A DNA stretch of 64,000 nucleotides from sequence record NZ_CP118944.1. The stretch is one strand, 5' to 3'. The number at the start of each line of letters is the position of its first letter. Positions within the stretch are counted from its first letter, which is position 1. This DNA is from a plasmid. This document shows, one piece after another, positions 1-64,000 of the stretch. A program made the translations under genes and the position numbers. The notes beneath the pieces were generated by a model. The model was not told the DNA's origin, ran no database searches, and was given only the letters and a program-made list of their open reading frames with translations.

Positions 1-378
1 CGGAAGGGCACCTTGCACCACCCTTTGGTGTAGTCGTATCCAGTCAACAGGTAACTAGCACCGCGTCCTTGCGGCTCTCTCTCTATTAGTTGTAATTCAT
101 CTAATACGCTCAGTGCAGTAGAGATCAGCGGCCTGGACAATCCGGTGAGATTTTGAAGCTCATCATACGTTGGTGATGCACGCAGAAATCGCCCCTTCCC
201 ATCAACCTCCTCATCTTCTGCACATAACCCAAGTGCTATGTAGAGCATCAAGGCACTAATTTTTGCTCCAACATTACGATGACTACATACCCCACTTCTC
301 CCACCTTGTAGCTCACACAGTACAGAGCCATCAATGAACCTCGCTGATGGGATTTTCTTCCAATAGATGACCTTCATT
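1..378 (-). CDS. hypothetical protein with HTH-like segment, N-terminal part only (ORF runs off window start)
   Basis: Minus-strand ATG at 376-378 and an open frame to position 1 with no stop, so absent from the ORF track. Translation MKVIYWKKIPSARF...TYDELQNLTGLSRPLISTALSVLDELQLIERE contains a helix-turn-helix-like stretch. Confidence 0.3.
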
Positions 379-387
379 ACCCCCCCT

Positions 388-514
388 TAACTACCAGCAG
401 GCACACCGCAATAAATCCAACGAGAAGAGCAACAGATAGCAAGACAAGAGCAATCTCGTTGGAGTACGGGGCGAGCTCTTTTAGTCGGTCCAAGATTTTT
501 ATTACGGTATCCAT
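388..514 (-). CDS. small hydrophobic peptide (42 aa), hypothetical
   Basis: ATG (rc of cat 512-514) to TAA. Translation MDTVIKILDRLKELAPYSNEIALVLLSVALLVGFIAVCLLVV has a single predicted transmembrane helix. Below the ORF-track size cutoff. Confidence 0.2.
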
Positions 515-1158
515 ATAACCCCCTTTCAGCTTCATTACGCTTATTCTATCGGTCGGTATATCGTCTTTCTAGAAAGGGTTACTTTTTATAACTTATATAA
601 ACACACAAAAAACAACTATAAAACAATAGCTTAGGATTTATTTTTTTAGTAATTTATAGTCAGAAATTAGTAATTAAAAGCGAATTTACTTGGCTTTTAG
701 AGGAGGTTTGTTCATGTGAAAAGTCAAATTCAGTTCATGTGTGAGCACTTTTTTCCGTCGAGGTCACTACCCTAACTCGGATCATCACGACCCACTGGAA
801 AGTGGTACATAGCTTTTGTGTTCCATCGAGTTTTTCTCATGCGAAAAGCAGGACTGGGTAGCTGGCCTCACCATCGAATTTTATTTTTGATTTATCAATA
901 CTTATTTTTGATTCACTCCCGAACGGGGGCGATTAGCGAAGTCTGTCGCACCTGGCTCGGGAGTCGGCAAGCGTAGCGCGGTAGCTTGCGAAACCCCGCA
1001 CAAGCCAGACCCTGCCGGGCCTCAGCTACCTTCACGTTTTCACCTCCAACCCATACACGTTTTCGCCTGTAGGCATTGCGGTATAAGGTTTGATCACTAG
1101 CAGCGAAAGCTGCGTTGGGTGTGATGCTTTTTTGTAGGAGACGGGACTTTCGGCGCGT

Positions 1159-2388
1159 TTAGCGGCTGTACCCTGCCCCTGGTTGTTTTGCCTTGGGCGG
1201 CTTATCCACAATGGGCTGATCGGACAGGGATGCTAGGACGGCGTTGAGCTGTTCCTGGGACTGGCCGGCATGGGCAGGGGAATGTTCCACGATCTCCTTC
1301 ATCCCCCTCCTTGGCGACCAGCCATCCTGCATGATCTGCTTGAAAGCCCGCTGCTCTAGTGCCTTCCAGTCCACCGCCTGCCAGGCATCTGCCACCTGTT
1401 TGATCGCCTCGATGGCGAGCCGGGCGAACGTGGCCACCGGCCCATGCTTGCGAACCAGGTGCGGCAGCGCCGCCACCCGGCGCTCCTGCTCCTGGCGTTT
1501 GGCCGCTTCGGCCCGCATCTCTTCGGCAAAGCGCCGTACCGCCTCTAGTTCTTCCGTGGGCAGTCCTTCGACCAGTGGCCGCAGCACCTGCAGTTCGACT
1601 TCCTTGGCCTGCGCCGTGGCAACAAGCTCCTTGGCGCGCCGCTCGGCCAGATCGGTACGCTTGGCCCGCGCCAGCGCCGGGGCATAGTGCGCCTGGGTTT
1701 CCCTGGACAACCGCAAGGCAACGACTTCAGGAGCCTCCTCGATGCGCGAAAACAGGTTATTTTTCAGCACCCGCGGTGCCAACGCCTGGGCAGGAATCGC
1801 TAGGGGGGCCGGGATCTCCTGCAGCAGGGCGGCATAGTACTGGCGCACGGTGGTGTGCCTGGCCTTGCTGCCCTCGATCCCCCGCTGCAGGCCGTGCCGT
1901 TGGCCGACCTGCTCGGCAAAGTCGGTTTGCATCTGCGACAGCGCCTTGGCCCCGCCCAGGAAATGCCGGCAGTTGAGCTTACCCTGCGGATCGATGGGGA
2001 CCACATAGGCGTACAGGTGCGGAGTGGTTTCATCCCGATGGATGCCGGCATAGATCAGGTTCTCTGCCCCGTGCCGCTCCTTGAGCCACGCCAGCGCATC
2101 GGTAAAGTAGGCATCTTGGTCGCACCGGCTCTTGCTGTTCATGCCATCCGGACTGCCGGTGATCAGGTACTCGATCGCAAGCACCCCGTTCTTCCTGATC
2201 TTCTCCGGTAGCCGGTTCTGGAACGCCTTCATCGCCTCATCTACCGAGTTCGCCCCCAAGTGACTGTTCTCCCCGAGCCGAGTCGGATCGGCGTTGGGGG
2301 TGTCCTGGGCACGGAAGGCATGTTTGAGGGAGCGGCGCACGGCGACAGCGGCTTTGAGCTTTTGCGTGCGGAGGATAGCGAAGGCCAT
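1159..2388 (-). CDS. MobV/Pre-family (Mob_Pre) mobilisation relaxase
   Basis: The ORF-track ORF 1159..2499 contains an internal Met giving the N-terminus MAFAILRTQKLK, the signature start of the MobV family (compare MobM MSYMVARMQKMK). The HxDE..PH motif (GIHRDETTPHLY) is present. GGAG lies upstream of ATG 2386-2388. Start chosen at 2388. Confidence 0.7.
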   Translation of the reverse strand: MAFAILRTQKLKAAVAVRRSLKHAFRAQDTPNADPTRLGENSHLGANSVDEAMKAFQNRLPEKIRKNGVLAIEYLITGSPDGMNSKSRCDQDAYFTDALAWLKERHGAENLIYAGIHRDETTPHLYAYVVPIDPQGKLNCRHFLGGAKALSQMQTDFAEQVGQRHGLQRGIEGSKARHTTVRQYYAALLQEIPAPLAIPAQALAPRVLKNNLFSRIEEAPEVVALRLSRETQAHYAPALARAKRTDLAERRAKELVATAQAKEVELQVLRPLVEGLPTEELEAVRRFAEEMRAEAAKRQEQERRVAALPHLVRKHGPVATFARLAIEAIKQVADAWQAVDWKALEQRAFKQIMQDGWSPRRGMKEIVEHSPAHAGQSQEQLNAVLASLSDQPIVDKPPKAKQPGAGYSR

Positions 2389-2594
2389 AGGGGGCTCCAG
2401 GGGGGAAGGTACTACCCCCATCCTAAAGGATGTGGACTCACTACACAATTTTACAGGCTTCGCCCTCCAAATTGTCCGCTCGACCCGCTCTGCGGGCAAA
2501 TCAAAAACAAATAACGAACAATCGTATTTGCTTTTTGATAGCTAACAGCCCACAATCAAAACTCGAATTCGAACCATCAATATAGGATATTGAA
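2389..2594. promoter_or_regulatory. upstream region of mob gene; candidate oriT/promoter (short inverted repeats ccatcc-taaa-ggatg and cccgc-tct-gcggg)
   Basis: MobV oriT sites usually lie just upstream of the relaxase gene. Only short inverted repeats are seen and no nic site is assigned. Confidence 0.2.
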
Positions 2595-2837
2595 ATGGAA
2601 GAACTGAAAGCCAAGTGGACGTTCGACCAGGGCGGGTTCGCCAAGGCGATGATCGTGCCGACCCCGATGGGGGCCGGATACCATTTGCACCTGGTGAAGT
2701 TTGGCCGGTTAAATGAGACGCTGGTACTGGAACGCCAGCGCGGAGGCTGGCGCGTGTTCAAAACCATCGATGCCGCTGCGAACACCGCCAACAACATTGG
2801 CTTTCGCCGTATCGAGGTCGATCTGAGCAGCCGCTAA
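2595..2837 (+). CDS. hypothetical protein (80 aa)
   Basis: ORF-track ORF with ATG preceded by an AG-rich stretch. No recognised motif. Confidence 0.4.
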   Translation: MEELKAKWTFDQGGFAKAMIVPTPMGAGYHLHLVKFGRLNETLVLERQRGGWRVFKTIDAAANTANNIGFRRIEVDLSSR

Positions 2838-2851
2838 GCAGGGAGCGCATT

Positions 2852-3061
2852 ATGGACAGAAAACCCCACTACGCTATCCAGGATCACCTGGGCGCCCTCT
2901 GGTTGTTTGTGGACGGCACCCCAACCGCCGATCTGGAAGAGATGCGCCTGATCGATTTCGGCTCCTTCATCAGCGTTGAGGGCGGGCTGATTTACGAGAC
3001 CCTGCCGGCGGAGGAGTGGCGGGACAAGCTGCAAGCGCTAGGACTGGAGGTAGATCGATGA
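2852..3061 (+). CDS. hypothetical protein (69 aa)
   Basis: ORF-track ORF. Its stop overlaps the ATG of the next ORF (ATGA coupling at 3058-3061). Confidence 0.35.
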   Translation: MDRKPHYAIQDHLGALWLFVDGTPTADLEEMRLIDFGSFISVEGGLIYETLPAEEWRDKLQALGLEVDR

Positions 3062-3225
3062 CAGTAAGGCTGTTAACCGAACAGGAACTTGAAGCACTGC
3101 GTACCGACATGCGGGAGGCGTCGGTGTGGATGAAGACAGAACTGACAAAACGACGTGAGTGTGAAGCAGACGAAACCGCGACAATTGCGCATGCGCAAAG
3201 AGCACAAAACCCGCTCCGGGGATAA
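3058..3225 (+). CDS. hypothetical protein (55 aa)
   Basis: An internal Met (MTVRLLTEQELEALR...) of ORF 3016..3225 overlaps the upstream stop as ATGA, suggesting translational coupling. Confidence 0.3.
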   Translation: MTVRLLTEQELEALRTDMREASVWMKTELTKRRECEADETATIAHAQRAQNPLRG

Positions 3226-3286
3226 CGGGCCCGCCCACAGGCCAAAAACACGGCCTGATGGACGGCCTACGGTTCGCCCGTTACCC

Positions 3287-3367
3287 GGGGTCGTTTGCGG
3301 GAGGGGGCGGAATCCTACGCTAAGGCTTTGGCCAGCGATATTCTCCGGTGAGATTGATGTGTTCCCA
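3287..3367. repeat. Tn5393 left terminal inverted repeat (~81 bp)
   Basis: ggggtcgtttgcgggagggggcggaatcctacgctaaggctttggccagcgatattctccggtgagattgatgtgttccca. Its reverse-complement partner is at 8676-8756 with a few mismatches. Confidence 0.7.
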
Positions 3368-6205
3368 TCCGAGCGGCGAAACATGGGCCAAGAGATCGGG
3401 CGATAGCAGCTTTCCATCGCGTTTCTGGTTTGCAACGACCTCGCCGAGCTTCATGGTGTTCCAGAAGATGATGATGGCGGCGAGCAGATTCATGCCGGCG
3501 ATGCGGTAATGCTGGCCTTCGGCGGAACGGTCGCGGATTTCACCGCGGCGGTGGAAGCTGATTGCCCGCTTCAGCGCATGATGAGCTTCGCCTTTGTTGA
3601 GCCCGATCTGGGCACGCCGTTGGAGTTCGGCATCCAGAATCCAGTCGATCATGAACAGGGTGCGCTCGACGCGACCGACTTCCCGCAGGGCTGTCGCGAG
3701 CTCGTTCTGCCGCGGATAGGAGGCGAGTTTCCGCAGAATCTGGCTTGGCGCGACGGTCCCGGCAGCAATGGTGGCGGCGATGCGCAGGATGTCGGGCCAA
3801 TTGCGCTCGATCATGGCTTGGTTGACCTTTCCGCCGATCAACGCTCGCAGGTGCGCCGGGGCGGCCGACGGATTGAACGCGTAGAGCCGTTTGGATGGCA
3901 GGTCGCGGATGCGCGGAGCGAACCGGTAGCCGAGAATGGCACATGCGGCAAAGACGTGATCGGTGAAGCCGCCCGTGTCGGTGAACTGCTCGCGGATATG
4001 GCGTCCAGCATCGTTCATCAGCAGGCCATCGAGGATGTAAGGCGCTTCGCTTGCCGTTGCAGGAATCACCTGGGTTGCGAACGGCGCATATTGGTCGGAG
4101 ACGTGGCTATAGGCTTTCAGGCCCGGGGTATTGCCATATTTCGCGTTGACCAGGTTCATGGCCTCACCTTGCTCTGTAGCGACGAAGAACTGTCCGTCGC
4201 TCGAAGCCGACGTGCCCATGCCCCAGAACCGGGCCATGGGTAACGCTGCCTGTGCCTCGACCACCATGGCCAGCGCCCGGTCATAGGCTTCGCCCTCGAC
4301 ATGCCACCGTCCAATGCGGATCAATTCCCAGAAGGTGTGGGTGTTTGTCGCATCCGCCATTTTGCGCAAGCCGAGGTTGATCCCTTCCGCCAAGATAACG
4401 TTCATTAGCCCGATCCGGTCAGCGCAGGGTGCTCCTGTGCGCAGATGGGTGAACGCTTCGGTGAAGCCGGTCGCCGCATCCACCTCCAGCAGGAGATCGG
4501 TGATGCGCGTGGGCGGGATCTGCTTGTAGAGATCGAGCACCAGATCTTCGGCGCCTGTCGGCGCGGCGGCTTCGAGTTTCTCGATATGCAGAACGCCGTT
4601 TTCAATCGACCCGCCCGGGATCGTGCCTGCGCGAGCGGCACGGCCAAGCTCGCGCAACCGCATGTCGAGGCGAGCTTGCCGGTCTGCCAGCCATTCCTCC
4701 GGCCGCAATGGCACAGCGAGACGACCGCCTTCCGCGATGGATTGTGCCGGAACGAGTGCGTGTTTCAGATCGCCATAGCGCCGGGACCTAGTAAGCCAGA
4801 CATCTCCGGAGCGGAACGCATCGCGCAGATGGAACAGCACCGCGATCTCCCATAGGCGAGCGTCGCCAGCCCTCTGGGCCCGAAGGTGGCGATGCCATTT
4901 CGAGCTGGGCCGCAAGAAGCTGGTCATCGCGGCATCGTTCAAACCGGTACGAAGGGCCGTCACCGCTTCCAGAAGCGGCAGTGCAACGGGCGCAGCTCGC
5001 AGATCGAGCAGGCGCAACATGCGTGGAGCGTATCGGCGGAAGCGGTGATAACCGTCGAGCACATGATTGAGCGGATCGTCGGCCATGGTGGCGGTCAGCC
5101 TGGTTGCCATTGCAACAAGGGTTTTTAAGCCGTCCCACCCTGACCCACTCGCGATGACATCGCCCAGCGGCTGGCCATCATCCTGTGCATCGACCAGGGC
5201 GCCCCCGATCTCGGCGAAGGATTTCAGGGTGTCACGCACCACCCCCGCTTCGTCTGCGACCTTTGCATGGCAAATACGCTCCGAAGCACGGTAGAGACGG
5301 CCGACGATCCGGTCGTGGGTTTCGACCACTGCGTCGGCCAACATCGTCTGCCATTCCGAGACGCAAACAGCCAAGATCGCAAGCCGCCTGTCCTCCGGGA
5401 GATCGCGCATGCCGTCGGCATAATACCGTTCACCCTGCCTGCGCAGACGAGTCACCCGATGGGCAGGAACGCCGGCAAGCAGATCCTCGGGGAGATCGAT
5501 GCGTTGCAGATATTCGAGCCGGTCGAGCAGCCGGTTGGCCGACGAAGAGTTCGAGCCAGGCTCGAACTGGCGCAGCCACACAAAACGGGTCACCCGATCA
5601 TCAGCCGTCTCCTCGAGCAATGCCAGCAACTGTTCTCGGATCGACATAGGCAGCCGACTGGCGATCCTCGTCTCGATGCGTCGCTCGGCATCGACGAGAG
5701 CCGCGGCACAAAGCCGCTCGATCGTGGATGTCGCGGGAAGGACAGTGCGGGTGCGTCGGCACTCGGCTACGAAGCGACGGGCGATATCCTCGTTCGACAC
5801 CGCCATCTCGGCTTCTCGGAACAACCATTCCTTCAGCTCGCTCGCACCACGTCCGGAGAAGGTGCGGAAGCCGTAGAGCCCCCGTAACTCGGCAAGATGC
5901 TCGTGCCGTGTTTCCTCGCGGGCAGCATAGTCTACGAGATCGTCGGCACCCAGGCCAAGCTGCGCTCCGATAAATTCGATGACCTCTGCAGGGATCAGTT
6001 CGCCTGGAGCCAGCACCCGGCCGGGATAGCGCAGGACACACAATTGCAGGGCGAAGCCGAACCTGTTGTGAGCGCGCCGACGCAGCCTGATATGCCCAAG
6101 GTCTTCATCACTCAGCGTATAGTGCTTGAGCAAATCCGTCTGTGAAGTCGGCAAGCGCAACAGCGCGTCTTTCTGCCGATCGGTTAGAGTGACGCGACGC
6201 GGCAT
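3320..6205 (-). CDS. tnpA: Tn3-family transposase TnpA (Tn5393)
   Basis: 961 aa with Tn3-family TnpA architecture. C-terminus lies inside the terminal inverted repeat, as is typical. Confidence 0.9.
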   Translation of the reverse strand: MPRRVTLTDRQKDALLRLPTSQTDLLKHYTLSDEDLGHIRLRRRAHNRFGFALQLCVLRYPGRVLAPGELIPAEVIEFIGAQLGLGADDLVDYAAREETRHEHLAELRGLYGFRTFSGRGASELKEWLFREAEMAVSNEDIARRFVAECRRTRTVLPATSTIERLCAAALVDAERRIETRIASRLPMSIREQLLALLEETADDRVTRFVWLRQFEPGSNSSSANRLLDRLEYLQRIDLPEDLLAGVPAHRVTRLRRQGERYYADGMRDLPEDRRLAILAVCVSEWQTMLADAVVETHDRIVGRLYRASERICHAKVADEAGVVRDTLKSFAEIGGALVDAQDDGQPLGDVIASGSGWDGLKTLVAMATRLTATMADDPLNHVLDGYHRFRRYAPRMLRLLDLRAAPVALPLLEAVTALRTGLNDAAMTSFLRPSSKWHRHLRAQRAGDARLWEIAVLFHLRDAFRSGDVWLTRSRRYGDLKHALVPAQSIAEGGRLAVPLRPEEWLADRQARLDMRLRELGRAARAGTIPGGSIENGVLHIEKLEAAAPTGAEDLVLDLYKQIPPTRITDLLLEVDAATGFTEAFTHLRTGAPCADRIGLMNVILAEGINLGLRKMADATNTHTFWELIRIGRWHVEGEAYDRALAMVVEAQAALPMARFWGMGTSASSDGQFFVATEQGEAMNLVNAKYGNTPGLKAYSHVSDQYAPFATQVIPATASEAPYILDGLLMNDAGRHIREQFTDTGGFTDHVFAACAILGYRFAPRIRDLPSKRLYAFNPSAAPAHLRALIGGKVNQAMIERNWPDILRIAATIAAGTVAPSQILRKLASYPRQNELATALREVGRVERTLFMIDWILDAELQRRAQIGLNKGEAHHALKRAISFHRRGEIRDRSAEGQHYRIAGMNLLAAIIIFWNTMKLGEVVANQKRDGKLLSPDLLAHVSPLGWEHINLTGEYRWPKP

Positions 6206-6330
6206 ACATGTTCCTTTTTCAAAATCTGATAGCGTTCAAGACGCTTTGTTTATGAAGCTGGTTGAGATACATTTCCAGAGGTCAATGCAATCGTGGCCGA
6301 AGCGCCGCCTCAAACCAACGTTTGTGATAC
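6206..6330. promoter_or_regulatory. res / divergent promoter region between tnpA and tnpR of Tn5393
   Basis: Assigned by position between the divergent tnpA and tnpR, as in Tn3-family elements. Subsites not mapped. Confidence 0.4.
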
Positions 6331-6945
6331 ATGCTGATCGGATATGCCCGCGTCTCCAAAGCCGATGGCTCGCAGTCTCTCGACCTGCAGCACGACGCCT
6401 TGCGCGCCGCAGGTGTCGAACGGGACAATATCTATGATGATCTTGCTTCCGGCGGTCGTGATGATCGCCCTGGCTTGACTGCCTGCCTCAAGTCATTGCG
6501 TGACGGCGATGTGCTGGTGGTCTGGAAGCTCGATCGCCTCGGACGATCGCTTGCCCATCTGGTCAACACGGTGAAGGAGCTGTCAGACCGCAAGATCGGC
6601 CTGCGGGTTCTGACTGGAAAGGGCGCTCAGATCGACACCACGACTGCGTCCGGTCGCATGGTGTTCGGAATCTTCGCCACCTTGGCCGAGTTCGAGCGGG
6701 ATCTGATCCGAGAGCGCACCATGGCGGGTCTCGCCTCCGCGAGAGCGCGCGGTCGCAAGGGCGGACGAAAATTCGCGCTCACCAAAGCTCAGGTGCGTCT
6801 CGCGCAAGCCGCCATGGCCCAGCGCGATACTTCAGTTTCCGATCTCTGCAAGGAACTCGGCATCGAGCGCGTCACTCTCTACCGATATGTCGGTCCCAAA
6901 GGCGAGCTCAGAGACCATGGAAAGCATGTTCTCGGACTTACGTAG
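6331..6945 (+). CDS. tnpR: serine resolvase TnpR (Tn5393)
   Basis: 204 aa. N-terminus MLIGYARVSKADGSQSLDLQ with catalytic Ser in the YARVS motif. C-terminal HTH present. Confidence 0.9.
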   Translation: MLIGYARVSKADGSQSLDLQHDALRAAGVERDNIYDDLASGGRDDRPGLTACLKSLRDGDVLVVWKLDRLGRSLAHLVNTVKELSDRKIGLRVLTGKGAQIDTTTASGRMVFGIFATLAEFERDLIRERTMAGLASARARGRKGGRKFALTKAQVRLAQAAMAQRDTSVSDLCKELGIERVTLYRYVGPKGELRDHGKHVLGLT

Positions 6946-7010
6946 CAACTCGTTTCTTTTCGCAGGTTGAGCCACCTCCGCGCTTCATCAGAAAACTGAA
7001 GGAACCTCCA

Positions 7011-7814
7011 TTGAATCGAACTAATATTTTTTTTGGTGAATCGCATTCTGACTGGTTGCCTGTCAGAGGCGGAGAATCTGGTGATTTTGTTTTTCGACGT
7101 GGTGACGGGCATGCCTTCGCGAAAATCGCACCTGCTTCCCGCCGCGGTGAGCTCGCTGGAGAGCGTGACCGCCTCATTTGGCTCAAAGGTCGAGGTGTGG
7201 CTTGCCCCGAGGTGATCAACTGGCAGGAGGAACAGGAGGGTGCATGCTTGGTGATAACGGCAATTCCGGGAGTACCGGCGGCTGATCTGTCTGGAGCGGA
7301 TTTGCTCAAAGCGTGGCCGTCAATGGGGCAGCAACTTGGCGCTGTTCACAGCCTATCGGTTGATCAATGTCCGTTTGAGCGCAGGCTGTCGCGAATGTTC
7401 GGACGCGCCGTTGATGTGGTGTCCCGCAATGCCGTCAATCCCGACTTCTTACCGGACGAGGACAAGAGTACGCCGCAGCTCGATCTTTTGGCTCGTGTCG
7501 AACGAGAGCTACCGGTGCGGCTCGACCAAGAGCGCACCGATATGGTTGTTTGCCATGGTGATCCCTGCATGCCGAACTTCATGGTGGACCCTAAAACTCT
7601 TCAATGCACGGGTCTGATCGACCTTGGGCGGCTCGGAACAGCAGATCGCTATGCCGATTTGGCACTCATGATTGCTAACGCCGAAGAGAACTGGGCAGCG
7701 CCAGATGAAGCAGAGCGCGCCTTCGCTGTCCTATTCAATGTATTGGGGATCGAAGCCCCCGACCGCGAACGCCTTGCCTTCTATCTGCGATTGGACCCTC
7801 TGACTTGGGGTTGA
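7011..7814 (+). CDS. strA: aminoglycoside 3''-phosphotransferase APH(3'')-Ib (streptomycin resistance StrA)
   Basis: 267 aa MNRTNIFFGESHSDWLPVRGGESGDFVFRRGDGHAFAKIAP... recognised as StrA. Stop TGA 7812-7814 overlaps the strB ATG by 1 nt. Confidence 0.9.
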   Translation: MNRTNIFFGESHSDWLPVRGGESGDFVFRRGDGHAFAKIAPASRRGELAGERDRLIWLKGRGVACPEVINWQEEQEGACLVITAIPGVPAADLSGADLLKAWPSMGQQLGAVHSLSVDQCPFERRLSRMFGRAVDVVSRNAVNPDFLPDEDKSTPQLDLLARVERELPVRLDQERTDMVVCHGDPCMPNFMVDPKTLQCTGLIDLGRLGTADRYADLALMIANAEENWAAPDEAERAFAVLFNVLGIEAPDRERLAFYLRLDPLTWG

Positions 7815-8650
7815 TGTTCATGCCGCCTGTTTTTCCTGCTCATTGGCACGTTTCGCAACCTGTTCTCATTGCGGACACCTTTTCCAGCCTCGTTTGGAAA
7901 GTTTCATTGCCAGACGGGACTCCTGCAATCGTCAAGGGATTGAAACCTATAGAAGACATTGCTGATGAACTGCGCGGGGCCGACTATCTGGTATGGCGCA
8001 ATGGGAGGGGAGCAGTCCGGTTGCTCGGTCGTGAGAACAATCTGATGTTGCTCGAATATGCCGGGGAGCGAATGCTCTCTCACATCGTTGCCGAGCACGG
8101 CGACTACCAGGCGACCGAAATTGCAGCGGAACTAATGGCGAAGCTGTATGCCGCATCTGAGGAACCCCTGCCTTCTGCCCTTCTCCCGATCCGGGATCGC
8201 TTTGCAGCTTTGTTTCAGCGGGCGCGCGATGATCAAAACGCAGGTTGTCAAACTGACTACGTCCACGCGGCGATTATAGCCGATCAAATGATGAGCAATG
8301 CCTCGGAACTGCGTGGGCTACATGGCGATCTGCATCATGAAAACATCATGTTCTCCAGTCGCGGCTGGCTGGTGATAGATCCCGTCGGTCTGGTCGGTGA
8401 AGTGGGCTTTGGCGCCGCCAATATGTTCTACGATCCGGCTGACAGAGACGACCTTTGTCTCGATCCTAGACGCATTGCACAGATGGCGGACGCATTCTCT
8501 CGTGCGCTGGACGTCGATCCGCGTCGCCTGCTCGACCAGGCGTACGCTTATGGGTGCCTTTCCGCAGCTTGGAACGCGGATGGAGAAGAGGAGCAACGCG
8601 ATCTAGCTATCGCGGCCGCGATCAAGCAGGTGCGACAGACGTCATACTAG
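7814..8650 (+). CDS. strB: aminoglycoside 6-phosphotransferase APH(6)-Id (StrB)
   Basis: 278 aa MFMPPVFPAHWHVSQPVLIADTFSSLVWKV... recognised as StrB. The ORF-track start at 7805 is an upstream TTG; the ATG at 7814 is used here. Confidence 0.9.
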   Translation: MFMPPVFPAHWHVSQPVLIADTFSSLVWKVSLPDGTPAIVKGLKPIEDIADELRGADYLVWRNGRGAVRLLGRENNLMLLEYAGERMLSHIVAEHGDYQATEIAAELMAKLYAASEEPLPSALLPIRDRFAALFQRARDDQNAGCQTDYVHAAIIADQMMSNASELRGLHGDLHHENIMFSSRGWLVIDPVGLVGEVGFGAANMFYDPADRDDLCLDPRRIAQMADAFSRALDVDPRRLLDQAYAYGCLSAAWNADGEEEQRDLAIAAAIKQVRQTSY

Positions 8651-8675
8651 ATATCAAGCGACTTCTCCTATCCCC

Positions 8676-8756
8676 TGGGAACACATCAATCTTACCGGAG
8701 AATATCGTTGGCCAAAGCCTTAGCGTAGGATTTCGCCCTCTCCCGCAAACGACCCC
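8676..8756. repeat. Tn5393 right terminal inverted repeat (~81 bp)
   Basis: Reverse complement of the left inverted repeat (tgggaacacatcaatcttaccggagaatatcgttggccaaagccttagcgtaggatttcgccctctcccgcaaacgacccc). Confidence 0.7.
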
Positions 8757-8759
8757 ATC

Positions 8760-9281
8760 ATGCGCCCCCTCGATACCGTCCTAAAGTTTGGGGACGACGC
8801 GGCTTACAAGAGATTCCAGGCGGCAGCCAGCGCCAGGCTCCAGGAGGAAGCTATCCCCCTATACAAGGGATATGCGAAAGACAGCAGCCAGATAAAGCCG
8901 ACCATCAGCTCTTTCTCCGTCGTATCCAAGAGCGACGCGCCAATGGTGGGCTATGTGGCCAATGCGATCATGACGCGCACGGTTAAACCCGAACTGCAGC
9001 TGCTCGCCGGCCACCTTATGCAGATTATCGCGCAGGAGAGCGGGGCGCCGCTCACCCCCCTGTCTGAACCGGTTCCCGGGGCGCTGGCCTTCTTGTTCGA
9101 CCAGTATCTTGGCCTGTGGCATGGAAGCGGTGACCTCAAACTCTCCAAGGAGCAAAGCGAGATGCTGATGACGGAGTATGTTCACTGCTCAGATAACTGG
9201 GCGCCGCTCGGCCCCCTCTACGTGAACGCCCCCGCCCCAGGCCGGGTTCGTCGCATCTACCAGCAATCTCCGGGGAAGTGA
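8760..9281 (+). CDS. hypothetical protein (173 aa); ORF begins 4 bp after the Tn5393 right inverted repeat, possibly a truncated or fusion reading frame
   Basis: ATG at 8760 immediately abuts the inverted-repeat end (8756). No recognised domain. Confidence 0.3.
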   Translation: MRPLDTVLKFGDDAAYKRFQAAASARLQEEAIPLYKGYAKDSSQIKPTISSFSVVSKSDAPMVGYVANAIMTRTVKPELQLLAGHLMQIIAQESGAPLTPLSEPVPGALAFLFDQYLGLWHGSGDLKLSKEQSEMLMTEYVHCSDNWAPLGPLYVNAPAPGRVRRIYQQSPGK

Positions 9282-9285
9282 CACG

Positions 9286-9570
9286 ATGAAGCGAATAGCG
9301 ATTGCCCTATCCCTTTCCATCACGCTGGTTGCTTGTGGTGACGCCAAGGAGGAGAAGCAGCACCGCAAACCACCAGAGGAGCAGGTGATCAGTGAGCCAG
9401 CCCATGGGATTGGAGCCATTTTTGGGAAGCCAAACCCCGATTACACACCACCAGGGAGGATAGTTGATAGCCCGGACTTTAAAGTGACTCTCCCAGAGGA
9501 CCGCTGGGAAGAGACCACTATCAGCAAGAAAGAGGGCAAGCCAAGCGCGGCGGTAGGTGTAGATAAGTGA
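9286..9570 (+). CDS. putative lipoprotein (94 aa)
   Basis: N-terminus MKRIAIALSLSITLVACGD has a lipobox-like LVAC. GGGAAG lies upstream. Confidence 0.45.
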   Translation: MKRIAIALSLSITLVACGDAKEEKQHRKPPEEQVISEPAHGIGAIFGKPNPDYTPPGRIVDSPDFKVTLPEDRWEETTISKKEGKPSAAVGVDK

Positions 9571-10062
9571 GAGCTCGCGGGGCTGCCGCAACATGCCCAG
9601 GATAAGGGGTCGTAAAGCACGTTAAGAGATTCGATACCCAGCAACGGCGCGGCTTTGCGCAAGCAGCTCCCCCTTAGACACAGCATTTTCGAGGTTCTCG
9701 AAACTCGGCTGTTTCAGCCGTGCAATACGAGAGTGGTTTTCGAGAAAGCAACATGCCATACCAGCACTGGCGCGGATCTGATTATCATTGAAGCCTCTCA
9801 AAAACGGTCGTTTATGAGACTTTTTACCATGCCAATGGCTTACCGTACTTTAAATTCAGAATTCTGATGCGACCCCCTTAGTTAGTACAAAACCGTTCTA
9901 ATGGACTTCATACCCCCTGATCACCCCCGTCACCGCCTGATCCCTTAGTTCGGCTGCAGGGTGAACATGGCCAGGGGCAGTGGCACTCCGCCCCTCGGTC
10001 GAATTGATGGACTCTATCGAGATCAACTTAATAAGATGCTAAGATGGTAAGATGGTATGTTG

Positions 10063-10365
10063 TTATTTTAATTTTGCTTCCTTTATCAGGGCTGAAATAG
10101 CGGATTTAGATTGGTTTTTGAATGCTGTTACAGCAGCTCTAACTACATCGGAACGATTGGCTCGCGCGCCACTTGAGATCATCTCTCCTCGAATTATGTC
10201 ATCTATATCTCGAAGGTTTTTTTCTGAAAAAGAGATGCTGATAGGTTTTGCCTTATTAAGGATTTTTGAATTTTTAGGCTGTTCAGTGGATGCATCTATA
10301 CCCGCAGAACCTCCATGTATAAAGGCTGTCTCATCACGAGAGGCTGAAGGTGTTCTATTTCTCAT
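10063..10365 (-). CDS. ParG-like ribbon-helix-helix partition/centromere-binding protein
   Basis: 100 aa. C-terminal RHH-like ...RANRSDVVRAAVTAFKNQ. Directly downstream of and overlapping parA by 4 bp. Confidence 0.55.
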   Translation of the reverse strand: MRNRTPSASRDETAFIHGGSAGIDASTEQPKNSKILNKAKPISISFSEKNLRDIDDIIRGEMISSGARANRSDVVRAAVTAFKNQSKSAISALIKEAKLK

Positions 10366-10988
10366 AGGATGATTTCCTTCACAAGTAGTTCAATTTCTTC
10401 TTGAGCTTTAATATTTTGCGTTTCAAAAATTGTCATGGATTCAGCCCATGCATCTCGGTGCGCTTTTCTATCACATACGCGTGAGGTGGCTAACTGCATT
10501 TCTGGAAATTCAACAAGCACTTCCGCTGCTTGGTTTGCTTCGTTGACGAACATATTTGTTGGCGTCATGTTCAAAACCAAATAGCCGCGAACATTTTCAT
10601 TGAAATCTTTTGCTGCGGTAAAAACGGAACAAGTATGAGGAACCACATCAAGATCCATTTGGGATGGTCGCAGTGGAGAGATAAACACATCTGCTGCCAT
10701 AAGACCGCTCCGCATTTCCGCACTGTCACGGCCTGCACAATCAGCGATCACATAATCGTATGATAATTCATGCTCCTTTAGCATTGCTTTTATATTGCCA
10801 GTTGCACCCGTCACTGGCATATGAGGTAGGCTTTCCGGCCGGTTGTTGTACCATGTAAGAACGGATTTTTGATCATCTGCATCGACAATTAATACCCGTT
10901 TTCTGAGAGTCATTAAGTATGCTGCAATCGAGACGGCCAACGTACTTTTTCCTACTCCCCCTTTCTGACTACCCAAAACAATTATCAT
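10362..10988 (-). CDS. parA: ParA/ParF-family Walker-type partition ATPase
   Basis: 208 aa. Deviant Walker A motif GSQKGGVGKST at the N-terminus. Preceded by iterons. Confidence 0.8.
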   Translation of the reverse strand: MIIVLGSQKGGVGKSTLAVSIAAYLMTLRKRVLIVDADDQKSVLTWYNNRPESLPHMPVTGATGNIKAMLKEHELSYDYVIADCAGRDSAEMRSGLMAADVFISPLRPSQMDLDVVPHTCSVFTAAKDFNENVRGYLVLNMTPTNMFVNEANQAAEVLVEFPEMQLATSRVCDRKAHRDAWAESMTIFETQNIKAQEEIELLVKEIIL

Positions 10989-11062
10989 AATCCCCCTCCC
11001 TATGTTGTTAACTTAACAAGTTAATAATACAGGGATGCACTTGGATAGGCAATGCCTTGTTA

Positions 11063-11118
11063 TCTTATGATCTTGTCATCTTGTCATCTTGTCATCTTGT
11101 CATCTTGTCATCTTGGTT
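11063..11118. repeat. centromere-like/operator iterons: 8-bp unit TCTTGTCA, 5 perfect plus 2 degenerate tandem copies, upstream of parA
   Basis: tcttatga tcttgtca x5 tcttgg read directly at 11063-11118. Confidence 0.6.
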
Positions 11119-11250
11119 TGCCCCATCTGTGGGGTTGGGTGAGTTTTCTTATGTACACCCCAGATGAACCATCTAGACAGTGAGCTCCGGAAGTAGTAAA
11201 ACCACTCAAAACATACCATTTTATGTAAACCACTTAAAAGAGACCACTGC

Positions 11251-11889
11251 GTGTCCAATCGTGTTTTTGCCTATTTACGGGCCAGTACCAAAGAGCAAGA
11301 TGCCCTGCGGGCTAAAGAGCCTCTTTTGCACTTCGCGAATGAACGCCAGTTCCAAATTGATGGCTGGTTTCAAGAGCATGAAAGTGGGGCCATGTTCACG
11401 CGCCCTGAATTGTTTCGGTTGTTGGAACTGGCAAAGCCAGGTGACATCTTGCTCGTTGAGCAGGTGGATCGGCTTAGTCGACTGGATACCCCTGACTGGG
11501 AACGCCTGAAAATGCTGATCAAAGGCAAGGAGCTGCGGGTGGTTGCGCTTGATCTCCCCACCTCTTGGGCCATGCTCACGCCTTCGGCTGGTTTCCAGGA
11601 GCGGATGTTGGCCGCCATCAATGACATGATGCTTGATATGTTGGCTGCCATCGCTCGTAAAGACTATGAGGATAGGCGTAGGCGGCAGGCCGAGGGCATT
11701 GCCAAGGCCAAGCAGGCAGGGCGATACAAAGGACGTCCAGTCGATACTGCGTTACATGACCGAGTGCGATTGGCGTTAAACAACGAATGGTCATGGTCTC
11801 AGATTGAGGCTAATTTCAAATGTTCCAGGGCAACCATTGCCAAGGTGGCAAAAGAGATGAGGGCGGCCCCTGATGCCATTCAACAATGA
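11251..11889 (+). CDS. serine recombinase (resolvase/invertase family), likely plasmid multimer resolution
   Basis: 212 aa. MSNRVFAYLRASTKEQ carries the catalytic Ser motif. C-terminal HTH-like region present. Confidence 0.8.
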   Translation: MSNRVFAYLRASTKEQDALRAKEPLLHFANERQFQIDGWFQEHESGAMFTRPELFRLLELAKPGDILLVEQVDRLSRLDTPDWERLKMLIKGKELRVVALDLPTSWAMLTPSAGFQERMLAAINDMMLDMLAAIARKDYEDRRRRQAEGIAKAKQAGRYKGRPVDTALHDRVRLALNNEWSWSQIEANFKCSRATIAKVAKEMRAAPDAIQQ

Positions 11890-12124
11890 TGAAGATAATG
11901 CCTATCTGGATCTACAGCTTAAAATGGCGCTGGATAGTTGGGATCCGGCTAAGCCAAGGCGTTGGCTGGCGCGCTATGGTGGTTTACCTGGCTTAGGTAT
12001 CGGAACTGGAGTCGTGGCCAAGGAATACAAGGCATTGCTAGTACAGGCTCAGGCGTTAACCCAACGAAAACGGCGCACAGATGGTGGCGATAGTTTACCC
12101 AATATCAATTATCCGCTTTGGTGA
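11873..12124 (+). CDS. hypothetical protein (83 aa), weak
   Basis: ORF overlaps the 3' end of the recombinase gene. No motif. Confidence 0.2.
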   Translation: MPFNNDEDNAYLDLQLKMALDSWDPAKPRRWLARYGGLPGLGIGTGVVAKEYKALLVQAQALTQRKRRTDGGDSLPNINYPLW

Positions 12125-12489
12125 TCATCGTCGTGCCACTGAATACACATGACCTTATTTACTGTACGCGCTCGGGTCAATGCTGCCCATTCATCCCTAT
12201 ACCGTGTTACATTTGCGCTATTTTATCCCCGCCGAATGTCCCCAGTGAGACTAAGCAGAACTTATGAAAAAACTTTCGATTGATTCACCAGAATTGGCTT
12301 CGACTTCTTTGATTGAGGAAAACATGGGGCAGTTAAAGCAGCTGTTCCCGGATGCGTTTAGTGAGGGAAAAATTGATTTTGATGTGTTAAAGCAATTGCT
12401 TGGTAGTGAAGTCGATGATAGAGAGGAGCGCTATGGCCTGAATTGGCACGGTAAGCGGCAAGCTCGGCAAATTGCATTAACACCATCTA

Positions 12490-13647
12490 AATAGCTGTTC
12501 CGAATAGTAGATCACCGGAGGAAGGGAACTCAGTCCAGTTTGTGCGATCTGATTAGTCGCTAAACAAAACAAGCCACACCCAAAGGACTGAGTTGATGCC
12601 TATCCTACCACCTCTGCCACGACCACAACGGCGCCGCATTCACAAAATCATCCATGCCACCCGTGATAAAGGACATGCTCGTCGCTTGATGGCCATCTTG
12701 CTGTTACATGAAGGACGCACGATCACCGATGTTCATCACCTTACCGGCGCTGCGCGCTCGACCATCGGTCGTTGGCTTCGGTGGTATCGAGATGAAGGCA
12801 TAGATGCGCTAGAAGCCTTACCGGCTGGCCGTGCCCCAGTCTTACCTATCGCCAAGATTGTCACCCTACTGGTGCTGCTCATGCAGTTTTCTCCGCAAGA
12901 TTTTGGTTATCAGCGCAGCCGTTGGTGTACTGAACTATTGGCTATAAAAATCAATCGGTTAACAGGGCTCAATGTGGCAGCCTCCACGCTCCGCCGATGG
13001 TTACCTCGTATGGGCATTGTCTGGCGCAGGCCCGTGCCGACCTTGCGGATAAAAGACCCAGCCTATCAGGAAAAAATGGCGAATATCGACGCCGCGCTGG
13101 CCCGCTGTGATGCCGATAATCCGGTGTTTTATGAGGATGAAGTCGATATAGACCTCAATCCCAAATTAGGAGCCGACTGGATGTTCAGAGCGCAGCAAAA
13201 GCGGGTTGTCACACCGGGGCAGAATGCCAAGCATTATCTGGCAGGCGTTCTCCACGCAGGCAACGGAAGGGTACTTTACGTCAGCGGGATCAAGAAAAAC
13301 TCATCGCTGTTTATTGCCATGCTGGAAAAGCTGCGCCACCACTACCGACGAGCCAAAACCATCACGTTGATCCTCGATAACTACATCATTCACAAAAGCA
13401 AACAGACCGAGCGATGGTTGAAGAAGAATCCCAAGTTCTGCCTGGTGTTCCAGCCAGTTTACAGCCCTTGGGTTAATCACATAGAACGGCTATGGCACAA
13501 GTTACATGAAACCATCACGCGCAATCATCAATGCAGAGGGATGGCAAACCTGCTGGCCCGAGTGAAACACTTCATGGATACCGTGTCTCCTTTCCCGGGG
13601 AATGGCTATGGCACAGCGAAGGTGTAGCACTATTGGGATCAGTTATT
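12490..13647 (+). mobile_element. IS630-family insertion sequence, copy A (1158 bp), inside mod
   Basis: Terminal inverted repeats AATAGCTGTTCCGAATAGTAG / rc AATAACTGATCCCAATAGTGC. Flanked by TA (12488-12489 and 13648-13649), the hallmark IS630 TA target duplication. Matches the second copy at 35201-36358. Confidence 0.8.
12593..13627 (+). CDS. IS630-family transposase (344 aa)
   Basis: Identical in translation to ORF 35304..36338. N-terminal HTH region (GARSTIGRWLRWYRDEG). DDE-type C-terminus typical of the IS630/Tc1 family. Confidence 0.85.
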   Translation: MMPILPPLPRPQRRRIHKIIHATRDKGHARRLMAILLLHEGRTITDVHHLTGAARSTIGRWLRWYRDEGIDALEALPAGRAPVLPIAKIVTLLVLLMQFSPQDFGYQRSRWCTELLAIKINRLTGLNVAASTLRRWLPRMGIVWRRPVPTLRIKDPAYQEKMANIDAALARCDADNPVFYEDEVDIDLNPKLGADWMFRAQQKRVVTPGQNAKHYLAGVLHAGNGRVLYVSGIKKNSSLFIAMLEKLRHHYRRAKTITLILDNYIIHKSKQTERWLKKNPKFCLVFQPVYSPWVNHIERLWHKLHETITRNHQCRGMANLLARVKHFMDTVSPFPGNGYGTAKV

Positions 13648-15427
13648 TAGAGGTACGCTACGCCCATGTCAAGAAGATAGTGTGAATTGGGATAGCACAC
13701 AGAACCTGATGATTGAAGGTGATAATTTAGAGGTGCTAAAGCTGTTGCAAAAGAGCTACAGCGGAAAAGTGAAGCTCATCTATATTGACCCACCGTACAA
13801 CACAGGTAAAGATTTTGTTTATCCTGATAATTTTCAGGATAATGTTCAGAACTATTTGGAATTGACAGGGCAAACTGATGGCAATGTTAAGTTAAGTACA
13901 AATACTGAAACCAGTGGGCGTTATCATACTGACTGGTTGAACATGATGTACCCGCGTTTAAAGTTGGCGCGTAATTTACTTTGTGATGATGGGGTCGTTT
14001 TTATTTCAATTGATGATTCTGAAATAGAAAACCTTAAAGTAATATGCAATGATATATTCGGTGAAGATAATTTCATTTCAACAATATCACGGGTTATGAA
14101 AACTGGTGGGGCCAAGGGGAATTTCTTTACTCCTAATGTTGAGTTTATTTTGGTTTATGCAAAAAAAATAATAAATGCAACTCATTTTAGAGCCCGGATA
14201 GGGGGGGAGCAAATAGCCACATATTATAATAAGGTACAAGTCGGTGGAGAACGTGACGGCGAAGTCTATGGTGAGGAACGGTTATATAAAGCAAGCTTGG
14301 ATGCAAGAGCAAATCAGCGCTATTGGGTTAAATGTCCTGATGGTTCTTTTGTTATTCCTCCGGGATCAACATTTCCTGAAAAAACTCAAGATGGAATACA
14401 AGTCACTCCGGAGCGTGGTGATGGTGTTTGGAAATGGACTTACGCTAGATATAAAGAGGAATTCTCTCAAGGTAATATAGTTTTTAAAGAAACAAGTACC
14501 TCTGCTCTTTTGGATGAAAATGGAGTGAAATCAAAATACAACATATACAATAAACTTTGGTTGAAAGAACAGCAAGAAAAAGGTATGGTCCCAGGCAATC
14601 TAATTAGTAAGTGGGAAAATCGACAGAGTTCCGCAGAACTAAAGGATTTGGGGATACCGTTTGACTTTGCAAAACCTACCAATCTTATTAAGTATATTAT
14701 TGAAATTGCCAGGGTTAATGAAAGTGATATTGTTATGGATTTTTTCGCTGGTTCTGGCTCTGTAGGTCATGCAGTATACAAATACAATATTGAAAACTGT
14801 TCAAATTTACGTTGTATCCTTGTGCAATTGCCTGAACTTCTCTCTAGGGAGAATAAAGAGCAAAAGCAAGCTTATGATTTTTGTGTTAAGTATAAAAAAT
14901 CATTTTCTATTGCTGAGCTTACCAAAGAACGCCTCCGACGCGCCGGAGCTAAAGTCAGCGCTGACAATCCTGACTGGCAAGGTGATACCGGATTCCGCGT
15001 ATTTAAGCTCGATACCTCAAATATTCGCCCATGGTCGGCAGATGCCGCGTCGTTGGATGCACAGATGCAGGCCAGCTTGTCACCGCTGCTCGAAGATCGC
15101 TCACAGGATGATGTCATGACAGAATTGCTGCTCAAGCGCGGCATTGATTTGAGTGTCCGTCTTGAAGTGCGTGACTTTGATGGTTTACGCGTGACCTGCG
15201 CTGGTAATGGGATGTTGTTTACCTGTCTTGAATCACATATTCCTGCTTCTTCCATTGAAGCTCTGGCATCAGGGTTAACTACCTGGCATCGCGAGCTAGG
15301 GGGGAGTGCTGATGCGGTGTGTTATTTCATTGATGAAGCATTTGAAAATAATGTTGCCAAGTCCAACCTCTGTGCCACGTTGGTGCAGCAGGGCCTCAAC
15401 CAATTGCACAGTCTGTAAGGGGGCAAG

Positions 15428-18400
15428 ATGAAACTCCATTTTGAACCCGATCTTGATTATCAACTGGATGCTATTACTGCCGTGTGCGACCTGTTTGCTG
15501 GCATGGAACGTTGGCAAAATGAGATGACCGTACTGGCTCCAGTGCAAGGGGCATTGGCGCTAGAGGGGGCTACAGGGGCATCCCCGGTTAACCCAGAAAT
15601 ACATGATGAGGCGTGGTTACTGGCCAATACCCAACAGGTGCAGTTGCGAAATAAACTGCCCCCGGCGGATGAGCTTGTCAGTCGGGATTTCACCGTTGAG
15701 ATGGAAACTGGGACGGGGAAAACCTATGTATATCTGCGCTCCCTGTTTGAGTTGAATCAGCGGTTCGGGATGAGCAAGTTCATTATCGTGGTGCCCTCTG
15801 TCGCCATTAAAGAGGGGGTATATAAAACCCTGCAAATAACACGGCAGCATTTTCAAAGCCTATATGCTGGCATTCCTTACGACTATTATCTTTACGACTC
15901 AACAAGGCCTGGAGATGTACGCAATTTTGCCACCAGTTCTGTGATGCAAATTATGGTAATGACGGTAGGGGCAATAAACAAAAAAGATGTTAACAAGCTC
16001 TACCAGTCGAGTGAAAAAACGACTGTTGATGAGTTGGATAAACCAATTGACCTGATCCGTGCCACTCGTCCAGTAGTGATTGTCGATGAGCCGCAAAGTG
16101 TTGATGGTGGTCTGAACGGTGCAGGTAAAACCGCGCTGGAGTCAATGAATTCACTGATTACTCTGCGTTATTCGGCGACCCATACCGATAAGCACCACAT
16201 GTTGTATCGCCTGGATGCAGTTGACGCTTATGAGCGTAAACTGGTCAAGCAAATTGAAGTTGCGGGAATGCAGGTCGAGAACGCCCATAACTTGGCCTAT
16301 GTGAAGCTCATTTCTATGGAGAACAAACGCGGCACCATCAGGGCCACCCTTTTACTTGATGTTGAACGTCCACAAGGTGGCGTTCAACGTGAAGAGGTTA
16401 TTGTTACCGATGGTAGTCGCCTTGATGACGATACTGGTCGTGCAGTTTATGCCGATTATCGGATTGGTGAGATACGGCTGGGTAAGGGCGGATTTGTGAC
16501 TCTCATTACACCGCAGGGCGAGCAGTTTTTGCAGCCAGGCGACACGGTTGGCGATGTGGAGCCCCTGACACTGCAACGGCATTTGATCCGACGAACTATT
16601 CGCGAGCATTTGGATAAAGAGTTGCGCTTGAACTCGCAAGGTATCAAGGTACTCTCGTTATTCTTCATCGACCGAGTAGACCTTTATCGCCAAGTAAATG
16701 AAGATGGCCGTCGTGAGCCTGGCGCATATGCTCGTGTATTTGAAGACGAGTACCAAGCATTATTGCGTCAACCGCTGTATGCCGCATTGCGTGAGAGCCA
16801 CCCTGTACAGGCTAGTGAAGTACATGATGGTTATTTTTCTATCGATAAAAAAGGGGGATGGGAAGATACTTCTGAAAGTAATGCCAGCGGGCGTGATAAC
16901 GCGGAGCGTGGTTATAACCTCATAATGAAGAACAAAGAGCGACTATTGAGCTTTTCAAACCCAGTACGCTTTTTGTTTTCGCATTCCGCCCTTAAAGAAG
17001 GGTGGGATAACCCCAATGTGTTCCAGATTTGCAGCTTGCGTGAGATGGGTAGTGAACGAGAGCGGCGGCAGACCTTGGGAAGGGGCTTACGCCTGTGTGT
17101 TAATCAGGATGGTGAGCGGATCCGGGATGACAGTATCAATATATTGACAGTGGTTGCTAGCGAGGGATATGAAACCTACGCGGAGCAATTGCAGCAAGAA
17201 ATTGAACAGGAAACCGGGATCAAATTTGGCATTGTTACATCCACTGCATTTGCTCACTTACATATGACGATGGTGAATGGTGCCCATGAAGCGCTTGGGG
17301 CCGCAGGCTCTAATGCCCTCTGGGAAACGCTACAAGCGGATGATTATCTTAGCCGTACGGGTAAGGTAAATGATGCTCTTAAGGTTGCTCTACGTGATGC
17401 TCAGCTCACCTTGGCTCCTGAATATGAACCACTGCGCTCTGAAATTGAACAGATCTTGAGGAAAAGCGCTGGGCGTTTGCGGATCAGTAATGCCGATGAG
17501 CGTGTCGTTATCTCTCCACGACAGGCTGTGTTGACGTCGGAGGCATTCAAACAGTTGTGGTCTCGCATTTCTCAAAAAACACAGTATCGACTGGACTTTG
17601 ATGAAGAGATGCTGATCGCAGATTGCACTGCTTCATTACGTGCAATGCCGCTTATCACTCGTGCTCAAATACAGTTCAGTAAAGGGGCATTGTCTTATAC
17701 CCGTGCAGGATTGGATATGCGATCAATGCCAGGAGCAACCAGTAGTCAAGTTGATGATATTGCACCGGTACTTCCAGATATTCTTGGGGTGCTTCAGGAT
17801 AAAACAGGGCTTACTCGACGAAGCCTATATCAGATATTGACTGACAGTGGCCGGTTGCGCGATTTTGTAAAAAACCCGCAACAATTTTTGACGGAGGCGA
17901 TTGGTCGCCTCAATGGTTGTAAGCAACGAGCCGTTGTTGATGGGATCAAATACTACCGATTGCCGGGGGCGGTGTACGCACAGACACTCTTCACCGATAA
18001 AGAACTGACTGGGTATACCAAAAACTTATTCAATGCCGCAGCAGGAAAATCAGTGTACGAGCAAGTACCACTGGATTCACAAGGAATTGAGCGAGAGTTT
18101 GTTCAACATCTTGAGCAGCAAGATGAAGTGAAGCTTTACGCAAAGTTGCCTGGCTGGTTCAAAATCCCGACCCCGTTGGGGAGTTACAATCCTGACTGGG
18201 CGCTGGTTATTGAGCGGGATGGGGTTGAGCAGGTGTATTTTGTGGTAGAAACCAAAGGCACCCGTAACTTGGATGAGTTGCGTTTAACCGAGAAGGCTAA
18301 GATTACCTGCGGTGAGGCTCATTTTGCAGCTCTCAAAGCTGGGTATTCAGATCCTGCGCATTACTTGGAAGCAATGAGTGTAGCGCAGGTGATGGCTAGC

Positions 18401-18433
18401 GTAGATGATCTGATGACGGGGGGGGCTGGTTAG
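15428..18433 (+). CDS. res: type III restriction enzyme Res subunit (SF2 helicase-nuclease)
   Basis: 1001 aa. Helicase motif I METGTGKTY and motif II VIVDEPQS. Starts 10 bp after the mod stop. Size fits type III Res. Confidence 0.8.
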   Translation: MKLHFEPDLDYQLDAITAVCDLFAGMERWQNEMTVLAPVQGALALEGATGASPVNPEIHDEAWLLANTQQVQLRNKLPPADELVSRDFTVEMETGTGKTYVYLRSLFELNQRFGMSKFIIVVPSVAIKEGVYKTLQITRQHFQSLYAGIPYDYYLYDSTRPGDVRNFATSSVMQIMVMTVGAINKKDVNKLYQSSEKTTVDELDKPIDLIRATRPVVIVDEPQSVDGGLNGAGKTALESMNSLITLRYSATHTDKHHMLYRLDAVDAYERKLVKQIEVAGMQVENAHNLAYVKLISMENKRGTIRATLLLDVERPQGGVQREEVIVTDGSRLDDDTGRAVYADYRIGEIRLGKGGFVTLITPQGEQFLQPGDTVGDVEPLTLQRHLIRRTIREHLDKELRLNSQGIKVLSLFFIDRVDLYRQVNEDGRREPGAYARVFEDEYQALLRQPLYAALRESHPVQASEVHDGYFSIDKKGGWEDTSESNASGRDNAERGYNLIMKNKERLLSFSNPVRFLFSHSALKEGWDNPNVFQICSLREMGSERERRQTLGRGLRLCVNQDGERIRDDSINILTVVASEGYETYAEQLQQEIEQETGIKFGIVTSTAFAHLHMTMVNGAHEALGAAGSNALWETLQADDYLSRTGKVNDALKVALRDAQLTLAPEYEPLRSEIEQILRKSAGRLRISNADERVVISPRQAVLTSEAFKQLWSRISQKTQYRLDFDEEMLIADCTASLRAMPLITRAQIQFSKGALSYTRAGLDMRSMPGATSSQVDDIAPVLPDILGVLQDKTGLTRRSLYQILTDSGRLRDFVKNPQQFLTEAIGRLNGCKQRAVVDGIKYYRLPGAVYAQTLFTDKELTGYTKNLFNAAAGKSVYEQVPLDSQGIEREFVQHLEQQDEVKLYAKLPGWFKIPTPLGSYNPDWALVIERDGVEQVYFVVETKGTRNLDELRLTEKAKITCGEAHFAALKAGYSDPAHYLEAMSVAQVMASVDDLMTGGAG

Positions 18434-18450
18434 CCACCGCCTTTATTGAT

Positions 18451-18480
18451 GCGCTTCTGTTGAGAAGCGCATTGTATTTG
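18451..18480 (+). terminator. putative intrinsic terminator after res
   Basis: Hairpin gcgcttc-tgttga-gaagcgc followed by attgtatttg. Confidence 0.4.
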
Positions 18481-18797
18481 GATCCTTGCCAAGGGGGTTC
18501 TATGAAATTAGGGGAGGCTAGTAGTAGCAAACCCTCGCTGGTAACGATCGAGGGCAAGGATTCCCTGGCTGCAGCGCAATAATCCTCGCAAGTAAGAGAA
18601 ACTGTGGGAATCATCTATGGGACGGGTGTCATTCAGATGTGCCGCTTGGCTGTGTGCGCCTGCCCAATCAGTCAACTGAATAGTAGTCGCCAAGCGGCGG
18701 CGCTACCCTACCCAAGCTGGTGATGGGATGCAAACCTAACAATCATCAATATCTCTTTTTGATTGTTCATTTTTTTATTTTGATTCTCTGTGGGCGG

Positions 18798-19127
18798 TCA
18801 GGTGATACTTTGATGGTGCTCTTCCTGGACCCGTAGCCACTTTTGCTGTTCAGCGTTATTACCTTGCTGTTCCCAAAATCCACATATCATCCCTGCCAGC
18901 TCGGCAGCCAAGGCATGGTCACCATCGCGGCGGCTTACCAAATAATGGGATAGCCAGTTTTGATACTGTTTCAGGCTCATTTCTACGCTCTCAAATAGGT
19001 GGCGGATGCCAGGCAGGTATCCATTTCCCCAGGGTACACTGCTCTTCCCCCGCCATCCGCCATAAAAAGTTGGGTGCTTGCAGGCATGGCCTAAGCACCC
19101 ACCACTATGATACAGCTTCTGCCCCAA
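18798..19127 (-). CDS. hypothetical protein (109 aa)
   Basis: ORF-track ORF between the res terminator and the Tn3-like inverted repeat. No motif. Confidence 0.3.
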   Translation of the reverse strand: MGQKLYHSGGCLGHACKHPTFYGGWRGKSSVPWGNGYLPGIRHLFESVEMSLKQYQNWLSHYLVSRRDGDHALAAELAGMICGFWEQQGNNAEQQKWLRVQEEHHQSIT

Positions 19128-19190
19128 CGTCCCAATACTGCCGCGACACCGAACAAGCTCACATCAATGCGTTGTTGCAGGAAGCTATTG

Positions 19191-19228
19191 GGGGTTGAAG
19201 TCCAATGGAACGAAAACGTACTAAGGTA
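19191..19228. repeat. Tn3-family 38-bp terminal inverted repeat (outer GGGG at 19191)
   Basis: ggggttgaagtccaatggaacgaaaacgtactaaggta. The core TGGAACGAAAAC is shared with Tn3/Tn1 inverted repeats. Confidence 0.55.
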
Positions 19229-19261
19229 AGTAAGTAATTCCATTGTATACTTTCAAAGCAC

Positions 19262-21190
19262 TTACTCTATTTCACTAATGAAACGGGATTTCTGCTGAAA
19301 CCTAAGATCACCCCAAGGCATCATTCTCTGCTTAGGATAAGACACGTACAACCAACGCTTCGCTCTCGTCACCGCGACAAAAGCGTTATTCCGTTCCTCG
19401 TCAAGCTCTTTGACCGTCCTAGCCCTGTAATCAGGAAAAACCCCTTCGCACATCCCTATCAAAAATACAATATCCTTTTCTAAACCTTTCATCGTATGCA
19501 CAGTACTTAGGGTTAGGCCTTCATCTATACTACTTTCAGAAAGTTGGCCTAATGCCAATGCATTTCTAAATGCAACCAATGAATCACCTAAGCCTTTACG
19601 CTTGAATCGGGTCCACGTACTACTAAACTCTTTAAGCTCTTCAATACTCAGTTTAACGTCTTCTATTTTATCATCCGAAACACCGTTATGGTTTTCAACC
19701 AACGATGTAAGAAGTTCATTAAAATCCTTTACTAGTTTGGGGATTTTAGGGTTTTCAATATCTAAGTTGTCAATAGCAACAAGAAGTTTTTCGAATATCG
19801 TAGAGTACTCATCTAATGCTGATGAAATTTGAGATGCCATTTCCCGCAATACATTCGTTGTCCAGTTGGCTGGCTCAGAGATACTCAGTACTTGGCATAA
19901 CTTTTTCCCATCTACCCAATCTTTAGAATTCAACTTCACCCTAATGGCATAGTCTAAGACCTTTCCGAATCTAGTTGACGGCTCAAGCTGCCTTTCTCCT
20001 TTTCTCAAAGAGTAAGGTATCGAATTATCTTCAAGGCATTTTTCAAGCTTGCCAAAAACAAATCGATTGCGGCCAATCACTACCATATTACCTAATGATA
20101 TTTTTCCTTCAATATCATCGTGAATTTTTAATGCCAAAAGATTCTTTATCGTGGCAACAACCGCAGTAGCTTCATCCTCTTCAGAATTATATTCTGAAAT
20201 GCTAACTCCACCCTCTAAGGCATAATCAATCTCTGCTTGTGAGCCTGGCCGCAACTTGTTTGCCGCACGAATAACCGACTTAGTACTGCGATAGTTTTCC
20301 TTCAGCTCAAACTTTTGAGGCATAAAATCGTTAATGAAACTTGAGCAGAAGTAGTCTTTTGATGACCCATTAAACCCATAAATCATTTGATTAGGGTCTC
20401 CTACCATCAGAATGCTTTTTATCACATCACCGCAAAGCACCTTGATAAACTCATACTGTGCTTTATTAAGATCTTGGGCTTCATCAACACAAACATGTTT
20501 ATACTGTGAGCGGTATATTTTTGCGATCCAGTCGTACGTGAGCAGTATTCGATGGGCGTACACTAAAATATCGTCATAATCGATACCCCCACTATTTAGT
20601 AGTGCAGCTTGATAGTCCTGATATATTTTCCAAATATTATTATTTTGATATAGCTCAATGACTTCCAACTCTGTAAGCAGCTCCCTTTTTATTTTCGAAA
20701 ATATATCCATATAGGATTGAAGATTTCTTTCCCTGTTTTTTAGTTCCTTTGAATCGGTAATTGCTAGATATTCATCTATATTAGTGCCATCTTCACGTAA
20801 AGATTGTATAAAGACTTCCATTCGGTCTTTATCTCTATCATATATATGCAACTCCGATGGCAAACCAACGGTATGGCCATATTTCTCCAAAACACGCTGT
20901 GCGACCGAATGAATTGTGGCGATCCAAGTTCTGTTTTCTACTTGTTCGAAGTCGATTAAACGCTCACTCATTTCTTCTGCAGCTTTATTCGTGAAGGTGA
21001 GTGCGATAACACCGTCTTTTTTTGTTTTCTCCAAAATATATCGAACACGCTCTGTTAACACTCGCGTTTTACCAGAACCTGCTGATGCAAGTACTTGAAT
21101 GGCTGTATCCATAGGAGCCTCAACGATCTGGCGCTGAGCATTTGATAGATTCATATCAGACTCCTGACTCAATTTGTTTGAATAGTTCAA
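19262..21190 (-). CDS. gajB: Gabija GajB-like UvrD/Rep-family helicase
   Basis: 642 aa. Walker A ASAGSGKT and motif II CVDEAQDL. Immediately downstream of and overlapping the OLD-family ATPase gene. Low GC. Confidence 0.7.
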   Translation of the reverse strand: MNYSNKLSQESDMNLSNAQRQIVEAPMDTAIQVLASAGSGKTRVLTERVRYILEKTKKDGVIALTFTNKAAEEMSERLIDFEQVENRTWIATIHSVAQRVLEKYGHTVGLPSELHIYDRDKDRMEVFIQSLREDGTNIDEYLAITDSKELKNRERNLQSYMDIFSKIKRELLTELEVIELYQNNNIWKIYQDYQAALLNSGGIDYDDILVYAHRILLTYDWIAKIYRSQYKHVCVDEAQDLNKAQYEFIKVLCGDVIKSILMVGDPNQMIYGFNGSSKDYFCSSFINDFMPQKFELKENYRSTKSVIRAANKLRPGSQAEIDYALEGGVSISEYNSEEDEATAVVATIKNLLALKIHDDIEGKISLGNMVVIGRNRFVFGKLEKCLEDNSIPYSLRKGERQLEPSTRFGKVLDYAIRVKLNSKDWVDGKKLCQVLSISEPANWTTNVLREMASQISSALDEYSTIFEKLLVAIDNLDIENPKIPKLVKDFNELLTSLVENHNGVSDDKIEDVKLSIEELKEFSSTWTRFKRKGLGDSLVAFRNALALGQLSESSIDEGLTLSTVHTMKGLEKDIVFLIGMCEGVFPDYRARTVKELDEERNNAFVAVTRAKRWLYVSYPKQRMMPWGDLRFQQKSRFISEIE

Positions 21191-22979
21191 TTATCTTTTT
21201 AGGAAAGTTTTCTTTAGGCAGCTTAATCAGATTGTCAGTAATTGCTTTTGCATAAAGTGGCTTACTTGAATCTAGAATGTCGAGGATAGCTCTAACTCGC
21301 CCTTCATGACCAGTGTAATCTCTATTTACATCTTCAAAAATAGGTTGTTTGCAAGTGTCACAACTTGGATTATTTGTTTTAATTCGTTTTAAAAATGTAC
21401 CTTCTCTTTTTTCAATCCACTTATCTAGTGCATCATCACCAGCTATTTCCTGAATAGTTTTTTCTATGATATCTTTATAGCCTTGACCTAATAAGTAGCC
21501 CTCAAAATCAGTATCTTCAAGTATGGTGATATTTCGAGCATTCTCGATATCAGTAGGCCCAAACACTTTTTCATAATTCTTCTTGAGATCTTTAACAGTT
21601 TGTTTTTCACCATCACTAAAGATGAAGACTGGTATATTGAGATCTCTTGCCAGAATAAGAAACGGACGATACTTAGCTCCTGAACCATTAACACCCACGA
21701 AATTTATACCGAGTGAAAAGGGATGCTTTCCCGTGTAGGATTCAAACAGTTCCGGCAAGGCTTGCTCTTCTGTTTCTCCTTCCGATAAGACTATTGCTTT
21801 TGAAAACAATATCTCACCACGAGAATGCACCACCTCTCTTTTCAATTTTCTTAGATCATCGTCTTCAAACTCACTTCTTAACTGATATATCTGAACTGAA
21901 TTATCGGACTTGCTTAGGGACTTTATTTCATGCAAATCTGCCAAGCCAGCAATATAAGGGGAGTGAGTACTAATAATCACTTGCCCTGGTACATCGATGA
22001 GTTGCCTATATAGTGTCCTCTGGGCATTCGGATGCAGGTGTGCTTCAGGTTCTTCGGCGGCCATAATTGGGAAAAATGGCTCAGCTTCCTTTTCGTGATT
22101 CTTGGCCAAGAGTTCGGTAAAAGCTTTTACGGTCAACATGGATGCCCAACTACGCGTACCCATACCATGATATTCCATCGAAAATGAGCTCTTATCTGAC
22201 TCACCGAAATTTACACTAAACCTCTTCGACAGGTCACGAATTTTCTTTGGAAACGGGGTAAGTTCAGTTTGGCCAGTTCCTTCAAATGATTGATTTAAAT
22301 GGTCTAGATGGGCCTTCAATCGCTTAAGTGGTTCGCTCTTCTCGATAGCTTCTTTATTGACTGCGGCCACCATTCGTTCCAGTTCCGCAACATCTTTATC
22401 GTCGTACTCAATACTTGATAGCACACGCCCCACGAATGAAGACTTCTCTTTCAATTCATTATGAATATCTCTTTGTGCATCAATTGGAATAAAAGGCACA
22501 GACTCAAATCGCTTACTCAATCTGTTCTTATTGTTAATCCGAACATCTTGCCATCCTACACGGTCTGGCCACGCATCCAAATGAAACCGATCAAGAGTGT
22601 AGCCGCCCTTCACTCGATCTGGTTTAGCGACAGTTCGTATAGCTACAAATTGACTTCCATCAGGCTCTGACTGAATTCTATCGCCAAATACCTGCTGCCA
22701 ACTCTCTGAAAACTCTTTCGCTCTAGTACCATCGCAGACAGCGATAAAACGAAGGTCGACTGTGATAACTTCTTGGCGCTTTTCATCTTCGCCTATATGA
22801 AAATCTTCATCAGATAAGTAACGCGAGTAGTCGCCCATGGCTAATTGCAACGCCTTTATTACTGACGTTTTTCCAGCATTATTTTGCCCTAATAAAACGG
22901 TTACTCTTTGCAGAGTTATCTCAATATTTGATATTCCTCTAAATCCGGATATACGAACTGTATCTATCTGAATACTCAT
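21156..22979 (-). CDS. gajA: Gabija GajA-like OLD-family ATPase-TOPRIM endonuclease
   Basis: Start taken at internal Met MSIQIDTVRISGFRG (avoids overlap with tnpR). Walker A GQNNAGKTS. ABC-type EEPEAHLHP and H-loop ISTHSPY. C-terminal TOPRIM-like VLSEGETEE ... FSDGE. Confidence 0.7.
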   Translation of the reverse strand: MSIQIDTVRISGFRGISNIEITLQRVTVLLGQNNAGKTSVIKALQLAMGDYSRYLSDEDFHIGEDEKRQEVITVDLRFIAVCDGTRAKEFSESWQQVFGDRIQSEPDGSQFVAIRTVAKPDRVKGGYTLDRFHLDAWPDRVGWQDVRINNKNRLSKRFESVPFIPIDAQRDIHNELKEKSSFVGRVLSSIEYDDKDVAELERMVAAVNKEAIEKSEPLKRLKAHLDHLNQSFEGTGQTELTPFPKKIRDLSKRFSVNFGESDKSSFSMEYHGMGTRSWASMLTVKAFTELLAKNHEKEAEPFFPIMAAEEPEAHLHPNAQRTLYRQLIDVPGQVIISTHSPYIAGLADLHEIKSLSKSDNSVQIYQLRSEFEDDDLRKLKREVVHSRGEILFSKAIVLSEGETEEQALPELFESYTGKHPFSLGINFVGVNGSGAKYRPFLILARDLNIPVFIFSDGEKQTVKDLKKNYEKVFGPTDIENARNITILEDTDFEGYLLGQGYKDIIEKTIQEIAGDDALDKWIEKREGTFLKRIKTNNPSCDTCKQPIFEDVNRDYTGHEGRVRAILDILDSSKPLYAKAITDNLIKLPKENFPKKIIELFKQIESGV

Positions 22980-22983
22980 TATC

Positions 22984-23679
<696 letters not shown>

Positions 23680-24130
23680 TTGGCAGCCTTGCTTGGGGGA
23701 TACATGCCCGTCGATTTTCTAACCTCGGAACAGAAAGCCTGCGATAGACAATTCTCTGCCGAACCGAATGAAGTGCAATTGGCCCGTTACTTTCATCTGG
23801 ATGAAGCCGACCAGGCTTTTATCAATCATCGGCACGGCAATCAGAACTGTTTTGGTGTTGCTTTGCAGTTAGGCTGCGTGCGATTTCTAGGGACCGTCAT
23901 ATCCAACCTGCAACATGTTCCGGTCATACAGTGCAGGCTTCCGAGCTGATCCGCTCGCTACTGAAAAGTGACCGGCCTTCCAGCCTGGCACAAGCCATCA
24001 TTGAAGTGGACCGTATCAATAAGACACTTTACTTGCTGAACTACGTAGATATATATAGGGCGTTACTACGACAAGCAAAGACGCTGGTCGGACTACGGCC
24101 CCGATAACGGGTTGCGGTTCGGGATACTGT
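23680..24130 (+). pseudogene. tnpA: Tn3-family transposase tnpA remnant (N-terminal ~85 aa fused/deleted to a short C-terminal-region fragment)
   Basis: MPVDFLTSEQKACDRQFSAEPNEVQLARYFHLDEADQAFINHRHGNQNCFGVALQLGCVRFLGT matches the Tn3 TnpA N-terminus. The frame then breaks. A downstream frame gives IRSLLKSDRPSSLAQAIIEVDRINKTLYLLNY, a Tn3 TnpA motif from about residue 880. Only ~450 bp remain of an expected ~3 kb. Confidence 0.7.
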
Positions 24131-24137
24131 AGCTGAG

Positions 24138-24175
24138 CGACAAGTCATCTACACTGAGCCCTGCGGTTTGTCCCC
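24138..24175. repeat. degenerate right inverted repeat of the Tn3-like element (ends ...GGTTTGTCCCC)
   Basis: It contains CACTGAGC and a terminal CCCC like Tn3 IRR, but matches the left inverted repeat poorly. Confidence 0.3.
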
Positions 24176-24246
24176 AGAACCGTCCGAGAACTGATTGAGG
24201 ACGATGATTGCCAACGCCGTGCGGGGCTTTTTCCTTGGTTATCGGC

Positions 24247-24747
24247 CTACGGCCAGAAGGGGGATGTAAACCAAGCTGTGATAGCAGTCTTCTGCTCGTG
24301 ATCCAGAACCCCCGCAGCGTCGATCATGTCGAACTGGTAATCGTTGCTTCCCAGCCAAACACCCGCTGCGAACCGGCACATAATCGCCTGTCCGTGAGAT
24401 GCTGTGGCGAGATAACTATCGACCATGGGTAGGCTCAACTCGTGCTTTTCAAAGTCCCAAAGGAGTGAGAGATATGGGGCATTCTTCATCAGCCAGCTTT
24501 CAAAGCGATCTTGAGCTGGGGCACGAGACAGGATGTTTCTCTCTTCCATCTCCCGCCGAATGGCTAAGGCGGCCTCTTTGGCGGCTGGGCAGTCAGACAA
24601 AACAGTCTGAACCCAGTCCCAGTTCTTTCCTTGGGCGCACTCCAGATCTTCCAACGCGAGGCAGGCAGCAGCACAGGCAATGTCACTTCCGCCAAACCCA
24701 TCCATAACAAGGCGGATCTCTTCTTTCAGAGCTTCCATATCCATCAT
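24247..24747 (-). CDS. hypothetical protein (166 aa), second gene of the two-gene operon
   Basis: ORF-track ORF MMDMEALKEEIRLVMDGFGGSDIACAAACLALEDLECAQGKNWDW... No recognised motif. Cys-rich N-terminal half. Confidence 0.45.
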   Translation of the reverse strand: MMDMEALKEEIRLVMDGFGGSDIACAAACLALEDLECAQGKNWDWVQTVLSDCPAAKEAALAIRREMEERNILSRAPAQDRFESWLMKNAPYLSLLWDFEKHELSLPMVDSYLATASHGQAIMCRFAAGVWLGSNDYQFDMIDAAGVLDHEQKTAITAWFTSPFWP

Positions 24748-24762
24748 TTTTCCTTAACTAAC

Positions 24763-25128
24763 TCAGTCTGCCTTCATGCGCTCTTGCACGATAGCCAGTT
24801 CATAACCGCTAATTTTCCCTGCCCCTCTACGGTTGTCTGGGCGGGGGGGAGTTATCTCCTGACCCCGCAATACACCGCGCAGAAGCCATTCATTCAGCTC
24901 ACCTACGTGGATGCCCAACACCTGGGCGGCCAGCTCTCGACTGTAACTCTGCTTGAGCAGGGCGCTATCCCTCAACTCGTCGTATGTACCGGCCTGCATC
25001 GCCAGCAGGACACGGCGGGCAAGTAACTCGGCAGCATCGCCGAAGCGCTGTTCGGTGAAGGTTACGCGCTGGCCCATGTGGGTGGCTACCCAATGCCCTT
25101 TTGCATTTCGGGCTAACCCGTTCATCAT
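24763..25128 (-). CDS. hypothetical protein (121 aa) with C-terminal AlpA/excisionase-like HTH; first gene of an uncharacterised two-gene operon
   Basis: ...YSRELAAQVLGIHVGELNEWLLRGVL resembles an HTH_17 motif. 15-bp gap to the downstream ORF. Confidence 0.45.
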   Translation of the reverse strand: MMNGLARNAKGHWVATHMGQRVTFTEQRFGDAAELLARRVLLAMQAGTYDELRDSALLKQSYSRELAAQVLGIHVGELNEWLLRGVLRGQEITPPRPDNRRGAGKISGYELAIVQERMKAD

Positions 25129-25173
25129 TTTTCCTCGATCAGTTGGTGAAGTACCGCTAGCACTCGCGCACCA

Positions 25174-26139
25174 CTAAATAAGTTCGTGTTGCTCAATGTG
25201 ATCTAGAGCCTGGCGCGCAACAGCCTCGAACACGCGAAATGCCTCATCCCAAGTCAACGCATCCCCATACACCATCGGCTTCACGAACGCCTCATAACGA
25301 TCTTTGTATAGGGGGTCACCAGCAATCACATCCAGGCCAAACCGCATCACACCGATAGGATCTGCTGCAAACTCGGGGTGTTGGGGACCATAGCGATCAC
25401 GATCCATCTTCATCCCTTCAGCTATCAGCCCTGCCAGTTCGGCCAAATCAAAGGTGGTACTTTGTTGCAGGCGATAAGTGTCATAAATGTGGCGAACCAA
25501 CGACTCATCATCCAATCGTTCTGGGTCATGCTTGACGCTGGCTGTTCTGCGCAGCATCGACAACACTTTCTCGGCTTGGGTGGAGATCAGGGGAACCGTG
25601 TTGAAGGCTGGCACTTCAGGTCCTTGCTGCATCGCTTCATTGTGCAGCGAACAAATGGGCATGGGGTTATGGCCTGCGAGCAGATCAGTCTCAATGAGTT
25701 CGAGCTTGATGAAAGGCCGAAGGCAGGGGGCCTTGCTGAAGGCCTGTGGGTATCTCACCGGCATTTCAATGTACCTGTGCTCATCCCGACAAGTGACCTC
25801 AGCCTTCTCTACTTGGAAAACGCCAGTCGCATTGAGCTCTTCAATCAAACCATCTCTGATGGCTTTGCGATGGCGCTTCATCGCGCTTCGAGATTCATCT
25901 TTAGCACTATCGTTAACAGATAACTTGATGTCGACATCTTCAGACATGCGCTGAAGCTTGACGTCAGCTTTGGCTAATGCGGTCCCGCCTGCAAACACCA
26001 TGGTGTGGTGCTGGCAAGAATGACTTGCAAGCAGTTTGAGCAGCTGGACGACGTAGTAGTCCTTTTCTGCTATCGCAGGGTTATCGATCCCGAAATAGTC
26101 AGAAACGTCGGCGAAAATCGAAGCGTCTTTAGGCTGCAT
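25174..26139 (-). CDS. AbiEii/AbiGii-family nucleotidyltransferase toxin (type IV TA / abortive infection)
   Basis: 321 aa. Pol-beta NTase motif MVFAGGTALAKADVKLQRMSEDVDIKL (hG[GS]...DxD). Its size and pairing with the upstream small regulator fit AbiE. Confidence 0.65.
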   Translation of the reverse strand: MQPKDASIFADVSDYFGIDNPAIAEKDYYVVQLLKLLASHSCQHHTMVFAGGTALAKADVKLQRMSEDVDIKLSVNDSAKDESRSAMKRHRKAIRDGLIEELNATGVFQVEKAEVTCRDEHRYIEMPVRYPQAFSKAPCLRPFIKLELIETDLLAGHNPMPICSLHNEAMQQGPEVPAFNTVPLISTQAEKVLSMLRRTASVKHDPERLDDESLVRHIYDTYRLQQSTTFDLAELAGLIAEGMKMDRDRYGPQHPEFAADPIGVMRFGLDVIAGDPLYKDRYEAFVKPMVYGDALTWDEAFRVFEAVARQALDHIEQHELI

Positions 26140-26530
26140 TGAACACTCGGCTTCCTATTTTCAGCTTTCTGGAAAAACGCTTTTTAGGCTTAACTTCCAT
26201 AAAGGCGGGAATCTGAGTGGATTTCCCCGCGGCATAAGCTGCGGTCAGGCCCTTCAGTTCGTAAGGCACCTTCAGGCGGTCAAGCGTAGCAATGAGTACG
26301 GCGTCTGGACCACCAGGGGAGGCGATCATCAAGCGACTATTGATCCGGTTACGCCGTGCCTTTGCATACACGCCGTAGCCGACCTTCAGAAGCAGACCCT
26401 TTTCACACATTTGGCGTAAGGCTCTGCCTATTTGGTCATAACCGCCCAAGTCATCGAAATCCTCACGGAGAAACACATCTCGCTTAGATCGTTTGATTCG
26501 TGCTTCAACACGGTCTGCAATGGTCATCAT
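26129..26530 (-). CDS. AbiEi-like antitoxin/transcriptional regulator (short form)
   Basis: 133 aa MMTIADRVEARIKRSKRDVFLREDFDDLGGYDQIGRALRQMCEKGLL, like AbiEi-family N-terminal domains. Overlaps the NTase gene by 11 bp. Confidence 0.5.
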   Translation of the reverse strand: MMTIADRVEARIKRSKRDVFLREDFDDLGGYDQIGRALRQMCEKGLLLKVGYGVYAKARRNRINSRLMIASPGGPDAVLIATLDRLKVPYELKGLTAAYAAGKSTQIPAFMEVKPKKRFSRKLKIGSRVFNAA

Positions 26531-26563
26531 GAGTCCTCCTTTCTACATCTACCCCAATTATAC

Positions 26564-26628
26564 AAAAATACGACACTTTTGCATGCAAAAACACGACGTC
26601 ATTACCACGGCGGCATGTCGTATTTTTG
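26564..26628. promoter_or_regulatory. inverted repeat operator/promoter upstream of the AbiEi-like gene
   Basis: caaaaatacgaca (26564-26576) and tgtcgtatttttg (26616-26628) form 13-bp inverted repeats spaced ~39 bp apart (centre to centre ~52 bp). Confidence 0.45.
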
Positions 26629-26917
26629 TCTCATCTCCCTCTTTTATCCACTGGGTCAAATACTAGCCCTAGCACAACGTCTATATCCCAGACTCCGTGC
26701 ATTAAAGCCCACATCGCTCATGTCGGCGCTCGTCAACGTGTGGGCAGTTTTGGCACTGATGCCGGGGCTGTGCTGATGGAGAGAATAAAGCGCGGGGCGA
26801 AAGCCCCACTGAACACTCACGGAAAACTTAGATGGTGTAGGGGAGGGAGAGTTATCCACAAATTCGGTGCAAAAGTGACCCCATTAGCTGTGCATGAATT
26901 CGGCACGGGGGAGGCAA

Positions 26918-26990
26918 CTGCCGCGCTATCGCTTGCCTGCTGGCTTGTTCGTCGCAGCGAAACGATGCCGCGCCTCAAAGCCCAGCCGCT
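26918..26990 (+). repeat. ~70-bp REP-like intergenic repeat, copy 1
   Basis: ccgcgctatcgcttgcctgctggcttgttcgtcgcagcgaaacgatgccgcgcctcaaagcccag. Near-identical copies at 30028-30090 (rc) and 55038-55108. Confidence 0.45.
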
Positions 26991-27165
26991 ACTTGCCGCT
27001 ATCTGCTCAGAATTGTGATCTCAATCAATTTAACCATACCACTGGTACGGTATGGTGTTTGTACACGGAGATACCTAGCTCGTAATAACAGGCATACCCG
27101 TTGTGCAAAAAGAAAACCCCCTGCGCTAACAGGGGGCAGCACGTAAACCCGTTCCAGGAGTAAAC

Positions 27166-27321
27166 ATGACCACTCACAGTAACAAAAAGCGGGGGATACG
27201 TCTAATGGACGTTCCTCACATGCCCGCCGAACAGGCCATCATATTGCTCATGCAAAAAGCGGCCTGGGTCAGGGAGGCAATGGCAAAACATTGTTATCGC
27301 CAGATATCACAGCACAGATAA
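27166..27321 (+). CDS. small protein (51 aa), hypothetical
   Basis: AGGAG 6 nt upstream of ATG 27166. Translation MTTHSNKKRGIRLMDVPHMPAEQAIILLMQKAAWVREAMAKHCYRQISQHR. Followed by a strong terminator. Below the ORF-track cutoff. Confidence 0.35.
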   Translation: MTTHSNKKRGIRLMDVPHMPAEQAIILLMQKAAWVREAMAKHCYRQISQHR

Positions 27322-27339
27322 CGTGAAATACAAAATAGG

Positions 27340-27378
27340 CGGGATACCCGCCTATTACATTTATTTTCTTATTAAGGT
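27340..27378 (+). terminator. intrinsic terminator (aggcggg-ata-cccgcct followed by T-rich tract)
   Basis: aataggcgggatacccgcctattacatttattttcttatt. Confidence 0.55.
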
Positions 27379-27463
27379 GAAAATACTTTAACCGTCCCAG
27401 TGGTATGGTATAATTGTTTTGTGGTACGGGATTGGCCTGGACCCAAAAAACAGGATTGCCTGT

Positions 27464-27910
27464 ATGTTCACTGAAAGAGAAAAACGGATTATCGCGCTGG
27501 CGCACAGCATTATTGCTCGCCGCTTCACTCGACTGGACTCACTGAACAGCCCCGAGATGGTGGTCGAGTATTTGAAAACCCGCTTCGCCACACTGGAACA
27601 TGAAACCTTTGCCATGATCCTGTTGGACAATCAGCACCGCGTTATCAACGCCGTTGACCTTAGCCACGGCACGATTGATTCCGCCGCCGTGTATCCGCGT
27701 GAAGTCGTCAAAACCGCACTGAAACATAACGCCGCTGCCGTGATACTGGCTCACAATCATCCGTCCGGTGTCGCAGAGCCAAGCCGTGCAGATCGCCAAA
27801 TCACCGAGCGACTGCAAGCCGCGCTGGATCTCGTTGATATTCGAGTGCTGGATCATATTGTGGTCGCCGGTGAAAACAGCCTGTCATTTGCAGAGCGGGG
27901 ATTAATTTAA
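27464..27910 (+). CDS. radC: RadC-like JAB/MPN domain protein
   Basis: Start at internal Met MFTEREKRIIALAH. The HNHPSG and ...S..D motif (AHNHPSGVAEPSRADRQIT) is typical of RadC/UPF0758. Confidence 0.75.
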   Translation: MFTEREKRIIALAHSIIARRFTRLDSLNSPEMVVEYLKTRFATLEHETFAMILLDNQHRVINAVDLSHGTIDSAAVYPREVVKTALKHNAAAVILAHNHPSGVAEPSRADRQITERLQAALDLVDIRVLDHIVVAGENSLSFAERGLI

Positions 27911-27949
27911 ACACTGCGCCGCCCCTGACGGGGCGGCTGGAGCCTTATC

Positions 27950-28312
27950 ATGTCTGAACATAAAGCTATCTACGATGTCACTGGCCTGGATTGTTCTATC
28001 GAGGAATTCAAAATGCGGCCTTGTGTCCGACACCGCTATTCGCCTGAATTTGTGCTGCCTACGCCGGATGAAATCAAGTTTGTCCGTACTGCCTTGTTAG
28101 GCTGGCCACAAACCAAGCTAGGGGCGTTTTTGGGCTATCCCATCGATCCAAAAGGTTGCCCGACAGTCAGGCGCTGGGAGCGCCCTGTTGATACAAACAA
28201 TCATCGCGCTATTGAATACAACGCCTGGCGGCGCATCTTGCTGGCGGCGGGCGTGATTGAGGGGGTGGAGGATCTACAGATCGCCGACCGATATCTCGAG
28301 TTTATTGGGTAA
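27950..28312 (+). CDS. hypothetical protein (120 aa) with putative HTH
   Basis: ...IKFVRTALLGWPQTKLGAFLGYPI... is HTH-like. 40 bp after radC. Confidence 0.4.
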   Translation: MSEHKAIYDVTGLDCSIEEFKMRPCVRHRYSPEFVLPTPDEIKFVRTALLGWPQTKLGAFLGYPIDPKGCPTVRRWERPVDTNNHRAIEYNAWRRILLAAGVIEGVEDLQIADRYLEFIG

Positions 28313-28318
28313 ACGACC

Positions 28319-28519
28319 ATGGTGACATTCGACTATCGGAGCGGCATTTTGGAAGCTGCTGATACCAAGACTGGCTATGAATGGTGTTGGTTTAAAGGGG
28401 ACTCGGAGATAACGAGAAGTATTGAGGGGGAACTGGCCGGTTCGCTCAGTGTGCCCCCCGGTGCGTCGGTTGTGGCCGTTAAAACGATCATTCGTGGTGA
28501 CGCCAGGGTGAGAGCGTGA
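28319..28519 (+). CDS. small hypothetical protein (orig. ~64 aa); 3' end altered by the ISAs1-family insertion
   Basis: The ORF crosses the IS left junction at 28503. Without the IS the frame ends ...IIRGDAKR* just beyond the target duplication. Confidence 0.3.
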   Translation: MVTFDYRSGILEAADTKTGYEWCWFKGDSEITRSIEGELAGSLSVPPGASVVAVKTIIRGDARVRA

Positions 28520-29663
28520 ACATTTTGTTAAATTTCACCCAGTTTTTTGAGACCGCATTGAGTACCGTTTCCAGATATTCACTGCTCATTCCTGCGATTT
28601 TTTGCTTCCGTCTTACGCTCGCCTTGCGTGAAGTCTCGGCCCTGAGCATGTTCAGCCCCATGTGCCGGATGCACGCCAAAATCTCTGCGGCATCACCGCG
28701 ATAAATCGGGCAATCATCCTCGCCCATCGTGACGTCCAGCACCCAGTGCAGGCTATTTTCGATGGCCCAGTGCCCACGCACCGCTCGCGCAAACTCATCC
28801 TGCACCAACGCTTTGGAACTGATGAAATAACGCTGCTCTATGGTAATTTTTTGCATATTTTCAACGCGATAGGAGATGGCCACGCCAATGCTGTGCAACT
28901 GTTTCCAATGAGGAAACTGGGCGGCCAACTCGCCCGCCGCCATGACATGGTACTCACGACCATCGATGCGGCCATGAGCCTTCTCAAGCGTCATCGTCTC
29001 TGCGCATAACGGGGTGGCCGCCAGCGGGGCGAGGGCCTGTCGAACCGCCTCGAACAACTTGGGTTGGTTGCCTTTGACGGCCAATAAGTAATCGCCACCT
29101 TGCTGAAGGATGGTCTCGGCGATCTCGGTCTGGCACCCCATCGCATCGATGGATACCAGGCAGCCTTTGATGTCGAGCAGCGCCAGCAACTCGGGAATAG
29201 CGGTAATTTCATTGGACTTGGCGTCGGTTTTTATCTGTCCGAGCACCAGCTTATTGGCGGCGGCATAGGCACTGACCATGTGAATGGTCGACGTTCGATC
29301 CTCACGGTCATAGGAACTGCGCAGGGTTTTGCCATCGATAGCGACCAGGGCGCCATCGGTGTGCTGGTTAATGGCTTGAGTCCACCGCACAAAGGCGGCC
29401 TGAAACGGCTCTGGTTTGATGCCGGAGATGATCCTGGCAATGGTGTCATGGACAGGAATGCCGTTTTTAAACAGTCCCTTGGATTGAAACCAGGGAAGAT
29501 GAACCTCGCCGAAATCCTCAATATCTTCCCAGCCCTCAGCCCCGCCGATCACGGCACAGACGGTGAGAAACAGGACATCGTAGAAGGGATAATAAATCTT
29601 GGCATGCTGGCGAGGGTCGTGAATATTGTCGAAGAACTGAGCGAAAACGGCATCAATAGACAT
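28488..29663 (-). CDS. ISAs1-family (H-repeat-associated type) transposase
   Basis: Start at MSIDAVFAQFFDNIHDPRQ... The ORF reads through the left IS end into flanking DNA (last 5 codons RHHE* lie outside the IS). Family assignment is by recognition of the N-terminal and DDE regions. Confidence 0.75.
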   Translation of the reverse strand: MSIDAVFAQFFDNIHDPRQHAKIYYPFYDVLFLTVCAVIGGAEGWEDIEDFGEVHLPWFQSKGLFKNGIPVHDTIARIISGIKPEPFQAAFVRWTQAINQHTDGALVAIDGKTLRSSYDREDRTSTIHMVSAYAAANKLVLGQIKTDAKSNEITAIPELLALLDIKGCLVSIDAMGCQTEIAETILQQGGDYLLAVKGNQPKLFEAVRQALAPLAATPLCAETMTLEKAHGRIDGREYHVMAAGELAAQFPHWKQLHSIGVAISYRVENMQKITIEQRYFISSKALVQDEFARAVRGHWAIENSLHWVLDVTMGEDDCPIYRGDAAEILACIRHMGLNMLRAETSRKASVRRKQKIAGMSSEYLETVLNAVSKNWVKFNKMFTLSPWRHHE

Positions 29664-29944
29664 GAGAGCACTCCTGAAAAGGAGCATGAGATCACAGCCG
29701 GATCACCAGGTCAAATTTCAGGGTGAGGATGTGAGCAAATTGTTAACTATGGAAATCATGGAAATTATCATTTTTTGGATTTCATGCGCATTTTTTGAGC
29801 TGAAATGACGTGCAGTGACGATTAAAAAGTGTGAAGGCGATCCTGACTATAAAGTTAACTGCATATCACAGGCCTATAAGTATTTGTTTTGTAGGCAAAA
29901 AACTATTTTTAATTTTTAACAAAATGTTCACGATCTCGCCCTGG
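28503..29944 (-). mobile_element. ISAs1-family insertion sequence (1442 bp) with 8-bp target-site duplication TGGTGACG
   Basis: Terminal inverted repeats CCAGGGTGAGAGCGTGAACATTTTGTTAA (left) and rc CCAGGGCGAGATCGTGAACATTTTGTTAA (right). Direct repeats TGGTGACG at 28495-28502 and 29945-29952. Confidence 0.7.
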
Positions 29945-30027
29945 TGGTGACGCCAAGCGTTAGCATTACCTGGAAGGGTCAATACAGGCATCTGACCTGC
30001 CACTTGGCAGGCCAGAGAGAGTAAAGA

Positions 30028-30090
30028 CTGGGCTTTGAGGCGGGGCATCTTTGCGCTGCGACGAACAAGCCAGCAGGCAAGCGCAGCGCG
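30028..30090 (-). repeat. REP-like repeat, copy 2 (reverse orientation)
   Basis: Reverse complement reads cgcttgcctgctggcttgttcgtcgcagcgcaaagatgccccgcctcaaagccc. An adjacent hairpin cctgcca-ctt-ggcagg lies at ~30008. Confidence 0.45.
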
Positions 30091-30107
30091 GCAGAAACCG
30101 GTTGTGG

Positions 30108-30554
30108 TTAACATTGGCTTCTAACATGTGCGCATGTTCTCTTGATGCGTACCTTATTGTATTCAGATACGAGACGCCTGGCGCGGTCTCTTTGATTCAG
30201 GTAAATGAGCTCAATAATCACTAAAGGGATCAAATAGATGAAAAAGGCCGCTGTGCTCTGTTCTTTAACTTGTGTCAAGGGACCTGTGATAACCAAGAAT
30301 AAATATAGTGCGCAGGTAAAGAAGAACGTTATAAAGCAACATAATGATATCATCATTTGATAATTCACTGCCGCGAGGTTGTGCCTATTTGCCTTGATAT
30401 ATTTAGCAAGTTTCAATTTATTATATCTGAAGGCTTTTTTCATCTTGTGTTTGAAAAACAAGAATACGCGAGAAACAATCCAGGCAAAGAATAATGGGAA
30501 GCCCATGTTAAACCACCAGGCAGGGCTACTGAAATTTATAGCTATTTCATTCAT
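30108..30554 (-). CDS. orphan low-GC integral membrane protein (149 aa, ~3 TM), hypothetical
   Basis: Start at MNEIAINFSSPAWWFNMGFPLFFAWIVSRVFLFF, with GGAGA 8 nt upstream. Hydrophobic stretches present. Strongly AT-rich relative to the flanks. The ORF-track version (30782) adds an Arg-rich GC-rich leader that is probably spurious. Confidence 0.5.
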   Translation of the reverse strand: MNEIAINFSSPAWWFNMGFPLFFAWIVSRVFLFFKHKMKKAFRYNKLKLAKYIKANRHNLAAVNYQMMISLCCFITFFFTCALYLFLVITGPLTQVKEQSTAAFFIYLIPLVIIELIYLNQRDRARRLVSEYNKVRIKRTCAHVRSQC

Positions 30555-30652
30555 GCATAATATCTCCATGTCGGTGCAATACTGCGCTTTTTGAATCGCT
30601 AGATTAGCAGGATCGACATTGCAACTCGAATAGTCAAAAACGAACAAGGGGA

Positions 30653-31077
30653 TGGGCATGACCGCAAGCGGTCGCGCTGTCATGCTGCGCATCGAGTCGG
30701 CGAACTGATGCCGTCTCGACCCTTCGGGTTTCCATCGCTCATGCCTACGCCTCTGCGAGGCTGCGCGCTCCGCTTGCCGCACCCGTGGCCAGCTCCATCG
30801 CGATGTCTTGCCCCTCTAAGCCCTTCACCGCCAGTCAATCTACACGCCCGGTCGTTGTGACCAGTGTTCGCGCTGCCGCCCTCCTCACCCGTTCGCACTC
30901 TCTTCGTTCGCTTGCGCTGCGGCTTGCGGGGGCGCACTGGTCTCGCCTCCCTTGGTGCGTGTTGATTTCCCTCTTCGCGGCGAAGAACTCAGAGAGGCAA
31001 ATCAAATCAAGCAACGCAGTAAAGAGCCACGGGCGCTGAACACCTAGAGCGCAGCTCAGAATCTAGAGACGCAAATG
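30653..31077 (+). repeat. ~425-bp direct repeat, copy 1 (candidate leading-region single-strand promoter/Frpo-like element)
   Basis: gggcatgaccgcaagcggtcgcgctgtcatgc...gcgctgaacacctagagcgcagctcagaatctagagacgcaaatgg. Copy 2 at 34808-35200 + 36359-36390 is ~85-90% identical by eye. Lies immediately upstream of the 31114 gene. Confidence 0.6.
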
Positions 31078-31113
31078 GGCTCAACCCCCAACACACCATC
31101 AGGAGAGGCAATC

Positions 31114-33171
31114 ATGAGTGCAACCATCATCACCATGGAAGAGTTCAAAACAGCAGCACAACAAGCCGAGCTGGCCGCCCGGTTTGTCCGCCGCCCGGTG
31201 TCTGTGCAGGTGCTCTGGTCCGAGTCTGACGCATGGGAGGCAGATCAGCTCCTCAGTTTTGGCGAGTTTGAAGCCCAGGCGCTGGCCGTGGCCATGGCTC
31301 ACGCCGCTGGCGGGTATCTCAAAACCAAAATCACGGTCACCTTTGATGATGGTAAAACCTACACGGCCCGCATTGACCTGGCTGCAGGCGATGAGCTCTG
31401 CTTTGCCCATCACTGCGCGGCCATGCTGCGCCATTACGAGACCGCCGAGGGCCGCGAATATTACGGCAGCATGGGGCCGGATGCGCTCGCATTGATCGAG
31501 TTTGTCCAGGGCGTGGATTTTGGCCGCGCCGGTCAGCTTATCGATGAGATGGAACAAACCGCCGCACTCGCCGTTACGCTGGCCAAAGAACAAGCCGCCG
31601 CACAGGCTGCCGCCAATGAGCAAGCCGCGAAGCAGGCGTTTAACGCTGACATTGAGCGTCTCGCCAGTGCCCAGGAATACGCCCATTTGACCCGGATTGG
31701 TCGGGCTGGCGCGAAAGAGGTGGCCAAAAACATTCGCGCCGACCTGAAAAAGGCATGGCCTGCCGTGAAATTTTCCGTGCGCTGCGAGCGTGGCGGCTGG
31801 TCTTCGAGTGTGCGCGTGAGTTGGACGGATGGCCCCACCGTGGCAGAGGTTGACGCTCTGGTTAACCGTTACGAGGGCGGGCGTTTCAATGGCATGACCG
31901 ATTGTTACGAGCACAATGCCAGCCCGTTTAACGAGGTGTTTGGTTACGTTGATTACCTTTTTACCTCCCGTGACCGCTCTCCCGCACTGGATACCCTGGC
32001 TAAGGCCGTGATCTTGCAGGAAACCGGTGTGGCGGTCACCAGAGATGAAAACCAGCTCATCGAGGGGGAATTTGCCCTGACCCTGATGCACCGCGCTTGC
32101 TATCGCATTGGCATCACTCACACCGGGTACCAGCTGGATGGTCAGCCATGGACACCTGCCAGCGAGTCGGAACAGCCAGACATGGCCCCCGTTACCCAGC
32201 TGCAGCCCGCCAGCATTGAGCCCAAGCCCACATTTCGTGCCCATCGCGTGGCCGATGGCTGGACGGTGTCGATCTCGCAGGGCGACCAGCTTCACCGCTT
32301 TGAGGGGCTCCAGGCGCACAGCTTTGCCGAGGCTTGCCGCGTGGCCTGGGCATTGCTGATGCAGACCACCCCACCGGATGATGATCCCGACGGTGGTCAA
32401 CCGCTGCCGGTGGCGCCGGTCGCCGAGCCGGTCAATCAGACCATGCAGGGGGGCGAGGCCCCCACTCCTACCCGTGCCGCGCTGCTGGGTGACTATCAGG
32501 GCCGTGTCGAAGCAAAGCGCGAGCGCCTCGAGGGGCGAGCAGGAAAGGCCCAAGACGAAAGCGCTGGCCGTCATGCCGCCGTGCGTTCCATCCTCAGCTG
32601 GATTGTGCCGGGTCAGCCGATCCTGGTGGGCCACCATAGTGAATGGCGACACCGTCGCGATCTGGCCCGGGTCGATCACCACATGGGGCAGGCGGTTGCA
32701 TTGGCCAGGAAAGCCGAGCACCTGGCGCAACGCGCCGAAGCGGTCGGCCAGGGCGGGATCGCCAGCGATGATCCCGACGCGCTGGCGCAGCTGCAAGGCA
32801 AGTTGGCCAAGCAGGAAGCCAGGCAACAAGCTATGAAGGACGCCAACAGGGCAAAGCGCAGCACTTACCAGGCATGGCAGCTCAGTAACAACGGGGCGGA
32901 GATCCGCCGCTTGCGCCAACGTATCGAGCAGCTAAGGGCGTTGCACAGCGCTGCACCGATCGAGCAGGCAGGGCAGGGCTGGCGCATGTTCGAGGATGAT
33001 GGGCGCATTCAGATCCATTTTGACGGCAAGCCCGCCGCAGCGTTGCGCCAGCTGTGCAAGGGGGCCGGGTTCGTCTGGTCGCCCAGCCGCTGCGCCTGGG
33101 TGCGCAAAGTGACCGCCCGAGCCGTCCGGGAGGCCCGTCGATTGGCTGGCGCATTGCCTGCAGAGGATTAA
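31114..33171 (+). CDS. large leading-region protein (685 aa), polyvalent/DUF3560-like C-terminus (GHHSE motif), function unknown, candidate anti-defence
   Basis: Start at internal Met MSATIITMEEF, with AGGAGAGG 5 nt upstream. Ala/Gln linker AAAQAAANEQAAKQA. Motif FSVRCERGGWSSSVRVSWTDGPT. C-terminal ILVGHHSEWRHRRD. The antisense 606-aa ORF was rejected. Confidence 0.55.
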   Translation: MSATIITMEEFKTAAQQAELAARFVRRPVSVQVLWSESDAWEADQLLSFGEFEAQALAVAMAHAAGGYLKTKITVTFDDGKTYTARIDLAAGDELCFAHHCAAMLRHYETAEGREYYGSMGPDALALIEFVQGVDFGRAGQLIDEMEQTAALAVTLAKEQAAAQAAANEQAAKQAFNADIERLASAQEYAHLTRIGRAGAKEVAKNIRADLKKAWPAVKFSVRCERGGWSSSVRVSWTDGPTVAEVDALVNRYEGGRFNGMTDCYEHNASPFNEVFGYVDYLFTSRDRSPALDTLAKAVILQETGVAVTRDENQLIEGEFALTLMHRACYRIGITHTGYQLDGQPWTPASESEQPDMAPVTQLQPASIEPKPTFRAHRVADGWTVSISQGDQLHRFEGLQAHSFAEACRVAWALLMQTTPPDDDPDGGQPLPVAPVAEPVNQTMQGGEAPTPTRAALLGDYQGRVEAKRERLEGRAGKAQDESAGRHAAVRSILSWIVPGQPILVGHHSEWRHRRDLARVDHHMGQAVALARKAEHLAQRAEAVGQGGIASDDPDALAQLQGKLAKQEARQQAMKDANRAKRSTYQAWQLSNNGAEIRRLRQRIEQLRALHSAAPIEQAGQGWRMFEDDGRIQIHFDGKPAAALRQLCKGAGFVWSPSRCAWVRKVTARAVREARRLAGALPAED

Positions 33172-33568
33172 CCCCTGTGCCTTCTCATCAGCCCCGGCTT
33201 GCTGGGGCTTTCCCCTATAGACAAGGCTGGGCGCTCGCGCCCGCTCTTTGTTGCTGCCGGGTGACTACCGTTGGTTCTGCCCCCTGGTGCCTCCTGGCAC
33301 GTTGTGGGGATAACCGTTTCTGAATAGAAGTGCAAAGCCCTGCCCCGAAAACCCTGCTGCCCTCTGCCATCGTGCAATGCCCCGCATTGCGGGACGCAAA
33401 CAGCCTTCAAGCGGCTTTCGCGGCATATCCTCGCCGCGAAAAGCATACGGCTGCGGTATTCCACGTCCGCTTGACCCGCTGCGATGCATTGCGTGTTGGC
33501 CTCGGGCAGCAGGGAATGGCAACCATCCCGGAGACCTCCTGCCGCCCTTCTATGACGAGGCCAATACC

Positions 33569-34213
33569 ATGTCACGATTCATGTTGGGTGATAGCGTTCA
33601 GATCATGTCTACGTTTCCAGATGCTGCAGTGGACTTCATTTTGACCGATCCGCCGTACCTGGTCGGATTTAAAGACCGCTCCGGGCGATCGATTGCCAAT
33701 GACGTTAATGATGAATGGGTGCTGCCTGCCTTTACGCAGATGTATCGGGTGTTAAAGCCCCACTCGCTGGCGGTGAGTTTCTACGGCTGGAACCGGGTCG
33801 ATACCTTTATGGCCGCCTGGAAGCAGGCCGGGTTTCGGGTTGTCGGTCATCTGGTGTTCACCAAGTCCTATGCGTCCAAAGCGGCCTTTGTCGGCTATCG
33901 CCATGAATGCGCTTACCTGCTCGCCAAAGGCCGTCCCCAGGTGCCCGCGCAGCCGTTGCCGGATGTGATGCCCTGGGCCTACTCAGGTAATCGACACCAT
34001 CCCACCGAGAAGCCGGTGAGCGCGTTGCAGCCCCTGATAGAGTCATTTACCCGTCCGGGTGACATTGTGCTCGACCCGTTCGCAGGCTCCGGCTCTACGT
34101 GTGTGGCGGCGGCCAAGTGTGGGCGGCGCTATATAGGGATCGAGTTGCTGCCGCATTATCACCAGGCAGGGTTAAACCGACTGAATCTGGCCAATGGACT
34201 GCGGGCCGCATAG
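33569..34213 (+). CDS. orphan N6-adenine/N4-cytosine-type DNA methyltransferase (YhdJ/Dam-like beta-class)
   Basis: Start at MSRFMLGDSVQIMSTFPDAAVDFILTDPPY (motif IV DPPY). Later ...HPTEKPVSALQPLIESFTRPGDIVLDPFAGSGST (motif I FxGxG). No adjacent restriction gene. Confidence 0.75.
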   Translation: MSRFMLGDSVQIMSTFPDAAVDFILTDPPYLVGFKDRSGRSIANDVNDEWVLPAFTQMYRVLKPHSLAVSFYGWNRVDTFMAAWKQAGFRVVGHLVFTKSYASKAAFVGYRHECAYLLAKGRPQVPAQPLPDVMPWAYSGNRHHPTEKPVSALQPLIESFTRPGDIVLDPFAGSGSTCVAAAKCGRRYIGIELLPHYHQAGLNRLNLANGLRAA

Positions 34214-34227
34214 GGGAGGGGAAGAAG

Positions 34228-34467
34228 ATGCGAGAACTTGAAACACGGTTAGGCGACATGGCAAAGCAAGCCCTTGAACTGCTCAAGACCATGGAGGCGG
34301 TCAGAATGGAGGCCAACGAGGCAAGGTTGGCAGGGACAGGCGTCGAGCCCGTTGAGCGGTTGTTGCTCCACCTGATCATCGAGGAAGAGGGGGCCGTGCG
34401 GTCGGTAGCGAGAAATCTGGCAACCTGGCAGCACTTGACCTGTCATCAACCCGAGTCAGTCGAATGA
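34228..34467 (+). CDS. small hypothetical protein (79 aa)
   Basis: Internal Met MRELETRLGDMAKQALELLKTMEAVRMEANE with GGGGAGGGGAAGAAG upstream. The longer ORF-track form overlaps the MTase 3' end. Confidence 0.35.
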   Translation: MRELETRLGDMAKQALELLKTMEAVRMEANEARLAGTGVEPVERLLLHLIIEEEGAVRSVARNLATWQHLTCHQPESVE

Positions 34468-34600
34468 CATCGATTTACCCAAGCCTCAGCCTTCGGCTGC
34501 GGCTTGGCCGCCTTACAGGCGGTTAGGCTCCGGGGGCTGTTCCTTCAATATCACTTTTTAAGCCTGGTGCTTGCTCGATGGTGTGACCGGGTGAATCATC

Positions 34601-34755
34601 CTGGTCTGCTGGGTCTGCTGGGTCTGCTGGGTCTGCTGGGTCTGCTGGGTCTGCTGGGTCTGCTGGGTCTGCTGGGTCTGCTGGGTCTGCTGGGTCTGCT
34701 GGGTCTGCTGGGTCTGCTGGGTCTGCTGGGTCTGCTGGGTCTGCTGGGTCTGCTC
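34601..34755. repeat. tandem repeat, 9-bp unit CTGGGTCTG x ~17
   Basis: cctggtctg ctgggtctg ... read directly. Three overlapping ORFs (LLGLLG/PADPAD/QTQQTQ) are repeat artefacts. Confidence 0.85.
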
Positions 34756-35200
34756 TCCCCTTATCAATCAAATGCCGTTTTTGATGGTTCAATTTTACAA
34801 AATGACTTGGGCATGACCGCGAGCGGTCGCGCTGTCATGCTTCGCATCGAGTCAGCGAAAAGATGCTGTCTCGCCCCTTCGGGTTTCCATCGCTCATGCC
34901 TACGCCTCTGCGAGGCTGCGCGCTCCGCTTGCCGCACCCATGGCCAGCTTCATCGCTCTGCCTTGCCCCTCTAAGCCCTTCACCGCCAGGCAAATTAACA
35001 CGCCGGTCGCCGCTGCCAGTGTTCGCTTCGCCATCTCCTCACCCGTTCGCACTCTCTTCGTTCGCTTGCGCTGCGGCTTGCGGGGATGCACAGGCATCGT
35101 CTCCCTTGTCGCGTGTTGTTTCCCTTTCTTGCGGCGAAGAACTCAGAGAGGCAAATCAAATCAAGCAACGCAGTAAAGAGCCACGGGCGCTGAAAACCTA

Positions 35201-36358
35201 AATAGCTGTTCCGAATAGTAGATCACCGGAGGAAGGGAACTCAGTCCAGTTTGTGCGATCTGATTAGTCGCTAAACAAAACAAGCCACACCCAAAGGACT
35301 GAGTTGATGCCTATCCTACCACCTCTGCCACGACCACAACGGCGCCGCATTCACAAAATCATCCATGCCACCCGTGATAAAGGACATGCTCGTCGCTTGA
35401 TGGCCATCTTGCTGTTACATGAAGGACGCACGATCACCGATGTTCATCACCTTACCGGCGCTGCGCGCTCGACCATCGGTCGTTGGCTTCGGTGGTATCG
35501 AGATGAAGGCATAGATGCGCTAGAAGCCTTACCGGCTGGCCGTGCCCCAGTCTTACCTATCGCCAAGATTGTCACCCTACTGGTGCTGCTCATGCAGTTT
35601 TCTCCGCAAGATTTTGGTTATCAGCGCAGCCGTTGGTGTACTGAACTATTGGCTATAAAAATCAATCGGTTAACAGGGCTCAATGTGGCAGCCTCCACGC
35701 TCCGCCGATGGTTACCTCGTATGGGCATTGTCTGGCGCAGGCCCGTGCCGACCTTGCGGATAAAAGACCCAGCCTATCAGGAAAAAATGGCGAATATCGA
35801 CGCCGCGCTGGCCCGCTGTGATGCCGATAATCCGGTGTTTTATGAGGATGAAGTCGATATAGACCTCAATCCCAAATTAGGAGCCGACTGGATGTTCAGA
35901 GCGCAGCAAAAGCGGGTTGTCACACCGGGGCAGAATGCCAAGCATTATCTGGCAGGCGTTCTCCACGCAGGCAACGGAAGGGTACTTTACGTCAGCGGGA
36001 TCAAGAAAAACTCATCGCTGTTTATTGCCATGCTGGAAAAGCTGCGCCACCACTACCGACGAGCCAAAACCATCACGTTGATCCTCGATAACTACATCAT
36101 TCACAAAAGCAAACAGACCGAGCGATGGTTGAAGAAGAATCCCAAGTTCTGCCTGGTGTTCCAGCCAGTTTACAGCCCTTGGGTTAATCACATAGAACGG
36201 CTATGGCACAAGTTACATGAAACCATCACGCGCAATCATCAATGCAGAGGGATGGCAAACCTGCTGGCCCGAGTGAAACACTTCATGGATACCGTGTCTC
36301 CTTTCCCGGGGAATGGCTATGGCACAGCGAAGGTGTAGCACTATTGGGATCAGTTATT
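35201..36358 (+). mobile_element. IS630-family insertion sequence, copy B (identical to copy A)
   Basis: Same terminal inverted repeats and transposase ORF as copy A. TA at 35199-35200 and 36359-36360. Confidence 0.8.
35304..36338 (+). CDS. IS630-family transposase (344 aa), copy B
   Basis: Identical translation to 12593..13627. Confidence 0.85.
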   Translation: MMPILPPLPRPQRRRIHKIIHATRDKGHARRLMAILLLHEGRTITDVHHLTGAARSTIGRWLRWYRDEGIDALEALPAGRAPVLPIAKIVTLLVLLMQFSPQDFGYQRSRWCTELLAIKINRLTGLNVAASTLRRWLPRMGIVWRRPVPTLRIKDPAYQEKMANIDAALARCDADNPVFYEDEVDIDLNPKLGADWMFRAQQKRVVTPGQNAKHYLAGVLHAGNGRVLYVSGIKKNSSLFIAMLEKLRHHYRRAKTITLILDNYIIHKSKQTERWLKKNPKFCLVFQPVYSPWVNHIERLWHKLHETITRNHQCRGMANLLARVKHFMDTVSPFPGNGYGTAKV

Positions 36359-36411
36359 TAGAGCGCAGCTCAGAATCTAGAAAGGCAAATGGCAAAAACA
36401 AGGGGCAAATA

Positions 36412-36693
36412 ATGGGCACAAGAAATATTCAGACCGGTTTTTATGCTTTGCAGTTTGGCAGTTGGCAAAGTTTTGAGGAAGCCGTTAGATGTGGGGCTGA
36501 CTATTTGATTATGGATGGTATATCAATCAATGACAGTTCATCTATTAGCATGGTAATTGATTCGTTATGGATGGCAGAGGCATTAATAAAAGCAATTGGT
36601 GCTAAAGATGATTGGAAAATCATTTATTGGGATGGTTCACGCGTTTTTGAGAGCGACGAAATTGTAAATATATACAACGAGCTAATGGCATAA
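36412..36693 (+). CDS. small leading-region protein (93 aa), hypothetical
   Basis: Start at MGTRNIQTGFYALQFGSWQ, 22 bp after the repeat copy 2 end. Low GC. Confidence 0.4.
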   Translation: MGTRNIQTGFYALQFGSWQSFEEAVRCGADYLIMDGISINDSSSISMVIDSLWMAEALIKAIGAKDDWKIIYWDGSRVFESDEIVNIYNELMA

Positions 36694-36716
36694 ATCCAGC
36701 GCTGGGGTAATCAATT

Positions 36717-37079
36717 ATGAATGAATATGATATTCAGTCTCTCATTTACATCTGCATCAGTATTGATAATAACGTGCGCATGTTACGCGGTAAGCAAATC
36801 GCGGGAATTATTCACAGCGGCGGATATGAAATGTGTGAAGGTTGCCCCGGTGGCATGGTTGAAACAACCTATTGGGCAATGAATGATGCGTTTCCCATCC
36901 TCAAGGAATTAGCAGAAAAGACCCATATCGAAATGGTTGGCACACCGTGGCTTTATGAGGTGTGCGAGGAGTATGGAACCGCCATTATTGATTATGTCAA
37001 AGAGTCTGGCAGATGGCCGACAAATGAAGAATTAATTGTGCTCGCAGGTAAGGCGATTGCGGCGGCGCAGTGGCATTAA
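36717..37079 (+). CDS. small leading-region protein (120 aa), hypothetical
   Basis: ORF-track ORF. Cys cluster CEGCPGG. Low GC. Confidence 0.45.
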   Translation: MNEYDIQSLIYICISIDNNVRMLRGKQIAGIIHSGGYEMCEGCPGGMVETTYWAMNDAFPILKELAEKTHIEMVGTPWLYEVCEEYGTAIIDYVKESGRWPTNEELIVLAGKAIAAAQWH

Positions 37080-37148
37080 AATTCAGGCAACAAAAACCAT
37101 CAATGTATAACGGTCTGGGAGTGGCCCAGACCTAACAAGGGGTGATGT

Positions 37149-37553
37149 ATGGATACTTTAATTGCTGGTCTGGTTATTGATTCTAAACGTATGGACATGA
37201 TGCCTAAATACTTCGGACGCTGGATGATGAAAACTGAAGGTAACATTTATGGCTGGATGAAAGAAATCTGCGCATCGTACAGCGGCGGTTATTGGGATAT
37301 GTGGGAGGTATCGAATGGTGCGTTCTTTATGGTCCCCCCTTTGAAAAAAGAAGGTTACACGCTATCAATTAATGGTAATGGTTTTGAGGGGGTGTTGACT
37401 GCCCACGCTACCGGTGTTGTGGCTTGTCTTTTTGCATACTATTACATGTGGGAAATGACAGACGATGATCTCTTTGTAAGACTCTATCACGCACTTCGTG
37501 AATATGCATTGACGTTAGAAGAGCATAGTTTGATTTTTAGCGCATTAGATTAA
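37149..37553 (+). CDS. klcA: KlcA/ArdB-family antirestriction protein
   Basis: MMPKYFGRWMMKTEGNIYGWMKEICASYSGGYWDMWEVSNGAFFMVPP...INGNGFEGVLTAHATGVVACLFAYYYM... aligns motif-for-motif with RK2 KlcA (YFGPRLMM...YNGAYWHYY...NGNGF...AAGIVATLFAL). Confidence 0.75.
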   Translation: MDTLIAGLVIDSKRMDMMPKYFGRWMMKTEGNIYGWMKEICASYSGGYWDMWEVSNGAFFMVPPLKKEGYTLSINGNGFEGVLTAHATGVVACLFAYYYMWEMTDDDLFVRLYHALREYALTLEEHSLIFSALD

Positions 37554-38035
37554 TCAGGTTTGCTTCCCTTGCTGTTATTTGGCCCCTGATGTTTGGGGCC
37601 TTTTTTGATCTCGTCATACGTGAGCTTGACCCGTTCGGCGTACCATTTACGTTTTTCTGCCTGCTTGGCTGATGTGGAAAATCCAGCATAGTAAGCCCCT
37701 ACCGCGTCCCAATTATACCCCATCCGTTTAATGGCGTGTGCCATGTAATAGGCTCCCGTGTAAATATTCAAACAAGGATCATTGTATAGGCCCATTGGCG
37801 TGATCCCGAATTGTGCCAATTTGGCGAAGTGCTGGGAATGAATTTGCATTAATCCAACGGCATATTTTGTATCGGAGACGACATTCAAGGCGCGGGGGTT
37901 AAAGCTGGATTCACGAAAGGCCGTTGCGCGTAGCAAATCAGGGTCAATACGGTAAGCCTGCCCCGCCATATCGAAACAATCGGCAGCCATGACGGCGGGA
38001 CTTAGCAACATGACCAGCGGCAACCATCTATTCAT
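37550..38035 (-). CDS. lytic transglycosylase (SLT domain), F geneX/orf169-like
   Basis: Start at MNRWLPLVMLLSPAVMA (signal peptide). ...RESSFNPRALNVVSDTKYAVGLMQI carries SLT motifs. Adjacent to oriT as in F. The ORF-track N-terminal extension is probably spurious. Confidence 0.7.
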   Translation of the reverse strand: MNRWLPLVMLLSPAVMAADCFDMAGQAYRIDPDLLRATAFRESSFNPRALNVVSDTKYAVGLMQIHSQHFAKLAQFGITPMGLYNDPCLNIYTGAYYMAHAIKRMGYNWDAVGAYYAGFSTSAKQAEKRKWYAERVKLTYDEIKKGPKHQGPNNSKGSKPD

Positions 38036-38711
38036 CGCATCCCCCTTAAACAAGGCAACCAGTTTGCCAGTAAATGAGATGGCGAGCAAATGAACAATAG
38101 GCATTTTCCCCTTTATCACCGGAAAGGGTAACGAGCAAATTGCACGGCGAACTGATGCCGTACAATTCCCCCGTCCCCCTTTCCTGACATCTCGCCACGC
38201 AATAGGAAAAGACAACCTTGTTTCCTCTGGAAAAACAACCCGCAAAGGATAACTCGCCAATTTTACGGCGAACTGATGCCGAAAAATTCCCTCGTCACCC
38301 TCTGCGGTCATATACCGAGTCAACCAAAGCACGATATTTATAGATAGCCTACTCATCAACCATAAGACTCCACACCCGTAGCAAATCTGCGATTTGCAGA
38401 TAAATCATTTAAAATCATCAGATTAAGCTAACTCTTACGGTGTTATTTAGCGTTTTGGACACAAAACAACAGTGCAAGCACCGTGCTAGCACCGACAAAG
38501 CACGGCGCTGCTAGCGGTGCAAAAGCATATATCAATAATATCAATGAATTATGAGCTGCACGGTGGATGCGCTGCCAACGTAAATGCTTGGGCTCCAAGA
38601 AAGCTGCGCAGCTACATGGCGGCGTATGCACGGCTATCCTTTAGAGTCCCTAGCGGTGCATGCACGGTCATGGTACATTGTGATGTTGCTATTTTAAATA
38701 GAGGTTAGCAA
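38036..38711. promoter_or_regulatory. oriT region of the F-like transfer system (between the geneX-like LT and traM)
   Basis: Position as in F. ~40-bp direct repeats at 38121-38160 and 38243-38281 share the 17-mer ACGGCGAACTGATGCCG. Imperfect inverted repeat gcaccgtgctagc...gctagcggtgc at 38478-38520. A 10-bp palindrome GTGCATGCAC at 38656-38665 lies just upstream of traM. The nic site is not identified. Confidence 0.45.
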
Positions 38712-39080
38712 ATGGCAAAAGTAACGGTTTACTTGAAGAATGCTGTTATCGATGAAATAAAGGGATTGGTCGAAGAAGATATTCAAGCTGGCGCGCATCC
38801 AGACGAGGTTAGCTTTTCAAGCAAGACCAGTATGTTATTGGAGTTGGGCTTGCGCGTTTACAATCTTCGCCGCTCTGAACATGCAGGAAGTGGTCACGAT
38901 GAGTTTGACCGGATGCTGCTATCCGGAGTTCTTGAGGCAAAGTACCTGACCCAGTTTTTAACCAAAACGTTGGGGGAGGCAAATGGTATCGACGTGGCGG
39001 CAATAAAGGAAAAGGTGAAGGGAACCATCAAGAACGATATGGAGCAATTTTTCCCTTCCACTGATGATCAAGAAAGTTAA
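38712..39080 (+). CDS. traM: relaxosome accessory protein TraM
   Basis: 122 aa MAKVTVYLKNAVIDEIKGLVEEDIQAGAHPDEVSFSSKTSMLLELGLRV aligns with F TraM (MAKVNLYISNDAYEKINAIIEKRRQEGAREKDVSFSATASMLLELGLRV). Confidence 0.75.
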   Translation: MAKVTVYLKNAVIDEIKGLVEEDIQAGAHPDEVSFSSKTSMLLELGLRVYNLRRSEHAGSGHDEFDRMLLSGVLEAKYLTQFLTKTLGEANGIDVAAIKEKVKGTIKNDMEQFFPSTDDQES

Positions 39081-39101
39081 CTGCAAGTAGCAGTCGCTGA
39101 T

Positions 39102-39133
39102 GTAAAAAACCGGCCCATGGCCGGTTTCTTTTT
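39102..39133. terminator. bidirectional intrinsic terminator between convergent traM and traI
   Basis: aaaaaaccggcc-cat-ggccggtttctttttt. Confidence 0.55.
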
Positions 39134-42100
39134 TACTCCCCTTTGGTCAATTCCTTGATTATCTCCCTTTCCAGCTTATCCAGTTTGTCGTGGAGTTCAT
39201 GGGTAAATTTGGCTTTGGCCACTTCTCCGATTTCTGCCAACTTACGCAATTGTCGCTCACTTAACTCTGCGTCTTTATTGAGTTGATGGATATCGTTGTG
39301 GAGTCGCTTGTCGTCGCGATTGACCGCATGCTGTTTATCATCAGGCAGTTTGATATCCGGGTGTTCTTTCTCCCTGGCAACGGCTTTTATCAGTTCATCC
39401 TGACGTTTGGCATCCTTGGTCGCCATATCTTGTGGTAGCGGTAACTCCCGTTCGCTATCTTTGTTTAGATGCTGAATATCCGTATCAGAGACCACTAACT
39501 TCCCCCCAGTCATGCGATTAACGTTAAAGGGGGCGGGAGCGCCATGTATGCTAACTAATATTCCACTTTGTGGATGCTTGGTCGCCATGGCAATGCCATC
39601 CTCTAAACTGGTGGCGATACGGGTTTCGCCATTACTGGCACGCTGGAGCCCGATAAACTCGGCGCGTTCATTTGCCACCAGTCGATATTCACTGTCCAGG
39701 GTAGGGCCTTTATTTTGGTGATGGCTTTGCAGCTCCACCATGGCAGCCCCTGCCGGTTTACCATTATTATCCCACACCGGAAAGGCAGCGTGCGGGGTCG
39801 GGTATTTTTTGCCTGGTGCAATGTATTTTCCCATATGCTGCTGCTCATCGAGTTGATGGGTCTTTAGCACATGTCGCCCCAATGCTGTGGAGCGCATCGG
39901 CGAGGCGGTACCCAATAACATATCGGCGACCTTTTGCCCTTTAATCTGGTCGCCTTCGAGCGCATCGTGGGCGGTACTAACCTGGCTCTTGAGGTTTTTA
40001 TTGAGCAAGTTAATCCAGCCTTCCTTATCATCGGTATAGGTCTGCATATGTTCTTTGGCACGTGAGGCGGGGACATACGCAGACGACAGGGTAATCAAGT
40101 TTCTATTTACGCCTTTGATCGCCTGTAATTCGATGGCGTAGGTACTGCTCGCCCCTTGCGCACCATAGGCAGTAATGGCATATCCCAAATCAATGTGCTG
40201 GTCTTCTTTAAATTGGTCGGGGCGAACAGTTTTCTCGTTATTGCCATCGTGCAGCACTATCGCACCATTATCCTCGATGCGTTTTACCTGCCACTGGCTA
40301 TTGGCTACATGGCCGTGTTCATTGACGGTGCGGGTGAAGCGGATCTTATCGCCTTCACTGACCTTTATTTCCCTCGGTTGATAGATAGCGAGATCATGGG
40401 CGGTGTTTTCGATATTGGAGATGAGTCGCACCTTGCCCTCATTATCCTTGATGGTCATTGTCCCGGCCTGGGGGTCGATACCACTGATGGTGTAATAGTG
40501 CTGGTCAAGCACGGCCACTTTACCAAGGAGCGCATTTTTCTGTACCTGCTCACTGCTACGCAGGCTATTTTCTTCAATGCGCACCGGATCAAGAATGGTC
40601 AGGCTGGTCTGGCGTGAACCTAATTCCCCTTTATCAAACAGTGCCTGGTGTATTGCGGCGTTAATACCGTGGCGCACCTCATTGAGATGCACGATCACCA
40701 TGGTGTTATCCCGTGTCAGACGGGTGCGGCTGACATAATCTTTGACCACCAGTTCGGCGGGGTTCTTTGCCTCAATCACCGAGCGATCCGGTGTCCAGGC
40801 ATCCGGTTTGTTTGCCGGGTCTCGGGGTACCACAGCCGGTTGCACCGCTTCGCGCTGTGCCAGTGACTGGGTGAGGTTGCCATCTATCAAGCTGTAGATC
40901 GCCGGTTTGAGCTCCGGGCGCTGGCGGACAATCTCTTTCATGACGGCCACATCGACCGCGCTGCGCTCTTGCATCAGTTGGAACGGGGCACCTGACGAGA
41001 TGGCTTTGAGCTGCGCGGTATCACCGCTGCTGACCACCCTTGCGCCACTGGCGGCCACCCGCTGGTAAAACTCAGCCATGTCGCGGTTGCCAATCATCGA
41101 GCTTTCATCCACCAGGAACAGGGTGCGGCTGTGGTCCTGCTGCTCCCCTGCCATGGCCTGCAGGCGACTCTCCGAGAGAAACGAGGCCAGCGTCTGTGCC
41201 TTGACCCCGGTGGACTGCATTTCATGGACGGCCCGGTGGGTGGGGCCAATCCCGACCACGGTCGGGCGCTGTTCCGGGGGCAGGGTGTCGAGTGCACTCA
41301 GCACAGCCTTGAACTGGGTGGTTTTACCCACACCGGCATAGCCCTGGATGGCGATGAACTGGTCGTTGCTCTCTAGGATCAGGCGAGTGGATTGTGCCTG
41401 GCCGGGGGTTAGCCCTGCCAGTTGGGGGTCGGGTACCTGCTGCAGGTAGGGGGTCGCTGTTCCCTTGCCTTGGGCAATGGTGGCGATAATGAATTTTTCC
41501 ATGTCAAAGCTGGCTCGAGAGACCACGTCGCCGCGCTTGCCGGGCACCGGCAGCAGGTCACCCTTGGCGAGTTTGTCATCGAGCACGGCGCTGATTGAGT
41601 CAATCGGGGTTGCCGGGGCAAAATCCAGGGCGGCGGCCAGCAAGCTTGAGGTGGAAAAGACGATGCCTTTGGCTTCCACCTGGGCCAGCCCCAAATGCAG
41701 GGCTTGCTCAGCCGCTGTGTGCAGGCTGGCGGTGGCCTGCTTGAGCGCAGTATCGAGCTGGTCGCTGTCGCCGTGGGCTTTGAGCTTTTCACTGGCCAGC
41801 TGGAACTGGGGATGACTGGCTAGCTTGCTCTGTGCCCGCATCTGATCAAGCGGGGTGTAGATGTGAATATGCTGGCCACTTCTGGCCAGCTGGTTAAGCC
41901 CTGTGCCACTCATCTGGCGGGCACTCATGGCGGCCAGTACGGTGGCGTCCTGGCTGGCGGTGACGCCCACGCCGGTGACATAGTTGTGGTCGAGCTTGAG
42001 TGCCCTGTCTGTTGGCAGTTGCAGCTCACCGGTCGGGGTCTTGAGGTGCAGGTGGCCAGGGGCCGCGTCCAGTACCTGCAGGGTCTGTTGCGCCTTGAGG

Positions 42101-44262
42101 GTGCCCTCGGCCTCTCGCCCGAGCACCCGGAGTGTGTCGCCCGCCGCGACCTCGATGCGCTTGCTTTCAAACAGCGACCAGTTGCTGTCCAGGGCGCGGA
42201 TCTTGATGGTGTGTTTCTCCCCCTGCTCGTTGGTCAGCACCAGCGAGTGGGTCTTGTCTGCGACGAGATCAATGCGATAGCGATCCATGGTTTTACCCTT
42301 GTCGTCCCACCGATCCATGACCATCCCCTCGCGATAGGTGTCACGCTGATGGCGGGTCTTGCTATCGAGCCATACCGGGGCAAGGACGTTGAGGGTGTGA
42401 TCCTGCCCGTGCAGTTGGCCGCTATCCCGCAAGGCGCTGCGGATATGGCTGGTTAGCTGCTGCTGATCCCGTGTCCCGGAGACCTGGGCAACCACCTGCT
42501 CGCCTTGCTGCAGACGATGCGCGTAGTCCTGTGCCAGGGCGTCAAAGCGCGCTGGCTTGTCAGGCACGCTCTGGACGGTGGCCTCGATGTTGGGCGCATC
42601 ATAGAAACGGTACTGCGGCACGCTGGCTTGCTTGAGGACGGAGAGCGCATTGCCGACGCCACGCTGGCGCTCACTGTCGAGCATCAGCACCTGGACATCG
42701 CTGGCCCGTGCCTTTTCCAGGATGAGCAGCGTCTCTTTGAGGGTCAGGGATTCAGCCTGCTCGACAATAAGGGTGCTATGAGGGGCAAAGACCGTGGCGG
42801 CATTGAGGGTGTGACGCGGAGCGATATTGCCTGCCAGAGGCTGGCTTTGTGCCAGCAGGCGAGCCGAGCGATTGTCGCTGGCCAGGATGGTGACCTCACG
42901 CCCCTGTTCGCTGGCCATGAGCACGGCATCTTCCATGCGCTCGATGGTTTGGGCCATGCCACCCCGTCCGGACAGGATAGCCAGCGGGGCCTTGTCCTGG
43001 GCCAACACGGAGTAGGCGTCGGCATAGGGGCGATCACGCGGGGTTGCCCGCTCGGCAAAGGTGGCTATCGGGGGGCGCTGGTTGAACTCGTTGGCCAGCT
43101 GGGCGATGGACAATTCGTTGAGCAGGTGGATATCGGAGGTGAAGATCCCTTTTTCCTTGTCGAGCGGGATGAGGCGCTCGCGCCCAATCGCCTGCTCGAT
43201 ACCCTCGCGGGCCTGGGTGATCAACCCCTGTTCGGCAGGGAGCTGGCTCACCGTGGCGGCCAGTAATTCGGAGTAGGAGAACTGTACCTTTTTATCCGAA
43301 AGTATGGATATCGCCTGGCTCACGGCCTGGGTGATATCCGTGCCAGCGGGCGTGGGGACGGTGTATCCCTGGGCGCGTTCGTCGGCCTTGGCGAGATAGA
43401 GGGGCAGTTCAAAGCCTGCTTTGCCCAGGCGATCACGCCAATCGGCGATCAGTAGGTCGGGGTCGGCAACCGCCTTGTCCTTGCGGGTATCGAGCGCGGC
43501 GGCATCGCGGGACTGGGGTGAGGCATCGGGGCCGACCGCGTCGTTTATCTGCTGGCTGCGCTGGCTGAATGGTTCGGTCGGCACCCCCTTGAGCTCCCAC
43601 AGGCCATGCTTGCCGGTGACCTCAGTTTCAAAACCCATCGCCTCGACGTCCTGGCGCAGGGCGTGGCGGTATATCTGCCCGAGCGCCAGTTTGTTGTTAA
43701 AGATGTCTTTGCCAAAGCCGCTGTTCATGTGGGCGGCATCACTGCTCAGCGCCCGCCATTTGCCTTCTGCATAGGTGGCATTGAGCACCAGTGAGTGCGT
43801 GTGCAGCTGCGGATCAAGTTCGCGGGAGGTGTCGTGGGTGTAGAGGGCCGCCACGATATTGCCGGTGGTCTCGGTGCGGGTGACGCCATCGGTCATAATG
43901 CGGGTGCTGGCCAGCGCCTCGACCTCCTTCATGGCGATGGCCACGGCGCGGTGGTGGGCATCGAGAAAGCGTTCGTCACCGGCCACAAGCGCCATCACTG
44001 ACACGCTTTTGGGGGCAGAAAAGGTCAAGTCATAGCCAGTACGGTGGGTCTGCTTGCCATCCACGATGCGCGAGAGTTCAGTGCCATCGGGGAGTTTACC
44101 CTGGGCGATGGCATCGAGGGTGGCCCCGTCAATGGGGCCACTCAGTCCAAGGCGGTCGGCCCCTTCCCCCATCCAGACCGACTCGAGATCGCCCATGGCG
44201 TAGTAGTTTTCCTCGGCAGCGTAGTAGGCCGCGCTGCCCTTGATGGTGGAGAGTGACAGCAT
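39133..44262 (-). CDS. traI: relaxase-helicase TraI (MOBF12)
   Basis: 1709 aa. N-terminus ...YDLTFSAPKSVS (F TraI GYDLTFSAPKSVS). Walker GYAGVGKTT in the helicase domain. Colinear with F TraI. Confidence 0.9.
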   Translation of the reverse strand: MLSLSTIKGSAAYYAAEENYYAMGDLESVWMGEGADRLGLSGPIDGATLDAIAQGKLPDGTELSRIVDGKQTHRTGYDLTFSAPKSVSVMALVAGDERFLDAHHRAVAIAMKEVEALASTRIMTDGVTRTETTGNIVAALYTHDTSRELDPQLHTHSLVLNATYAEGKWRALSSDAAHMNSGFGKDIFNNKLALGQIYRHALRQDVEAMGFETEVTGKHGLWELKGVPTEPFSQRSQQINDAVGPDASPQSRDAAALDTRKDKAVADPDLLIADWRDRLGKAGFELPLYLAKADERAQGYTVPTPAGTDITQAVSQAISILSDKKVQFSYSELLAATVSQLPAEQGLITQAREGIEQAIGRERLIPLDKEKGIFTSDIHLLNELSIAQLANEFNQRPPIATFAERATPRDRPYADAYSVLAQDKAPLAILSGRGGMAQTIERMEDAVLMASEQGREVTILASDNRSARLLAQSQPLAGNIAPRHTLNAATVFAPHSTLIVEQAESLTLKETLLILEKARASDVQVLMLDSERQRGVGNALSVLKQASVPQYRFYDAPNIEATVQSVPDKPARFDALAQDYAHRLQQGEQVVAQVSGTRDQQQLTSHIRSALRDSGQLHGQDHTLNVLAPVWLDSKTRHQRDTYREGMVMDRWDDKGKTMDRYRIDLVADKTHSLVLTNEQGEKHTIKIRALDSNWSLFESKRIEVAAGDTLRVLGREAEGTLKAQQTLQVLDAAPGHLHLKTPTGELQLPTDRALKLDHNYVTGVGVTASQDATVLAAMSARQMSGTGLNQLARSGQHIHIYTPLDQMRAQSKLASHPQFQLASEKLKAHGDSDQLDTALKQATASLHTAAEQALHLGLAQVEAKGIVFSTSSLLAAALDFAPATPIDSISAVLDDKLAKGDLLPVPGKRGDVVSRASFDMEKFIIATIAQGKGTATPYLQQVPDPQLAGLTPGQAQSTRLILESNDQFIAIQGYAGVGKTTQFKAVLSALDTLPPEQRPTVVGIGPTHRAVHEMQSTGVKAQTLASFLSESRLQAMAGEQQDHSRTLFLVDESSMIGNRDMAEFYQRVAASGARVVSSGDTAQLKAISSGAPFQLMQERSAVDVAVMKEIVRQRPELKPAIYSLIDGNLTQSLAQREAVQPAVVPRDPANKPDAWTPDRSVIEAKNPAELVVKDYVSRTRLTRDNTMVIVHLNEVRHGINAAIHQALFDKGELGSRQTSLTILDPVRIEENSLRSSEQVQKNALLGKVAVLDQHYYTISGIDPQAGTMTIKDNEGKVRLISNIENTAHDLAIYQPREIKVSEGDKIRFTRTVNEHGHVANSQWQVKRIEDNGAIVLHDGNNEKTVRPDQFKEDQHIDLGYAITAYGAQGASSTYAIELQAIKGVNRNLITLSSAYVPASRAKEHMQTYTDDKEGWINLLNKNLKSQVSTAHDALEGDQIKGQKVADMLLGTASPMRSTALGRHVLKTHQLDEQQHMGKYIAPGKKYPTPHAAFPVWDNNGKPAGAAMVELQSHHQNKGPTLDSEYRLVANERAEFIGLQRASNGETRIATSLEDGIAMATKHPQSGILVSIHGAPAPFNVNRMTGGKLVVSDTDIQHLNKDSERELPLPQDMATKDAKRQDELIKAVAREKEHPDIKLPDDKQHAVNRDDKRLHNDIHQLNKDAELSERQLRKLAEIGEVAKAKFTHELHDKLDKLEREIIKELTKGE

Positions 44263-46430
44263 CAGTAATACTCCGGCTCGTCACCACCCGGCTCTTGGTG
44301 GTGATGGTTAATGTTGACCTCTTCGCGCCGCGCAGCTTCTTGCTGTGTCCGTTCGGATTTTTGGTAATTGGCGTAAAGCTCCTCGTCGTAAAGCACCCCA
44401 TTCTCATCGACCCCCGCAGGGCGAGGGGGGCGCATGGTGATCTCCTGGTCTCGACCGGCAGGCTGCACTTGCGTCGCGGCACTCTGGGCGCTGGTGTCCG
44501 TGGCTTGAGCCGCTTGAGCGGGGATGGTTGCAGGCGCAGGGCTAGGTGGTGTTGGCGGTGCAGACATGGGGGGGCTGCCCTCTGCTGCCAGGGCGACAAC
44601 CGCAGGGAGCACGCCGGGGGTGACGTTGTCGAAGATCTTGCCAGTCTCGTTGAGACGCTGGGTGATCTCGTCGTCCACTTCGGGATCCAGGCTGGACTGG
44701 ATATCCCGCTCTGGCAGGGACTCGGCAATTTTCTCCTTCTTCACGAATTTGAGTGTCATGCGCACCACCGGGAAGTTGCCAGGTAATGTCACGAAACAGT
44801 CCAGGTTGTCGAGCATCTGGATGTCGGTGTAGCTGACAATATTGACGCGCTCCTCATCCTTGCCAAACGAGATACCGTCACGCACCTGATCGGCACCGAA
44901 ACTGGTCTGCTCGGAGAACTTCTTGCGCACGGTTTCACCGATATCCTCCTCGACAAATTTGGCGACGGAGGCAGAGGGGGAGCGAAAGAAATACTTGGTG
45001 TTGAGCAGGTCATACATGGCCTCGGCAAATTTATTGCCGTAAATCTCCTCGAGCTGCGAGTAGGACTGGAAGCCCAACGCAAAACAGCCGCCGAACTTGC
45101 GGGCCTCGGCGATGATGAACGGCAGGCTCGGCAGCTTGTGCAGGGAGGGCAGCTCGTCATAGAAGAACCACACGCGCCGGTAGCGGTTTTCGCCCATTGA
45201 TAGCAGGCTGTTGGCGGCAATGCTGAGCCACATCGAGATCAAGGGTTTGAGGGATTCGTGGTGTTTTTGGTTGGAGGTGATGAACAACCAGCCATTTTCA
45301 CCACCGTCACGGACACCCTGCATCCACTGGCGAATGGTAAAGGGTTTACCTTTGCGCTCAATGCCCTGCAGATAGCGCATCGCCTTAACGTAGTTGGTCA
45401 ACACGCTTCGAATAGAGATGGCGGTTTTTTCTATCTTGCCGTCAACCAGGTTGGCTGCGGGCGTCCCTGCCAGAAACTCGCGCAGTTTATCGAGGGTGAT
45501 GGCCAGGAGGGTGCGCAGGAACAAGTTATAGCTGCGCCCTTTTTCAGTGCGCAGGCGGTGGGCACCTTCGGCAAAGATAGTGCGGGCCGAGCCCTGCCAG
45601 AAGGGGTCTTCCGAGGAGCCCATCGGAATAAGGGTGGTGGCTGCCGATTCGAGATCGGGCAAGGTCTGGCACTCTTCCCACATATCCCAGTTGGCGCAGC
45701 GTTGATCCAGGGGGTTAAGGATGATGTCGCGGCATTCTTGATAATACTCTTCGACAAAGGTGCAGCCCTTGTCATAAATAATGACCATATCCCCGCGCTG
45801 ACGGCACTGGTCGAGAAATTTGCGCATGAGCGTCGATTTACCCGAACCCACGGTACCATGCATGGCGAAGTTCTGAATTTCGCTGTCTTTGATAATGGGG
45901 AGATCATCCACGATGATATCGGAGGCTACTTTTTGGCGACGCATCATGCGGGCGACTTTTTTCGGGTTGTCACTCAGGGTGCGCCCGCCGGTTATCTCGT
46001 CTTCACTCTGCTTTTTGCCCAATATACCAATATACAAATAGAACAGCAGGCCAGCGACAAACACGATGACCATCGAGGATAAAGCGGCAATAATGAGTTC
46101 GTTCTTGAATAGCTGTCCGCAATAGACCGTGTAGGCATCACTCAATATCTGCTTGGTGTTGTAGTGCAGGACACGCTCATAATATTGGATCTTGTAGGTC
46201 GGCGGATTGGTCATGAATTTATGCAACGGTTCAATGGTGGTTGCATACCAGTACATGAGACCGTTGATCAGGTTTTGGGTGCTGACGCGATAAAACAAAA
46301 TCGACCCGGTCAGGACAATAAAGGACAAAATAAGCCAATAGGATAGAATGTTGTTTATTTGCAGGAACATGCGCAGACGCATAAACGCGACTTGCCCGCC
46401 CTGCGTCACATCGCGGGTGTTTAAGCTCAT
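44262..46430 (-). CDS. traD: type IV coupling protein TraD
   Basis: 722 aa MSLNTRDVTQGGQVAFMRLRMF... matches the F TraD N-terminus [22 protein letters not shown]. Walker A GTVGSGKS. Acidic C-terminus ...EPEYY. Confidence 0.9.
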   Translation of the reverse strand: MSLNTRDVTQGGQVAFMRLRMFLQINNILSYWLILSFIVLTGSILFYRVSTQNLINGLMYWYATTIEPLHKFMTNPPTYKIQYYERVLHYNTKQILSDAYTVYCGQLFKNELIIAALSSMVIVFVAGLLFYLYIGILGKKQSEDEITGGRTLSDNPKKVARMMRRQKVASDIIVDDLPIIKDSEIQNFAMHGTVGSGKSTLMRKFLDQCRQRGDMVIIYDKGCTFVEEYYQECRDIILNPLDQRCANWDMWEECQTLPDLESAATTLIPMGSSEDPFWQGSARTIFAEGAHRLRTEKGRSYNLFLRTLLAITLDKLREFLAGTPAANLVDGKIEKTAISIRSVLTNYVKAMRYLQGIERKGKPFTIRQWMQGVRDGGENGWLFITSNQKHHESLKPLISMWLSIAANSLLSMGENRYRRVWFFYDELPSLHKLPSLPFIIAEARKFGGCFALGFQSYSQLEEIYGNKFAEAMYDLLNTKYFFRSPSASVAKFVEEDIGETVRKKFSEQTSFGADQVRDGISFGKDEERVNIVSYTDIQMLDNLDCFVTLPGNFPVVRMTLKFVKKEKIAESLPERDIQSSLDPEVDDEITQRLNETGKIFDNVTPGVLPAVVALAAEGSPPMSAPPTPPSPAPATIPAQAAQATDTSAQSAATQVQPAGRDQEITMRPPRPAGVDENGVLYDEELYANYQKSERTQQEAARREEVNINHHHQEPGGDEPEYY

Positions 46431-46488
46431 GATATTGCCTCAAGGATAGGGGGGGTGAGCTCCCCCTGATATTAACTGTCAACAGGTC

Positions 46489-47223
46489 TTAGAATATGCC
46501 CGCGACCGATTTTGAAAGTTGGTCTTCCAGTGCCGTTTTGGCGTCTTTAAATTCCAGATTCATCTGGTTGGCATTGCTCACTACGCGGGTTTGATATTTA
46601 TGGCGATCACCCTGGGCGGTGCTGGTTTGCACTTTACCGCCAGACGTTCCCTGTTTGAGCATGGCAATGTTATCGGTGGTCACGGTGACCCCCTTGGGGG
46701 CTTTCTCAGCAATTTGCAGGTCGGTGACCATGGTGTAATTGGTATCTTCCACCATGGCATCGGCGGCAACCCCGACGAGCGCCCCGACCAGGCCCGCGCC
46801 CAAAGCAGCCCCGCCAGAGGAGCTATTATAGCCGACCACCCCCGCAGCAGCCGCAGCGCCAAAGGCCCCGGCACCATATCCGGATATGAGGGTGTTTTCG
46901 GCATCCCGCAAATTCATTTTACCCACCGAGAGGACGTTTGCCTGGATCCAGTATTGCGCCGTGTCCGGGTTGGTGGAGATGGACATGCCCTTGTTCTGCA
47001 AGGCCTGGCGCAACTTGGGCTCAAGGCTCAGATCTTGCTCGGTACTGGTGTTGCGGATCTGCAGATATACGGTGCGCTCTGCGGCGGGCTCAAGGAAGAT
47101 GGTTTCGCTCATCTTGGTTTGCACATCGAGATTGCGTTTGGCTACTGCGGTGTGTACGGCTGAGCATCCTGCCAGACCGAGCATGGAGACCGTCACCACG
47201 GCCAGAACTGTTTTTTTCATCAT
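46489..47223 (-). CDS. traT: surface exclusion/complement-resistance lipoprotein TraT
   Basis: 244 aa with lipobox LAGCSA. ...KRNLDVQTKMSETIFLEPA...YWIQANVL... matches F TraT. Confidence 0.85.
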   Translation of the reverse strand: MMKKTVLAVVTVSMLGLAGCSAVHTAVAKRNLDVQTKMSETIFLEPAAERTVYLQIRNTSTEQDLSLEPKLRQALQNKGMSISTNPDTAQYWIQANVLSVGKMNLRDAENTLISGYGAGAFGAAAAAGVVGYNSSSGGAALGAGLVGALVGVAADAMVEDTNYTMVTDLQIAEKAPKGVTVTTDNIAMLKQGTSGGKVQTSTAQGDRHKYQTRVVSNANQMNLEFKDAKTALEDQLSKSVAGIF

Positions 47224-47244
47224 TGTTGTACTCTCTTTTTGTTG

Positions 47245-47835
47245 TTAAATATCTAACCTTTCCAATTGCTCAGGATCCAGCTTATCCCCGTCTCGCCATG
47301 CTTTGATGACAGCACTGAATACGGCAAGATCGTAACGGCCTAAATCGGCCAGCGCGATAAACCAAAGGATCAGCAATGATGCGAATTGCGTAGTGTAAGA
47401 TAACATGAGTGACAGCGTTAAAAATTTAACGGCGATACTTGTCAAAATGTTCAAACCCAACCACACACCTGAATAATACATGGTCTTACGTCTGATAAGA
47501 TTAACAATCAGACTCTGCTCCCTAATTTCGACAGGCAAGGATAGGTATTTGCTTCTCATGCTGGTAATGCCGATAAAAATGAAAAATCCAAATATAAAAA
47601 ACATTAGTAGTGGAATCAGATCATCCAGCCTAGCCATTAGGTCTAAATCATATTTTTGAAAGTACGCTAGATTTGAAAAAAGATTCCATAATGGCATGAT
47701 GAGCATGCAGAGCATTACAGCGAGACCAGGCATGGCACATGATAGAAAAGGCGGGATCGCCACATCTTGTTGCTTCAAGGTGCTAGAGATAAACGCGATA
47801 TCATCAGTTATTGCCTTTTTTGTTATGTTCATCAC
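47245..47835 (-). CDS. traS: inner-membrane entry-exclusion protein, TraS by position
   Basis: 196 aa, multi-transmembrane, located between traG and traT as in F. TraS is poorly conserved, so the call is positional. Confidence 0.4.
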   Translation of the reverse strand: MMNITKKAITDDIAFISSTLKQQDVAIPPFLSCAMPGLAVMLCMLIMPLWNLFSNLAYFQKYDLDLMARLDDLIPLLMFFIFGFFIFIGITSMRSKYLSLPVEIREQSLIVNLIRRKTMYYSGVWLGLNILTSIAVKFLTLSLMLSYTTQFASLLILWFIALADLGRYDLAVFSAVIKAWRDGDKLDPEQLERLDI

Positions 47836-48100
47836 TTGTTCTCCCTGTTAAGTAACTCATTTGCTTGCTTTTCAATTTCAGCTATTCGTGGGTCTTTTTT
47901 ACCCTGGTGTATCACGGCCTCTGCGTGCTTATCTTCAAACTGACCGGCTGCCTGTGATTGCTCAGATTGAATATGTTGGCGATCCCTTAATATATCATCC
48001 TGCGCATGGCTAATCGAATCATTATTTCGTGAAATAACCTGACCGTTATCACCTATTTGACTATCAACCCGTTGCTGTGTGTCATCGGCTATTCCCGCCA

Positions 48101-49489
48101 CATGTACAGAACCTTAAGCGGCAAGCGAATTAATAATACCGTCTAACGTGTTGTTTTGCTTGGATTTTCTCTGCCTACTCTTTTTGCCGTTTTTGGATAA
48201 ATACACCATTGCCCACTCCAACTTCTCTGTTATTTCCTGCCACGCACCATGGATGATGCTCGCCAATATCGGCATTAACCAAAGCGCGCTGTTTTTGGCA
48301 ATCTTCAGCATCGATAACTCCGCGCTGCCAATCAGCGTCAGCGCCAGCCGACGTTTGACCAGCAAGGCCAGCAAACTAGCCCAGATCAAGCCTTCCGCTA
48401 TCGCTTTTTGTCGTGTCGCGAACGCCTTCAACCGGTTATGTGATTTCAGCTCTTTGAACAACAGTTCGATCTGCCAACGGCAACGATACAATGCCATCAC
48501 CTTCTCGGCTGGCCATCGCTCACGCGGAAGATTGGTCATCCATATACAGAACCGTTTTTCCTCTGCAAACCAACGTCTTATGAGTCGATATTTATACTTT
48601 CCCGAACTCACATCCAGATCCAGAACCTCGGCTCTGCAGCTTCTCCGATCGATATCCTTGAGCTTTTTTCCGAGTAACTTGGGCATTTCCCTGCCGTCCT
48701 GTCGGTAAGCTGCCTGTACTTTGGGATTGAGATTTTGACTCCCTCTGACCAGATAGCTTCCTTTGGCTTTGGTCACATCAGCAAAGTACTCGCGGCTGAT
48801 GTAACCGGCATCCGCCAATAACAGTTTGTTATTTAACGAATTTGCGGCCGGAAGATGCTTGCGCTCCGATTCGGTATCCGCCGTGATACTCATCGATATC
48901 GGCGACTGGTCCAGCAAGGACATGGTCATATGACACTCTACCGCAGCGGGGCTGTGCTTATTGAATCGGCCCGGGAAATGTTCTGCCAATTGCGGATGTA
49001 ACGCGAATGACGACCCGTCCTGCAGCAGTACCTGCTCAAAGCCTGCCAGTCCGTGGGCGTCCGGTAGACACTCCTTGAGGCGTAAGGCGATGGCTCGTTC
49101 AACCAGTGCGCGCATGAACAAGGGAAAACCCTGCTTGCGTAACTGGTTGTGAAAGGGTTTATACGCTATTTGGTCAGTATCATGGAGCTGCAACGCATTG
49201 AAATGGCGATGCAAACCAGCAATACCATCCACCTTGTCGCAACCAAGCCCTGAGAGCAGAGCCGGGAGTAGTCTCGCAGGCTGGATATCCCGGAGTCGCT
49301 GACAAAAACCGGTAAATTTACCGATCCGGTTGAGTTCAGAAGAGCTAAGAAGTTGCTTGAGGTACTGGGTTGCATTGATAATAGTCATGGCTTCGGGCGT
49401 GTCGGTTTTTTTTTGCGATTAAATCAGATCACAAACGAAGCCTTTTTTCTATCTATTTCAATTGGTTGTAGCTAAAGATCCTGTACATG
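48101..49489 (-). mobile_element. IS4-family insertion sequence (1389 bp) with 10-bp target-site duplication ATTCCCGCCA
   Basis: Ends CATGTACAGAACC... / ...GATCCTGTACATG (inverted). Direct repeats attcccgcca at 48091-48100 and 49490-49499. Confidence 0.8.
48114..49388 (-). CDS. IS4-family DDE transposase (424 aa)
   Basis: ORF-track ORF. Contains IS4-type ...YRCRWQIELLFKELK (the YREK region). Confidence 0.8.
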   Translation of the reverse strand: MTIINATQYLKQLLSSSELNRIGKFTGFCQRLRDIQPARLLPALLSGLGCDKVDGIAGLHRHFNALQLHDTDQIAYKPFHNQLRKQGFPLFMRALVERAIALRLKECLPDAHGLAGFEQVLLQDGSSFALHPQLAEHFPGRFNKHSPAAVECHMTMSLLDQSPISMSITADTESERKHLPAANSLNNKLLLADAGYISREYFADVTKAKGSYLVRGSQNLNPKVQAAYRQDGREMPKLLGKKLKDIDRRSCRAEVLDLDVSSGKYKYRLIRRWFAEEKRFCIWMTNLPRERWPAEKVMALYRCRWQIELLFKELKSHNRLKAFATRQKAIAEGLIWASLLALLVKRRLALTLIGSAELSMLKIAKNSALWLMPILASIIHGAWQEITEKLEWAMVYLSKNGKKSRQRKSKQNNTLDGIINSLAA

Positions 49490-52070
49490 ATTCCCGCCAT
49501 ATTGGCCAGTTTATTAAATTTATCCGTGTGACTGGCCATCGTATTGTTGCCTGACGGTCCTTGTGGCTGAACGGTTTCCATGCCGTCAGTGAGCGATGAG
49601 CGGTGTTGTTGATAGTCTCCTTCTACCCGCGAGCGCAGTGTGTCTTCCATAAACTGGCCTGCCAGCTGCTCGCGCTCAGCGCGGACTTCCGAGCTGGCGG
49701 TATTGGTGAGCAGTTCGTCCGCCTTGGCCGGGGCGTGTTGCTGCACGTAGCCGACAAACTCCTGGGCGTAGTTGCTCTGCATGTTGGCACTGGTGGTGTC
49801 GCTACTTGACGCCATCTGGCTGTATTCGTGGCTGCGATTCAGACTCGAGGTGTATTGGCTGTATTGACTGTCGGCCACGCTCAGGGTTGCGCCCAGCTGG
49901 TCAAGCTGAGTATTGGCGGTGTTGTCGGTATGGCTGCCAGAGTGCGATACACGATAGCTTTGCACCATGTCCTTGCCCTGGCGGAAGTCTTTGAGCTCCT
50001 GACTGGACTGGTCGGCAGAGTGATCCCGGGTTTGCTGTCCGCCATGGGTGGTGCTGTCCGTTGAACCTGAACTGGCTGAACCACTCCCACCGGCATAGAA
50101 CTCTCCGCCTGCAGAGCCTCCGAAGGCCAGACTGGCTATTTTTCCGAGCGCGGCCTTGTCCGAATCAACGCGGCCATAAGCCTTCGCCCCAGCATGGACC
50201 TCACCTCGGGTTGACTTGTCCATCAGCTCGTTAAACGCCTGGTTTTCACTGATGTTGTTGCGAGCCGCATAGGATTGGGCCGCCGAGACCATCATGCTGG
50301 CCCCTTTTGTTTGTGAGGTGGACTGGCTACTGTCGGCGCCGGTGGTCATGCTGCTGCTGTTGCCTGACTGCGTCGAGAACTGCTTGGCCTGGTTAAAGGC
50401 ACTGTTGACCGCATGGTTGTACCCGGCGAGTGAACTTTCGGCCTGGGTTTCACTCTCTCTGGCGAGGCGCTGCGCCGTACTGCTCATCGCCTTGCCAAAG
50501 TTGATATCAACCGGCAGTTTCGACATGGCCGGGGATGAGTTATAGACACTGCCACCGCCCGCTGTTTGCGTCACCAGTGCGCCGTTATTGGTCTGGGCGG
50601 TCATCTGGCCATTGGCAAAGGAGGAGTTGGTGTCCCACTTGCCGCCAGTCACGTTGTCGGTCTGCATGTTGTTAAACGACCAGTTACCATCGACCGCTTG
50701 CGACGCCGATTGTGTCGATGCGCTTTGCATGGCATTGCCCAGATAGCTACCGGCTTGCGAGACCGCACTGCCCATGCCCTTCACAATGCCGTAGGCCAGG
50801 AACGGAATGGACAATGCCAGCCAGCCTGCGGTGGTGCCAATATCAGAATATTGCTGTTGCACCTGGGAAAGATTGGAGAGCGTGACGTTGATGCCGCCCG
50901 AGGATGATTTCAGGTAGAAGTTCATGGCGTTGTTCAAAATGGCGAACAATATTGGCCAGGTCTGCAGGTACGCGAGGGTGAAGACATACCCCTTGAGCAC
51001 TTCCAGGGTGAGCACACTCATGATGGCCAGCAACATGACGATGGGGAACAACCCAATCATCATGCCAAACAGCACGGTTTGCATGATGGGCAAGGTGTGG
51101 GTCGCCATGTTGGCCCCGGTGGCTTGCGACATGCGCAGCTTGGCAAAACTGGACTCGGTAGAGAGGTTGACCAGGCTGGCGGTATCGCCGTTACGAGCAC
51201 CGTAACTGGTAATACCCTTGCGCAGCGCACTCATCGTCACGTTCTTTTTCATGATCTCGCTGGCGCTCTGACCGCCACCATAAAAGAAGCTGTAACTGTC
51301 GCCCATCATGGTGCCAAAGAGGGTGGTGGCATTGGGTTTGCCGCCAAAGAGCTTGTGCACATAGTAAGACCACGTCTCTCCACCGGGGGCGCTGTCGAGG
51401 TTCATTGCATTTTGTAACTGGCCCGCTGCCCACTGGCAGGTCTGGAAATTGCCGTTTTGGTCATAGACCCCGCGCAGGGGACTCGGGCGTGAGAAAATGA
51501 GGCTGTATGGGTCTGGACTTCGCATCAGATCGTCAAGGCTGTATTTGTGATTGAGCATGATGTCGCCGACCACGCAATTTTGCACATAATCGGAGAACAG
51601 ACCGGCAATGGCCGGATTGGTCGACATAAAATCGGTGCTGCTGCCGACCAGATTGGCCCCAAACAGCATGCCGGTTTTGCTGTAGGTCATGGCGTCAGGT
51701 TGGTGAAAGACCGTCTCGTAAGCGACGGTGATGGCGTGACCCACTGAACTTATCAGGCTGGCGGGCAACACCAGCCCCACCGGCACGTTATCGACCTGAT
51801 AGACGGCGGTGGCGTCGGATATGTCAATGACCTGCACAGACCGTTTGCTCCCGAGCAATACGCCGGTGACCAGCACGAAGGCGGCGACCCACTTGAGCGT
51901 GGTCATCAGATCGTGGGTGCGCACATAGGTGATGGCGGCGATGATCACCGACAAGATGGTGGCCATCTTGATGAGGTAAACCCAGTCTCCGCTGGACTGG
52001 GTAAACGCCGCAACGGCATTGAGCGAGTCTCGAAACCATGCCCCGCCGCTGATGGTGTAGATAGTGTCCA

Positions 52071-53435
52071 TTATGATCCTGCGCCCCCGAATCGGTAGTT
52101 GGATTGATAGCGTTCCAGCAAGCGGCTGGAGAGCTGCTGGCGCATGTAGCTCATCTGTCTGTCCACGACCATCAGCGCACTTTGATTGATCTGGACACGC
52201 GATTGCAGCACGGCGATGTTCTGGCTGGACTGATTAAGACTTTGATGGAGTTGTTCGATGGCAGGCTCAGGGTAGTTGCTGCTGCCCAGCATGATCCTGG
52301 CTTGCTGGATCAACTCCTGCAGGTACTGCATGAGAATGTCGTAACTGATGTAATCGGAGAGCTGGTAGAGCAGGCTGTTGGCCACCCCGAGTGATTGCGG
52401 ATCGATGAGGTATTTCAGCACTGGCACGGAGGTCGAGCTGATAAAGCCCTTCTCCTTTTCGGTCAGGGGCGAGTCGGAGATCGCCTTGTTCTGGATGCTG
52501 GTCAACATGGCTTTCACTTGGCCGCTCAGGGCGTTGGTCTCACTGATAGAGACTGGCCGGATGGACGGGTTAAGGCACAGCGAAGTGGTATCGCAGGCGT
52601 AGATCTTGGCGCTGCCACCATTCATCATCGCCTTGATGATGTCCTCATTGGTGGTGAGCGCGACAAGCGGTTTGATCTCGCCTTTGTCATCGAAGATCAA
52701 GGTGCCGGTCAAACTCATGGCAAACTCTTTGAGCTCGCGGTTACTGCTGAACAGGCCATTTTTCCCCAGGGACTCCCACATCAGGTTTTTGTTTTTCAGC
52801 ACCTGATCCTTGTTTTTGGCGTCTGCCTTGTCGGTCACGCTGCCATATTGGCCACCGAGGGTGCAGCCCTGGCGGGAGGCGGCCCAGTCGCTGAACAGGT
52901 TTTGCTCCCCAGAGATGTCCTGGCAGATCTTCTGCTGGCTGACTGCAGTTTTTGGCCATAGCCCGCCAACGATGCCTTGTGCCGCCTGGCAACTGCTCAT
53001 GTTCATGGAGTTCACATCCGAGGCGAGCTTTTGCAGAAAGTCTTTAGCCTGCTTCATTTCCGGCACGGTGGTTTGCAGGGCCAGATCGAAAAAGTACCCG
53101 GCAGCGTTGCCCATGATCTGTTTGACGAAACGTTGGAGCTGGTCGCCGGTGATATGGGAAAACGAGCCCAGGTAGGCATCGATGCCGCCGCACCCGGCAT
53201 TGAGGCTGGGCACCTGCATCGAGAACAGCTGCACCTGCTTGACGGCAGTACGCATATAAATAGAGCCGCCGCTGGCATAGCCCGCGGCCTGGCCTTGCCA
53301 GGCATGGGGCATGGTGGTGTTGGTTTCAAAGCCCAGCTTGCCGAAAAAATCGTTCAGGTCGCTGTTCACATCCGCATTGACGGCGGTGCTCAGCAGCATC
53401 AGGGCGGCATAGCCGAATTGTTTAACGGGTCGCAT
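52071..53435 (-). CDS. traH: F-type pilus assembly protein TraH
   Basis: 454 aa with signal peptide, colinear with F TraH. Follows traG. Confidence 0.85.
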   Translation of the reverse strand: MRPVKQFGYAALMLLSTAVNADVNSDLNDFFGKLGFETNTTMPHAWQGQAAGYASGGSIYMRTAVKQVQLFSMQVPSLNAGCGGIDAYLGSFSHITGDQLQRFVKQIMGNAAGYFFDLALQTTVPEMKQAKDFLQKLASDVNSMNMSSCQAAQGIVGGLWPKTAVSQQKICQDISGEQNLFSDWAASRQGCTLGGQYGSVTDKADAKNKDQVLKNKNLMWESLGKNGLFSSNRELKEFAMSLTGTLIFDDKGEIKPLVALTTNEDIIKAMMNGGSAKIYACDTTSLCLNPSIRPVSISETNALSGQVKAMLTSIQNKAISDSPLTEKEKGFISSTSVPVLKYLIDPQSLGVANSLLYQLSDYISYDILMQYLQELIQQARIMLGSSNYPEPAIEQLHQSLNQSSQNIAVLQSRVQINQSALMVVDRQMSYMRQQLSSRLLERYQSNYRFGGAGS

Positions 53436-53958
53436 GGCGGCCTCCTGCGCTCAGGGCTACCTGAAACACCTCATCGAGGCGCGTCATAAACACATCAGCG
53501 GCTACCGCGCCCTGAAACATCGGGAAGGTCATCATGGTGTTGACGTTGACCAGGAACACCGTGGGGGTAGCGATGGGCAGGCCGTTGTTAAAAAACTCGA
53601 CCATCACATCTGGCCCAGCCGGTAGCGCAGCAGGAAAGGCGGCGTCGCCCCGACCGTCCAGCGAGTAGGGGAATACGGCGATCCCGGTTTGCTCGCTTAT
53701 CTGTTTAAGCACCGGGTCAAACTGGTGGCAGTAGGAGCAGGTGGACTGCATGAACAGCACCAGCTTCCAGTCTTCAACCCGGACGGCGCGGCCATCGCTT
53801 AACCGAAACGGGGGATGGTCGGCAGCCCGCGTTTGGGCCGAGGTGTCCTGTCTGGCCGCTTTGGCAGCATCGAGGCGGGCGATATCATCCCAGGTTGAGG
53901 CGGTGGCGCTCAAGCACAGCAGCCATGAGGTGAGTACAACCGTGCGAAGTGTGTTCAC
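53422..53958 (-). CDS. trbB: thioredoxin-fold disulfide isomerase TrbB
   Basis: GTG start overlaps the upstream stop (GTGA). CxxC motif CSYCHQF. 179 aa, compared with F TrbB 181. Confidence 0.7.
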   Translation of the reverse strand: MNTLRTVVLTSWLLCLSATASTWDDIARLDAAKAARQDTSAQTRAADHPPFRLSDGRAVRVEDWKLVLFMQSTCSYCHQFDPVLKQISEQTGIAVFPYSLDGRGDAAFPAALPAGPDVMVEFFNNGLPIATPTVFLVNVNTMMTFPMFQGAVAADVFMTRLDEVFQVALSAGGRHATR

Positions 53959-54293
53959 AGGCTTTCCCCCTGCGCCAGGCGCTCGCGGTAGTGCGTGCCA
54001 AAGGTCTGGCAAAAGTCGACCTCATACCAGGCAAGGCAGACATCGGGGGGCATGTGAGAAACGGCAGACATGAATCCCGCGACCCCTCCATCGGTGACGT
54101 GGGGGTGGCCTGTGTCGGTGTGGGTATACCACTGGGGATAGGTCTGCCGGTCGAGGATGGCCTGGTGCTGATGCGCGTCATCGGGACAGCAGATCCCCAT
54201 AAAGGCGACATAGCGCCAGTGTGCCTGCTCCAGCAGCGTGAGTTGTTCGATATCCAGCAGTTGCAACTGCTCCAGTGCTTCCAGGTAGTTCAT
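53955..54293 (-). CDS. hypothetical protein (112 aa) in the trbA/traQ position between traF and trbB
   Basis: Translationally coupled on both sides. Not membrane-like, so not confidently TraQ. Confidence 0.35.
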   Translation of the reverse strand: MNYLEALEQLQLLDIEQLTLLEQAHWRYVAFMGICCPDDAHQHQAILDRQTYPQWYTHTDTGHPHVTDGGVAGFMSAVSHMPPDVCLAWYEVDFCQTFGTHYRERLAQGESL

Positions 54294-55030
54294 TAAAATT
54301 CTCCTTTAAAGCCGGTGGCGACATTTAAAAACTGGCGCGATAGATCGTCCGGGGTAATAAATCCGTAGGCGAGGGGTCGATAGGTATGCTGTTTTGGATC
54401 AACCAGAAAGATCGCAGGGAAAAACTTGATGCCCATGCGTTGGCGTTGTCCTGAATCTAAACGGGACGTTGGCAGCGCCGGATTTAATACGCCATCCACA
54501 GAAACCGGAATAATGCTGATGTTGTTGTCTTTGGCGAAATTGGCAATGATGCTGCCCGCGAGATTGTCCAGTGGCATTTGACCTCGATAGAAAAAGAAAA
54601 TGCCATATTGCGAGGCCAGCTTGGCAATGGCGGTCTGTTCTTTTTGCTTGTCCATGGCCAGCTGCTCTTTCACTGTGCCGTTGTAGTGACTGTATTTGAG
54701 GTTGTAATCAAGCTCTGGGTATTTGAGCATGGCCGACTTGGCGCTCTGGGAAAATTGCCCCGCCCGCTCAGTCCAGAAATTTTGCCAGCGCATAAAGCGA
54801 GCAAAATTATCTGGTGAGCTATTCAAGATGGCATTATCCAGCGCTTCCTGAGTTGCTTTCTGATAGGCTTTTTTTAATTCGCTGGCCGATTTTTGTTTCG
54901 GGGCCGGTGCCTGCGGTTCGGTATTGTCCTGGGGCTCGTTATACCACTGCCAGCCCTGCGGCTCATTGCGCTCGGGGGCTGAGATGGCGGCAGAGACCGG
55001 CATGGCCAACATGAGCATGGCGGGCAACAT
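54293..55030 (-). CDS. traF: F-type pilus assembly thioredoxin-like protein TraF
   Basis: Start at MLPAMLMLAMPVSAAISA (signal peptide). 245 aa, compared with F TraF 247. The ORF-track 5' extension runs into the REP-like repeat. Confidence 0.75.
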   Translation of the reverse strand: MLPAMLMLAMPVSAAISAPERNEPQGWQWYNEPQDNTEPQAPAPKQKSASELKKAYQKATQEALDNAILNSSPDNFARFMRWQNFWTERAGQFSQSAKSAMLKYPELDYNLKYSHYNGTVKEQLAMDKQKEQTAIAKLASQYGIFFFYRGQMPLDNLAGSIIANFAKDNNISIIPVSVDGVLNPALPTSRLDSGQRQRMGIKFFPAIFLVDPKQHTYRPLAYGFITPDDLSRQFLNVATGFKGEF

Positions 55031-55037
55031 CCACCCC

Positions 55038-55108
55038 CACTGCCGCGCTACGCTTGCCTGCTGGCTCGCTCGGTGTGGCGAACGGATACCACACCTCAGA
55101 GCCCAGCC
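55038..55108 (+). repeat. REP-like repeat, copy 3 (intergenic traN-traF)
   Basis: ccgcgctacgcttgcctgctggctcgctcggtgtggcgaacggataccacacctcagagcccag. Confidence 0.45.
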
Positions 55109-55140
55109 TGATATCTGTTGCATATTGCCGGTCGAGAGGC

Positions 55141-57003
55141 TCATTTTGCGCCTCCGGTCTGGTTGTTCACTTGGTCTTTGATCTGCTGCTGGACGCGCTG
55201 GAGCAGCGCATTGTCCTCGGGGACAGTGGAGCCGTTTTGCAGGTCTTCGTAGAAGTTACTGAAGTCGAGGTTGTCGAAGTTGATCGCCTGGAGTTGCTCG
55301 ACGGTGATCCCGCGACAATCAGGTGAGGATGCGCCACCAAAGCCGACCCCGAGCTGCCACTGTCGCCCTTGTTGCTGGACGATCTGCGCCAGTTTGGAAT
55401 CAAAGATACAGTAGCTGCGCTTTTTCTCGACGCAGACGCCAAGCACTTTCTTGCTGCAGAACTCGCCGATATCGATGGTGAGCTTGCGCTGGCGCGCCTC
55501 GCCAAGGGCTTTTTCCTCGCTGCTGCAGCTGGCTAATCCTATATCTTGACCCCAGCCTGAATCCTTACAGCAGTTACTGAAGCCAGCTGCAAACTTTTTA
55601 CAAAATTGGGCCTTTCCTGTGAATGCACGAACGTCTGCGCCATTGAGTTCTGCAACGTCCTTGCCCGCTGCAGCAACGGCTGCCAATTCAGAGACGGCCT
55701 TTTGAAAGGCGTTGTTTTTGCCTGCCTCCGCCTGTGCGCAGCTGCCGTCCTTACAGAAGAACGTCCCGCCGCACATAACACCGGATCCGGTAGTTTTGTG
55801 TTCGCAGGAATAGGTCAGGTTTTCATGCAGACAGAAGCCATCGAGCTCATAAGCGCACTGTCGATTGGCAACGGTACAAGCAGGGTTATTAATATATTGA
55901 CTGCATGAGCCTTCGCTTTGAGATTGAGTCAAATAAGAGTCTTTATAAGCCCAGCAATCGCTGTACATCGTGTATGGCTTGCCTTCTACATAAATAGTCC
56001 TGTTACCGCCTGGCTCGGTACATTGGGAGCCGGTTAATGCCCCCTCCGCCTTATTAAATGGGCAGTTTTCTTTCCATTCAATTCGGGGGGTGAACACTCT
56101 GTTTTCAACGTTCATAACCATATTCAACGTGAGAGATGAAAAAAAACTAAGTCCGGGGCAGCCATAGCCAACCAATGCACAAAGAATAATGTTGTTGATT
56201 GCTGTTTCATTACCATACCCAAGGTCGCCGGAGACGGCATTGCCGCCTTTCACATTTATGCCTGAAGGGTTGAGTGTGTGAGTCGAGTTTCTACCGAGCT
56301 TATCTATATACGTGTTTAAGAAGGACGACGATGCATTTTGCATAAAGCCATTTGTGCCTCCAACAAAAAGCGTTGCGCTAATTATTTGGCCAGATTCTGG
56401 CGCAGTAAAATGGAAGCCAACGCGTGAACCACTCATGTAGTAACTGAACTGGCTGGGCTGGATTGTTATGTATTTTTGAGCCCACCCACCACTCCAATCG
56501 CCGGTAATGGTGGCTGTTCTTGAGCAATATTGATCGACCCTGGTGTCTCGTGAGCAAACATGGTTGGTGTATTCAGTATTTGTCACATCTTGTTCAACGC
56601 AGCCATCAAAACTGCCATCTGTCACGCTTTCGGCTTTGTCCTGAGCATCAGTACCCACAGAGATGAAAGGTGCATCCATGCTGGGTTTGTTGTCGGATGG
56701 CGTATTCAGGATGGACTCAGTAATGGCCTTGCCTGCGTCTGATTGGTTCAGGGCGGCATTACCTTGTGAAGTCAGATCGGTAGATGAATTGGTTACACCA
56801 CCGTAATAACCAGATTCAGTTGGGGTACTGGTGTAGTTTGGCAGGGCCGCTGCAGGGTCAAAGCCGCTGATTGCCGACTGTTCTTGGCCTTTGATGCCTT
56901 TGGCAAACTCGCTGCCCTGGTTGTACTGCTCATTAGCGGTAACTGGGACAGAGAATGACATCGCAGCCAAAAAAAGCGTCAAGAGCGGGCGAGAAAATGT
57001 CAT
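55141..57003 (-). CDS. traN: mating-pair stabilisation outer-membrane protein TraN
   Basis: 620 aa. Signal peptide. Cys-rich C-terminal half. Order and size as F TraN (602 aa). Confidence 0.8.
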   Translation of the reverse strand: MTFSRPLLTLFLAAMSFSVPVTANEQYNQGSEFAKGIKGQEQSAISGFDPAAALPNYTSTPTESGYYGGVTNSSTDLTSQGNAALNQSDAGKAITESILNTPSDNKPSMDAPFISVGTDAQDKAESVTDGSFDGCVEQDVTNTEYTNHVCSRDTRVDQYCSRTATITGDWSGGWAQKYITIQPSQFSYYMSGSRVGFHFTAPESGQIISATLFVGGTNGFMQNASSSFLNTYIDKLGRNSTHTLNPSGINVKGGNAVSGDLGYGNETAINNIILCALVGYGCPGLSFFSSLTLNMVMNVENRVFTPRIEWKENCPFNKAEGALTGSQCTEPGGNRTIYVEGKPYTMYSDCWAYKDSYLTQSQSEGSCSQYINNPACTVANRQCAYELDGFCLHENLTYSCEHKTTGSGVMCGGTFFCKDGSCAQAEAGKNNAFQKAVSELAAVAAAGKDVAELNGADVRAFTGKAQFCKKFAAGFSNCCKDSGWGQDIGLASCSSEEKALGEARQRKLTIDIGEFCSKKVLGVCVEKKRSYCIFDSKLAQIVQQQGRQWQLGVGFGGASSPDCRGITVEQLQAINFDNLDFSNFYEDLQNGSTVPEDNALLQRVQQQIKDQVNNQTGGAK

Positions 57004-57020
57004 TGGATTGCTCCTTGCGA

Positions 57021-57635
57021 TTAGGGGTGTGCGGCCAAGATGGCTTTGGCTGTGTCGGCACAGTCACCAGACTCTGCCACTTTGGTCAGGGCCTGTTGCA
57101 GGGCAAGGTTGCCCGCAATGCGGTCATAGGTCTCACCACAGGTCACCACCAGGGCGGGGACGGCATTGATGCCGTAGCGACGAAACGCCTGGGGATCGAT
57201 TTGCACCCCGCCGCGCTGGTCTTCATTGACCAGCTGCAAGACCGCGTTAGCTGTCTGGCGCATGTCGTTATTGACCATGCCGCGCAACGTGGCGGGGATC
57301 CCGAACCGGTCGGCGTCCAGAATGAGGCGCTTAAGCCCGGTTTTCGGGATGGAAAAAGAGACAAAGTAGAGCGCTTGGGGCACCGGTTTGGCCCCGGCGG
57401 CAGCCTGTTGTTGGCGGGCCAGGGATTGCGCCCACTGGCTATCGGTATTGTTCATCTGTCCACTGCTCTGCTGGCCCAGTTCGCTGGCCGCTTGCTGGTG
57501 CGCGTTACCCGGTGGATTGGCAATGAGCCCGTCAATAAATTGCTGTGCGTGGGCCAGGTCAGTTTGTGCCGGATCTGCGGCGTATGCCGGACAGATCAGC
57601 ATGCCGAGCAGGGTGAAGATCAAGGGACGTGTCAT
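57021..57635 (-). CDS. trbC: F-type pilus assembly protein TrbC
   Basis: 204 aa. Signal peptide. Position between traU and traN as in F. Confidence 0.6.
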   Translation of the reverse strand: MTRPLIFTLLGMLICPAYAADPAQTDLAHAQQFIDGLIANPPGNAHQQAASELGQQSSGQMNNTDSQWAQSLARQQQAAAGAKPVPQALYFVSFSIPKTGLKRLILDADRFGIPATLRGMVNNDMRQTANAVLQLVNEDQRGGVQIDPQAFRRYGINAVPALVVTCGETYDRIAGNLALQQALTKVAESGDCADTAKAILAAHP

Positions 57636-57644
57636 CGGTCATCC

Positions 57645-58631
57645 TTACAAAAATACGCAGTTGCGTTTGCGCCACATCAGATAGCCGAAGTTCTTTCGGT
57701 CATTGGGCATGTTGTGGCCGGTGCCCCACAGGGTGGTGGTTTTGCCAAAGGGGTGGCAGGCCGCCACGTCCGGGTGGACGTTGACCATCTGATAACGCCA
57801 GCGCTCTTTGGGCACGATGGCCGAGGGGTATTCAAAACAGACGGCGCGATCCTTGCCGACAGAGTTCATGATCATGCCCTGGCGGTGGAGCTTGGCTGCC
57901 ATCCGCTCGGAGAGCAGGATGGAGGACTGCATAGGGCTGAATTCGTTGCTGACGTAGCCGGTGAAGGGATACATGGAGCCGTGCGCGCCGGCACACCAAA
58001 AGAGCGCGTCGATGGGCTTGCCAAAGGCACTGGCCATGGCATCAGCAGCGCAGGCCCCCTGGGCAATCACGTTGTTAAACAGCATGGCCTCGGGGCTCAA
58101 AATGAGCGCGATAGATGAGTCATTCCAGGTGGGATCAAGCTCGGAGAGGTAACCGATATCCATGTCGCCGCCCTGCAGGCAGCCCATGGAGGTGATGATG
58201 TTGAGCCAGTAGGTCAGCGGGTATTTGTACCAGTGAACGTGATAAAACGCGCCCGCGACATCCTTGTCACTCTGTCCAGCTGTCCCGGTGCCTACTTTGC
58301 CAATCCCCAGACTGATCCCGCCCATATTGACCAGGCAATAGGGGGCACGGGTCACATCGGTGAGCGCCATCGGCTCCCAATACCCGATAGCGAGGCCTAC
58401 GCGATACAAGATCCCCATTGGGCAGATCTGGATAGGCATGGACGGATTGCTGGTATCCGGCGCGGGGCCAGACATGAGGGCGACGCTACCAATCGAGATG
58501 GGGAACAGGCATTCCCAACAGACGTCGGTAATAGGGTTCACAAAGTTGCCCTGGCACTCGGCATCGGCTGCACCCGCAGAGGGCGAGAGCAAGGCGGCGC
58601 ACAGCATGATGGCAAGCAGGGGGTGTTTCAT
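57645..58631 (-). CDS. traU: F-type pilus assembly protein TraU
   Basis: 328 aa, compared with F TraU 330. Signal peptide. Conserved Cys pattern. Confidence 0.8.
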   Translation of the reverse strand: MKHPLLAIMLCAALLSPSAGAADAECQGNFVNPITDVCWECLFPISIGSVALMSGPAPDTSNPSMPIQICPMGILYRVGLAIGYWEPMALTDVTRAPYCLVNMGGISLGIGKVGTGTAGQSDKDVAGAFYHVHWYKYPLTYWLNIITSMGCLQGGDMDIGYLSELDPTWNDSSIALILSPEAMLFNNVIAQGACAADAMASAFGKPIDALFWCAGAHGSMYPFTGYVSNEFSPMQSSILLSERMAAKLHRQGMIMNSVGKDRAVCFEYPSAIVPKERWRYQMVNVHPDVAACHPFGKTTTLWGTGHNMPNDRKNFGYLMWRKRNCVFL

Positions 58632-59257
58632 GGCCGTGGCTCCAGGGTGAAGGTGTCGACCTGCAGACGCAGTCCGCCAGGGGCCGCGCTCACTTTGGCG
58701 GGCACTGCCGTCAGGGCAAACTTGCGGCTCAATACGCCCTCCTGGTCGAAGTAGATGCGGGTGTCGAGCGTGTTGGTGGCCTTGCGAATATCGCCGTTGA
58801 CCAGGATCACCTTGTAGATGAGCGTGGCGGGACGTTGTTTGCGCATCCAGGACACCTGGCGAGGATCATCGGCATCGATAAAGTAGAGGGTTTGGGTAAA
58901 GGGCACGGTGGCCAGCGGGTTGACCTTGTCGCCCTGATGGGCAAAGACTTGCCCCTTGTCGTCGGCGATGTCCTGGCTGACGGTAAAGGTGGGATCGACA
59001 AAATGGGTACTGTCCTTGCTCGCCAGGGTGAGCCCGGTGACCGGTGTCGGGCGCAGGCTGTTCTTGATCACCCGCTGCTTGAATGCCTCCTGTTGCTCGG
59101 CAAGTTCGCCACTCTCCTGCATGGCCTGCAGGCGGTCATGGATAGTGGTCAGCATATCCGGCTCGGTGATGGGGTAGAGATCGCCCCAGGTGCCCAGATT
59201 GGCAGCATGGGCCTGACCACCGAGGGCCAGCGCGATGTACAGGCAGGCGACCCTCAT
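58628..59257 (-). CDS. traW: F-type pilus assembly protein TraW
   Basis: 209 aa, compared with F TraW 210. Signal peptide. Position. Confidence 0.7.
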   Translation of the reverse strand: MRVACLYIALALGGQAHAANLGTWGDLYPITEPDMLTTIHDRLQAMQESGELAEQQEAFKQRVIKNSLRPTPVTGLTLASKDSTHFVDPTFTVSQDIADDKGQVFAHQGDKVNPLATVPFTQTLYFIDADDPRQVSWMRKQRPATLIYKVILVNGDIRKATNTLDTRIYFDQEGVLSRKFALTAVPAKVSAAPGGLRLQVDTFTLEPRP

Positions 59258-59691
59258 TGCGCCCCCTCATGCCAGGTGGTGGCTGGCTGGGCAAGCTGCG
59301 CTCGCATCCGGGTGGCGATGTCGTGCTGGATAGTGCGGGTAATGTCATCGGCCCCCCGTACCACCGAGGGGGAAACCAGGATGAGCGCGCGGTGCTCCTG
59401 CTGCCAGGCGGAGAGGCTGGCATCTAGCGCCTGGGTAAAGCGGGCAACCAGTTGCTTGCTTTGCGCTTCGGTCAGGGACTGGCTGGCCGATTGCTCCATG
59501 AACTGATCGATGGTGCCCTTCATATCAAAGGCCACCGGGGTTGGCGTACGGTGCAGGGCCAGCCAGCCGGTTGCAGCCAGGTTGAGGGCGGTCAGCACCG
59601 CCAGTGCCAGCATCCATCCCAGGGCAGTGCGCCGGGGGGCTCTGGTTGCGGGGGCGTTGTCCGTGGGCGGCGGGGGGATTAATGGTGCCAT
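59254..59691 (-). CDS. trbI: TrbI-like protein
   Basis: 145 aa with a single transmembrane helix, located between traC and traW as in F. Confidence 0.5.
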   Translation of the reverse strand: MAPLIPPPPTDNAPATRAPRRTALGWMLALAVLTALNLAATGWLALHRTPTPVAFDMKGTIDQFMEQSASQSLTEAQSKQLVARFTQALDASLSAWQQEHRALILVSPSVVRGADDITRTIQHDIATRMRAQLAQPATTWHEGAQ

Positions 59692-62264
59692 GATGCAAGG
59701 GCCTCCATTTCGTCGGGAAAGCGCAGCAGTGCCAGCTCATAGACCGCGTCGTGAATGTCGACGCCTTCGGCTCGGCGCTGTTGCAGAAACTCGAAGTCCT
59801 TGCCGTTGGAGCTGAACATGGCGCGAGAGAGGGGGTCGACAAACAGCCGGTGGAACGAACTGGTGTCATTGATGCGCAGCATGAAGGAGCTGAACCACTG
59901 ATCCTTGGCATCGCCAAAGCGGCTGATGGCCAGGCGCTCGAGCTCGCTGAACTGATTGGGGCGGTTCTGGTTGTAGATCTTGAACTCGCTCGCATCCTGC
60001 TTGAGGACGACCTTGAACGCCGAGTTGCCCCAGGCCGCTTTGGCGGCACTGCTGGCGTCATCGGCATCAAAGTCTTTGATGTTTTGCGAGATAGTGATGA
60101 ACGAGCCGGTATGACGGCGCACGGTGCGATAACCGGTTTCGATGAACGACCCCACCTTGTCGTTTTTGAAGTTAAGGAGCTTCCAGCCCTCATCGATGCA
60201 GCACACCTTTTTCAGGCTGCGGTCGGAGCGATACATCTTGTCCTCGATATAGATGATGAGCGAGAACATCACGGCGACCAGCAAGGAGGGTTTGTCCTGC
60301 AGGCCACCGAGCTCGAGCACCACCATGTTGGCATCGTCCGTCAGCGAGGGGCTGTCTGAGTTGAAGAACTCCCCGTAAATACCGGTTGAGCAATATTTGC
60401 CGAGCAGCTCGATGATCTCGTCCATGCGCGAGGTGATGGAGGCCGAATTGGCATAGTGCTCATGGTCGCGTTCGGTTTTTAAAAACGCCACCACATCATC
60501 GATACGGGCTTTTTGTTGCTTGACGTTCCAGGCGTTGAGGATCCCGCGCAGCAACAGATCTTCATGCACTTCATCGAGTTTGCCGTTAGGGCTGGCCAGT
60601 ACCGACAGCTGATCACGGATCCGCTCACCGGAGGCATGAATATTGGTGATGTTGGCAAAGGGGTTGAACTTGAGGTTCTGGCCGTCGAGATAGGTGCCGC
60701 CGACGTTTTCACAAAAGCTCTTGTAGCCATCCCCCATGTCAAACACCCAGACCGAACCGCCTGAATCGAGCACACTGCGCAAGATGGGTTGCACCAGGCC
60801 GGTTTTACCGGCCCCGGAGGTCCCGCTGACCGCCATGTTGTAGTTGGTGTTGCCAAGGCCAGTGTCGAAAATATCGAGAAAGGCCAACTGGTTACGGTAG
60901 GAGGGGGCGAGCAGGCCACTTTGGCACAGCCGGTTATCGGCGACCAGCGGCAGCAGGTTGACCGCCTGGGTGCTTTCGGCGCGGGAGGTGGCCCCGGAGG
61001 CTTTCAGATCATCCCACAATCCCTCACCGGCACAGAACGGGAACATGGCCAGGTAGTTGCGCATCTGCATGAAAACCGGGCTGTAGAGGTGCAGGCCGTT
61101 TTTCTTGAAGGTGTTGATCACCTGTTGTTCACAGATGAGGGCCGCCTCTTCATCATCGGGACAAAATGCGGTCAGGTTGAAGAAATAGCGCACCAGACAG
61201 CTGCTATTGCTGTTGAGGTTTTCCCGCAGCGCCCCCCACTCCTGGGCCTGTTTGCCCACGCCGGGAAAGAGCTTGCCATAAGGGGAGTTGGCCTTTTTAT
61301 CGAGGTCGAAGAATTTGCGAGTGGCTTCGTTTTGGGTGGACACCTGCTCCTCGGCTTCCAGGGTCATGGTCAGCACAAAGGGGCTGGCCACGCAGAGATC
61401 GGGGCTGAGCAGGTTGCTGATGTTATCCCCCCCTTGCCAGAGCATGAACAGGTCCGGGTTTTGCTCCAGCATGAAATTCATGATCCGGGCACGGGATTTT
61501 TGGCCATCACCCGCATCCAGGGTTAGCAGCAGATAATCCGGTTTCACTTCGAGACTGGTGCTGCGGTCAAGGCACTGAAAATTGAGCTCATCGTACTGTT
61601 GGAGGTTTTTGGGCGTGGCGATGATCTGCTCGGGCCGGTGGTTGGCCATCTGGTTGATGATGTTCACGAATGCCGTCTGGTCTACTTGCGCGGTGGCGAT
61701 CTTGGCGGATTCCAGGGATGCGCGAACAATTTTGAGCAGGTGGCTCAGCTCGGTAATAGCGGTCTTGTCGAGTTTTTTGGCTTTGGCGCAATAGGAGATA
61801 TAGACCCGATAATCGCGCAAGGTCAGCGGCAAATTGGTGGGGCTGCCGAACCGGCCATGGGCCGCGCTGTGGTAAAAGGCCCGCGTGATGCGGTTAAAGC
61901 GCTCGGCATGTTTCCCTTGCCAACTGAATTGGGCAATGCCGTGATCAATCTGGTCACCAATAACCTTGGTCGACACCAGATGCACCGAGATAGGCACCTT
62001 GCGTGGCAGTTTGCTTTTGACCAGATCATCGAGCACCTGGACGATGTGCTCATTCGCCCCGATGAGGGGGGTGGCTTCGAGCATAAAGCCGACCGTGCTT
62101 TTGTTCACGTATAGCCCGCTATCGGCATCGTAAAAGCGATATGGCAACATACTGGATAGCTGGGGATAGTGCAGGTCGCCCAATATCTTATTGGCTTGCA
62201 CCGCACCTACCGGTTTTTTGATGGCAGCCAAAAGGCGCTCAACGGTTGCAGTAATCACATCCAT
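59679..62264 (-). CDS. traC: VirB4-family ATPase TraC
   Basis: 861 aa. Walker A GTSGAGKT. Colinear with F TraC (875 aa). Confidence 0.9.
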   Translation of the reverse strand: MDVITATVERLLAAIKKPVGAVQANKILGDLHYPQLSSMLPYRFYDADSGLYVNKSTVGFMLEATPLIGANEHIVQVLDDLVKSKLPRKVPISVHLVSTKVIGDQIDHGIAQFSWQGKHAERFNRITRAFYHSAAHGRFGSPTNLPLTLRDYRVYISYCAKAKKLDKTAITELSHLLKIVRASLESAKIATAQVDQTAFVNIINQMANHRPEQIIATPKNLQQYDELNFQCLDRSTSLEVKPDYLLLTLDAGDGQKSRARIMNFMLEQNPDLFMLWQGGDNISNLLSPDLCVASPFVLTMTLEAEEQVSTQNEATRKFFDLDKKANSPYGKLFPGVGKQAQEWGALRENLNSNSSCLVRYFFNLTAFCPDDEEAALICEQQVINTFKKNGLHLYSPVFMQMRNYLAMFPFCAGEGLWDDLKASGATSRAESTQAVNLLPLVADNRLCQSGLLAPSYRNQLAFLDIFDTGLGNTNYNMAVSGTSGAGKTGLVQPILRSVLDSGGSVWVFDMGDGYKSFCENVGGTYLDGQNLKFNPFANITNIHASGERIRDQLSVLASPNGKLDEVHEDLLLRGILNAWNVKQQKARIDDVVAFLKTERDHEHYANSASITSRMDEIIELLGKYCSTGIYGEFFNSDSPSLTDDANMVVLELGGLQDKPSLLVAVMFSLIIYIEDKMYRSDRSLKKVCCIDEGWKLLNFKNDKVGSFIETGYRTVRRHTGSFITISQNIKDFDADDASSAAKAAWGNSAFKVVLKQDASEFKIYNQNRPNQFSELERLAISRFGDAKDQWFSSFMLRINDTSSFHRLFVDPLSRAMFSSNGKDFEFLQQRRAEGVDIHDAVYELALLRFPDEMEALASWHH

Positions 62265-62274
62265 AACAGACTCC

Positions 62275-62841
62275 TTACTTTAACTGCTGCGGTAACTGCC
62301 AGGTGCCTGGCGTGACCACAAAGGAGACCCGTCCGGGCTGGTGAAACACGTCCGAGGCATCAATCCAGGGGGCGATCCAGACCGAAGCCGTGGCATCTAT
62401 CAGCCGCAGGGGCGTGGCTTCGCCCAGATTGTCGCAACGCGGCGGCGCACAGACTTCATTGCTCAACACGGGCAACATAGTGCGCAGCGGTGAGGACGAC
62501 GGCGCACCGGTGGTGAGCGGGCGCGGCGTCGGGCTGATGCGCGCTGACGGGGGCATCGTGGTCGCAGATTGGGCGGGCACGGTGGTCATGACGGGGGTTT
62601 CGAGCGGCGAGACAGAGGGGGCTGGCAACTCAACCAGGGCGGGCAACCCGCCCGCAGCCTGCTTTCCCCTGGTGTCCCCTCCGGTCTTTTTGCGGGCCAT
62701 CTCGTTCGCCTGCTCCATGGTCATGCAACGGTCACTGGTGGTGGCATTGCATTCAAACTCGCTGGCGCTACCCGCACACCCGCCCAGCAGGGCGCAGAAC
62801 ACGGACAGGCATAAAAATCGTTTCATGGTGGTTATCCTCAT
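62275..62841 (-). CDS. traV: outer-membrane lipoprotein TraV
   Basis: Lipobox LLGGCAGS. ASEFECNATTSDRCMTMEQANEMARKK is nearly identical to F TraV GTSTEFECNATTSDTCMTMEQANEKAKK. Confidence 0.8.
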   Translation of the reverse strand: MRITTMKRFLCLSVFCALLGGCAGSASEFECNATTSDRCMTMEQANEMARKKTGGDTRGKQAAGGLPALVELPAPSVSPLETPVMTTVPAQSATTMPPSARISPTPRPLTTGAPSSSPLRTMLPVLSNEVCAPPRCDNLGEATPLRLIDATASVWIAPWIDASDVFHQPGRVSFVVTPGTWQLPQQLK

Positions 62842-64000
62842 TGATGGAGTGGGGGGTCAACGAGATCGCCCACTTTCATGTCTTTGAATGAACGGGCGAC
62901 ACTGGGATCGGCTAATACATCGTCCTGTTGTGGCACCGGCGCTTTATTGGCTTTTTTGAGTGCGGCCTCGGCGATGGTTTCGAGCTGGAACCCGTCTTGA
63001 AACACCATCGTGACTTCATTGCCCGCACCAATCGGGATGATGGGGTGGTACTGCTCGGCGCGTTTGATGTAGTAGTCAGAGAGGGTTTTGGCCGCCTGTC
63101 CCGCGCCGCCGCCTATGCCTGCTTTGGCTATGTCGCCGCCGTTCATGGTCGCGGTAGCCCCGATACCCACTTGCGGACTGGCTGATTTTTCGATGCCCTT
63201 ACCCACGCCATCAATGAAGCCTGCCCCCCAGGCCCAGCCCAGGATCTGGCCGTTACGCATAATGACCTCGCCCTTGATGCCGTTTTTTCCCATGAACGAG
63301 ACGTGACCGGCGATCTTCTGGTCGATCACGTCGTTGCTCTTTTTACAGCTGATCCCGCGTGTGCGGACGATGGCCCGCTCACTGGAGACATCCCCCCACG
63401 CTTCCAGGGTGACAAAACAGCCGGTCAGGTCGTATTCGTGATCGTTTGGCATTTGCACTTTGCCAGTCAGGCGTAGTTGCATCGGGGAGGTGTTCTGCTG
63501 CCCGGTGACGGCGGCGTTGGTATCTGCCCCCTCAATGACAACCGCCTTGGCAAATGATCCGGACGGAATGTAGGGGTACCTGGGGGCCTGGCTGGGCTGG
63601 TCATCGTCATAACTGAACGTGGTGGAATCGATGGCATTGACCGGCTGCACCGGGGCCATTGGTTGAATGGTCATTTGCCCTGGCTGGACGTTACCCATGC
63701 CGGGATAAAAGGCGGTTGGCGGCGGGATGTCGCCGTTGGCCATTTGCGCCGGATTTACCGAGCTGGGGGCGGGTTCGCCAGTGGGGGCCTGTAGCGAGGG
63801 GCCGGAGGCGGTGGCGGCTTTGAGCTCCTTGTTTTCGGCTTCCAGTGAGGCCAGACGCTCCTGATCATTTTTGCGCTCACGGGACATCATGGCCATTTCT
63901 GTGCGCATGGTGGCCAGCTCCTGGCGCACTTCCTTGTTGATGAGCTGAAACTCGGTGACAGCCGACTGCTGTACCTTGTCATCAAATTGGGCATTGACGA
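62838..64000 (-). CDS. traB: TraB (VirB10-like), C-terminal part; gene continues beyond window end
   Basis: The frame stays open from 63929 to 64000 (no stop). The ORF-track start is an internal GTG. Pro/Gln-rich linker then conserved C-terminal domain. traV overlaps by 4 bp. Confidence 0.6.
   Translation of the reverse strand, partial: VNAQFDDKVQQSAVTEFQLINKEVRQELATMRTEMAMMSRERKNDQERLASLEAENKELKAATASGPSLQAPTGEPAPSSVNPAQMANGDIPPPTAFYPGMGNVQPGQMTIQPMAPVQPVNAIDSTTFSYDDDQPSQAPRYPYIPSGSFAKAVVIEGADTNAAVTGQQNTSPMQLRLTGKVQMPNDHEYDLTGCFVTLEAWGDVSSERAIVRTRGISCKKSNDVIDQKIAGHVSFMGKNGIKGEVIMRNGQILGWAWGAGFIDGVGKGIEKSASPQVGIGATATMNGGDIAKAGIGGGAGQAAKTLSDYYIKRAEQYHPIIPIGAGNEVTMVFQDGFQLETIAEAALKKANKAPVPQQDDVLADPSVARSFKDMKVGDLVDPPLHQ

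Follow-up and report, generated by a model that had tools for sequence, protein, structure and literature searches.

The window, i.e. the whole stretch of 64,000 nucleotides analysed here from plasmid record NZ_CP118944.1, belongs to an F-type conjugative Aeromonas plasmid and carries a 4.86-kb insertion (19191-24052) that separates a hok-adjacent region from the AbiE locus. The insertion contains a Tn3-type terminal inverted repeat (IR), the two genes of a Gabija anti-phage system, a resolvase gene with a predicted res region, and what is left of a transposase gene:

19191-19228, plus strand: cargo-side terminal IR, GGGGTTGAAGTCCAATGGAACGAAAACGTACTAAGG, GGGG outermost (junction with the empty-site plasmid L001; match to the IRs of relatives)
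19262-21154, minus strand: gajB, intact, UvrD-like SF1 helicase of 630 aa (PADLOC and Pfam)
21156-22979, minus strand: gajA, intact, OLD-family ATPase with TOPRIM nuclease, 607 aa (PADLOC and Pfam)
22984-23538, minus strand: tnpR, intact, serine resolvase of 184 aa (Pfam Resolvase and HTH_7)
23545-23660, no strand assigned: res region with predicted TGTCY/RGACA subsites, read from the sequence
about 23545-23571, no strand assigned: candidate res site III, by analogy
23575-23610, no strand assigned: candidate res site II, by analogy
23610-23638, minus strand: sigma-70-like promoter candidate, TGGACA-17 nt-TAAACT (consensus match only)
23633-23660, no strand assigned: res site I, TGTCCACAATGTTATAAATTAATAGACA, 28 bp with a TTATAA centre, conserved in the Xenorhabdus and Photorhabdus copies
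23704-23925, plus strand: 5' remnant of tnpA, residues 1-74 of a TnpA of about 1002 aa (Pfam DUF4158, 6.8e-16)
23928-24050, plus strand: internal tnpA fragment, residues 836-876, part of the DDE domain (DDE_Tnp_Tn3 positions 251-290 of 389)
24052-24053, no strand assigned: right junction between the transposon end and the resumed backbone (alignment to L001, window 24053 opposite L001 3914)

An earlier sequence-only reading had recognised gajA and gajB, and both proteins were found to be full-length matches to the PADLOC Gabija profiles: GajB to PDLC00132 (5.2e-288, profile positions 2-624 of 625) and GajA to PDLC00067 (6.5e-259, positions 1-598 of 604). The Pfam domains were UvrD-helicase and UvrD_C in GajB, and AAA_15, DUF2813 and OLD-like_TOPRIM in GajA, the translation of which also contains a Walker A motif (GQNNAGKT), EEPE and EGETEE. 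As gajB is directly downstream of gajA, with the gajA stop (21156) overlapping the gajB start (21154), the two genes form one operon. GajA is an ATPase/TOPRIM DNA-nicking nuclease and GajB a UvrD-like helicase, and other Gabija systems cut phage DNA and deplete nucleotides. The system on this plasmid appears complete and looks functional. Exact-sequence copies of gajA are present on many wastewater metagenome contigs.

The GC content of the Gabija genes is 36-44%, compared to 48-56% in the flanks, which bears out the AT-richness relative to the plasmid backbone that had been noticed at first reading. The plasmid defence island around Gabija also has a Type III restriction-modification system together with AbiE.

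Boundaries of the insertion and the transposase remnants

Related Aeromonas plasmids lack the insertion, and their empty sites are 96-99% identical to its flanks. In the alignment with the empty-site plasmid L001, the left junction falls at 19190|19191, exactly at the Tn3-type IR, although the outer end of the IR could be 19191 or 19190 (1-nt ambiguity). This repeat corresponds, column by column, to the terminal IRs that bound intact transposons from Shewanella and Aeromonas sobria, with 30-31 of the 38 positions identical without gaps; compared with those relatives, two nucleotides have been deleted from its inner part. The 25-nt core of the repeat is found a single time in the window (0 expected by chance). 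The Tn3-like IR proposed for position 19191 is therefore genuine by both alignment and uniqueness.

On the other side, the backbone resumes at 24053 and from there on shares 99.4% identity with an Aeromonas salmonicida plasmid that has no insertion; the junction lacks 85 bp of backbone (L001 3829-3913). The deleted right end comprises the tnpA-side IR, the last ~126 codons of tnpA and these 85 bp. As the right flank was deleted together with this part of the target, the second copy of any target duplication would be gone from the window. A degenerate right IR had been proposed near 24175, and the candidate at 24120-24180 was rejected, as it aligns with no IR of the family and is plasmid backbone. 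No second copy of the IR was found anywhere in the window, which here leaves one of the two IRs typical of the Tn3 family.

The transposase gene was thought to be reduced to about 450 bp. Two Tn3-family remnants were indeed confirmed by Pfam and blastx, but they total only about 350 bp and the element ends at 24052. The 5' remnant showed 86% identity to residues 1-74 of a Shewanella TnpA, and the internal fragment 93-95% identity over residues 836-876; between the two, about 2.3 kb have been deleted internally, with no notable microhomology at the deletion junction. Homology to Tn3-family transposases (DUF4158 and DDE_Tnp_Tn3) is confined to these remnants, from which no active enzyme can be encoded. 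In relatives, full-length or near-full-length versions of TnpA reach the NCBIfam cut-off for "Tn3 family transposase".

Related copies and the origin of the insertion

The same unit is found in two other genera. In Photorhabdus africana, an IR-tnpA*-res-tnpR-gajA-gajB-IR unit is 90.5% identical at the nucleotide level over window 23894-19186; it has both IRs, is flanked on both sides by the 5-bp target duplication ATTAC, and its TnpA lacks only residues ~67-245. A third copy, in Xenorhabdus japonica, is 90.7% identical, with homology stopping exactly at the IR, and its TnpA keeps residues 1-137 and 925-1001. The unit was thus mobile, and tnpA has decayed independently in the three hosts, with a different lesion in each copy. 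In all three, tnpR, gajA and gajB are full-length and have dN/dS values of 0.08-0.37, indicating purifying selection (gajA, 0.10-0.12; gajB, 0.11 against the P. africana copy; tnpR, 0.17-0.37).

These copies, the empty sites and the start of the insertion at the IR support the initial proposal that Gabija travelled as the passenger of a Tn3-family transposon, which later became immobilised. Close relatives of GajA (84-87% identity) do occur in many contexts without a transposon, and Gabija could in principle have been an older or independent arrival next to an unrelated Tn3-family remnant. Such a chance neighbourhood is already contradicted and deserves hardly any credence: the block 19191-24052 is missing as one unit from the empty-site plasmids, the IR-gajB-gajA-tnpR-res-tnpA block recurs at ~90% identity in the two other genera, it lies inside a 5-bp duplication in P. 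africana, and the 4-nt spacing between tnpR and gajA is conserved.

The best explanation, to which we give a probability of roughly 90%, is that a Tn3-type transposon with Gabija as cargo was inserted and then disabled by two deletions. A Tn3/gamma-delta-subgroup unit transposon, about 7.5 kb long, would have entered the Aeromonas plasmid by replicative transposition, with an original layout of IR, tnpA (leftward), res, tnpR-gajA-gajB (rightward) and IR. One illegitimate deletion would have taken out TnpA residues 75-835, and another would have removed TnpA from residue 877 onwards together with the IR on the tnpA side, the second copy of the target duplication and 85 bp of backbone; the order in which they happened is one that we infer. 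The element would no longer transpose and would spread only along with the plasmid. Immobilisation had been attributed to decay of the transposase, which holds as far as tnpA is concerned, but the loss of one end would have contributed too.

One-ended transposition is known for Tn3-family elements. It could have run from the cargo-side IR to a random point in tnpA, with no two-ended insertion at any time, and would account for the single IR and for the other end lying at an arbitrary point within tnpA. However, the target lost 85 bp instead of gaining a clean 5-bp duplication, the separate internal deletion of tnpA (residues 75-835) would still be required, one-ended products usually bear longer donor segments, and P. 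africana has a sister copy that was inserted normally, with two ends and a target duplication. This route is therefore very improbable compared to a two-ended insertion followed by deletions.

Gabija was also found between IRs in other Tn3-family lineages (loci L071, L058/L186 and L051). The more distant Gabija-carrying lineages include one of the serine-resolvase type and one of the TnpS/TnpT type. No fully intact copy of the lineage in the window (full tnpA, both IRs and gajAB) was present among the 80 loci scanned, and a junction-pattern scan of the metagenome collection gave no match. A dead tnpA together with intact gajAB was seen in four copies (the window, X. japonica, P. africana and Limnobacter). 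In P. antumapuensis, tnpA, tnpR and the IRs are intact, but gajA is interrupted by a nonsense mutation and gajB by a frameshift, and in a copy of the TnpS/TnpT type from a Pseudomonadales MAG both tnpA and gajAB are intact. It is conceivable, but unlikely, that Gabija and an active Tn3-family transposase are incompatible on one element, with either tnpA or gajAB being lost and the surviving resolvase taken over to regulate the immune genes. Replicative transposition gives rise to nicks, free 3'-OH ends and cointegrates, which might then trigger GajA/GajB or, alternatively, be attacked as intermediates by Gabija.

Resolvase, res and expression of the Gabija genes

TnpR was a full-length match to the Tn3 resolvase (2.7e-82) and the gamma-delta resolvase (3.8e-82), with roughly 80% identity to the former (counted by eye in the alignment), in agreement with its first description as a Tn3-TnpR-like resolvase. 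The res-like TGTCT/AGACA subsites described with it could be placed at 23545-23660, where site I, followed by a 22-bp spacer, is conserved in two relatives; subsites I-III were assigned tentatively, by analogy with the gamma-delta/Tn3 res layout. A resolvase and an adjacent res, by which the Tn3 family resolves cointegrates, are therefore both present in the window. On sequence grounds they look functional, TnpR presumably being active at present, and TnpR/res may be able to resolve plasmid multimers too.

The gajA ATG is 4 nt past the tnpR stop codon, a junction that is the same in the three copies. In L151, a distant member with the order tnpA-res-tnpR-gajA-gajB, the tnpR stop overlaps the gajA start. 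The promoter candidate overlaps res site I and is directed into tnpR-gajA-gajB; upstream of tnpR, the minus strand has no other promoter-like site, although promoter-like consensus matches in the region are fewer than in shuffled sequence. A consensus scan between the tnpR start and gajA found no promoter-like site. Given the 4-nt spacing and the lack of such a site between tnpR and gajA, gajAB are most likely transcribed from the tnpR promoter within res and restrained by resolvase autoregulation. Promoters in the res of Tn3 and autoregulation by TnpR have been described (PMC7157771). Gabija had been placed in the position of bla in Tn3; it is the cargo of a Tn3-type unit, but its tight operon with tnpR is not a simple bla-like placement.

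This arrangement raises a further possibility, that tnpR-res was kept as a regulator of Gabija and/or for multimer resolution, and that the loss of tnpA was selected rather than neutral. Three independent tnpA lesions stand against an intact tnpR, res site I and gajAB, the dN/dS of tnpR is within the range of purifying selection, the promoter candidate is found in res only, and in relatives outside transposons the position that tnpR occupies here, upstream of gajA, is taken by a small HTH_73 gene. A plasmid-stabilising role of a Tn3-family TnpR has also been discussed (PMC7157771). However, tnpA decay is common across Tn3-family copies generally, the dN/dS divergence may mostly predate the loss of tnpA, and there are three copies only. 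Domestication of this kind is thus a plausible, tentative suggestion, which we consider somewhat improbable. The tnpR-gajA-gajB operon offers a concrete and testable example in which a transposon resolvase would control an immune system.

Comparison with known transposons and Gabija systems

Like Tn3 and Tn1000 (gamma-delta), the element has GGGG-ended IRs of ~38 bp that include the ACGAAAAC box, and its res separates divergently oriented tnpA and tnpR. Its resolvase matches theirs over the full length, its res site I measures 28 bp and is centred on TTATAA and, in the P. africana copy, there is a 5-bp target duplication. The element differs in carrying Gabija instead of bla, in the cargo starting 4 nt after the tnpR stop (an operon fusion) and, in the window, in having tnpA as two scraps and one IR deleted. 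The closest relatives by sequence are a mer transposon on pNi1-3 of Shewanella decolorationis (NZ_CP076856) and a toxin-antitoxin transposon on pASCH21 of Aeromonas sobria (NZ_KT315928). Their TnpA is 73-86% identical over residues 1-74 and 93-95% over residues 836-876, identity is 73-78% for the tnpR-res-tnpA 5' DNA, the IRs hardly differ and the cargo is in the same slot, between the IR and the 3' end of tnpR. In contrast, that cargo is mercury resistance or a RelE/ParE toxin-antitoxin, and tnpA and both IRs are intact.

In the Tn3-family transposons with built-in toxin-antitoxin modules (Lima-Mendez et al. 2020, PMC7157771), a stress or defence module likewise lies against the resolution genes, and expression from res promoters under resolvase control is plausible. 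However, those toxin-antitoxin pairs adjoin res site I or precede the resolvase gene, whereas the 3.7-kb Gabija follows tnpR, and that study reports no anti-phage cargo, the word "phage" having 0 occurrences in it. In the literature searched, Tn3-family cargo comprised antibiotic-resistance, metal-resistance, virulence, catabolic and toxin-antitoxin genes and did not include Gabija, and the pairing of a Tn3-family element with Gabija was not reported. Tn7-like transposons are DDE transposons that carry anti-phage systems including Gabija (Benler et al. 2021, PMC8649781), but they move by cut-and-paste with target selectors, in contrast to the replicative transposition and cointegrate resolution of Tn3, and their cargo regions are large and variable.

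The locus is a well-supported but fairly ordinary case of a defence system that a transposon first spread and later left stranded. Its boundaries and a target duplication document that Tn3-family unit transposons carry an entire anti-phage system from one genus to another (Aeromonas, Photorhabdus, Xenorhabdus and others), and the same family of vehicles spreads bla, mer and strAB. Through repeated, independent loss of tnpA while tnpR-gajAB are kept, mobile defence cargo becomes fixed in a plasmid defence island.

The gene order, with the OLD-family ATPase/TOPRIM nuclease encoded ahead of the UvrD-like helicase in a single operon, is that of the Gabija of Bacillus cereus VD045, for which structures are solved. 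However, GajA in the window is distant from the solved GajA chains (E ~5e-9 over residues 280-471) and falls in a gammaproteobacterial subfamily (PADLOC PDLC00067, PDLC00132). Transposons may have captured Gabija repeatedly, or alleles of the cargo may have been swapped, because the relatives of GajA at 84-87% identity sit outside transposons while the GajA carried as cargo by L151 is only 69% identical.

Gene content and ends of the Gabija element

The Gabija genes in the window are carried by a Tn3-family element in which gajB, gajA and tnpR are intact and tnpA is reduced to two scraps, whose residue numbering was taken from blastx against full-length relatives.

Features of the Gabija element (window coordinates)
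19262-21154, minus strand: gajB, 630 aa, intact; Pfam UvrD-helicase and UvrD_C; PADLOC GajB 5.2e-288
21156-22979, minus strand: gajA, 607 aa, intact; AAA_15, DUF2813 and OLD-like TOPRIM; PADLOC GajA 6.5e-259
22984-23538, minus strand: tnpR, 184 aa, intact; Pfam Resolvase and HTH_7
about 23545-23571, and 23575-23610: further putative res sites of TGTCT/AGACA type
23633-23660: putative res site I, a 28-bp palindromic TGTCCACAATGTTATAAATTAATAGACA, conserved in both sister copies (Xenorhabdus and Photorhabdus)
23704-23925, plus strand: tnpA scrap 1, residues 1-74 of a 1002-aa transposase; DUF4158 6.8e-16
23928-24050, plus strand: tnpA scrap 2, residues 836-876 of the 1002-aa transposase; DDE_Tnp_Tn3 profile positions 251-290 of 389

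All the features by which a Gabija system can be recognised from its sequence were found in gajA and gajB. TnpR matched the crystallised Tn3 (2.7e-82) and gamma-delta (3.8e-82) resolvases over its full length. The sequence-only reading had named these three genes, the tnpA fragments and the AT-richness of the Gabija genes (36-44% GC, compared with 48-56% in the flanking backbone), all of which were borne out.

It had also proposed a Tn3-type terminal inverted repeat (IR) at 19191, on the cargo side (GGGGTTGAAGTCCAATGGAACGAAAACGTACTAAGG). This sequence and the IRs of intact relatives align position for position, and its 25-nt core occurred once in the window against 0 expected by chance in a 3-mismatch pattern search; by alignment, it is a genuine Tn3-family IR.

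The plasmid is an F-type conjugative Aeromonas plasmid (MOBF TraI/TraD), and both flanks of the element were matched, with the insert absent, in several plasmids of A. salmonicida, A. veronii and A. hydrophila. Alignment to one of these, the A. salmonicida plasmid NZ_CP124843 (L001), placed the left junction at 19190|19191, which coincides exactly with the IR's outer GGGG apart from a 1-nt ambiguity, and the right junction at 24052|24053. The DDE fragment of tnpA stops at 24050, at the right junction. The degenerate right IR proposed near 24175 did not survive this comparison, as the sequence from 24053 onward is backbone at 99.4% identity, and 24120-24180 aligned with none of the IRs of the family. 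Because the backbone resumes at 24053 and the DDE fragment ends at the junction, the Gabija element is 19191-24052 (4,862 bp). Missing from it are the tnpA-side IR, ~126 codons at the 3' end of tnpA, the duplicate of the target and 85 bp of target backbone (L001 3829-3913). There was no meaningful microhomology at either of the two deletion junctions.

A second IR of the element was not detected in the window by an inverted-repeat search, Hamming scans, the 3-mismatch pattern search or the alignment of 24120-24180. Apart from the IR at 19191, the window has a single Tn3-type IR, at 9878-9916; it was rejected as the missing partner, being in the wrong orientation and part of a separate Tn5393-like element. 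Mobilisation in trans by the TnpA of that element is also unlikely, as the IRs match at 26 of 38 positions and the transposases are ~26-35% identical. The window copy, having one IR, could at most take part in rare one-ended events. As it stands in the window, the element lacks two defining features of a Tn3 transposon: its transposase is not intact and there is no second IR. It descends from and works like a Tn3-subgroup unit transposon, and is best classed as a decayed derivative.

Gabija as cargo of Tn3-family transposons

That Gabija is true Tn3-family cargo, as the sequence-only reading held, was confirmed by relatives. The closest intact transposition modules were those of a mer transposon (on a Shewanella plasmid) and of a toxin-antitoxin transposon (on Aeromonas sobria pASCH21), with 73-78% nucleotide identity to the window across tnpR, res and the 5' part of tnpA, nearly identical IRs, and the same cargo slot between the IR and the 3' end of tnpR. 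Stronger evidence came from copies in Xenorhabdus and Photorhabdus and from the exact-sequence copies described below. In Xenorhabdus japonica DSM 16522, a block with 90.7% nucleotide identity (window 23921..19190, L018 9059..13789) ends precisely at the outer end of the IR; its tnpA consists of aa 1-137 and 925-1001, and the tnpA-side IR is gone there too. A flanking 5-bp direct repeat is a hallmark of Tn3-family insertion, and ATTAC is found on either side of the block in Photorhabdus africana (90.5% identity). The P. africana copy, a 6,990-bp element (JAXBVE010000010.1, L098 4803-11792), has both IRs, and its tnpA lacks only about aa 67-245.

The tnpA lesion differs in each of these three copies, from three genera, and tnpR, gajA and gajB are full-length in all of them, with pairwise dN/dS of 0.08-0.37. 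Divergence is even along the block in a sliding-window identity profile, which gives no sign of mosaicism or of exchanged cargo between the copies. Public assemblies with exact copies of the window GajA and TnpR, mostly wastewater metagenomes, all carried the same decayed insertion with the same junctions; the insertion is therefore a fixed feature of a plasmid lineage. A fully intact copy of the window lineage was not found: the scans described below covered up to 80 loci each, exact-protein look-ups returned only this decayed Aeromonas insertion, the tnpR-gajA junction pattern had no match in the metagenome collection, and no plasmid in PLSDB carried the Gabija element.

To look at the association more widely, 168 loci were scanned for Tn3-family TnpA: 80 Gabija loci of species-representative genomes, another 80 of metagenomes, and 8 loci obtained through protein look-ups. 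TnpA adjoined gajA in six of these 168 loci, including the X. japonica and P. africana copies. On one metagenome contig (L151), the tnpA 5' part (65% aa identity), res, tnpR (77%), gajA (69%) and gajB (71%) are followed by a Tn3-type IR, and the gajA start overlaps the tnpR stop. The entire Photorhabdus antumapuensis contig NZ_JAHZMK010000054.1 (L071, 1-7640) consists of a single Tn3-family transposon; a 36-nt IR stands at each end of the contig (2-37 and 7605-7640, 97% complementary), and TnpR and TnpA (1013 aa) are intact. Its decay is the reverse of that in the window: the cargo is pseudogenised, gajA by an in-frame stop ahead of the EEPE motif and gajB by a frameshift near codon 502, bearing in mind that draft and MAG contigs may hold errors. 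The same IR type was found in a Limnobacter MAG (L058/L186), with intact gajAB and a tnpA truncated directly next to an IS3-family element. In a Pseudomonadales MAG (L051), the IRs are 61 nt long, TnpA (999 aa) and gajAB are intact, and a tyrosine recombinase is paired with a KfrA_N-like protein in a manner resembling the TnpS/TnpT system. From these contexts and the window lineage, at least three Tn3-family lineages have carried Gabija.

Most of the close GajA relatives (84-87% identity) are not transposon-borne, and those looked up for a transposon lay in non-transposon contexts. Several have a small HTH_73 gene in place of the tnpR of the window. This ~79-aa gene is frequent directly upstream of gajA in non-transposon relatives (L002 11828-12067, unannotated; L104 823-1062 and L105 620-859, both PF24718 HTH_73) and absent from transposon-borne copies, in which tnpR abuts gajA; it may be a native regulator.

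In the literature searched, no report was found of Gabija or another multi-gene anti-phage system as Tn3-family cargo. Lima-Mendez et al. described resistance, virulence, catabolic and toxin-antitoxin passengers in 190 transposons, with phage never mentioned (PMC7157771). Defence cargo is well documented in Tn7-like elements (PMC8649781), and wastewater plasmids are reported to be enriched in Gabija (PMC12853721). Gabija on a Tn3-family transposon is a useful finding, and one that is unsurprising to a specialist.

The res region and a proposed route of gajAB expression

The tnpR-tnpA intergenic region is 165 bp, with a 22-bp spacer next to the 28-bp palindromic site. In Tn3 and gamma-delta, res consists of site I, 22 bp, site II and site III, with site III nearest tnpR. 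As a published gamma-delta site I sequence was not found in the papers searched, we infer from this general layout that the window subsites would be sites I, II and III of a Tn3/gamma-delta-type res.

The order and tight spacing of tnpR, gajA and gajB are conserved: in all three copies, GATA separates the tnpR stop codon from the gajA ATG. The gajB start is overlapped by the gajA stop. The sole sigma-70-like site upstream of tnpR on the minus strand, a consensus match only, lies in res site I, and there is none between tnpR and gajA. The res of Tn3 bears the promoters of both tnpR and tnpA, which are repressed by TnpR (PMC7157771). Because of the tight spacing, the promoter candidate found only in res and the known Tn3 res promoters, the res promoter would most probably drive a single tnpR-gajA-gajB transcript, which would be autoregulated by the resolvase. 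In other Gabija systems, as described in a review, GajA is a nucleotide-sensing nickase, and GajB senses DNA ends and hydrolyses nucleotides.

Among six informative elements, tnpA was dead and gajAB live in four, the reverse was seen in one, and both were intact in one. The three lesions in the window lineage always kept tnpA codons 1 to 66-137, which adjoin res. This decay pattern may mean nothing, given the few cases and how common tnpA decay is in general. It is compatible with a conflict between Gabija and replicative transposition, and also with selection keeping res and tnpR as the Gabija control region.

The surrounding plasmid

A Tn5393-like Tn3-family transposon, separate from the Gabija element and apparently complete, occupies 3320-9916. 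The Gabija element itself belongs to a small defence island of the plasmid, with Type III restriction-modification on one side and AbiEi/AbiEii on the other.

Other features of the window
3320-6205, minus strand: Tn5393-like tnpA, 961 aa
6331-6945: Tn5393-like tnpR
7011-7814: strA-like APH, in the Tn5393-like element
7805-8650: strB-like APH(6), in the Tn5393-like element
9878-9916, minus strand: Tn5393-like terminal IR, reading GGGGTATGAAGTCCATTAGAACGG...
13682-15418: mod (Type III)
15428-18433: Type III restriction gene res; PADLOC REase_III E = 0
25174-26139: AbiEii; PADLOC 2.8e-113
26129-26530: AbiEi; PADLOC 1.9e-48
28488-29687, minus strand: DDE_Tnp_1 (IS4/IS5-type) transposase, 399 aa

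A Mob_Pre (plasmid recombination/mobilisation) gene at 1159-2499 adjoins the Tn5393-like element and suggests that the conjugative plasmid has taken in all or part of a small mobilisable plasmid. Two 100% identical copies of a 1,166-bp IS630-family element (344-aa DDE_3 transposase) lie in direct orientation at 12487-13652 and 35198-36363, with the Type III genes, the Gabija element, AbiE and RadC in the ~21.5 kb between them. Two metagenome contigs of this plasmid (L005 and L006) lack the copy at 12490-13644 and have longer mod ORFs, of 644 and 664 aa compared with 578 aa in the window; the insertion therefore appears to have cut the Type III methylase gene off from its 5' part.

At 19088/19089, a 336-bp segment with a Hok/Gef family toxin gene (L001 3390-3725) is absent from the window, the A. 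salmonicida plasmid being otherwise collinear; several metagenome contigs break at the same position, and ISAs29 is inserted near this site in other Aeromonas plasmids. The DDE_Tnp_1 transposase is encoded by a ~1.4-kb insertion (28506-29943) that is missing from the same-backbone metagenome contigs L005 and L007.

Follow-up and report, generated by a model that had tools for sequence, protein, structure and literature searches.

What is the function of the two long direct repeats that precede successive rightward gene clusters on the plasmid of record NZ_CP118944.1? A preliminary description had placed two ~425-bp copies in the leading region, upstream of these clusters, and proposed them as Frpo/ssi-like single-strand promoters. 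A repeat search of the window analysed here (64,000 nt, one strand, 5′ to 3′) confirms both copies, which are 88–89% identical. Copy 1 spans 30653–31078 and copy 2 spans 34808–35200 plus 36359–36392, with an identity of 89% between 30653–30871 and 34808–35026, 88% between 30881–31062 and 35035–35216, and 94% between 31045–31078 and 36359–36392. As described, copy 1 reaches the start of the 685-aa gene, where the repeat stops at the RBS of the likely start codon (ATG 31114), and copy 2 stops some 20 nt short of the small-protein/KlcA cluster (ATG 36412). Each repeat is composite, consisting of a left 95-nt module, here called R1, and a right ~260-nt hairpin on the transferred strand (Table 1). 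From their sequences, we consider it probable that the repeats are two-part cis-acting leading-region cassettes that include a single-strand promoter.

Table 1. Features of the two repeats and their surroundings (window coordinates)
Feature	Position	Strand	Remarks
R1 module, copy 1	30653..30748	+	CM R1 85.4 bits, E 5e-21
Linker, copy 1	30749..30778	.	small hairpin GCCTC-TGC-GAGGC and conserved motif CTGCGCGCTCCGCTTGC
Long imperfect hairpin, copy 1	30776..31038	-	class 2/3 (ssp2 / M.EcoGIX-promoter) superfamily candidate
-10-like hexamer TAGATT, copy 1	30837..30842	-	3′ arm (non-template arm) of hairpin
-35-like hexamer CTGGTC, copy 1	30859..30864	-	16 nt upstream of -10-like box; weak match
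Right end of repeat, copy 1	31039..31113	+	5′ leader, RBS AGGAGAGG, directly 5′ of ATG 31114
Polyvalent leading-region protein (LPD25 + LPD29 + DUF3560)	31114..33171	+	685 aa; Pfam
Orphan N6/N4 DNA methyltransferase	33569..34213	+	Pfam N6_N4_Mtase
R1 module, copy 2	34808..34903	+	CM R1 85.4 bits
Long hairpin, copy 2	34931..35192	-	intact; -10-like TAATTT, -35-like CTGGCA
ISAhy2 (IS630 family)	35201..36358	+	TA target, between hairpin base and RBS of copy 2
Right end of copy 2, displaced leader	36359..36392	+	94% identity; then ATG 36412
Copy-2 cluster	36412..37553	+	two small ORFs and ArdB/KlcA-family antirestriction gene
ArdB/KlcA-family antirestriction gene	37149..37553	+	Pfam Antirestrict PF03230, E 2e-21
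Two 72-nt direct repeats	38119..38311	.	leading side of nic, 79% identical
F-type nic region	38370..38385	-	minus strand TTTGCTACGGGTGT/GG at 38385..38370

The plasmid is an F-like Aeromonas plasmid (MOBF/MPF_F). Its nic region, compared with TTTGCGTGGGGTGT/GGTGCTTT of F, matches F in position and strand relative to SLT(−) and traM(+), the F motif lying on the same relative strand (position 16171 of the F locus L004). This motif and layout identify the minus strand as the transferred one; it therefore templates both clusters, and the DNA left of 38371 enters first, which upholds the earlier orientation of the first-entering strand as template. The 72-nt repeats beside nic, kept in related Aeromonas plasmids, each hold the hairpin ACGGC-GAACTGAT-GCCG, identical to helix H6 of R1 in copy 1. 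Sequence sharing between the large repeats and the oriT repeats had been noted before and is real, but it comprises a 16-mer rather than a 17-mer, in repeats of 72 nt rather than ~40 bp, and it corresponds to one variable hairpin (H6) of R1. This 16-mer, CGGCGAACTGATGCCG, occurs in copy 1 at 30698 and, inside the 72-nt repeats near oriT, at 38145 and 38266, and copy 2 holds the compensated variant CAGCGAAAAGATGCTG in its place.

The minus strand of copy 1 is predicted to fold into a long hairpin of −60.4 kcal/mol (z −2.87, 0/200 shuffles), which for a single sequence is of moderate significance (z about −2.9 versus −6.2 for F Frpo2), compared with −46.7 (z −1.10) for the plus strand. Copy 2 folds with −68.8 kcal/mol when the insertion is removed and, in a 400-nt window, with −74.7 on the minus versus −54.2 on the plus strand; nearby GC-rich coding windows attain similar raw energies. 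Across 11 distinct Aeromonas variants, folding favours the transferred strand by 10–23 kcal/mol, an asymmetry that is partly compositional, the shuffle means differing by ~6–9 kcal/mol between strands, and alifold of these variants gives −47.9 for the transferred strand versus −23.1. The pair cells of the transferred-strand hairpin comprise 825 Watson–Crick, 87 G·T and only 4 A·C combinations, and 11 pairs carry compensatory double changes. Judged from this alignment, selection has acted on the single-stranded fold of one strand, as the 87:4 bias and the compensatory changes show. Indeed, minus-strand folding, as had been suggested, yields a long hairpin that is significant and conserved on the transferred strand only. 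Part of the linker motif CTGCGCGCTCCGCTTGC, found behind R1 in many copies from beta- and gammaproteobacteria, pairs with 31049–31059 in this fold and lengthens the hairpin base.

The 3′ arm of the hairpin presents two promoter-like boxes. The second base (A) of the −10-like TAGATT lies opposite an A·A mismatch in the predicted fold, and the hexamer occupies the register of TAACGT in F and pESBL class 3, TAAGAT in class 2 and TAAGGT/TACAGT in Samuel Frpo*1 and Frpo*3. The −35-like box corresponds in the alignment to CTTGCA in F and pESBL and is CTGGCA in copy 2; in copy 1, TGGTCA, shifted by one base, is an alternative. Agreement is poor for the −35-like box (3–4/6 matches) and likewise 3–4/6 for the −10-like box. 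An HMM built from the class 2/3 promoters of F, pESBL, Frpo*1, Frpo*3 and Frpo′4, with Aeromonas sequences excluded, hits the window (nhmmer) only at 35096–34990 (E 4e-7) and 30937–30875 (E 5e-5), and blastn aligns copy 1 with the pESBL class 3 region (E 3e-5), whose hairpin we infer from the text of the paper to be L127 3076–3471. The blocks CCCCG(C)AAGCCGCAGCGC and CGGGTGAGGAG, the −35 box, the 16-nt spacer and TAnnnT are shared in a single register. Class 2/3 single-strand promoters were described in 2025–26 (Wen et al. NAR 2025, PMC12672017; Fraikin et al. bioRxiv 2026); for these classes, start sites have been mapped and early induction has been seen in transconjugants (PMC12672017).

The core of the preliminary description, candidate single-strand promoters ahead of anti-defence genes, is thus supported by fold, HMM and box register. 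Its Frpo/ssi-like reading needs amendment, however, because the relatives are of class 2/3 rather than class 1, and a search of the repeats for sequence homology to Frpo/ssi proper detected none. Nor does the whole repeat appear to be promoter: the right part fits, whereas the left quarter is a distinct conserved module outside the promoter hairpin.

This module, R1, is predicted to be a 95-position multi-helix element, in which a closing stem H1 is followed by hairpin H2 and by stem H3 enclosing hairpins H4, H5/H6 and H7. The structure is strongly supported by covariation in the aligned sequences: 90.7% of the pair cells are paired, compared with ~40% when partners are slid, and 16 pairs are changed on both sides, values reached in 0/500 shuffles. 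H6, for example, reads CGGC-GAACTGAT-GCCG in copy 1 (30698–30713) and, compensated, CAGC-GAAAAGAT-GCTG in copy 2. A covariance-model search returned 128 matches across 100 loci, and R1 is carried by no fewer than 564 plasmids and by many ICEs; in F it sits ~90 nt from Frpo1 and Frpo2. We found no earlier description of the module in the literature, and R1 is the more novel of the two results.

R1 also occurs within the IncN CUPs, the conserved upstream repeats of pKM101/R46 (Delver & Belogurov 1997, as cited in PMC6289460 and PMC3490853), where it forms the left end of ~600-nt units. The Aeromonas repeats might accordingly be duplex promoters or operators of CUP type under an ArdK-like repressor, early expression then reflecting escape from repression and not transcription of ssDNA. 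Although ArdK is reported to bind CUPs (PMC6289460) and further inverted-repeat copies of the H6 sequence, near oriT and at 26955, would suit an operator, we regard this as unlikely. IncN CUPs have a near-consensus promoter, TTGACT-17-TATACT, at their end, whereas a search of both strands of the Aeromonas repeat found no duplex sigma-70 promoter, and a search of the window found no ArdK/ArdR homolog. Moreover, selection on the fold of one strand would be unneeded by a duplex operator.

The strand on which R1 acts bears on a second alternative, that the element works as sense RNA, that is, as a structured leader or intercistronic RNA (processing/stability element, antiterminator or sRNA). The strand given for R1 is the orientation of the covariance model, which is always that of the downstream genes, and the wobble counts of its helices favour the plus strand (119 G·T, or G·U, versus 51 A·C), as such an RNA would predict. 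However, the pair that contributes the most G·T cells (70–98) is without covariation, and both the energies and the loop motifs favour the minus strand. Read on the sense strand, the triloops are T-N-C; on the transferred strand they are C-GNA-G in 47–79% of cases, reportedly a DNA-specific stability motif (Hirao/Yoshizawa). In addition, the repeat starts exactly at R1, preceded by unrelated sequence without a promoter, the start sites of F, mapped or predicted, lie downstream of R1, the sense-strand version of the long hairpin is much weaker, and R1 has no match in Rfam, so that an RNA function appears quite improbable. It is very improbable that R1 or the whole repeat is, instead of or besides a promoter, a priming signal for the complementary strand (G4 type or PriA-dependent): a compact hairpin cluster does lie on the transferred strand, 3′ of the DNA that must be copied, and Frpo was originally found as an ssi (F ssiD), but a search with the R1 model gave no match at the complementary-strand origin of phage G4 (best match elsewhere, E 0.3), the published ssiD/Frpo sequences do not include R1, and priming directly before a single-strand promoter would cut the lifetime of that promoter.

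For the single-strand promoter, we propose the following course of events, in which ssDNA transcription, its start site and timing, and every function of R1 are conjectural. Once the transferred minus strand enters the recipient as ssDNA, the ~260-nt imperfect hairpin would form and its stem would re-create a duplex promoter, with the 3′ arm as non-template strand, −35-like CTGGTC/CTGGCA, a 16-nt spacer and −10-like TAGATT/TAATTT with a mismatched second A. Because the stem would be a rebuilt duplex promoter, host RNA polymerase could start before the complementary strand exists, on the 5′ arm (~30975 in copy 1) and rightward into the genes. The result would be a burst of early (‘zygotic’) expression of both clusters, yielding the polyvalent LPD25/LPD29/DUF3560 protein and an M.EcoGIX-like methyltransferase from copy 1, and two small proteins and KlcA/ArdB from copy 2. 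Copying of the hairpin into duplex DNA would abolish the promoter; the hairpin may additionally delay its own copying, by analogy with F ssp2, which also acts as a conversion roadblock (bioRxiv 10.64898/2026.01.09.698686). On the template, R1 directly precedes the promoter hairpin; tentatively, and with little confidence, we suggest that in the transferred strand the module adopts a hyperstable knot of DNA with C-GNA-G mini-hairpin loops. Such a knot would shield the promoter hairpin from RNA and DNA polymerases coming from upstream.

Relatives annotate the 685-aa product as a DUF3560 protein. The methyltransferase, whose start was adopted from the annotation of the closest relative (L001), is the ortholog of M.EcoGIX of pESBL (72% identity over 205 aa, E 4e-117), making copy 1 a candidate driver of an operon that includes this ortholog. 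A Pfam search with the two small ORFs behind copy 2 (36412–36693 and 36717–37079) gave no match. The IS630 element reported at a TA within copy 2 is confirmed as ISAhy2 (99.6–100% identical to the annotated element), flanked by TA at 35199–35200 and 36359–36360, with imperfect terminal inverted repeats and a DDE_3/HTH transposase (Pfam, 35304–36338); the promoter hairpin itself is unbroken, however, and lies left of the element. ISAhy2 shifts the copy-2 genes 1158 bp away and places its transposase gene, in sense orientation, downstream of the candidate promoter. The junction of copy 2 with ISAhy2 is in no PLSDB record, and copy 2 is intact in L001.

Several described elements resemble the Aeromonas repeats in part. 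Samuel et al. 2024 (Nature; PMC11541004, Supplementary Table 2) list no Aeromonas sequence, but the hairpin core recurs in their insect-gut metagenome candidates Frpo*1 and Frpo*3, and the 3′ end of Frpo*2 contains the R1 module on the transferred strand. Their Frpo* and Frpo′ are undissected, low-certainty candidates, 400-nt upstream windows chosen by eye, in which R1 was unrecognised as a unit. The IncN CUPs are likewise large direct repeats that precede successive operons of the leading region, prone to inter-copy recombination, with a homologous R1 module at the left end (75–84 bits); their middle parts are unrelated, and they have a consensus duplex promoter and ArdK control, neither of which is seen in the Aeromonas repeats.

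The same mechanism is envisaged for Frpo and ssi1–3 (class 1; Masai & Arai 1997; Couturier 2023, PMC9849209), and the F Frpo copies, 92% identical, also precede leading operons and are separated by a few kb, each with R1 ~90 nt to the 3′ side on the transferred strand. In contrast, the hairpins share no detectable sequence similarity, and that of Frpo has an A+T-rich, UP-like tip and a much stronger z (−6.2). With the class 2/3 promoters, the Aeromonas hairpin is alignable over the inner ~130 nt only. It adds a ~25-bp outer stem rich in G·T pairs, has a more degenerate −35 box and a longer predicted leader (~135 nt as against ~40 nt), and is preceded by R1, whereas the F and pESBL class 2/3 promoters work without R1. 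Common to both are the blocks AAGCCGCAGCGC and CGGGTGAGGAG in register with the −35 box, 16 nt and the −10 box, as well as the setting of pESBL (IncI1) and F, namely a long GC-rich hairpin in the leading region with the transferred strand as template, and the same types of cargo, an M.EcoGIX ortholog and KlcA.

The strand that would enter the recipient first can be read from the oriT region. The minus strand from 38385 to 38370 reads TTTGCTACGGGTGT|GG, and its F counterpart, TTTGCGTGGGGTGT|GGTGCTTT, which we take to be the known TraI nick site, is located on the same relative strand, between the SLT gene and traM. The F-type nic motif on the minus strand thus marks minus as the transferred strand. 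Judged from sequence, entry proceeds leftward from 38371, with the 5' end of this strand leading, and both gene clusters have it as their template, an assignment made in the preliminary description and borne out by the nic motif and the F-like placement of SLT and traM. The plasmid is F-like (MOBF, MPF_F), comes from Aeromonas salmonicida and is related to pAsa5. Its gene order runs from radC and a hypothetical gene through repeat 1, an LPD25/LPD29/DUF3560 polyvalent protein, an N6_N4 methyltransferase, repeat 2, two small ORFs and an ArdB/KlcA antirestriction gene to SLT (-), the oriT region, traM (+) and traI (-).

The two direct repeats described upstream of these clusters are confirmed by a repeat search of the window, which aligns 30653-30871 with 34808-35026 (89% identity), 30881-31062 with 35035-35216 (88%) and 31045-31078 with 36359-36392 (94%). 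Copy 1 reaches the ribosome-binding site of the 685-aa gene, whose likely start is ATG 31114, and copy 2 ends ~20 nt before ATG 36412 of the small-protein/KlcA cluster, both as had been proposed. The IS630 element placed at a TA in copy 2 is a 1158-bp insert with 99.6-100% identity to annotated ISAhy2. The junction between ISAhy2 and copy 2 occurs in no PLSDB plasmid record, and copy 2 is intact in the closest relative, NZ_CP124843 (98%). The repeats themselves are not ordinary IS or MITE remnants, as they have no flanking inverted repeats, and in the related plasmids surveyed all copies are located upstream of leading-region genes and are co-oriented with them.

Coordinates of the repeats and of associated features in the window
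Feature	Position	Strand or orientation	Remarks
Repeat copy 1	30653-31078		
Repeat copy 2	34808-35200 and 36359-36392		interrupted by ISAhy2
R1 model match, copy 1	30653-30748		85 bits
R1 model match, copy 2	34808-34903		85 bits
Weak R1 model match	1787-1892	+	18.4 bits, E 0.03; far from leading region
Candidate promoter hairpin, copy 1	30776-31038	transferred strand	
ISAhy2 (IS630 family)	35201-36358		
ISAhy2 transposase	35304-36338	sense	DDE_3 and HTH domains
Hairpin YRGC-GAAnnGAT-GCYR	26955, 30698, 34853, 38145, 38266	one orientation	five copies, leading region
Folded intergenic gap	33172-33575	transferred strand	~400 nt, between polyvalent-protein gene and methyltransferase
Inverted repeat in this gap	33352-33386 / 33480-33514		
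Listed ORF	33377-34213		start probably 33569
Perfect 9-bp tandem array	34603-34755		GGTCTGCTG, ~17 copies, directly left of R1 copy 2; (CAGCAGACC)n on transferred strand

Each repeat is composite. In a distant blastn search with the repeat as query, which matched 776 plasmids, full-length matches were restricted to Aeromonas plasmids and all others were short blocks, such that a left module of ~95 nt, R1, can be separated from a right part comprising a candidate promoter hairpin. The right part of copy 1 folds on the transferred strand into one long imperfect hairpin of -60.4 kcal/mol (z -2.87, with 0/200 shuffles as stable), compared with -46.7 kcal/mol (z -1.10) for the complementary strand, so that the minus-strand structure sought after the preliminary description is present, conserved and stronger than on the plus strand. 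An alignment of 14 Aeromonas-type elements, representing 11 distinct hairpins, yields a consensus of 86 pairs (825 Watson-Crick, 87 G.T and 4 A.C cells) with compensatory double changes at 11 pairs, and the transferred strand is more stable by 10-23 kcal/mol in every sequence compared. Like the class 2/3 single-strand promoters, the repeats place a long transferred-strand hairpin upstream of genes templated by that strand. Sliding-window folding (the method of Wen et al.) distinguishes the repeats mainly by strand asymmetry and not by raw energy, which is a poor detector because the neighbouring coding DNA is GC-rich and similar in raw energy, and was rejected for this use. We note that the folded intergenic gap reaches -99.4 kcal/mol on the transferred strand (z -4.66, 0/100 shuffles). 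Its strand asymmetry is small and we see no distinct -35/-10 boxes; it may serve as another single-strand promoter, as a roadblock or as a terminator.

The reading of the repeats as candidate single-strand promoters is supported, but the proposed kinship to Frpo/ssi proper (class 1) fails: blastn, the criterion used by Samuel et al., returned nothing for the hairpin, and the best class-1 HMM hit in the window has an E of 0.7. Homology is found instead to the hairpin core of classes 2 and 3, by HMM, blastn and alignments. An HMM built from five non-Aeromonas class 2/3 sequences matches only the two repeats in the 64-kb window, on the minus strand (E 4e-7 and 5e-5), and copy 1 aligns with the class 3 region of pESBL by blastn (E 3e-5). 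Blocks GAAGCCGCAGCGCAAG and GCGAACGGGTGAGGAG are common to the Aeromonas hairpin and the insect-gut Frpo* candidates, which are listed with low certainty, from an insect-gut metagenome, in Supplementary Table 2 of Samuel et al. 2024 (PMC11541004). The same blocks are located upstream of the methylase operons of F (~2650-2850 of the extracted locus, L004) and pESBL (3267-3409 of L127), regions that we identify with the M.EcoGIX promoter assigned to 'class 3' by Wen et al. 2025, on the grounds that no other co-oriented intergenic gap of any size lies 5' of that operon. Class 2, which is found upstream of klcA and ardA and includes F ssp2, is joined to class 3 via the candidate Frpo*1. For classes 1-3, start sites have been mapped and early induction in transconjugants has been observed (PMC12672017), and F ssp2 additionally stalls complementary-strand synthesis (bioRxiv 10.64898/2026.01.09.698686). 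Sequence comparison thus supports the window repeats as probable further members of the class 2/3 single-strand promoter family.

In all members, the 3' arm aligns in one register, with GGGTGAGGAG followed by ~18 nt, CTTGCA, 16 nt and then TAACGT, TAAGGT, TACAGT or TAAGAT. The Aeromonas hairpins have CTGGTC or CTGGCA at the position of CTTGCA, a weak -35-like match, whereas the -10-like box (TAGATT, TAATTT or TAGTTT) is conserved in the homologous register and its second base is opposite a mismatch in the fold. Reasoning from strand polarity, the 3' arm must be the non-template strand for RNA polymerase to read the 5' arm into the genes. From the homology we infer that the transferred strand would fold on entry and that the hairpin would rebuild a promoter, from which host RNA polymerase would start at ~30975 and transcribe rightward until conversion to duplex removes the promoter. 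ISAhy2 is inserted at the equivalent of 31046/31047, just outside the hairpin base, so the repeat is interrupted as had been claimed, but the promoter hairpin itself is not split. Comparison of the folds indicates that a short outer helix is lost, and the promoter and the small-protein/KlcA cluster are set 1158 bp apart. The ISAhy2 transposase gene is also located ~100 nt downstream of the intact candidate promoter; since it is in sense orientation behind that promoter, its expression could be inducible on entry into a new host.

The left module has a far wider distribution. The left ~110 nt alone match at least 564 plasmids, 504 of them predicted conjugative, in hosts that include Pseudomonas, Klebsiella, Burkholderia, Escherichia, Citrobacter and Xanthomonas. 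A scan with an exact pattern, covering a single genome for each species, gave at least 120 loci, those listed coming from Alpha-, Beta- and Gammaproteobacteria and from a few other phyla. The match corresponds, in two IncN plasmids, to the left end of the CUP (conserved upstream) repeats, which are ~600 nt long and belong to the leading region. The copy from IncN also aligns with F, at 8092-8173 (E 4e-8) and 13515-13575 of L004; these sites flank the hairpins of Frpo2 and Frpo1, respectively, at a distance of ~90 nt. The R1 copies of F span 8091-8177 and 13479-13565 of L004, which in F coordinates are 58090-58176 and 63478-63564. A covariance model of R1 recovers exactly the two window copies, two copies in F and four plus two in the IncN plasmids. 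Across 100 loci it finds 128 copies, and 8 kb often hold two or three of them in a single orientation. Elsewhere, R1 is followed by typical leading-region genes (ArdC, ArdA, DUF932, DUF2958, RadC and ParB_N). The weak match distant from the leading region could be a degenerate copy or chance.

R1 is not a constant partner of class 1 or class 2/3 hairpins, since ~110 other R1 loci have neither by sequence. Cassettes of R1 plus hairpin occur in pO23AP4 (NZ_CP021658; 3790-4087 and 6536-6827 of the extracted locus) and at 908 and 3058 of locus L128. The cassette of related Aeromonas plasmids also stands in front of a hyp-radC-exonuclease operon and is therefore reused for different leading-region operons; the radC cluster of the window is without it. 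In Pseudomonas, Polaromonas, Delftia and others, large contigs of chromosomal origin carry arrays of two or three co-oriented R1 copies within 8 kb (L046, L082, L028, L010, L021 and others), presumably the leading regions of ICEs. By sequence, no class 1 or class 2/3 hairpin is present at these chromosomal loci, where further hairpin classes may follow R1. Repetitive tracts also flank some copies: besides the tandem array of the window, L002 has a 33-bp tandem array at 5180-5575, on the 3' side of one IncN copy, and L004 has a CT-rich run at 8020-8075, on the 5' side of the Frpo2-side copy of F. Rfam 15 gave only a chance TarA match elsewhere for 28-41 kb of the window (E<=1) and no match for eight other R1 loci (E<=0.1), and a full-text literature search for the R1 core sequence returned nothing relevant. 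R1 thus appears to be undescribed as a unit.

The helices of R1 (H1-H7) are strongly supported by covariation. Across the R1 copies, the pairing of GCT[N]T with TTC[N]ATC is G-C in 42, C-G in 25 and T-A in 19 cases with 4 exceptions, and that of CG[S]GCT with ATC[S] is G-C in 54 and C-G in 36 with no exception. With a hand-drawn structure and 49 sequences, standard pairs occupy 90.7% of pair cells, compared with 35-48% when partners are slid, and both sides change in 16/30 pairs, values that 0/500 shuffles reach. Wobble counts on the gene-sense strand (G.T 119, A.C 51) favour sense, with the largest contributor lacking covariation and well-anchored helices giving ~36 versus 24; DNA-parameter energies slightly prefer the transferred strand, which is more stable in 97/115 copies. 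The sole discriminating test for the strand is provided by the triloops of H2, H4 and H6, which were unconstrained by the search pattern. On the sense strand, T-N-C triloops closed by C..G, equivalent to C-GNA-G on the transferred strand, are present in 26/47 (H2), 49/62 (H4) and 20/43 (H6) cases, compared with only 3, 1 and 1 G-N-A triloops, respectively. The d(C-GNA-G) motif is the classic, extraordinarily stable DNA mini-hairpin. Because the triloops would form this motif on the transferred strand, we lean, with reasonable but by no means full confidence, towards R1 as a transferred-strand DNA fold.

The 17-mer described as common to the repeat and the repeats beside oriT is real as a 16-mer, CGGC-GAACTGAT-GCCG, and corresponds to H6, a hairpin that varies across the R1 family. 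It occurs twice, as ACGGC-GAACTGAT-GCCG, within 72-nt repeats located on the leading side at 60-250 nt from nic. In copy 2 the hairpin is CAGC-GAAAAGAT-GCTG, a compensated form, and a related hairpin in the same orientation is present at 26955. The recurrence is kept in related Aeromonas plasmids; the 16-mer is absent near the F oriT, and the link between H6 and oriT is therefore specific to Aeromonas plasmids. This suggests that the H6-type hairpin is a candidate site for a plasmid-specific ligand or factor.

On the template, R1 lies immediately ahead of the hairpin. We propose, with low confidence, that in this place it would insulate the hairpin from polymerases coming from upstream or form a roadblock to them. 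A broader proposal, to which we give a less than even chance, is that R1 represents an ancient and hitherto unrecognised class of structured ssDNA in conjugative plasmids and ICEs of Alpha-, Beta- and Gammaproteobacteria: a hyperstable multi-hairpin on the transferred strand, placed ahead of unrelated single-strand promoter classes (Frpo in F, class-3-like in Aeromonas, CUP in IncN), which as insulator, roadblock or host-factor loading site would help to set how long 'zygotic' expression lasts. The repeats could alternatively be duplex operators like the IncN CUP repeats, which are likewise direct repeats upstream of leading-region operons with a conserved left module. This is disfavoured, since the Aeromonas repeats, unlike the CUPs, have no consensus duplex promoter at the 3' end, no duplex sigma-70-type promoter is detectable within the repeat, and the window encodes no ArdK or ArdR homolog, so that an ArdK/ArdR regulon was rejected. 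A function of R1 as RNA is also disfavoured, both by the lack of an upstream promoter and by the loop motifs, which form C-GNA-G on the transferred strand. Priming of the G4 type, as a primase-dependent ssi, is not supported, as the R1 model with filters off finds no match at the complementary-strand origin of phage G4 (3880-4000).

Single-strand promoters determine whether a newly arrived plasmid expresses its anti-restriction, anti-SOS and methylase genes within the first minutes, and in the literature found the experimentally tested ones are only elements of F and IncI1 (ColIb-P9, pESBL). On this evidence the validated class 2/3 family would reach into the F-like plasmids of Aeromonas, relatives of the fish-pathogen plasmid pAsa5 among them, and the window supplies a signature of sequence and structure by which promoters of this type can be sought. 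The more important result is R1, a strongly covarying 95-nt module of hundreds of conjugative plasmids that also occurs at ICE-like loci on chromosomes, within the CUPs of IncN and next to the two textbook elements of F, Frpo1 and Frpo2. Because R1 sits in F, its role is directly testable with existing tools (sfGFP fusions, ParB/parS conversion timing, 3'-end capture and ED-TA RNA-seq). The new part thus appears to be the R1 module, with the promoters being additions to the already known class 2/3 family, whose systems the window also resembles in cargo, with an M.EcoGIX-type methyltransferase (72% identity to M.EcoGIX) in one cluster and KlcA at the end of the other.
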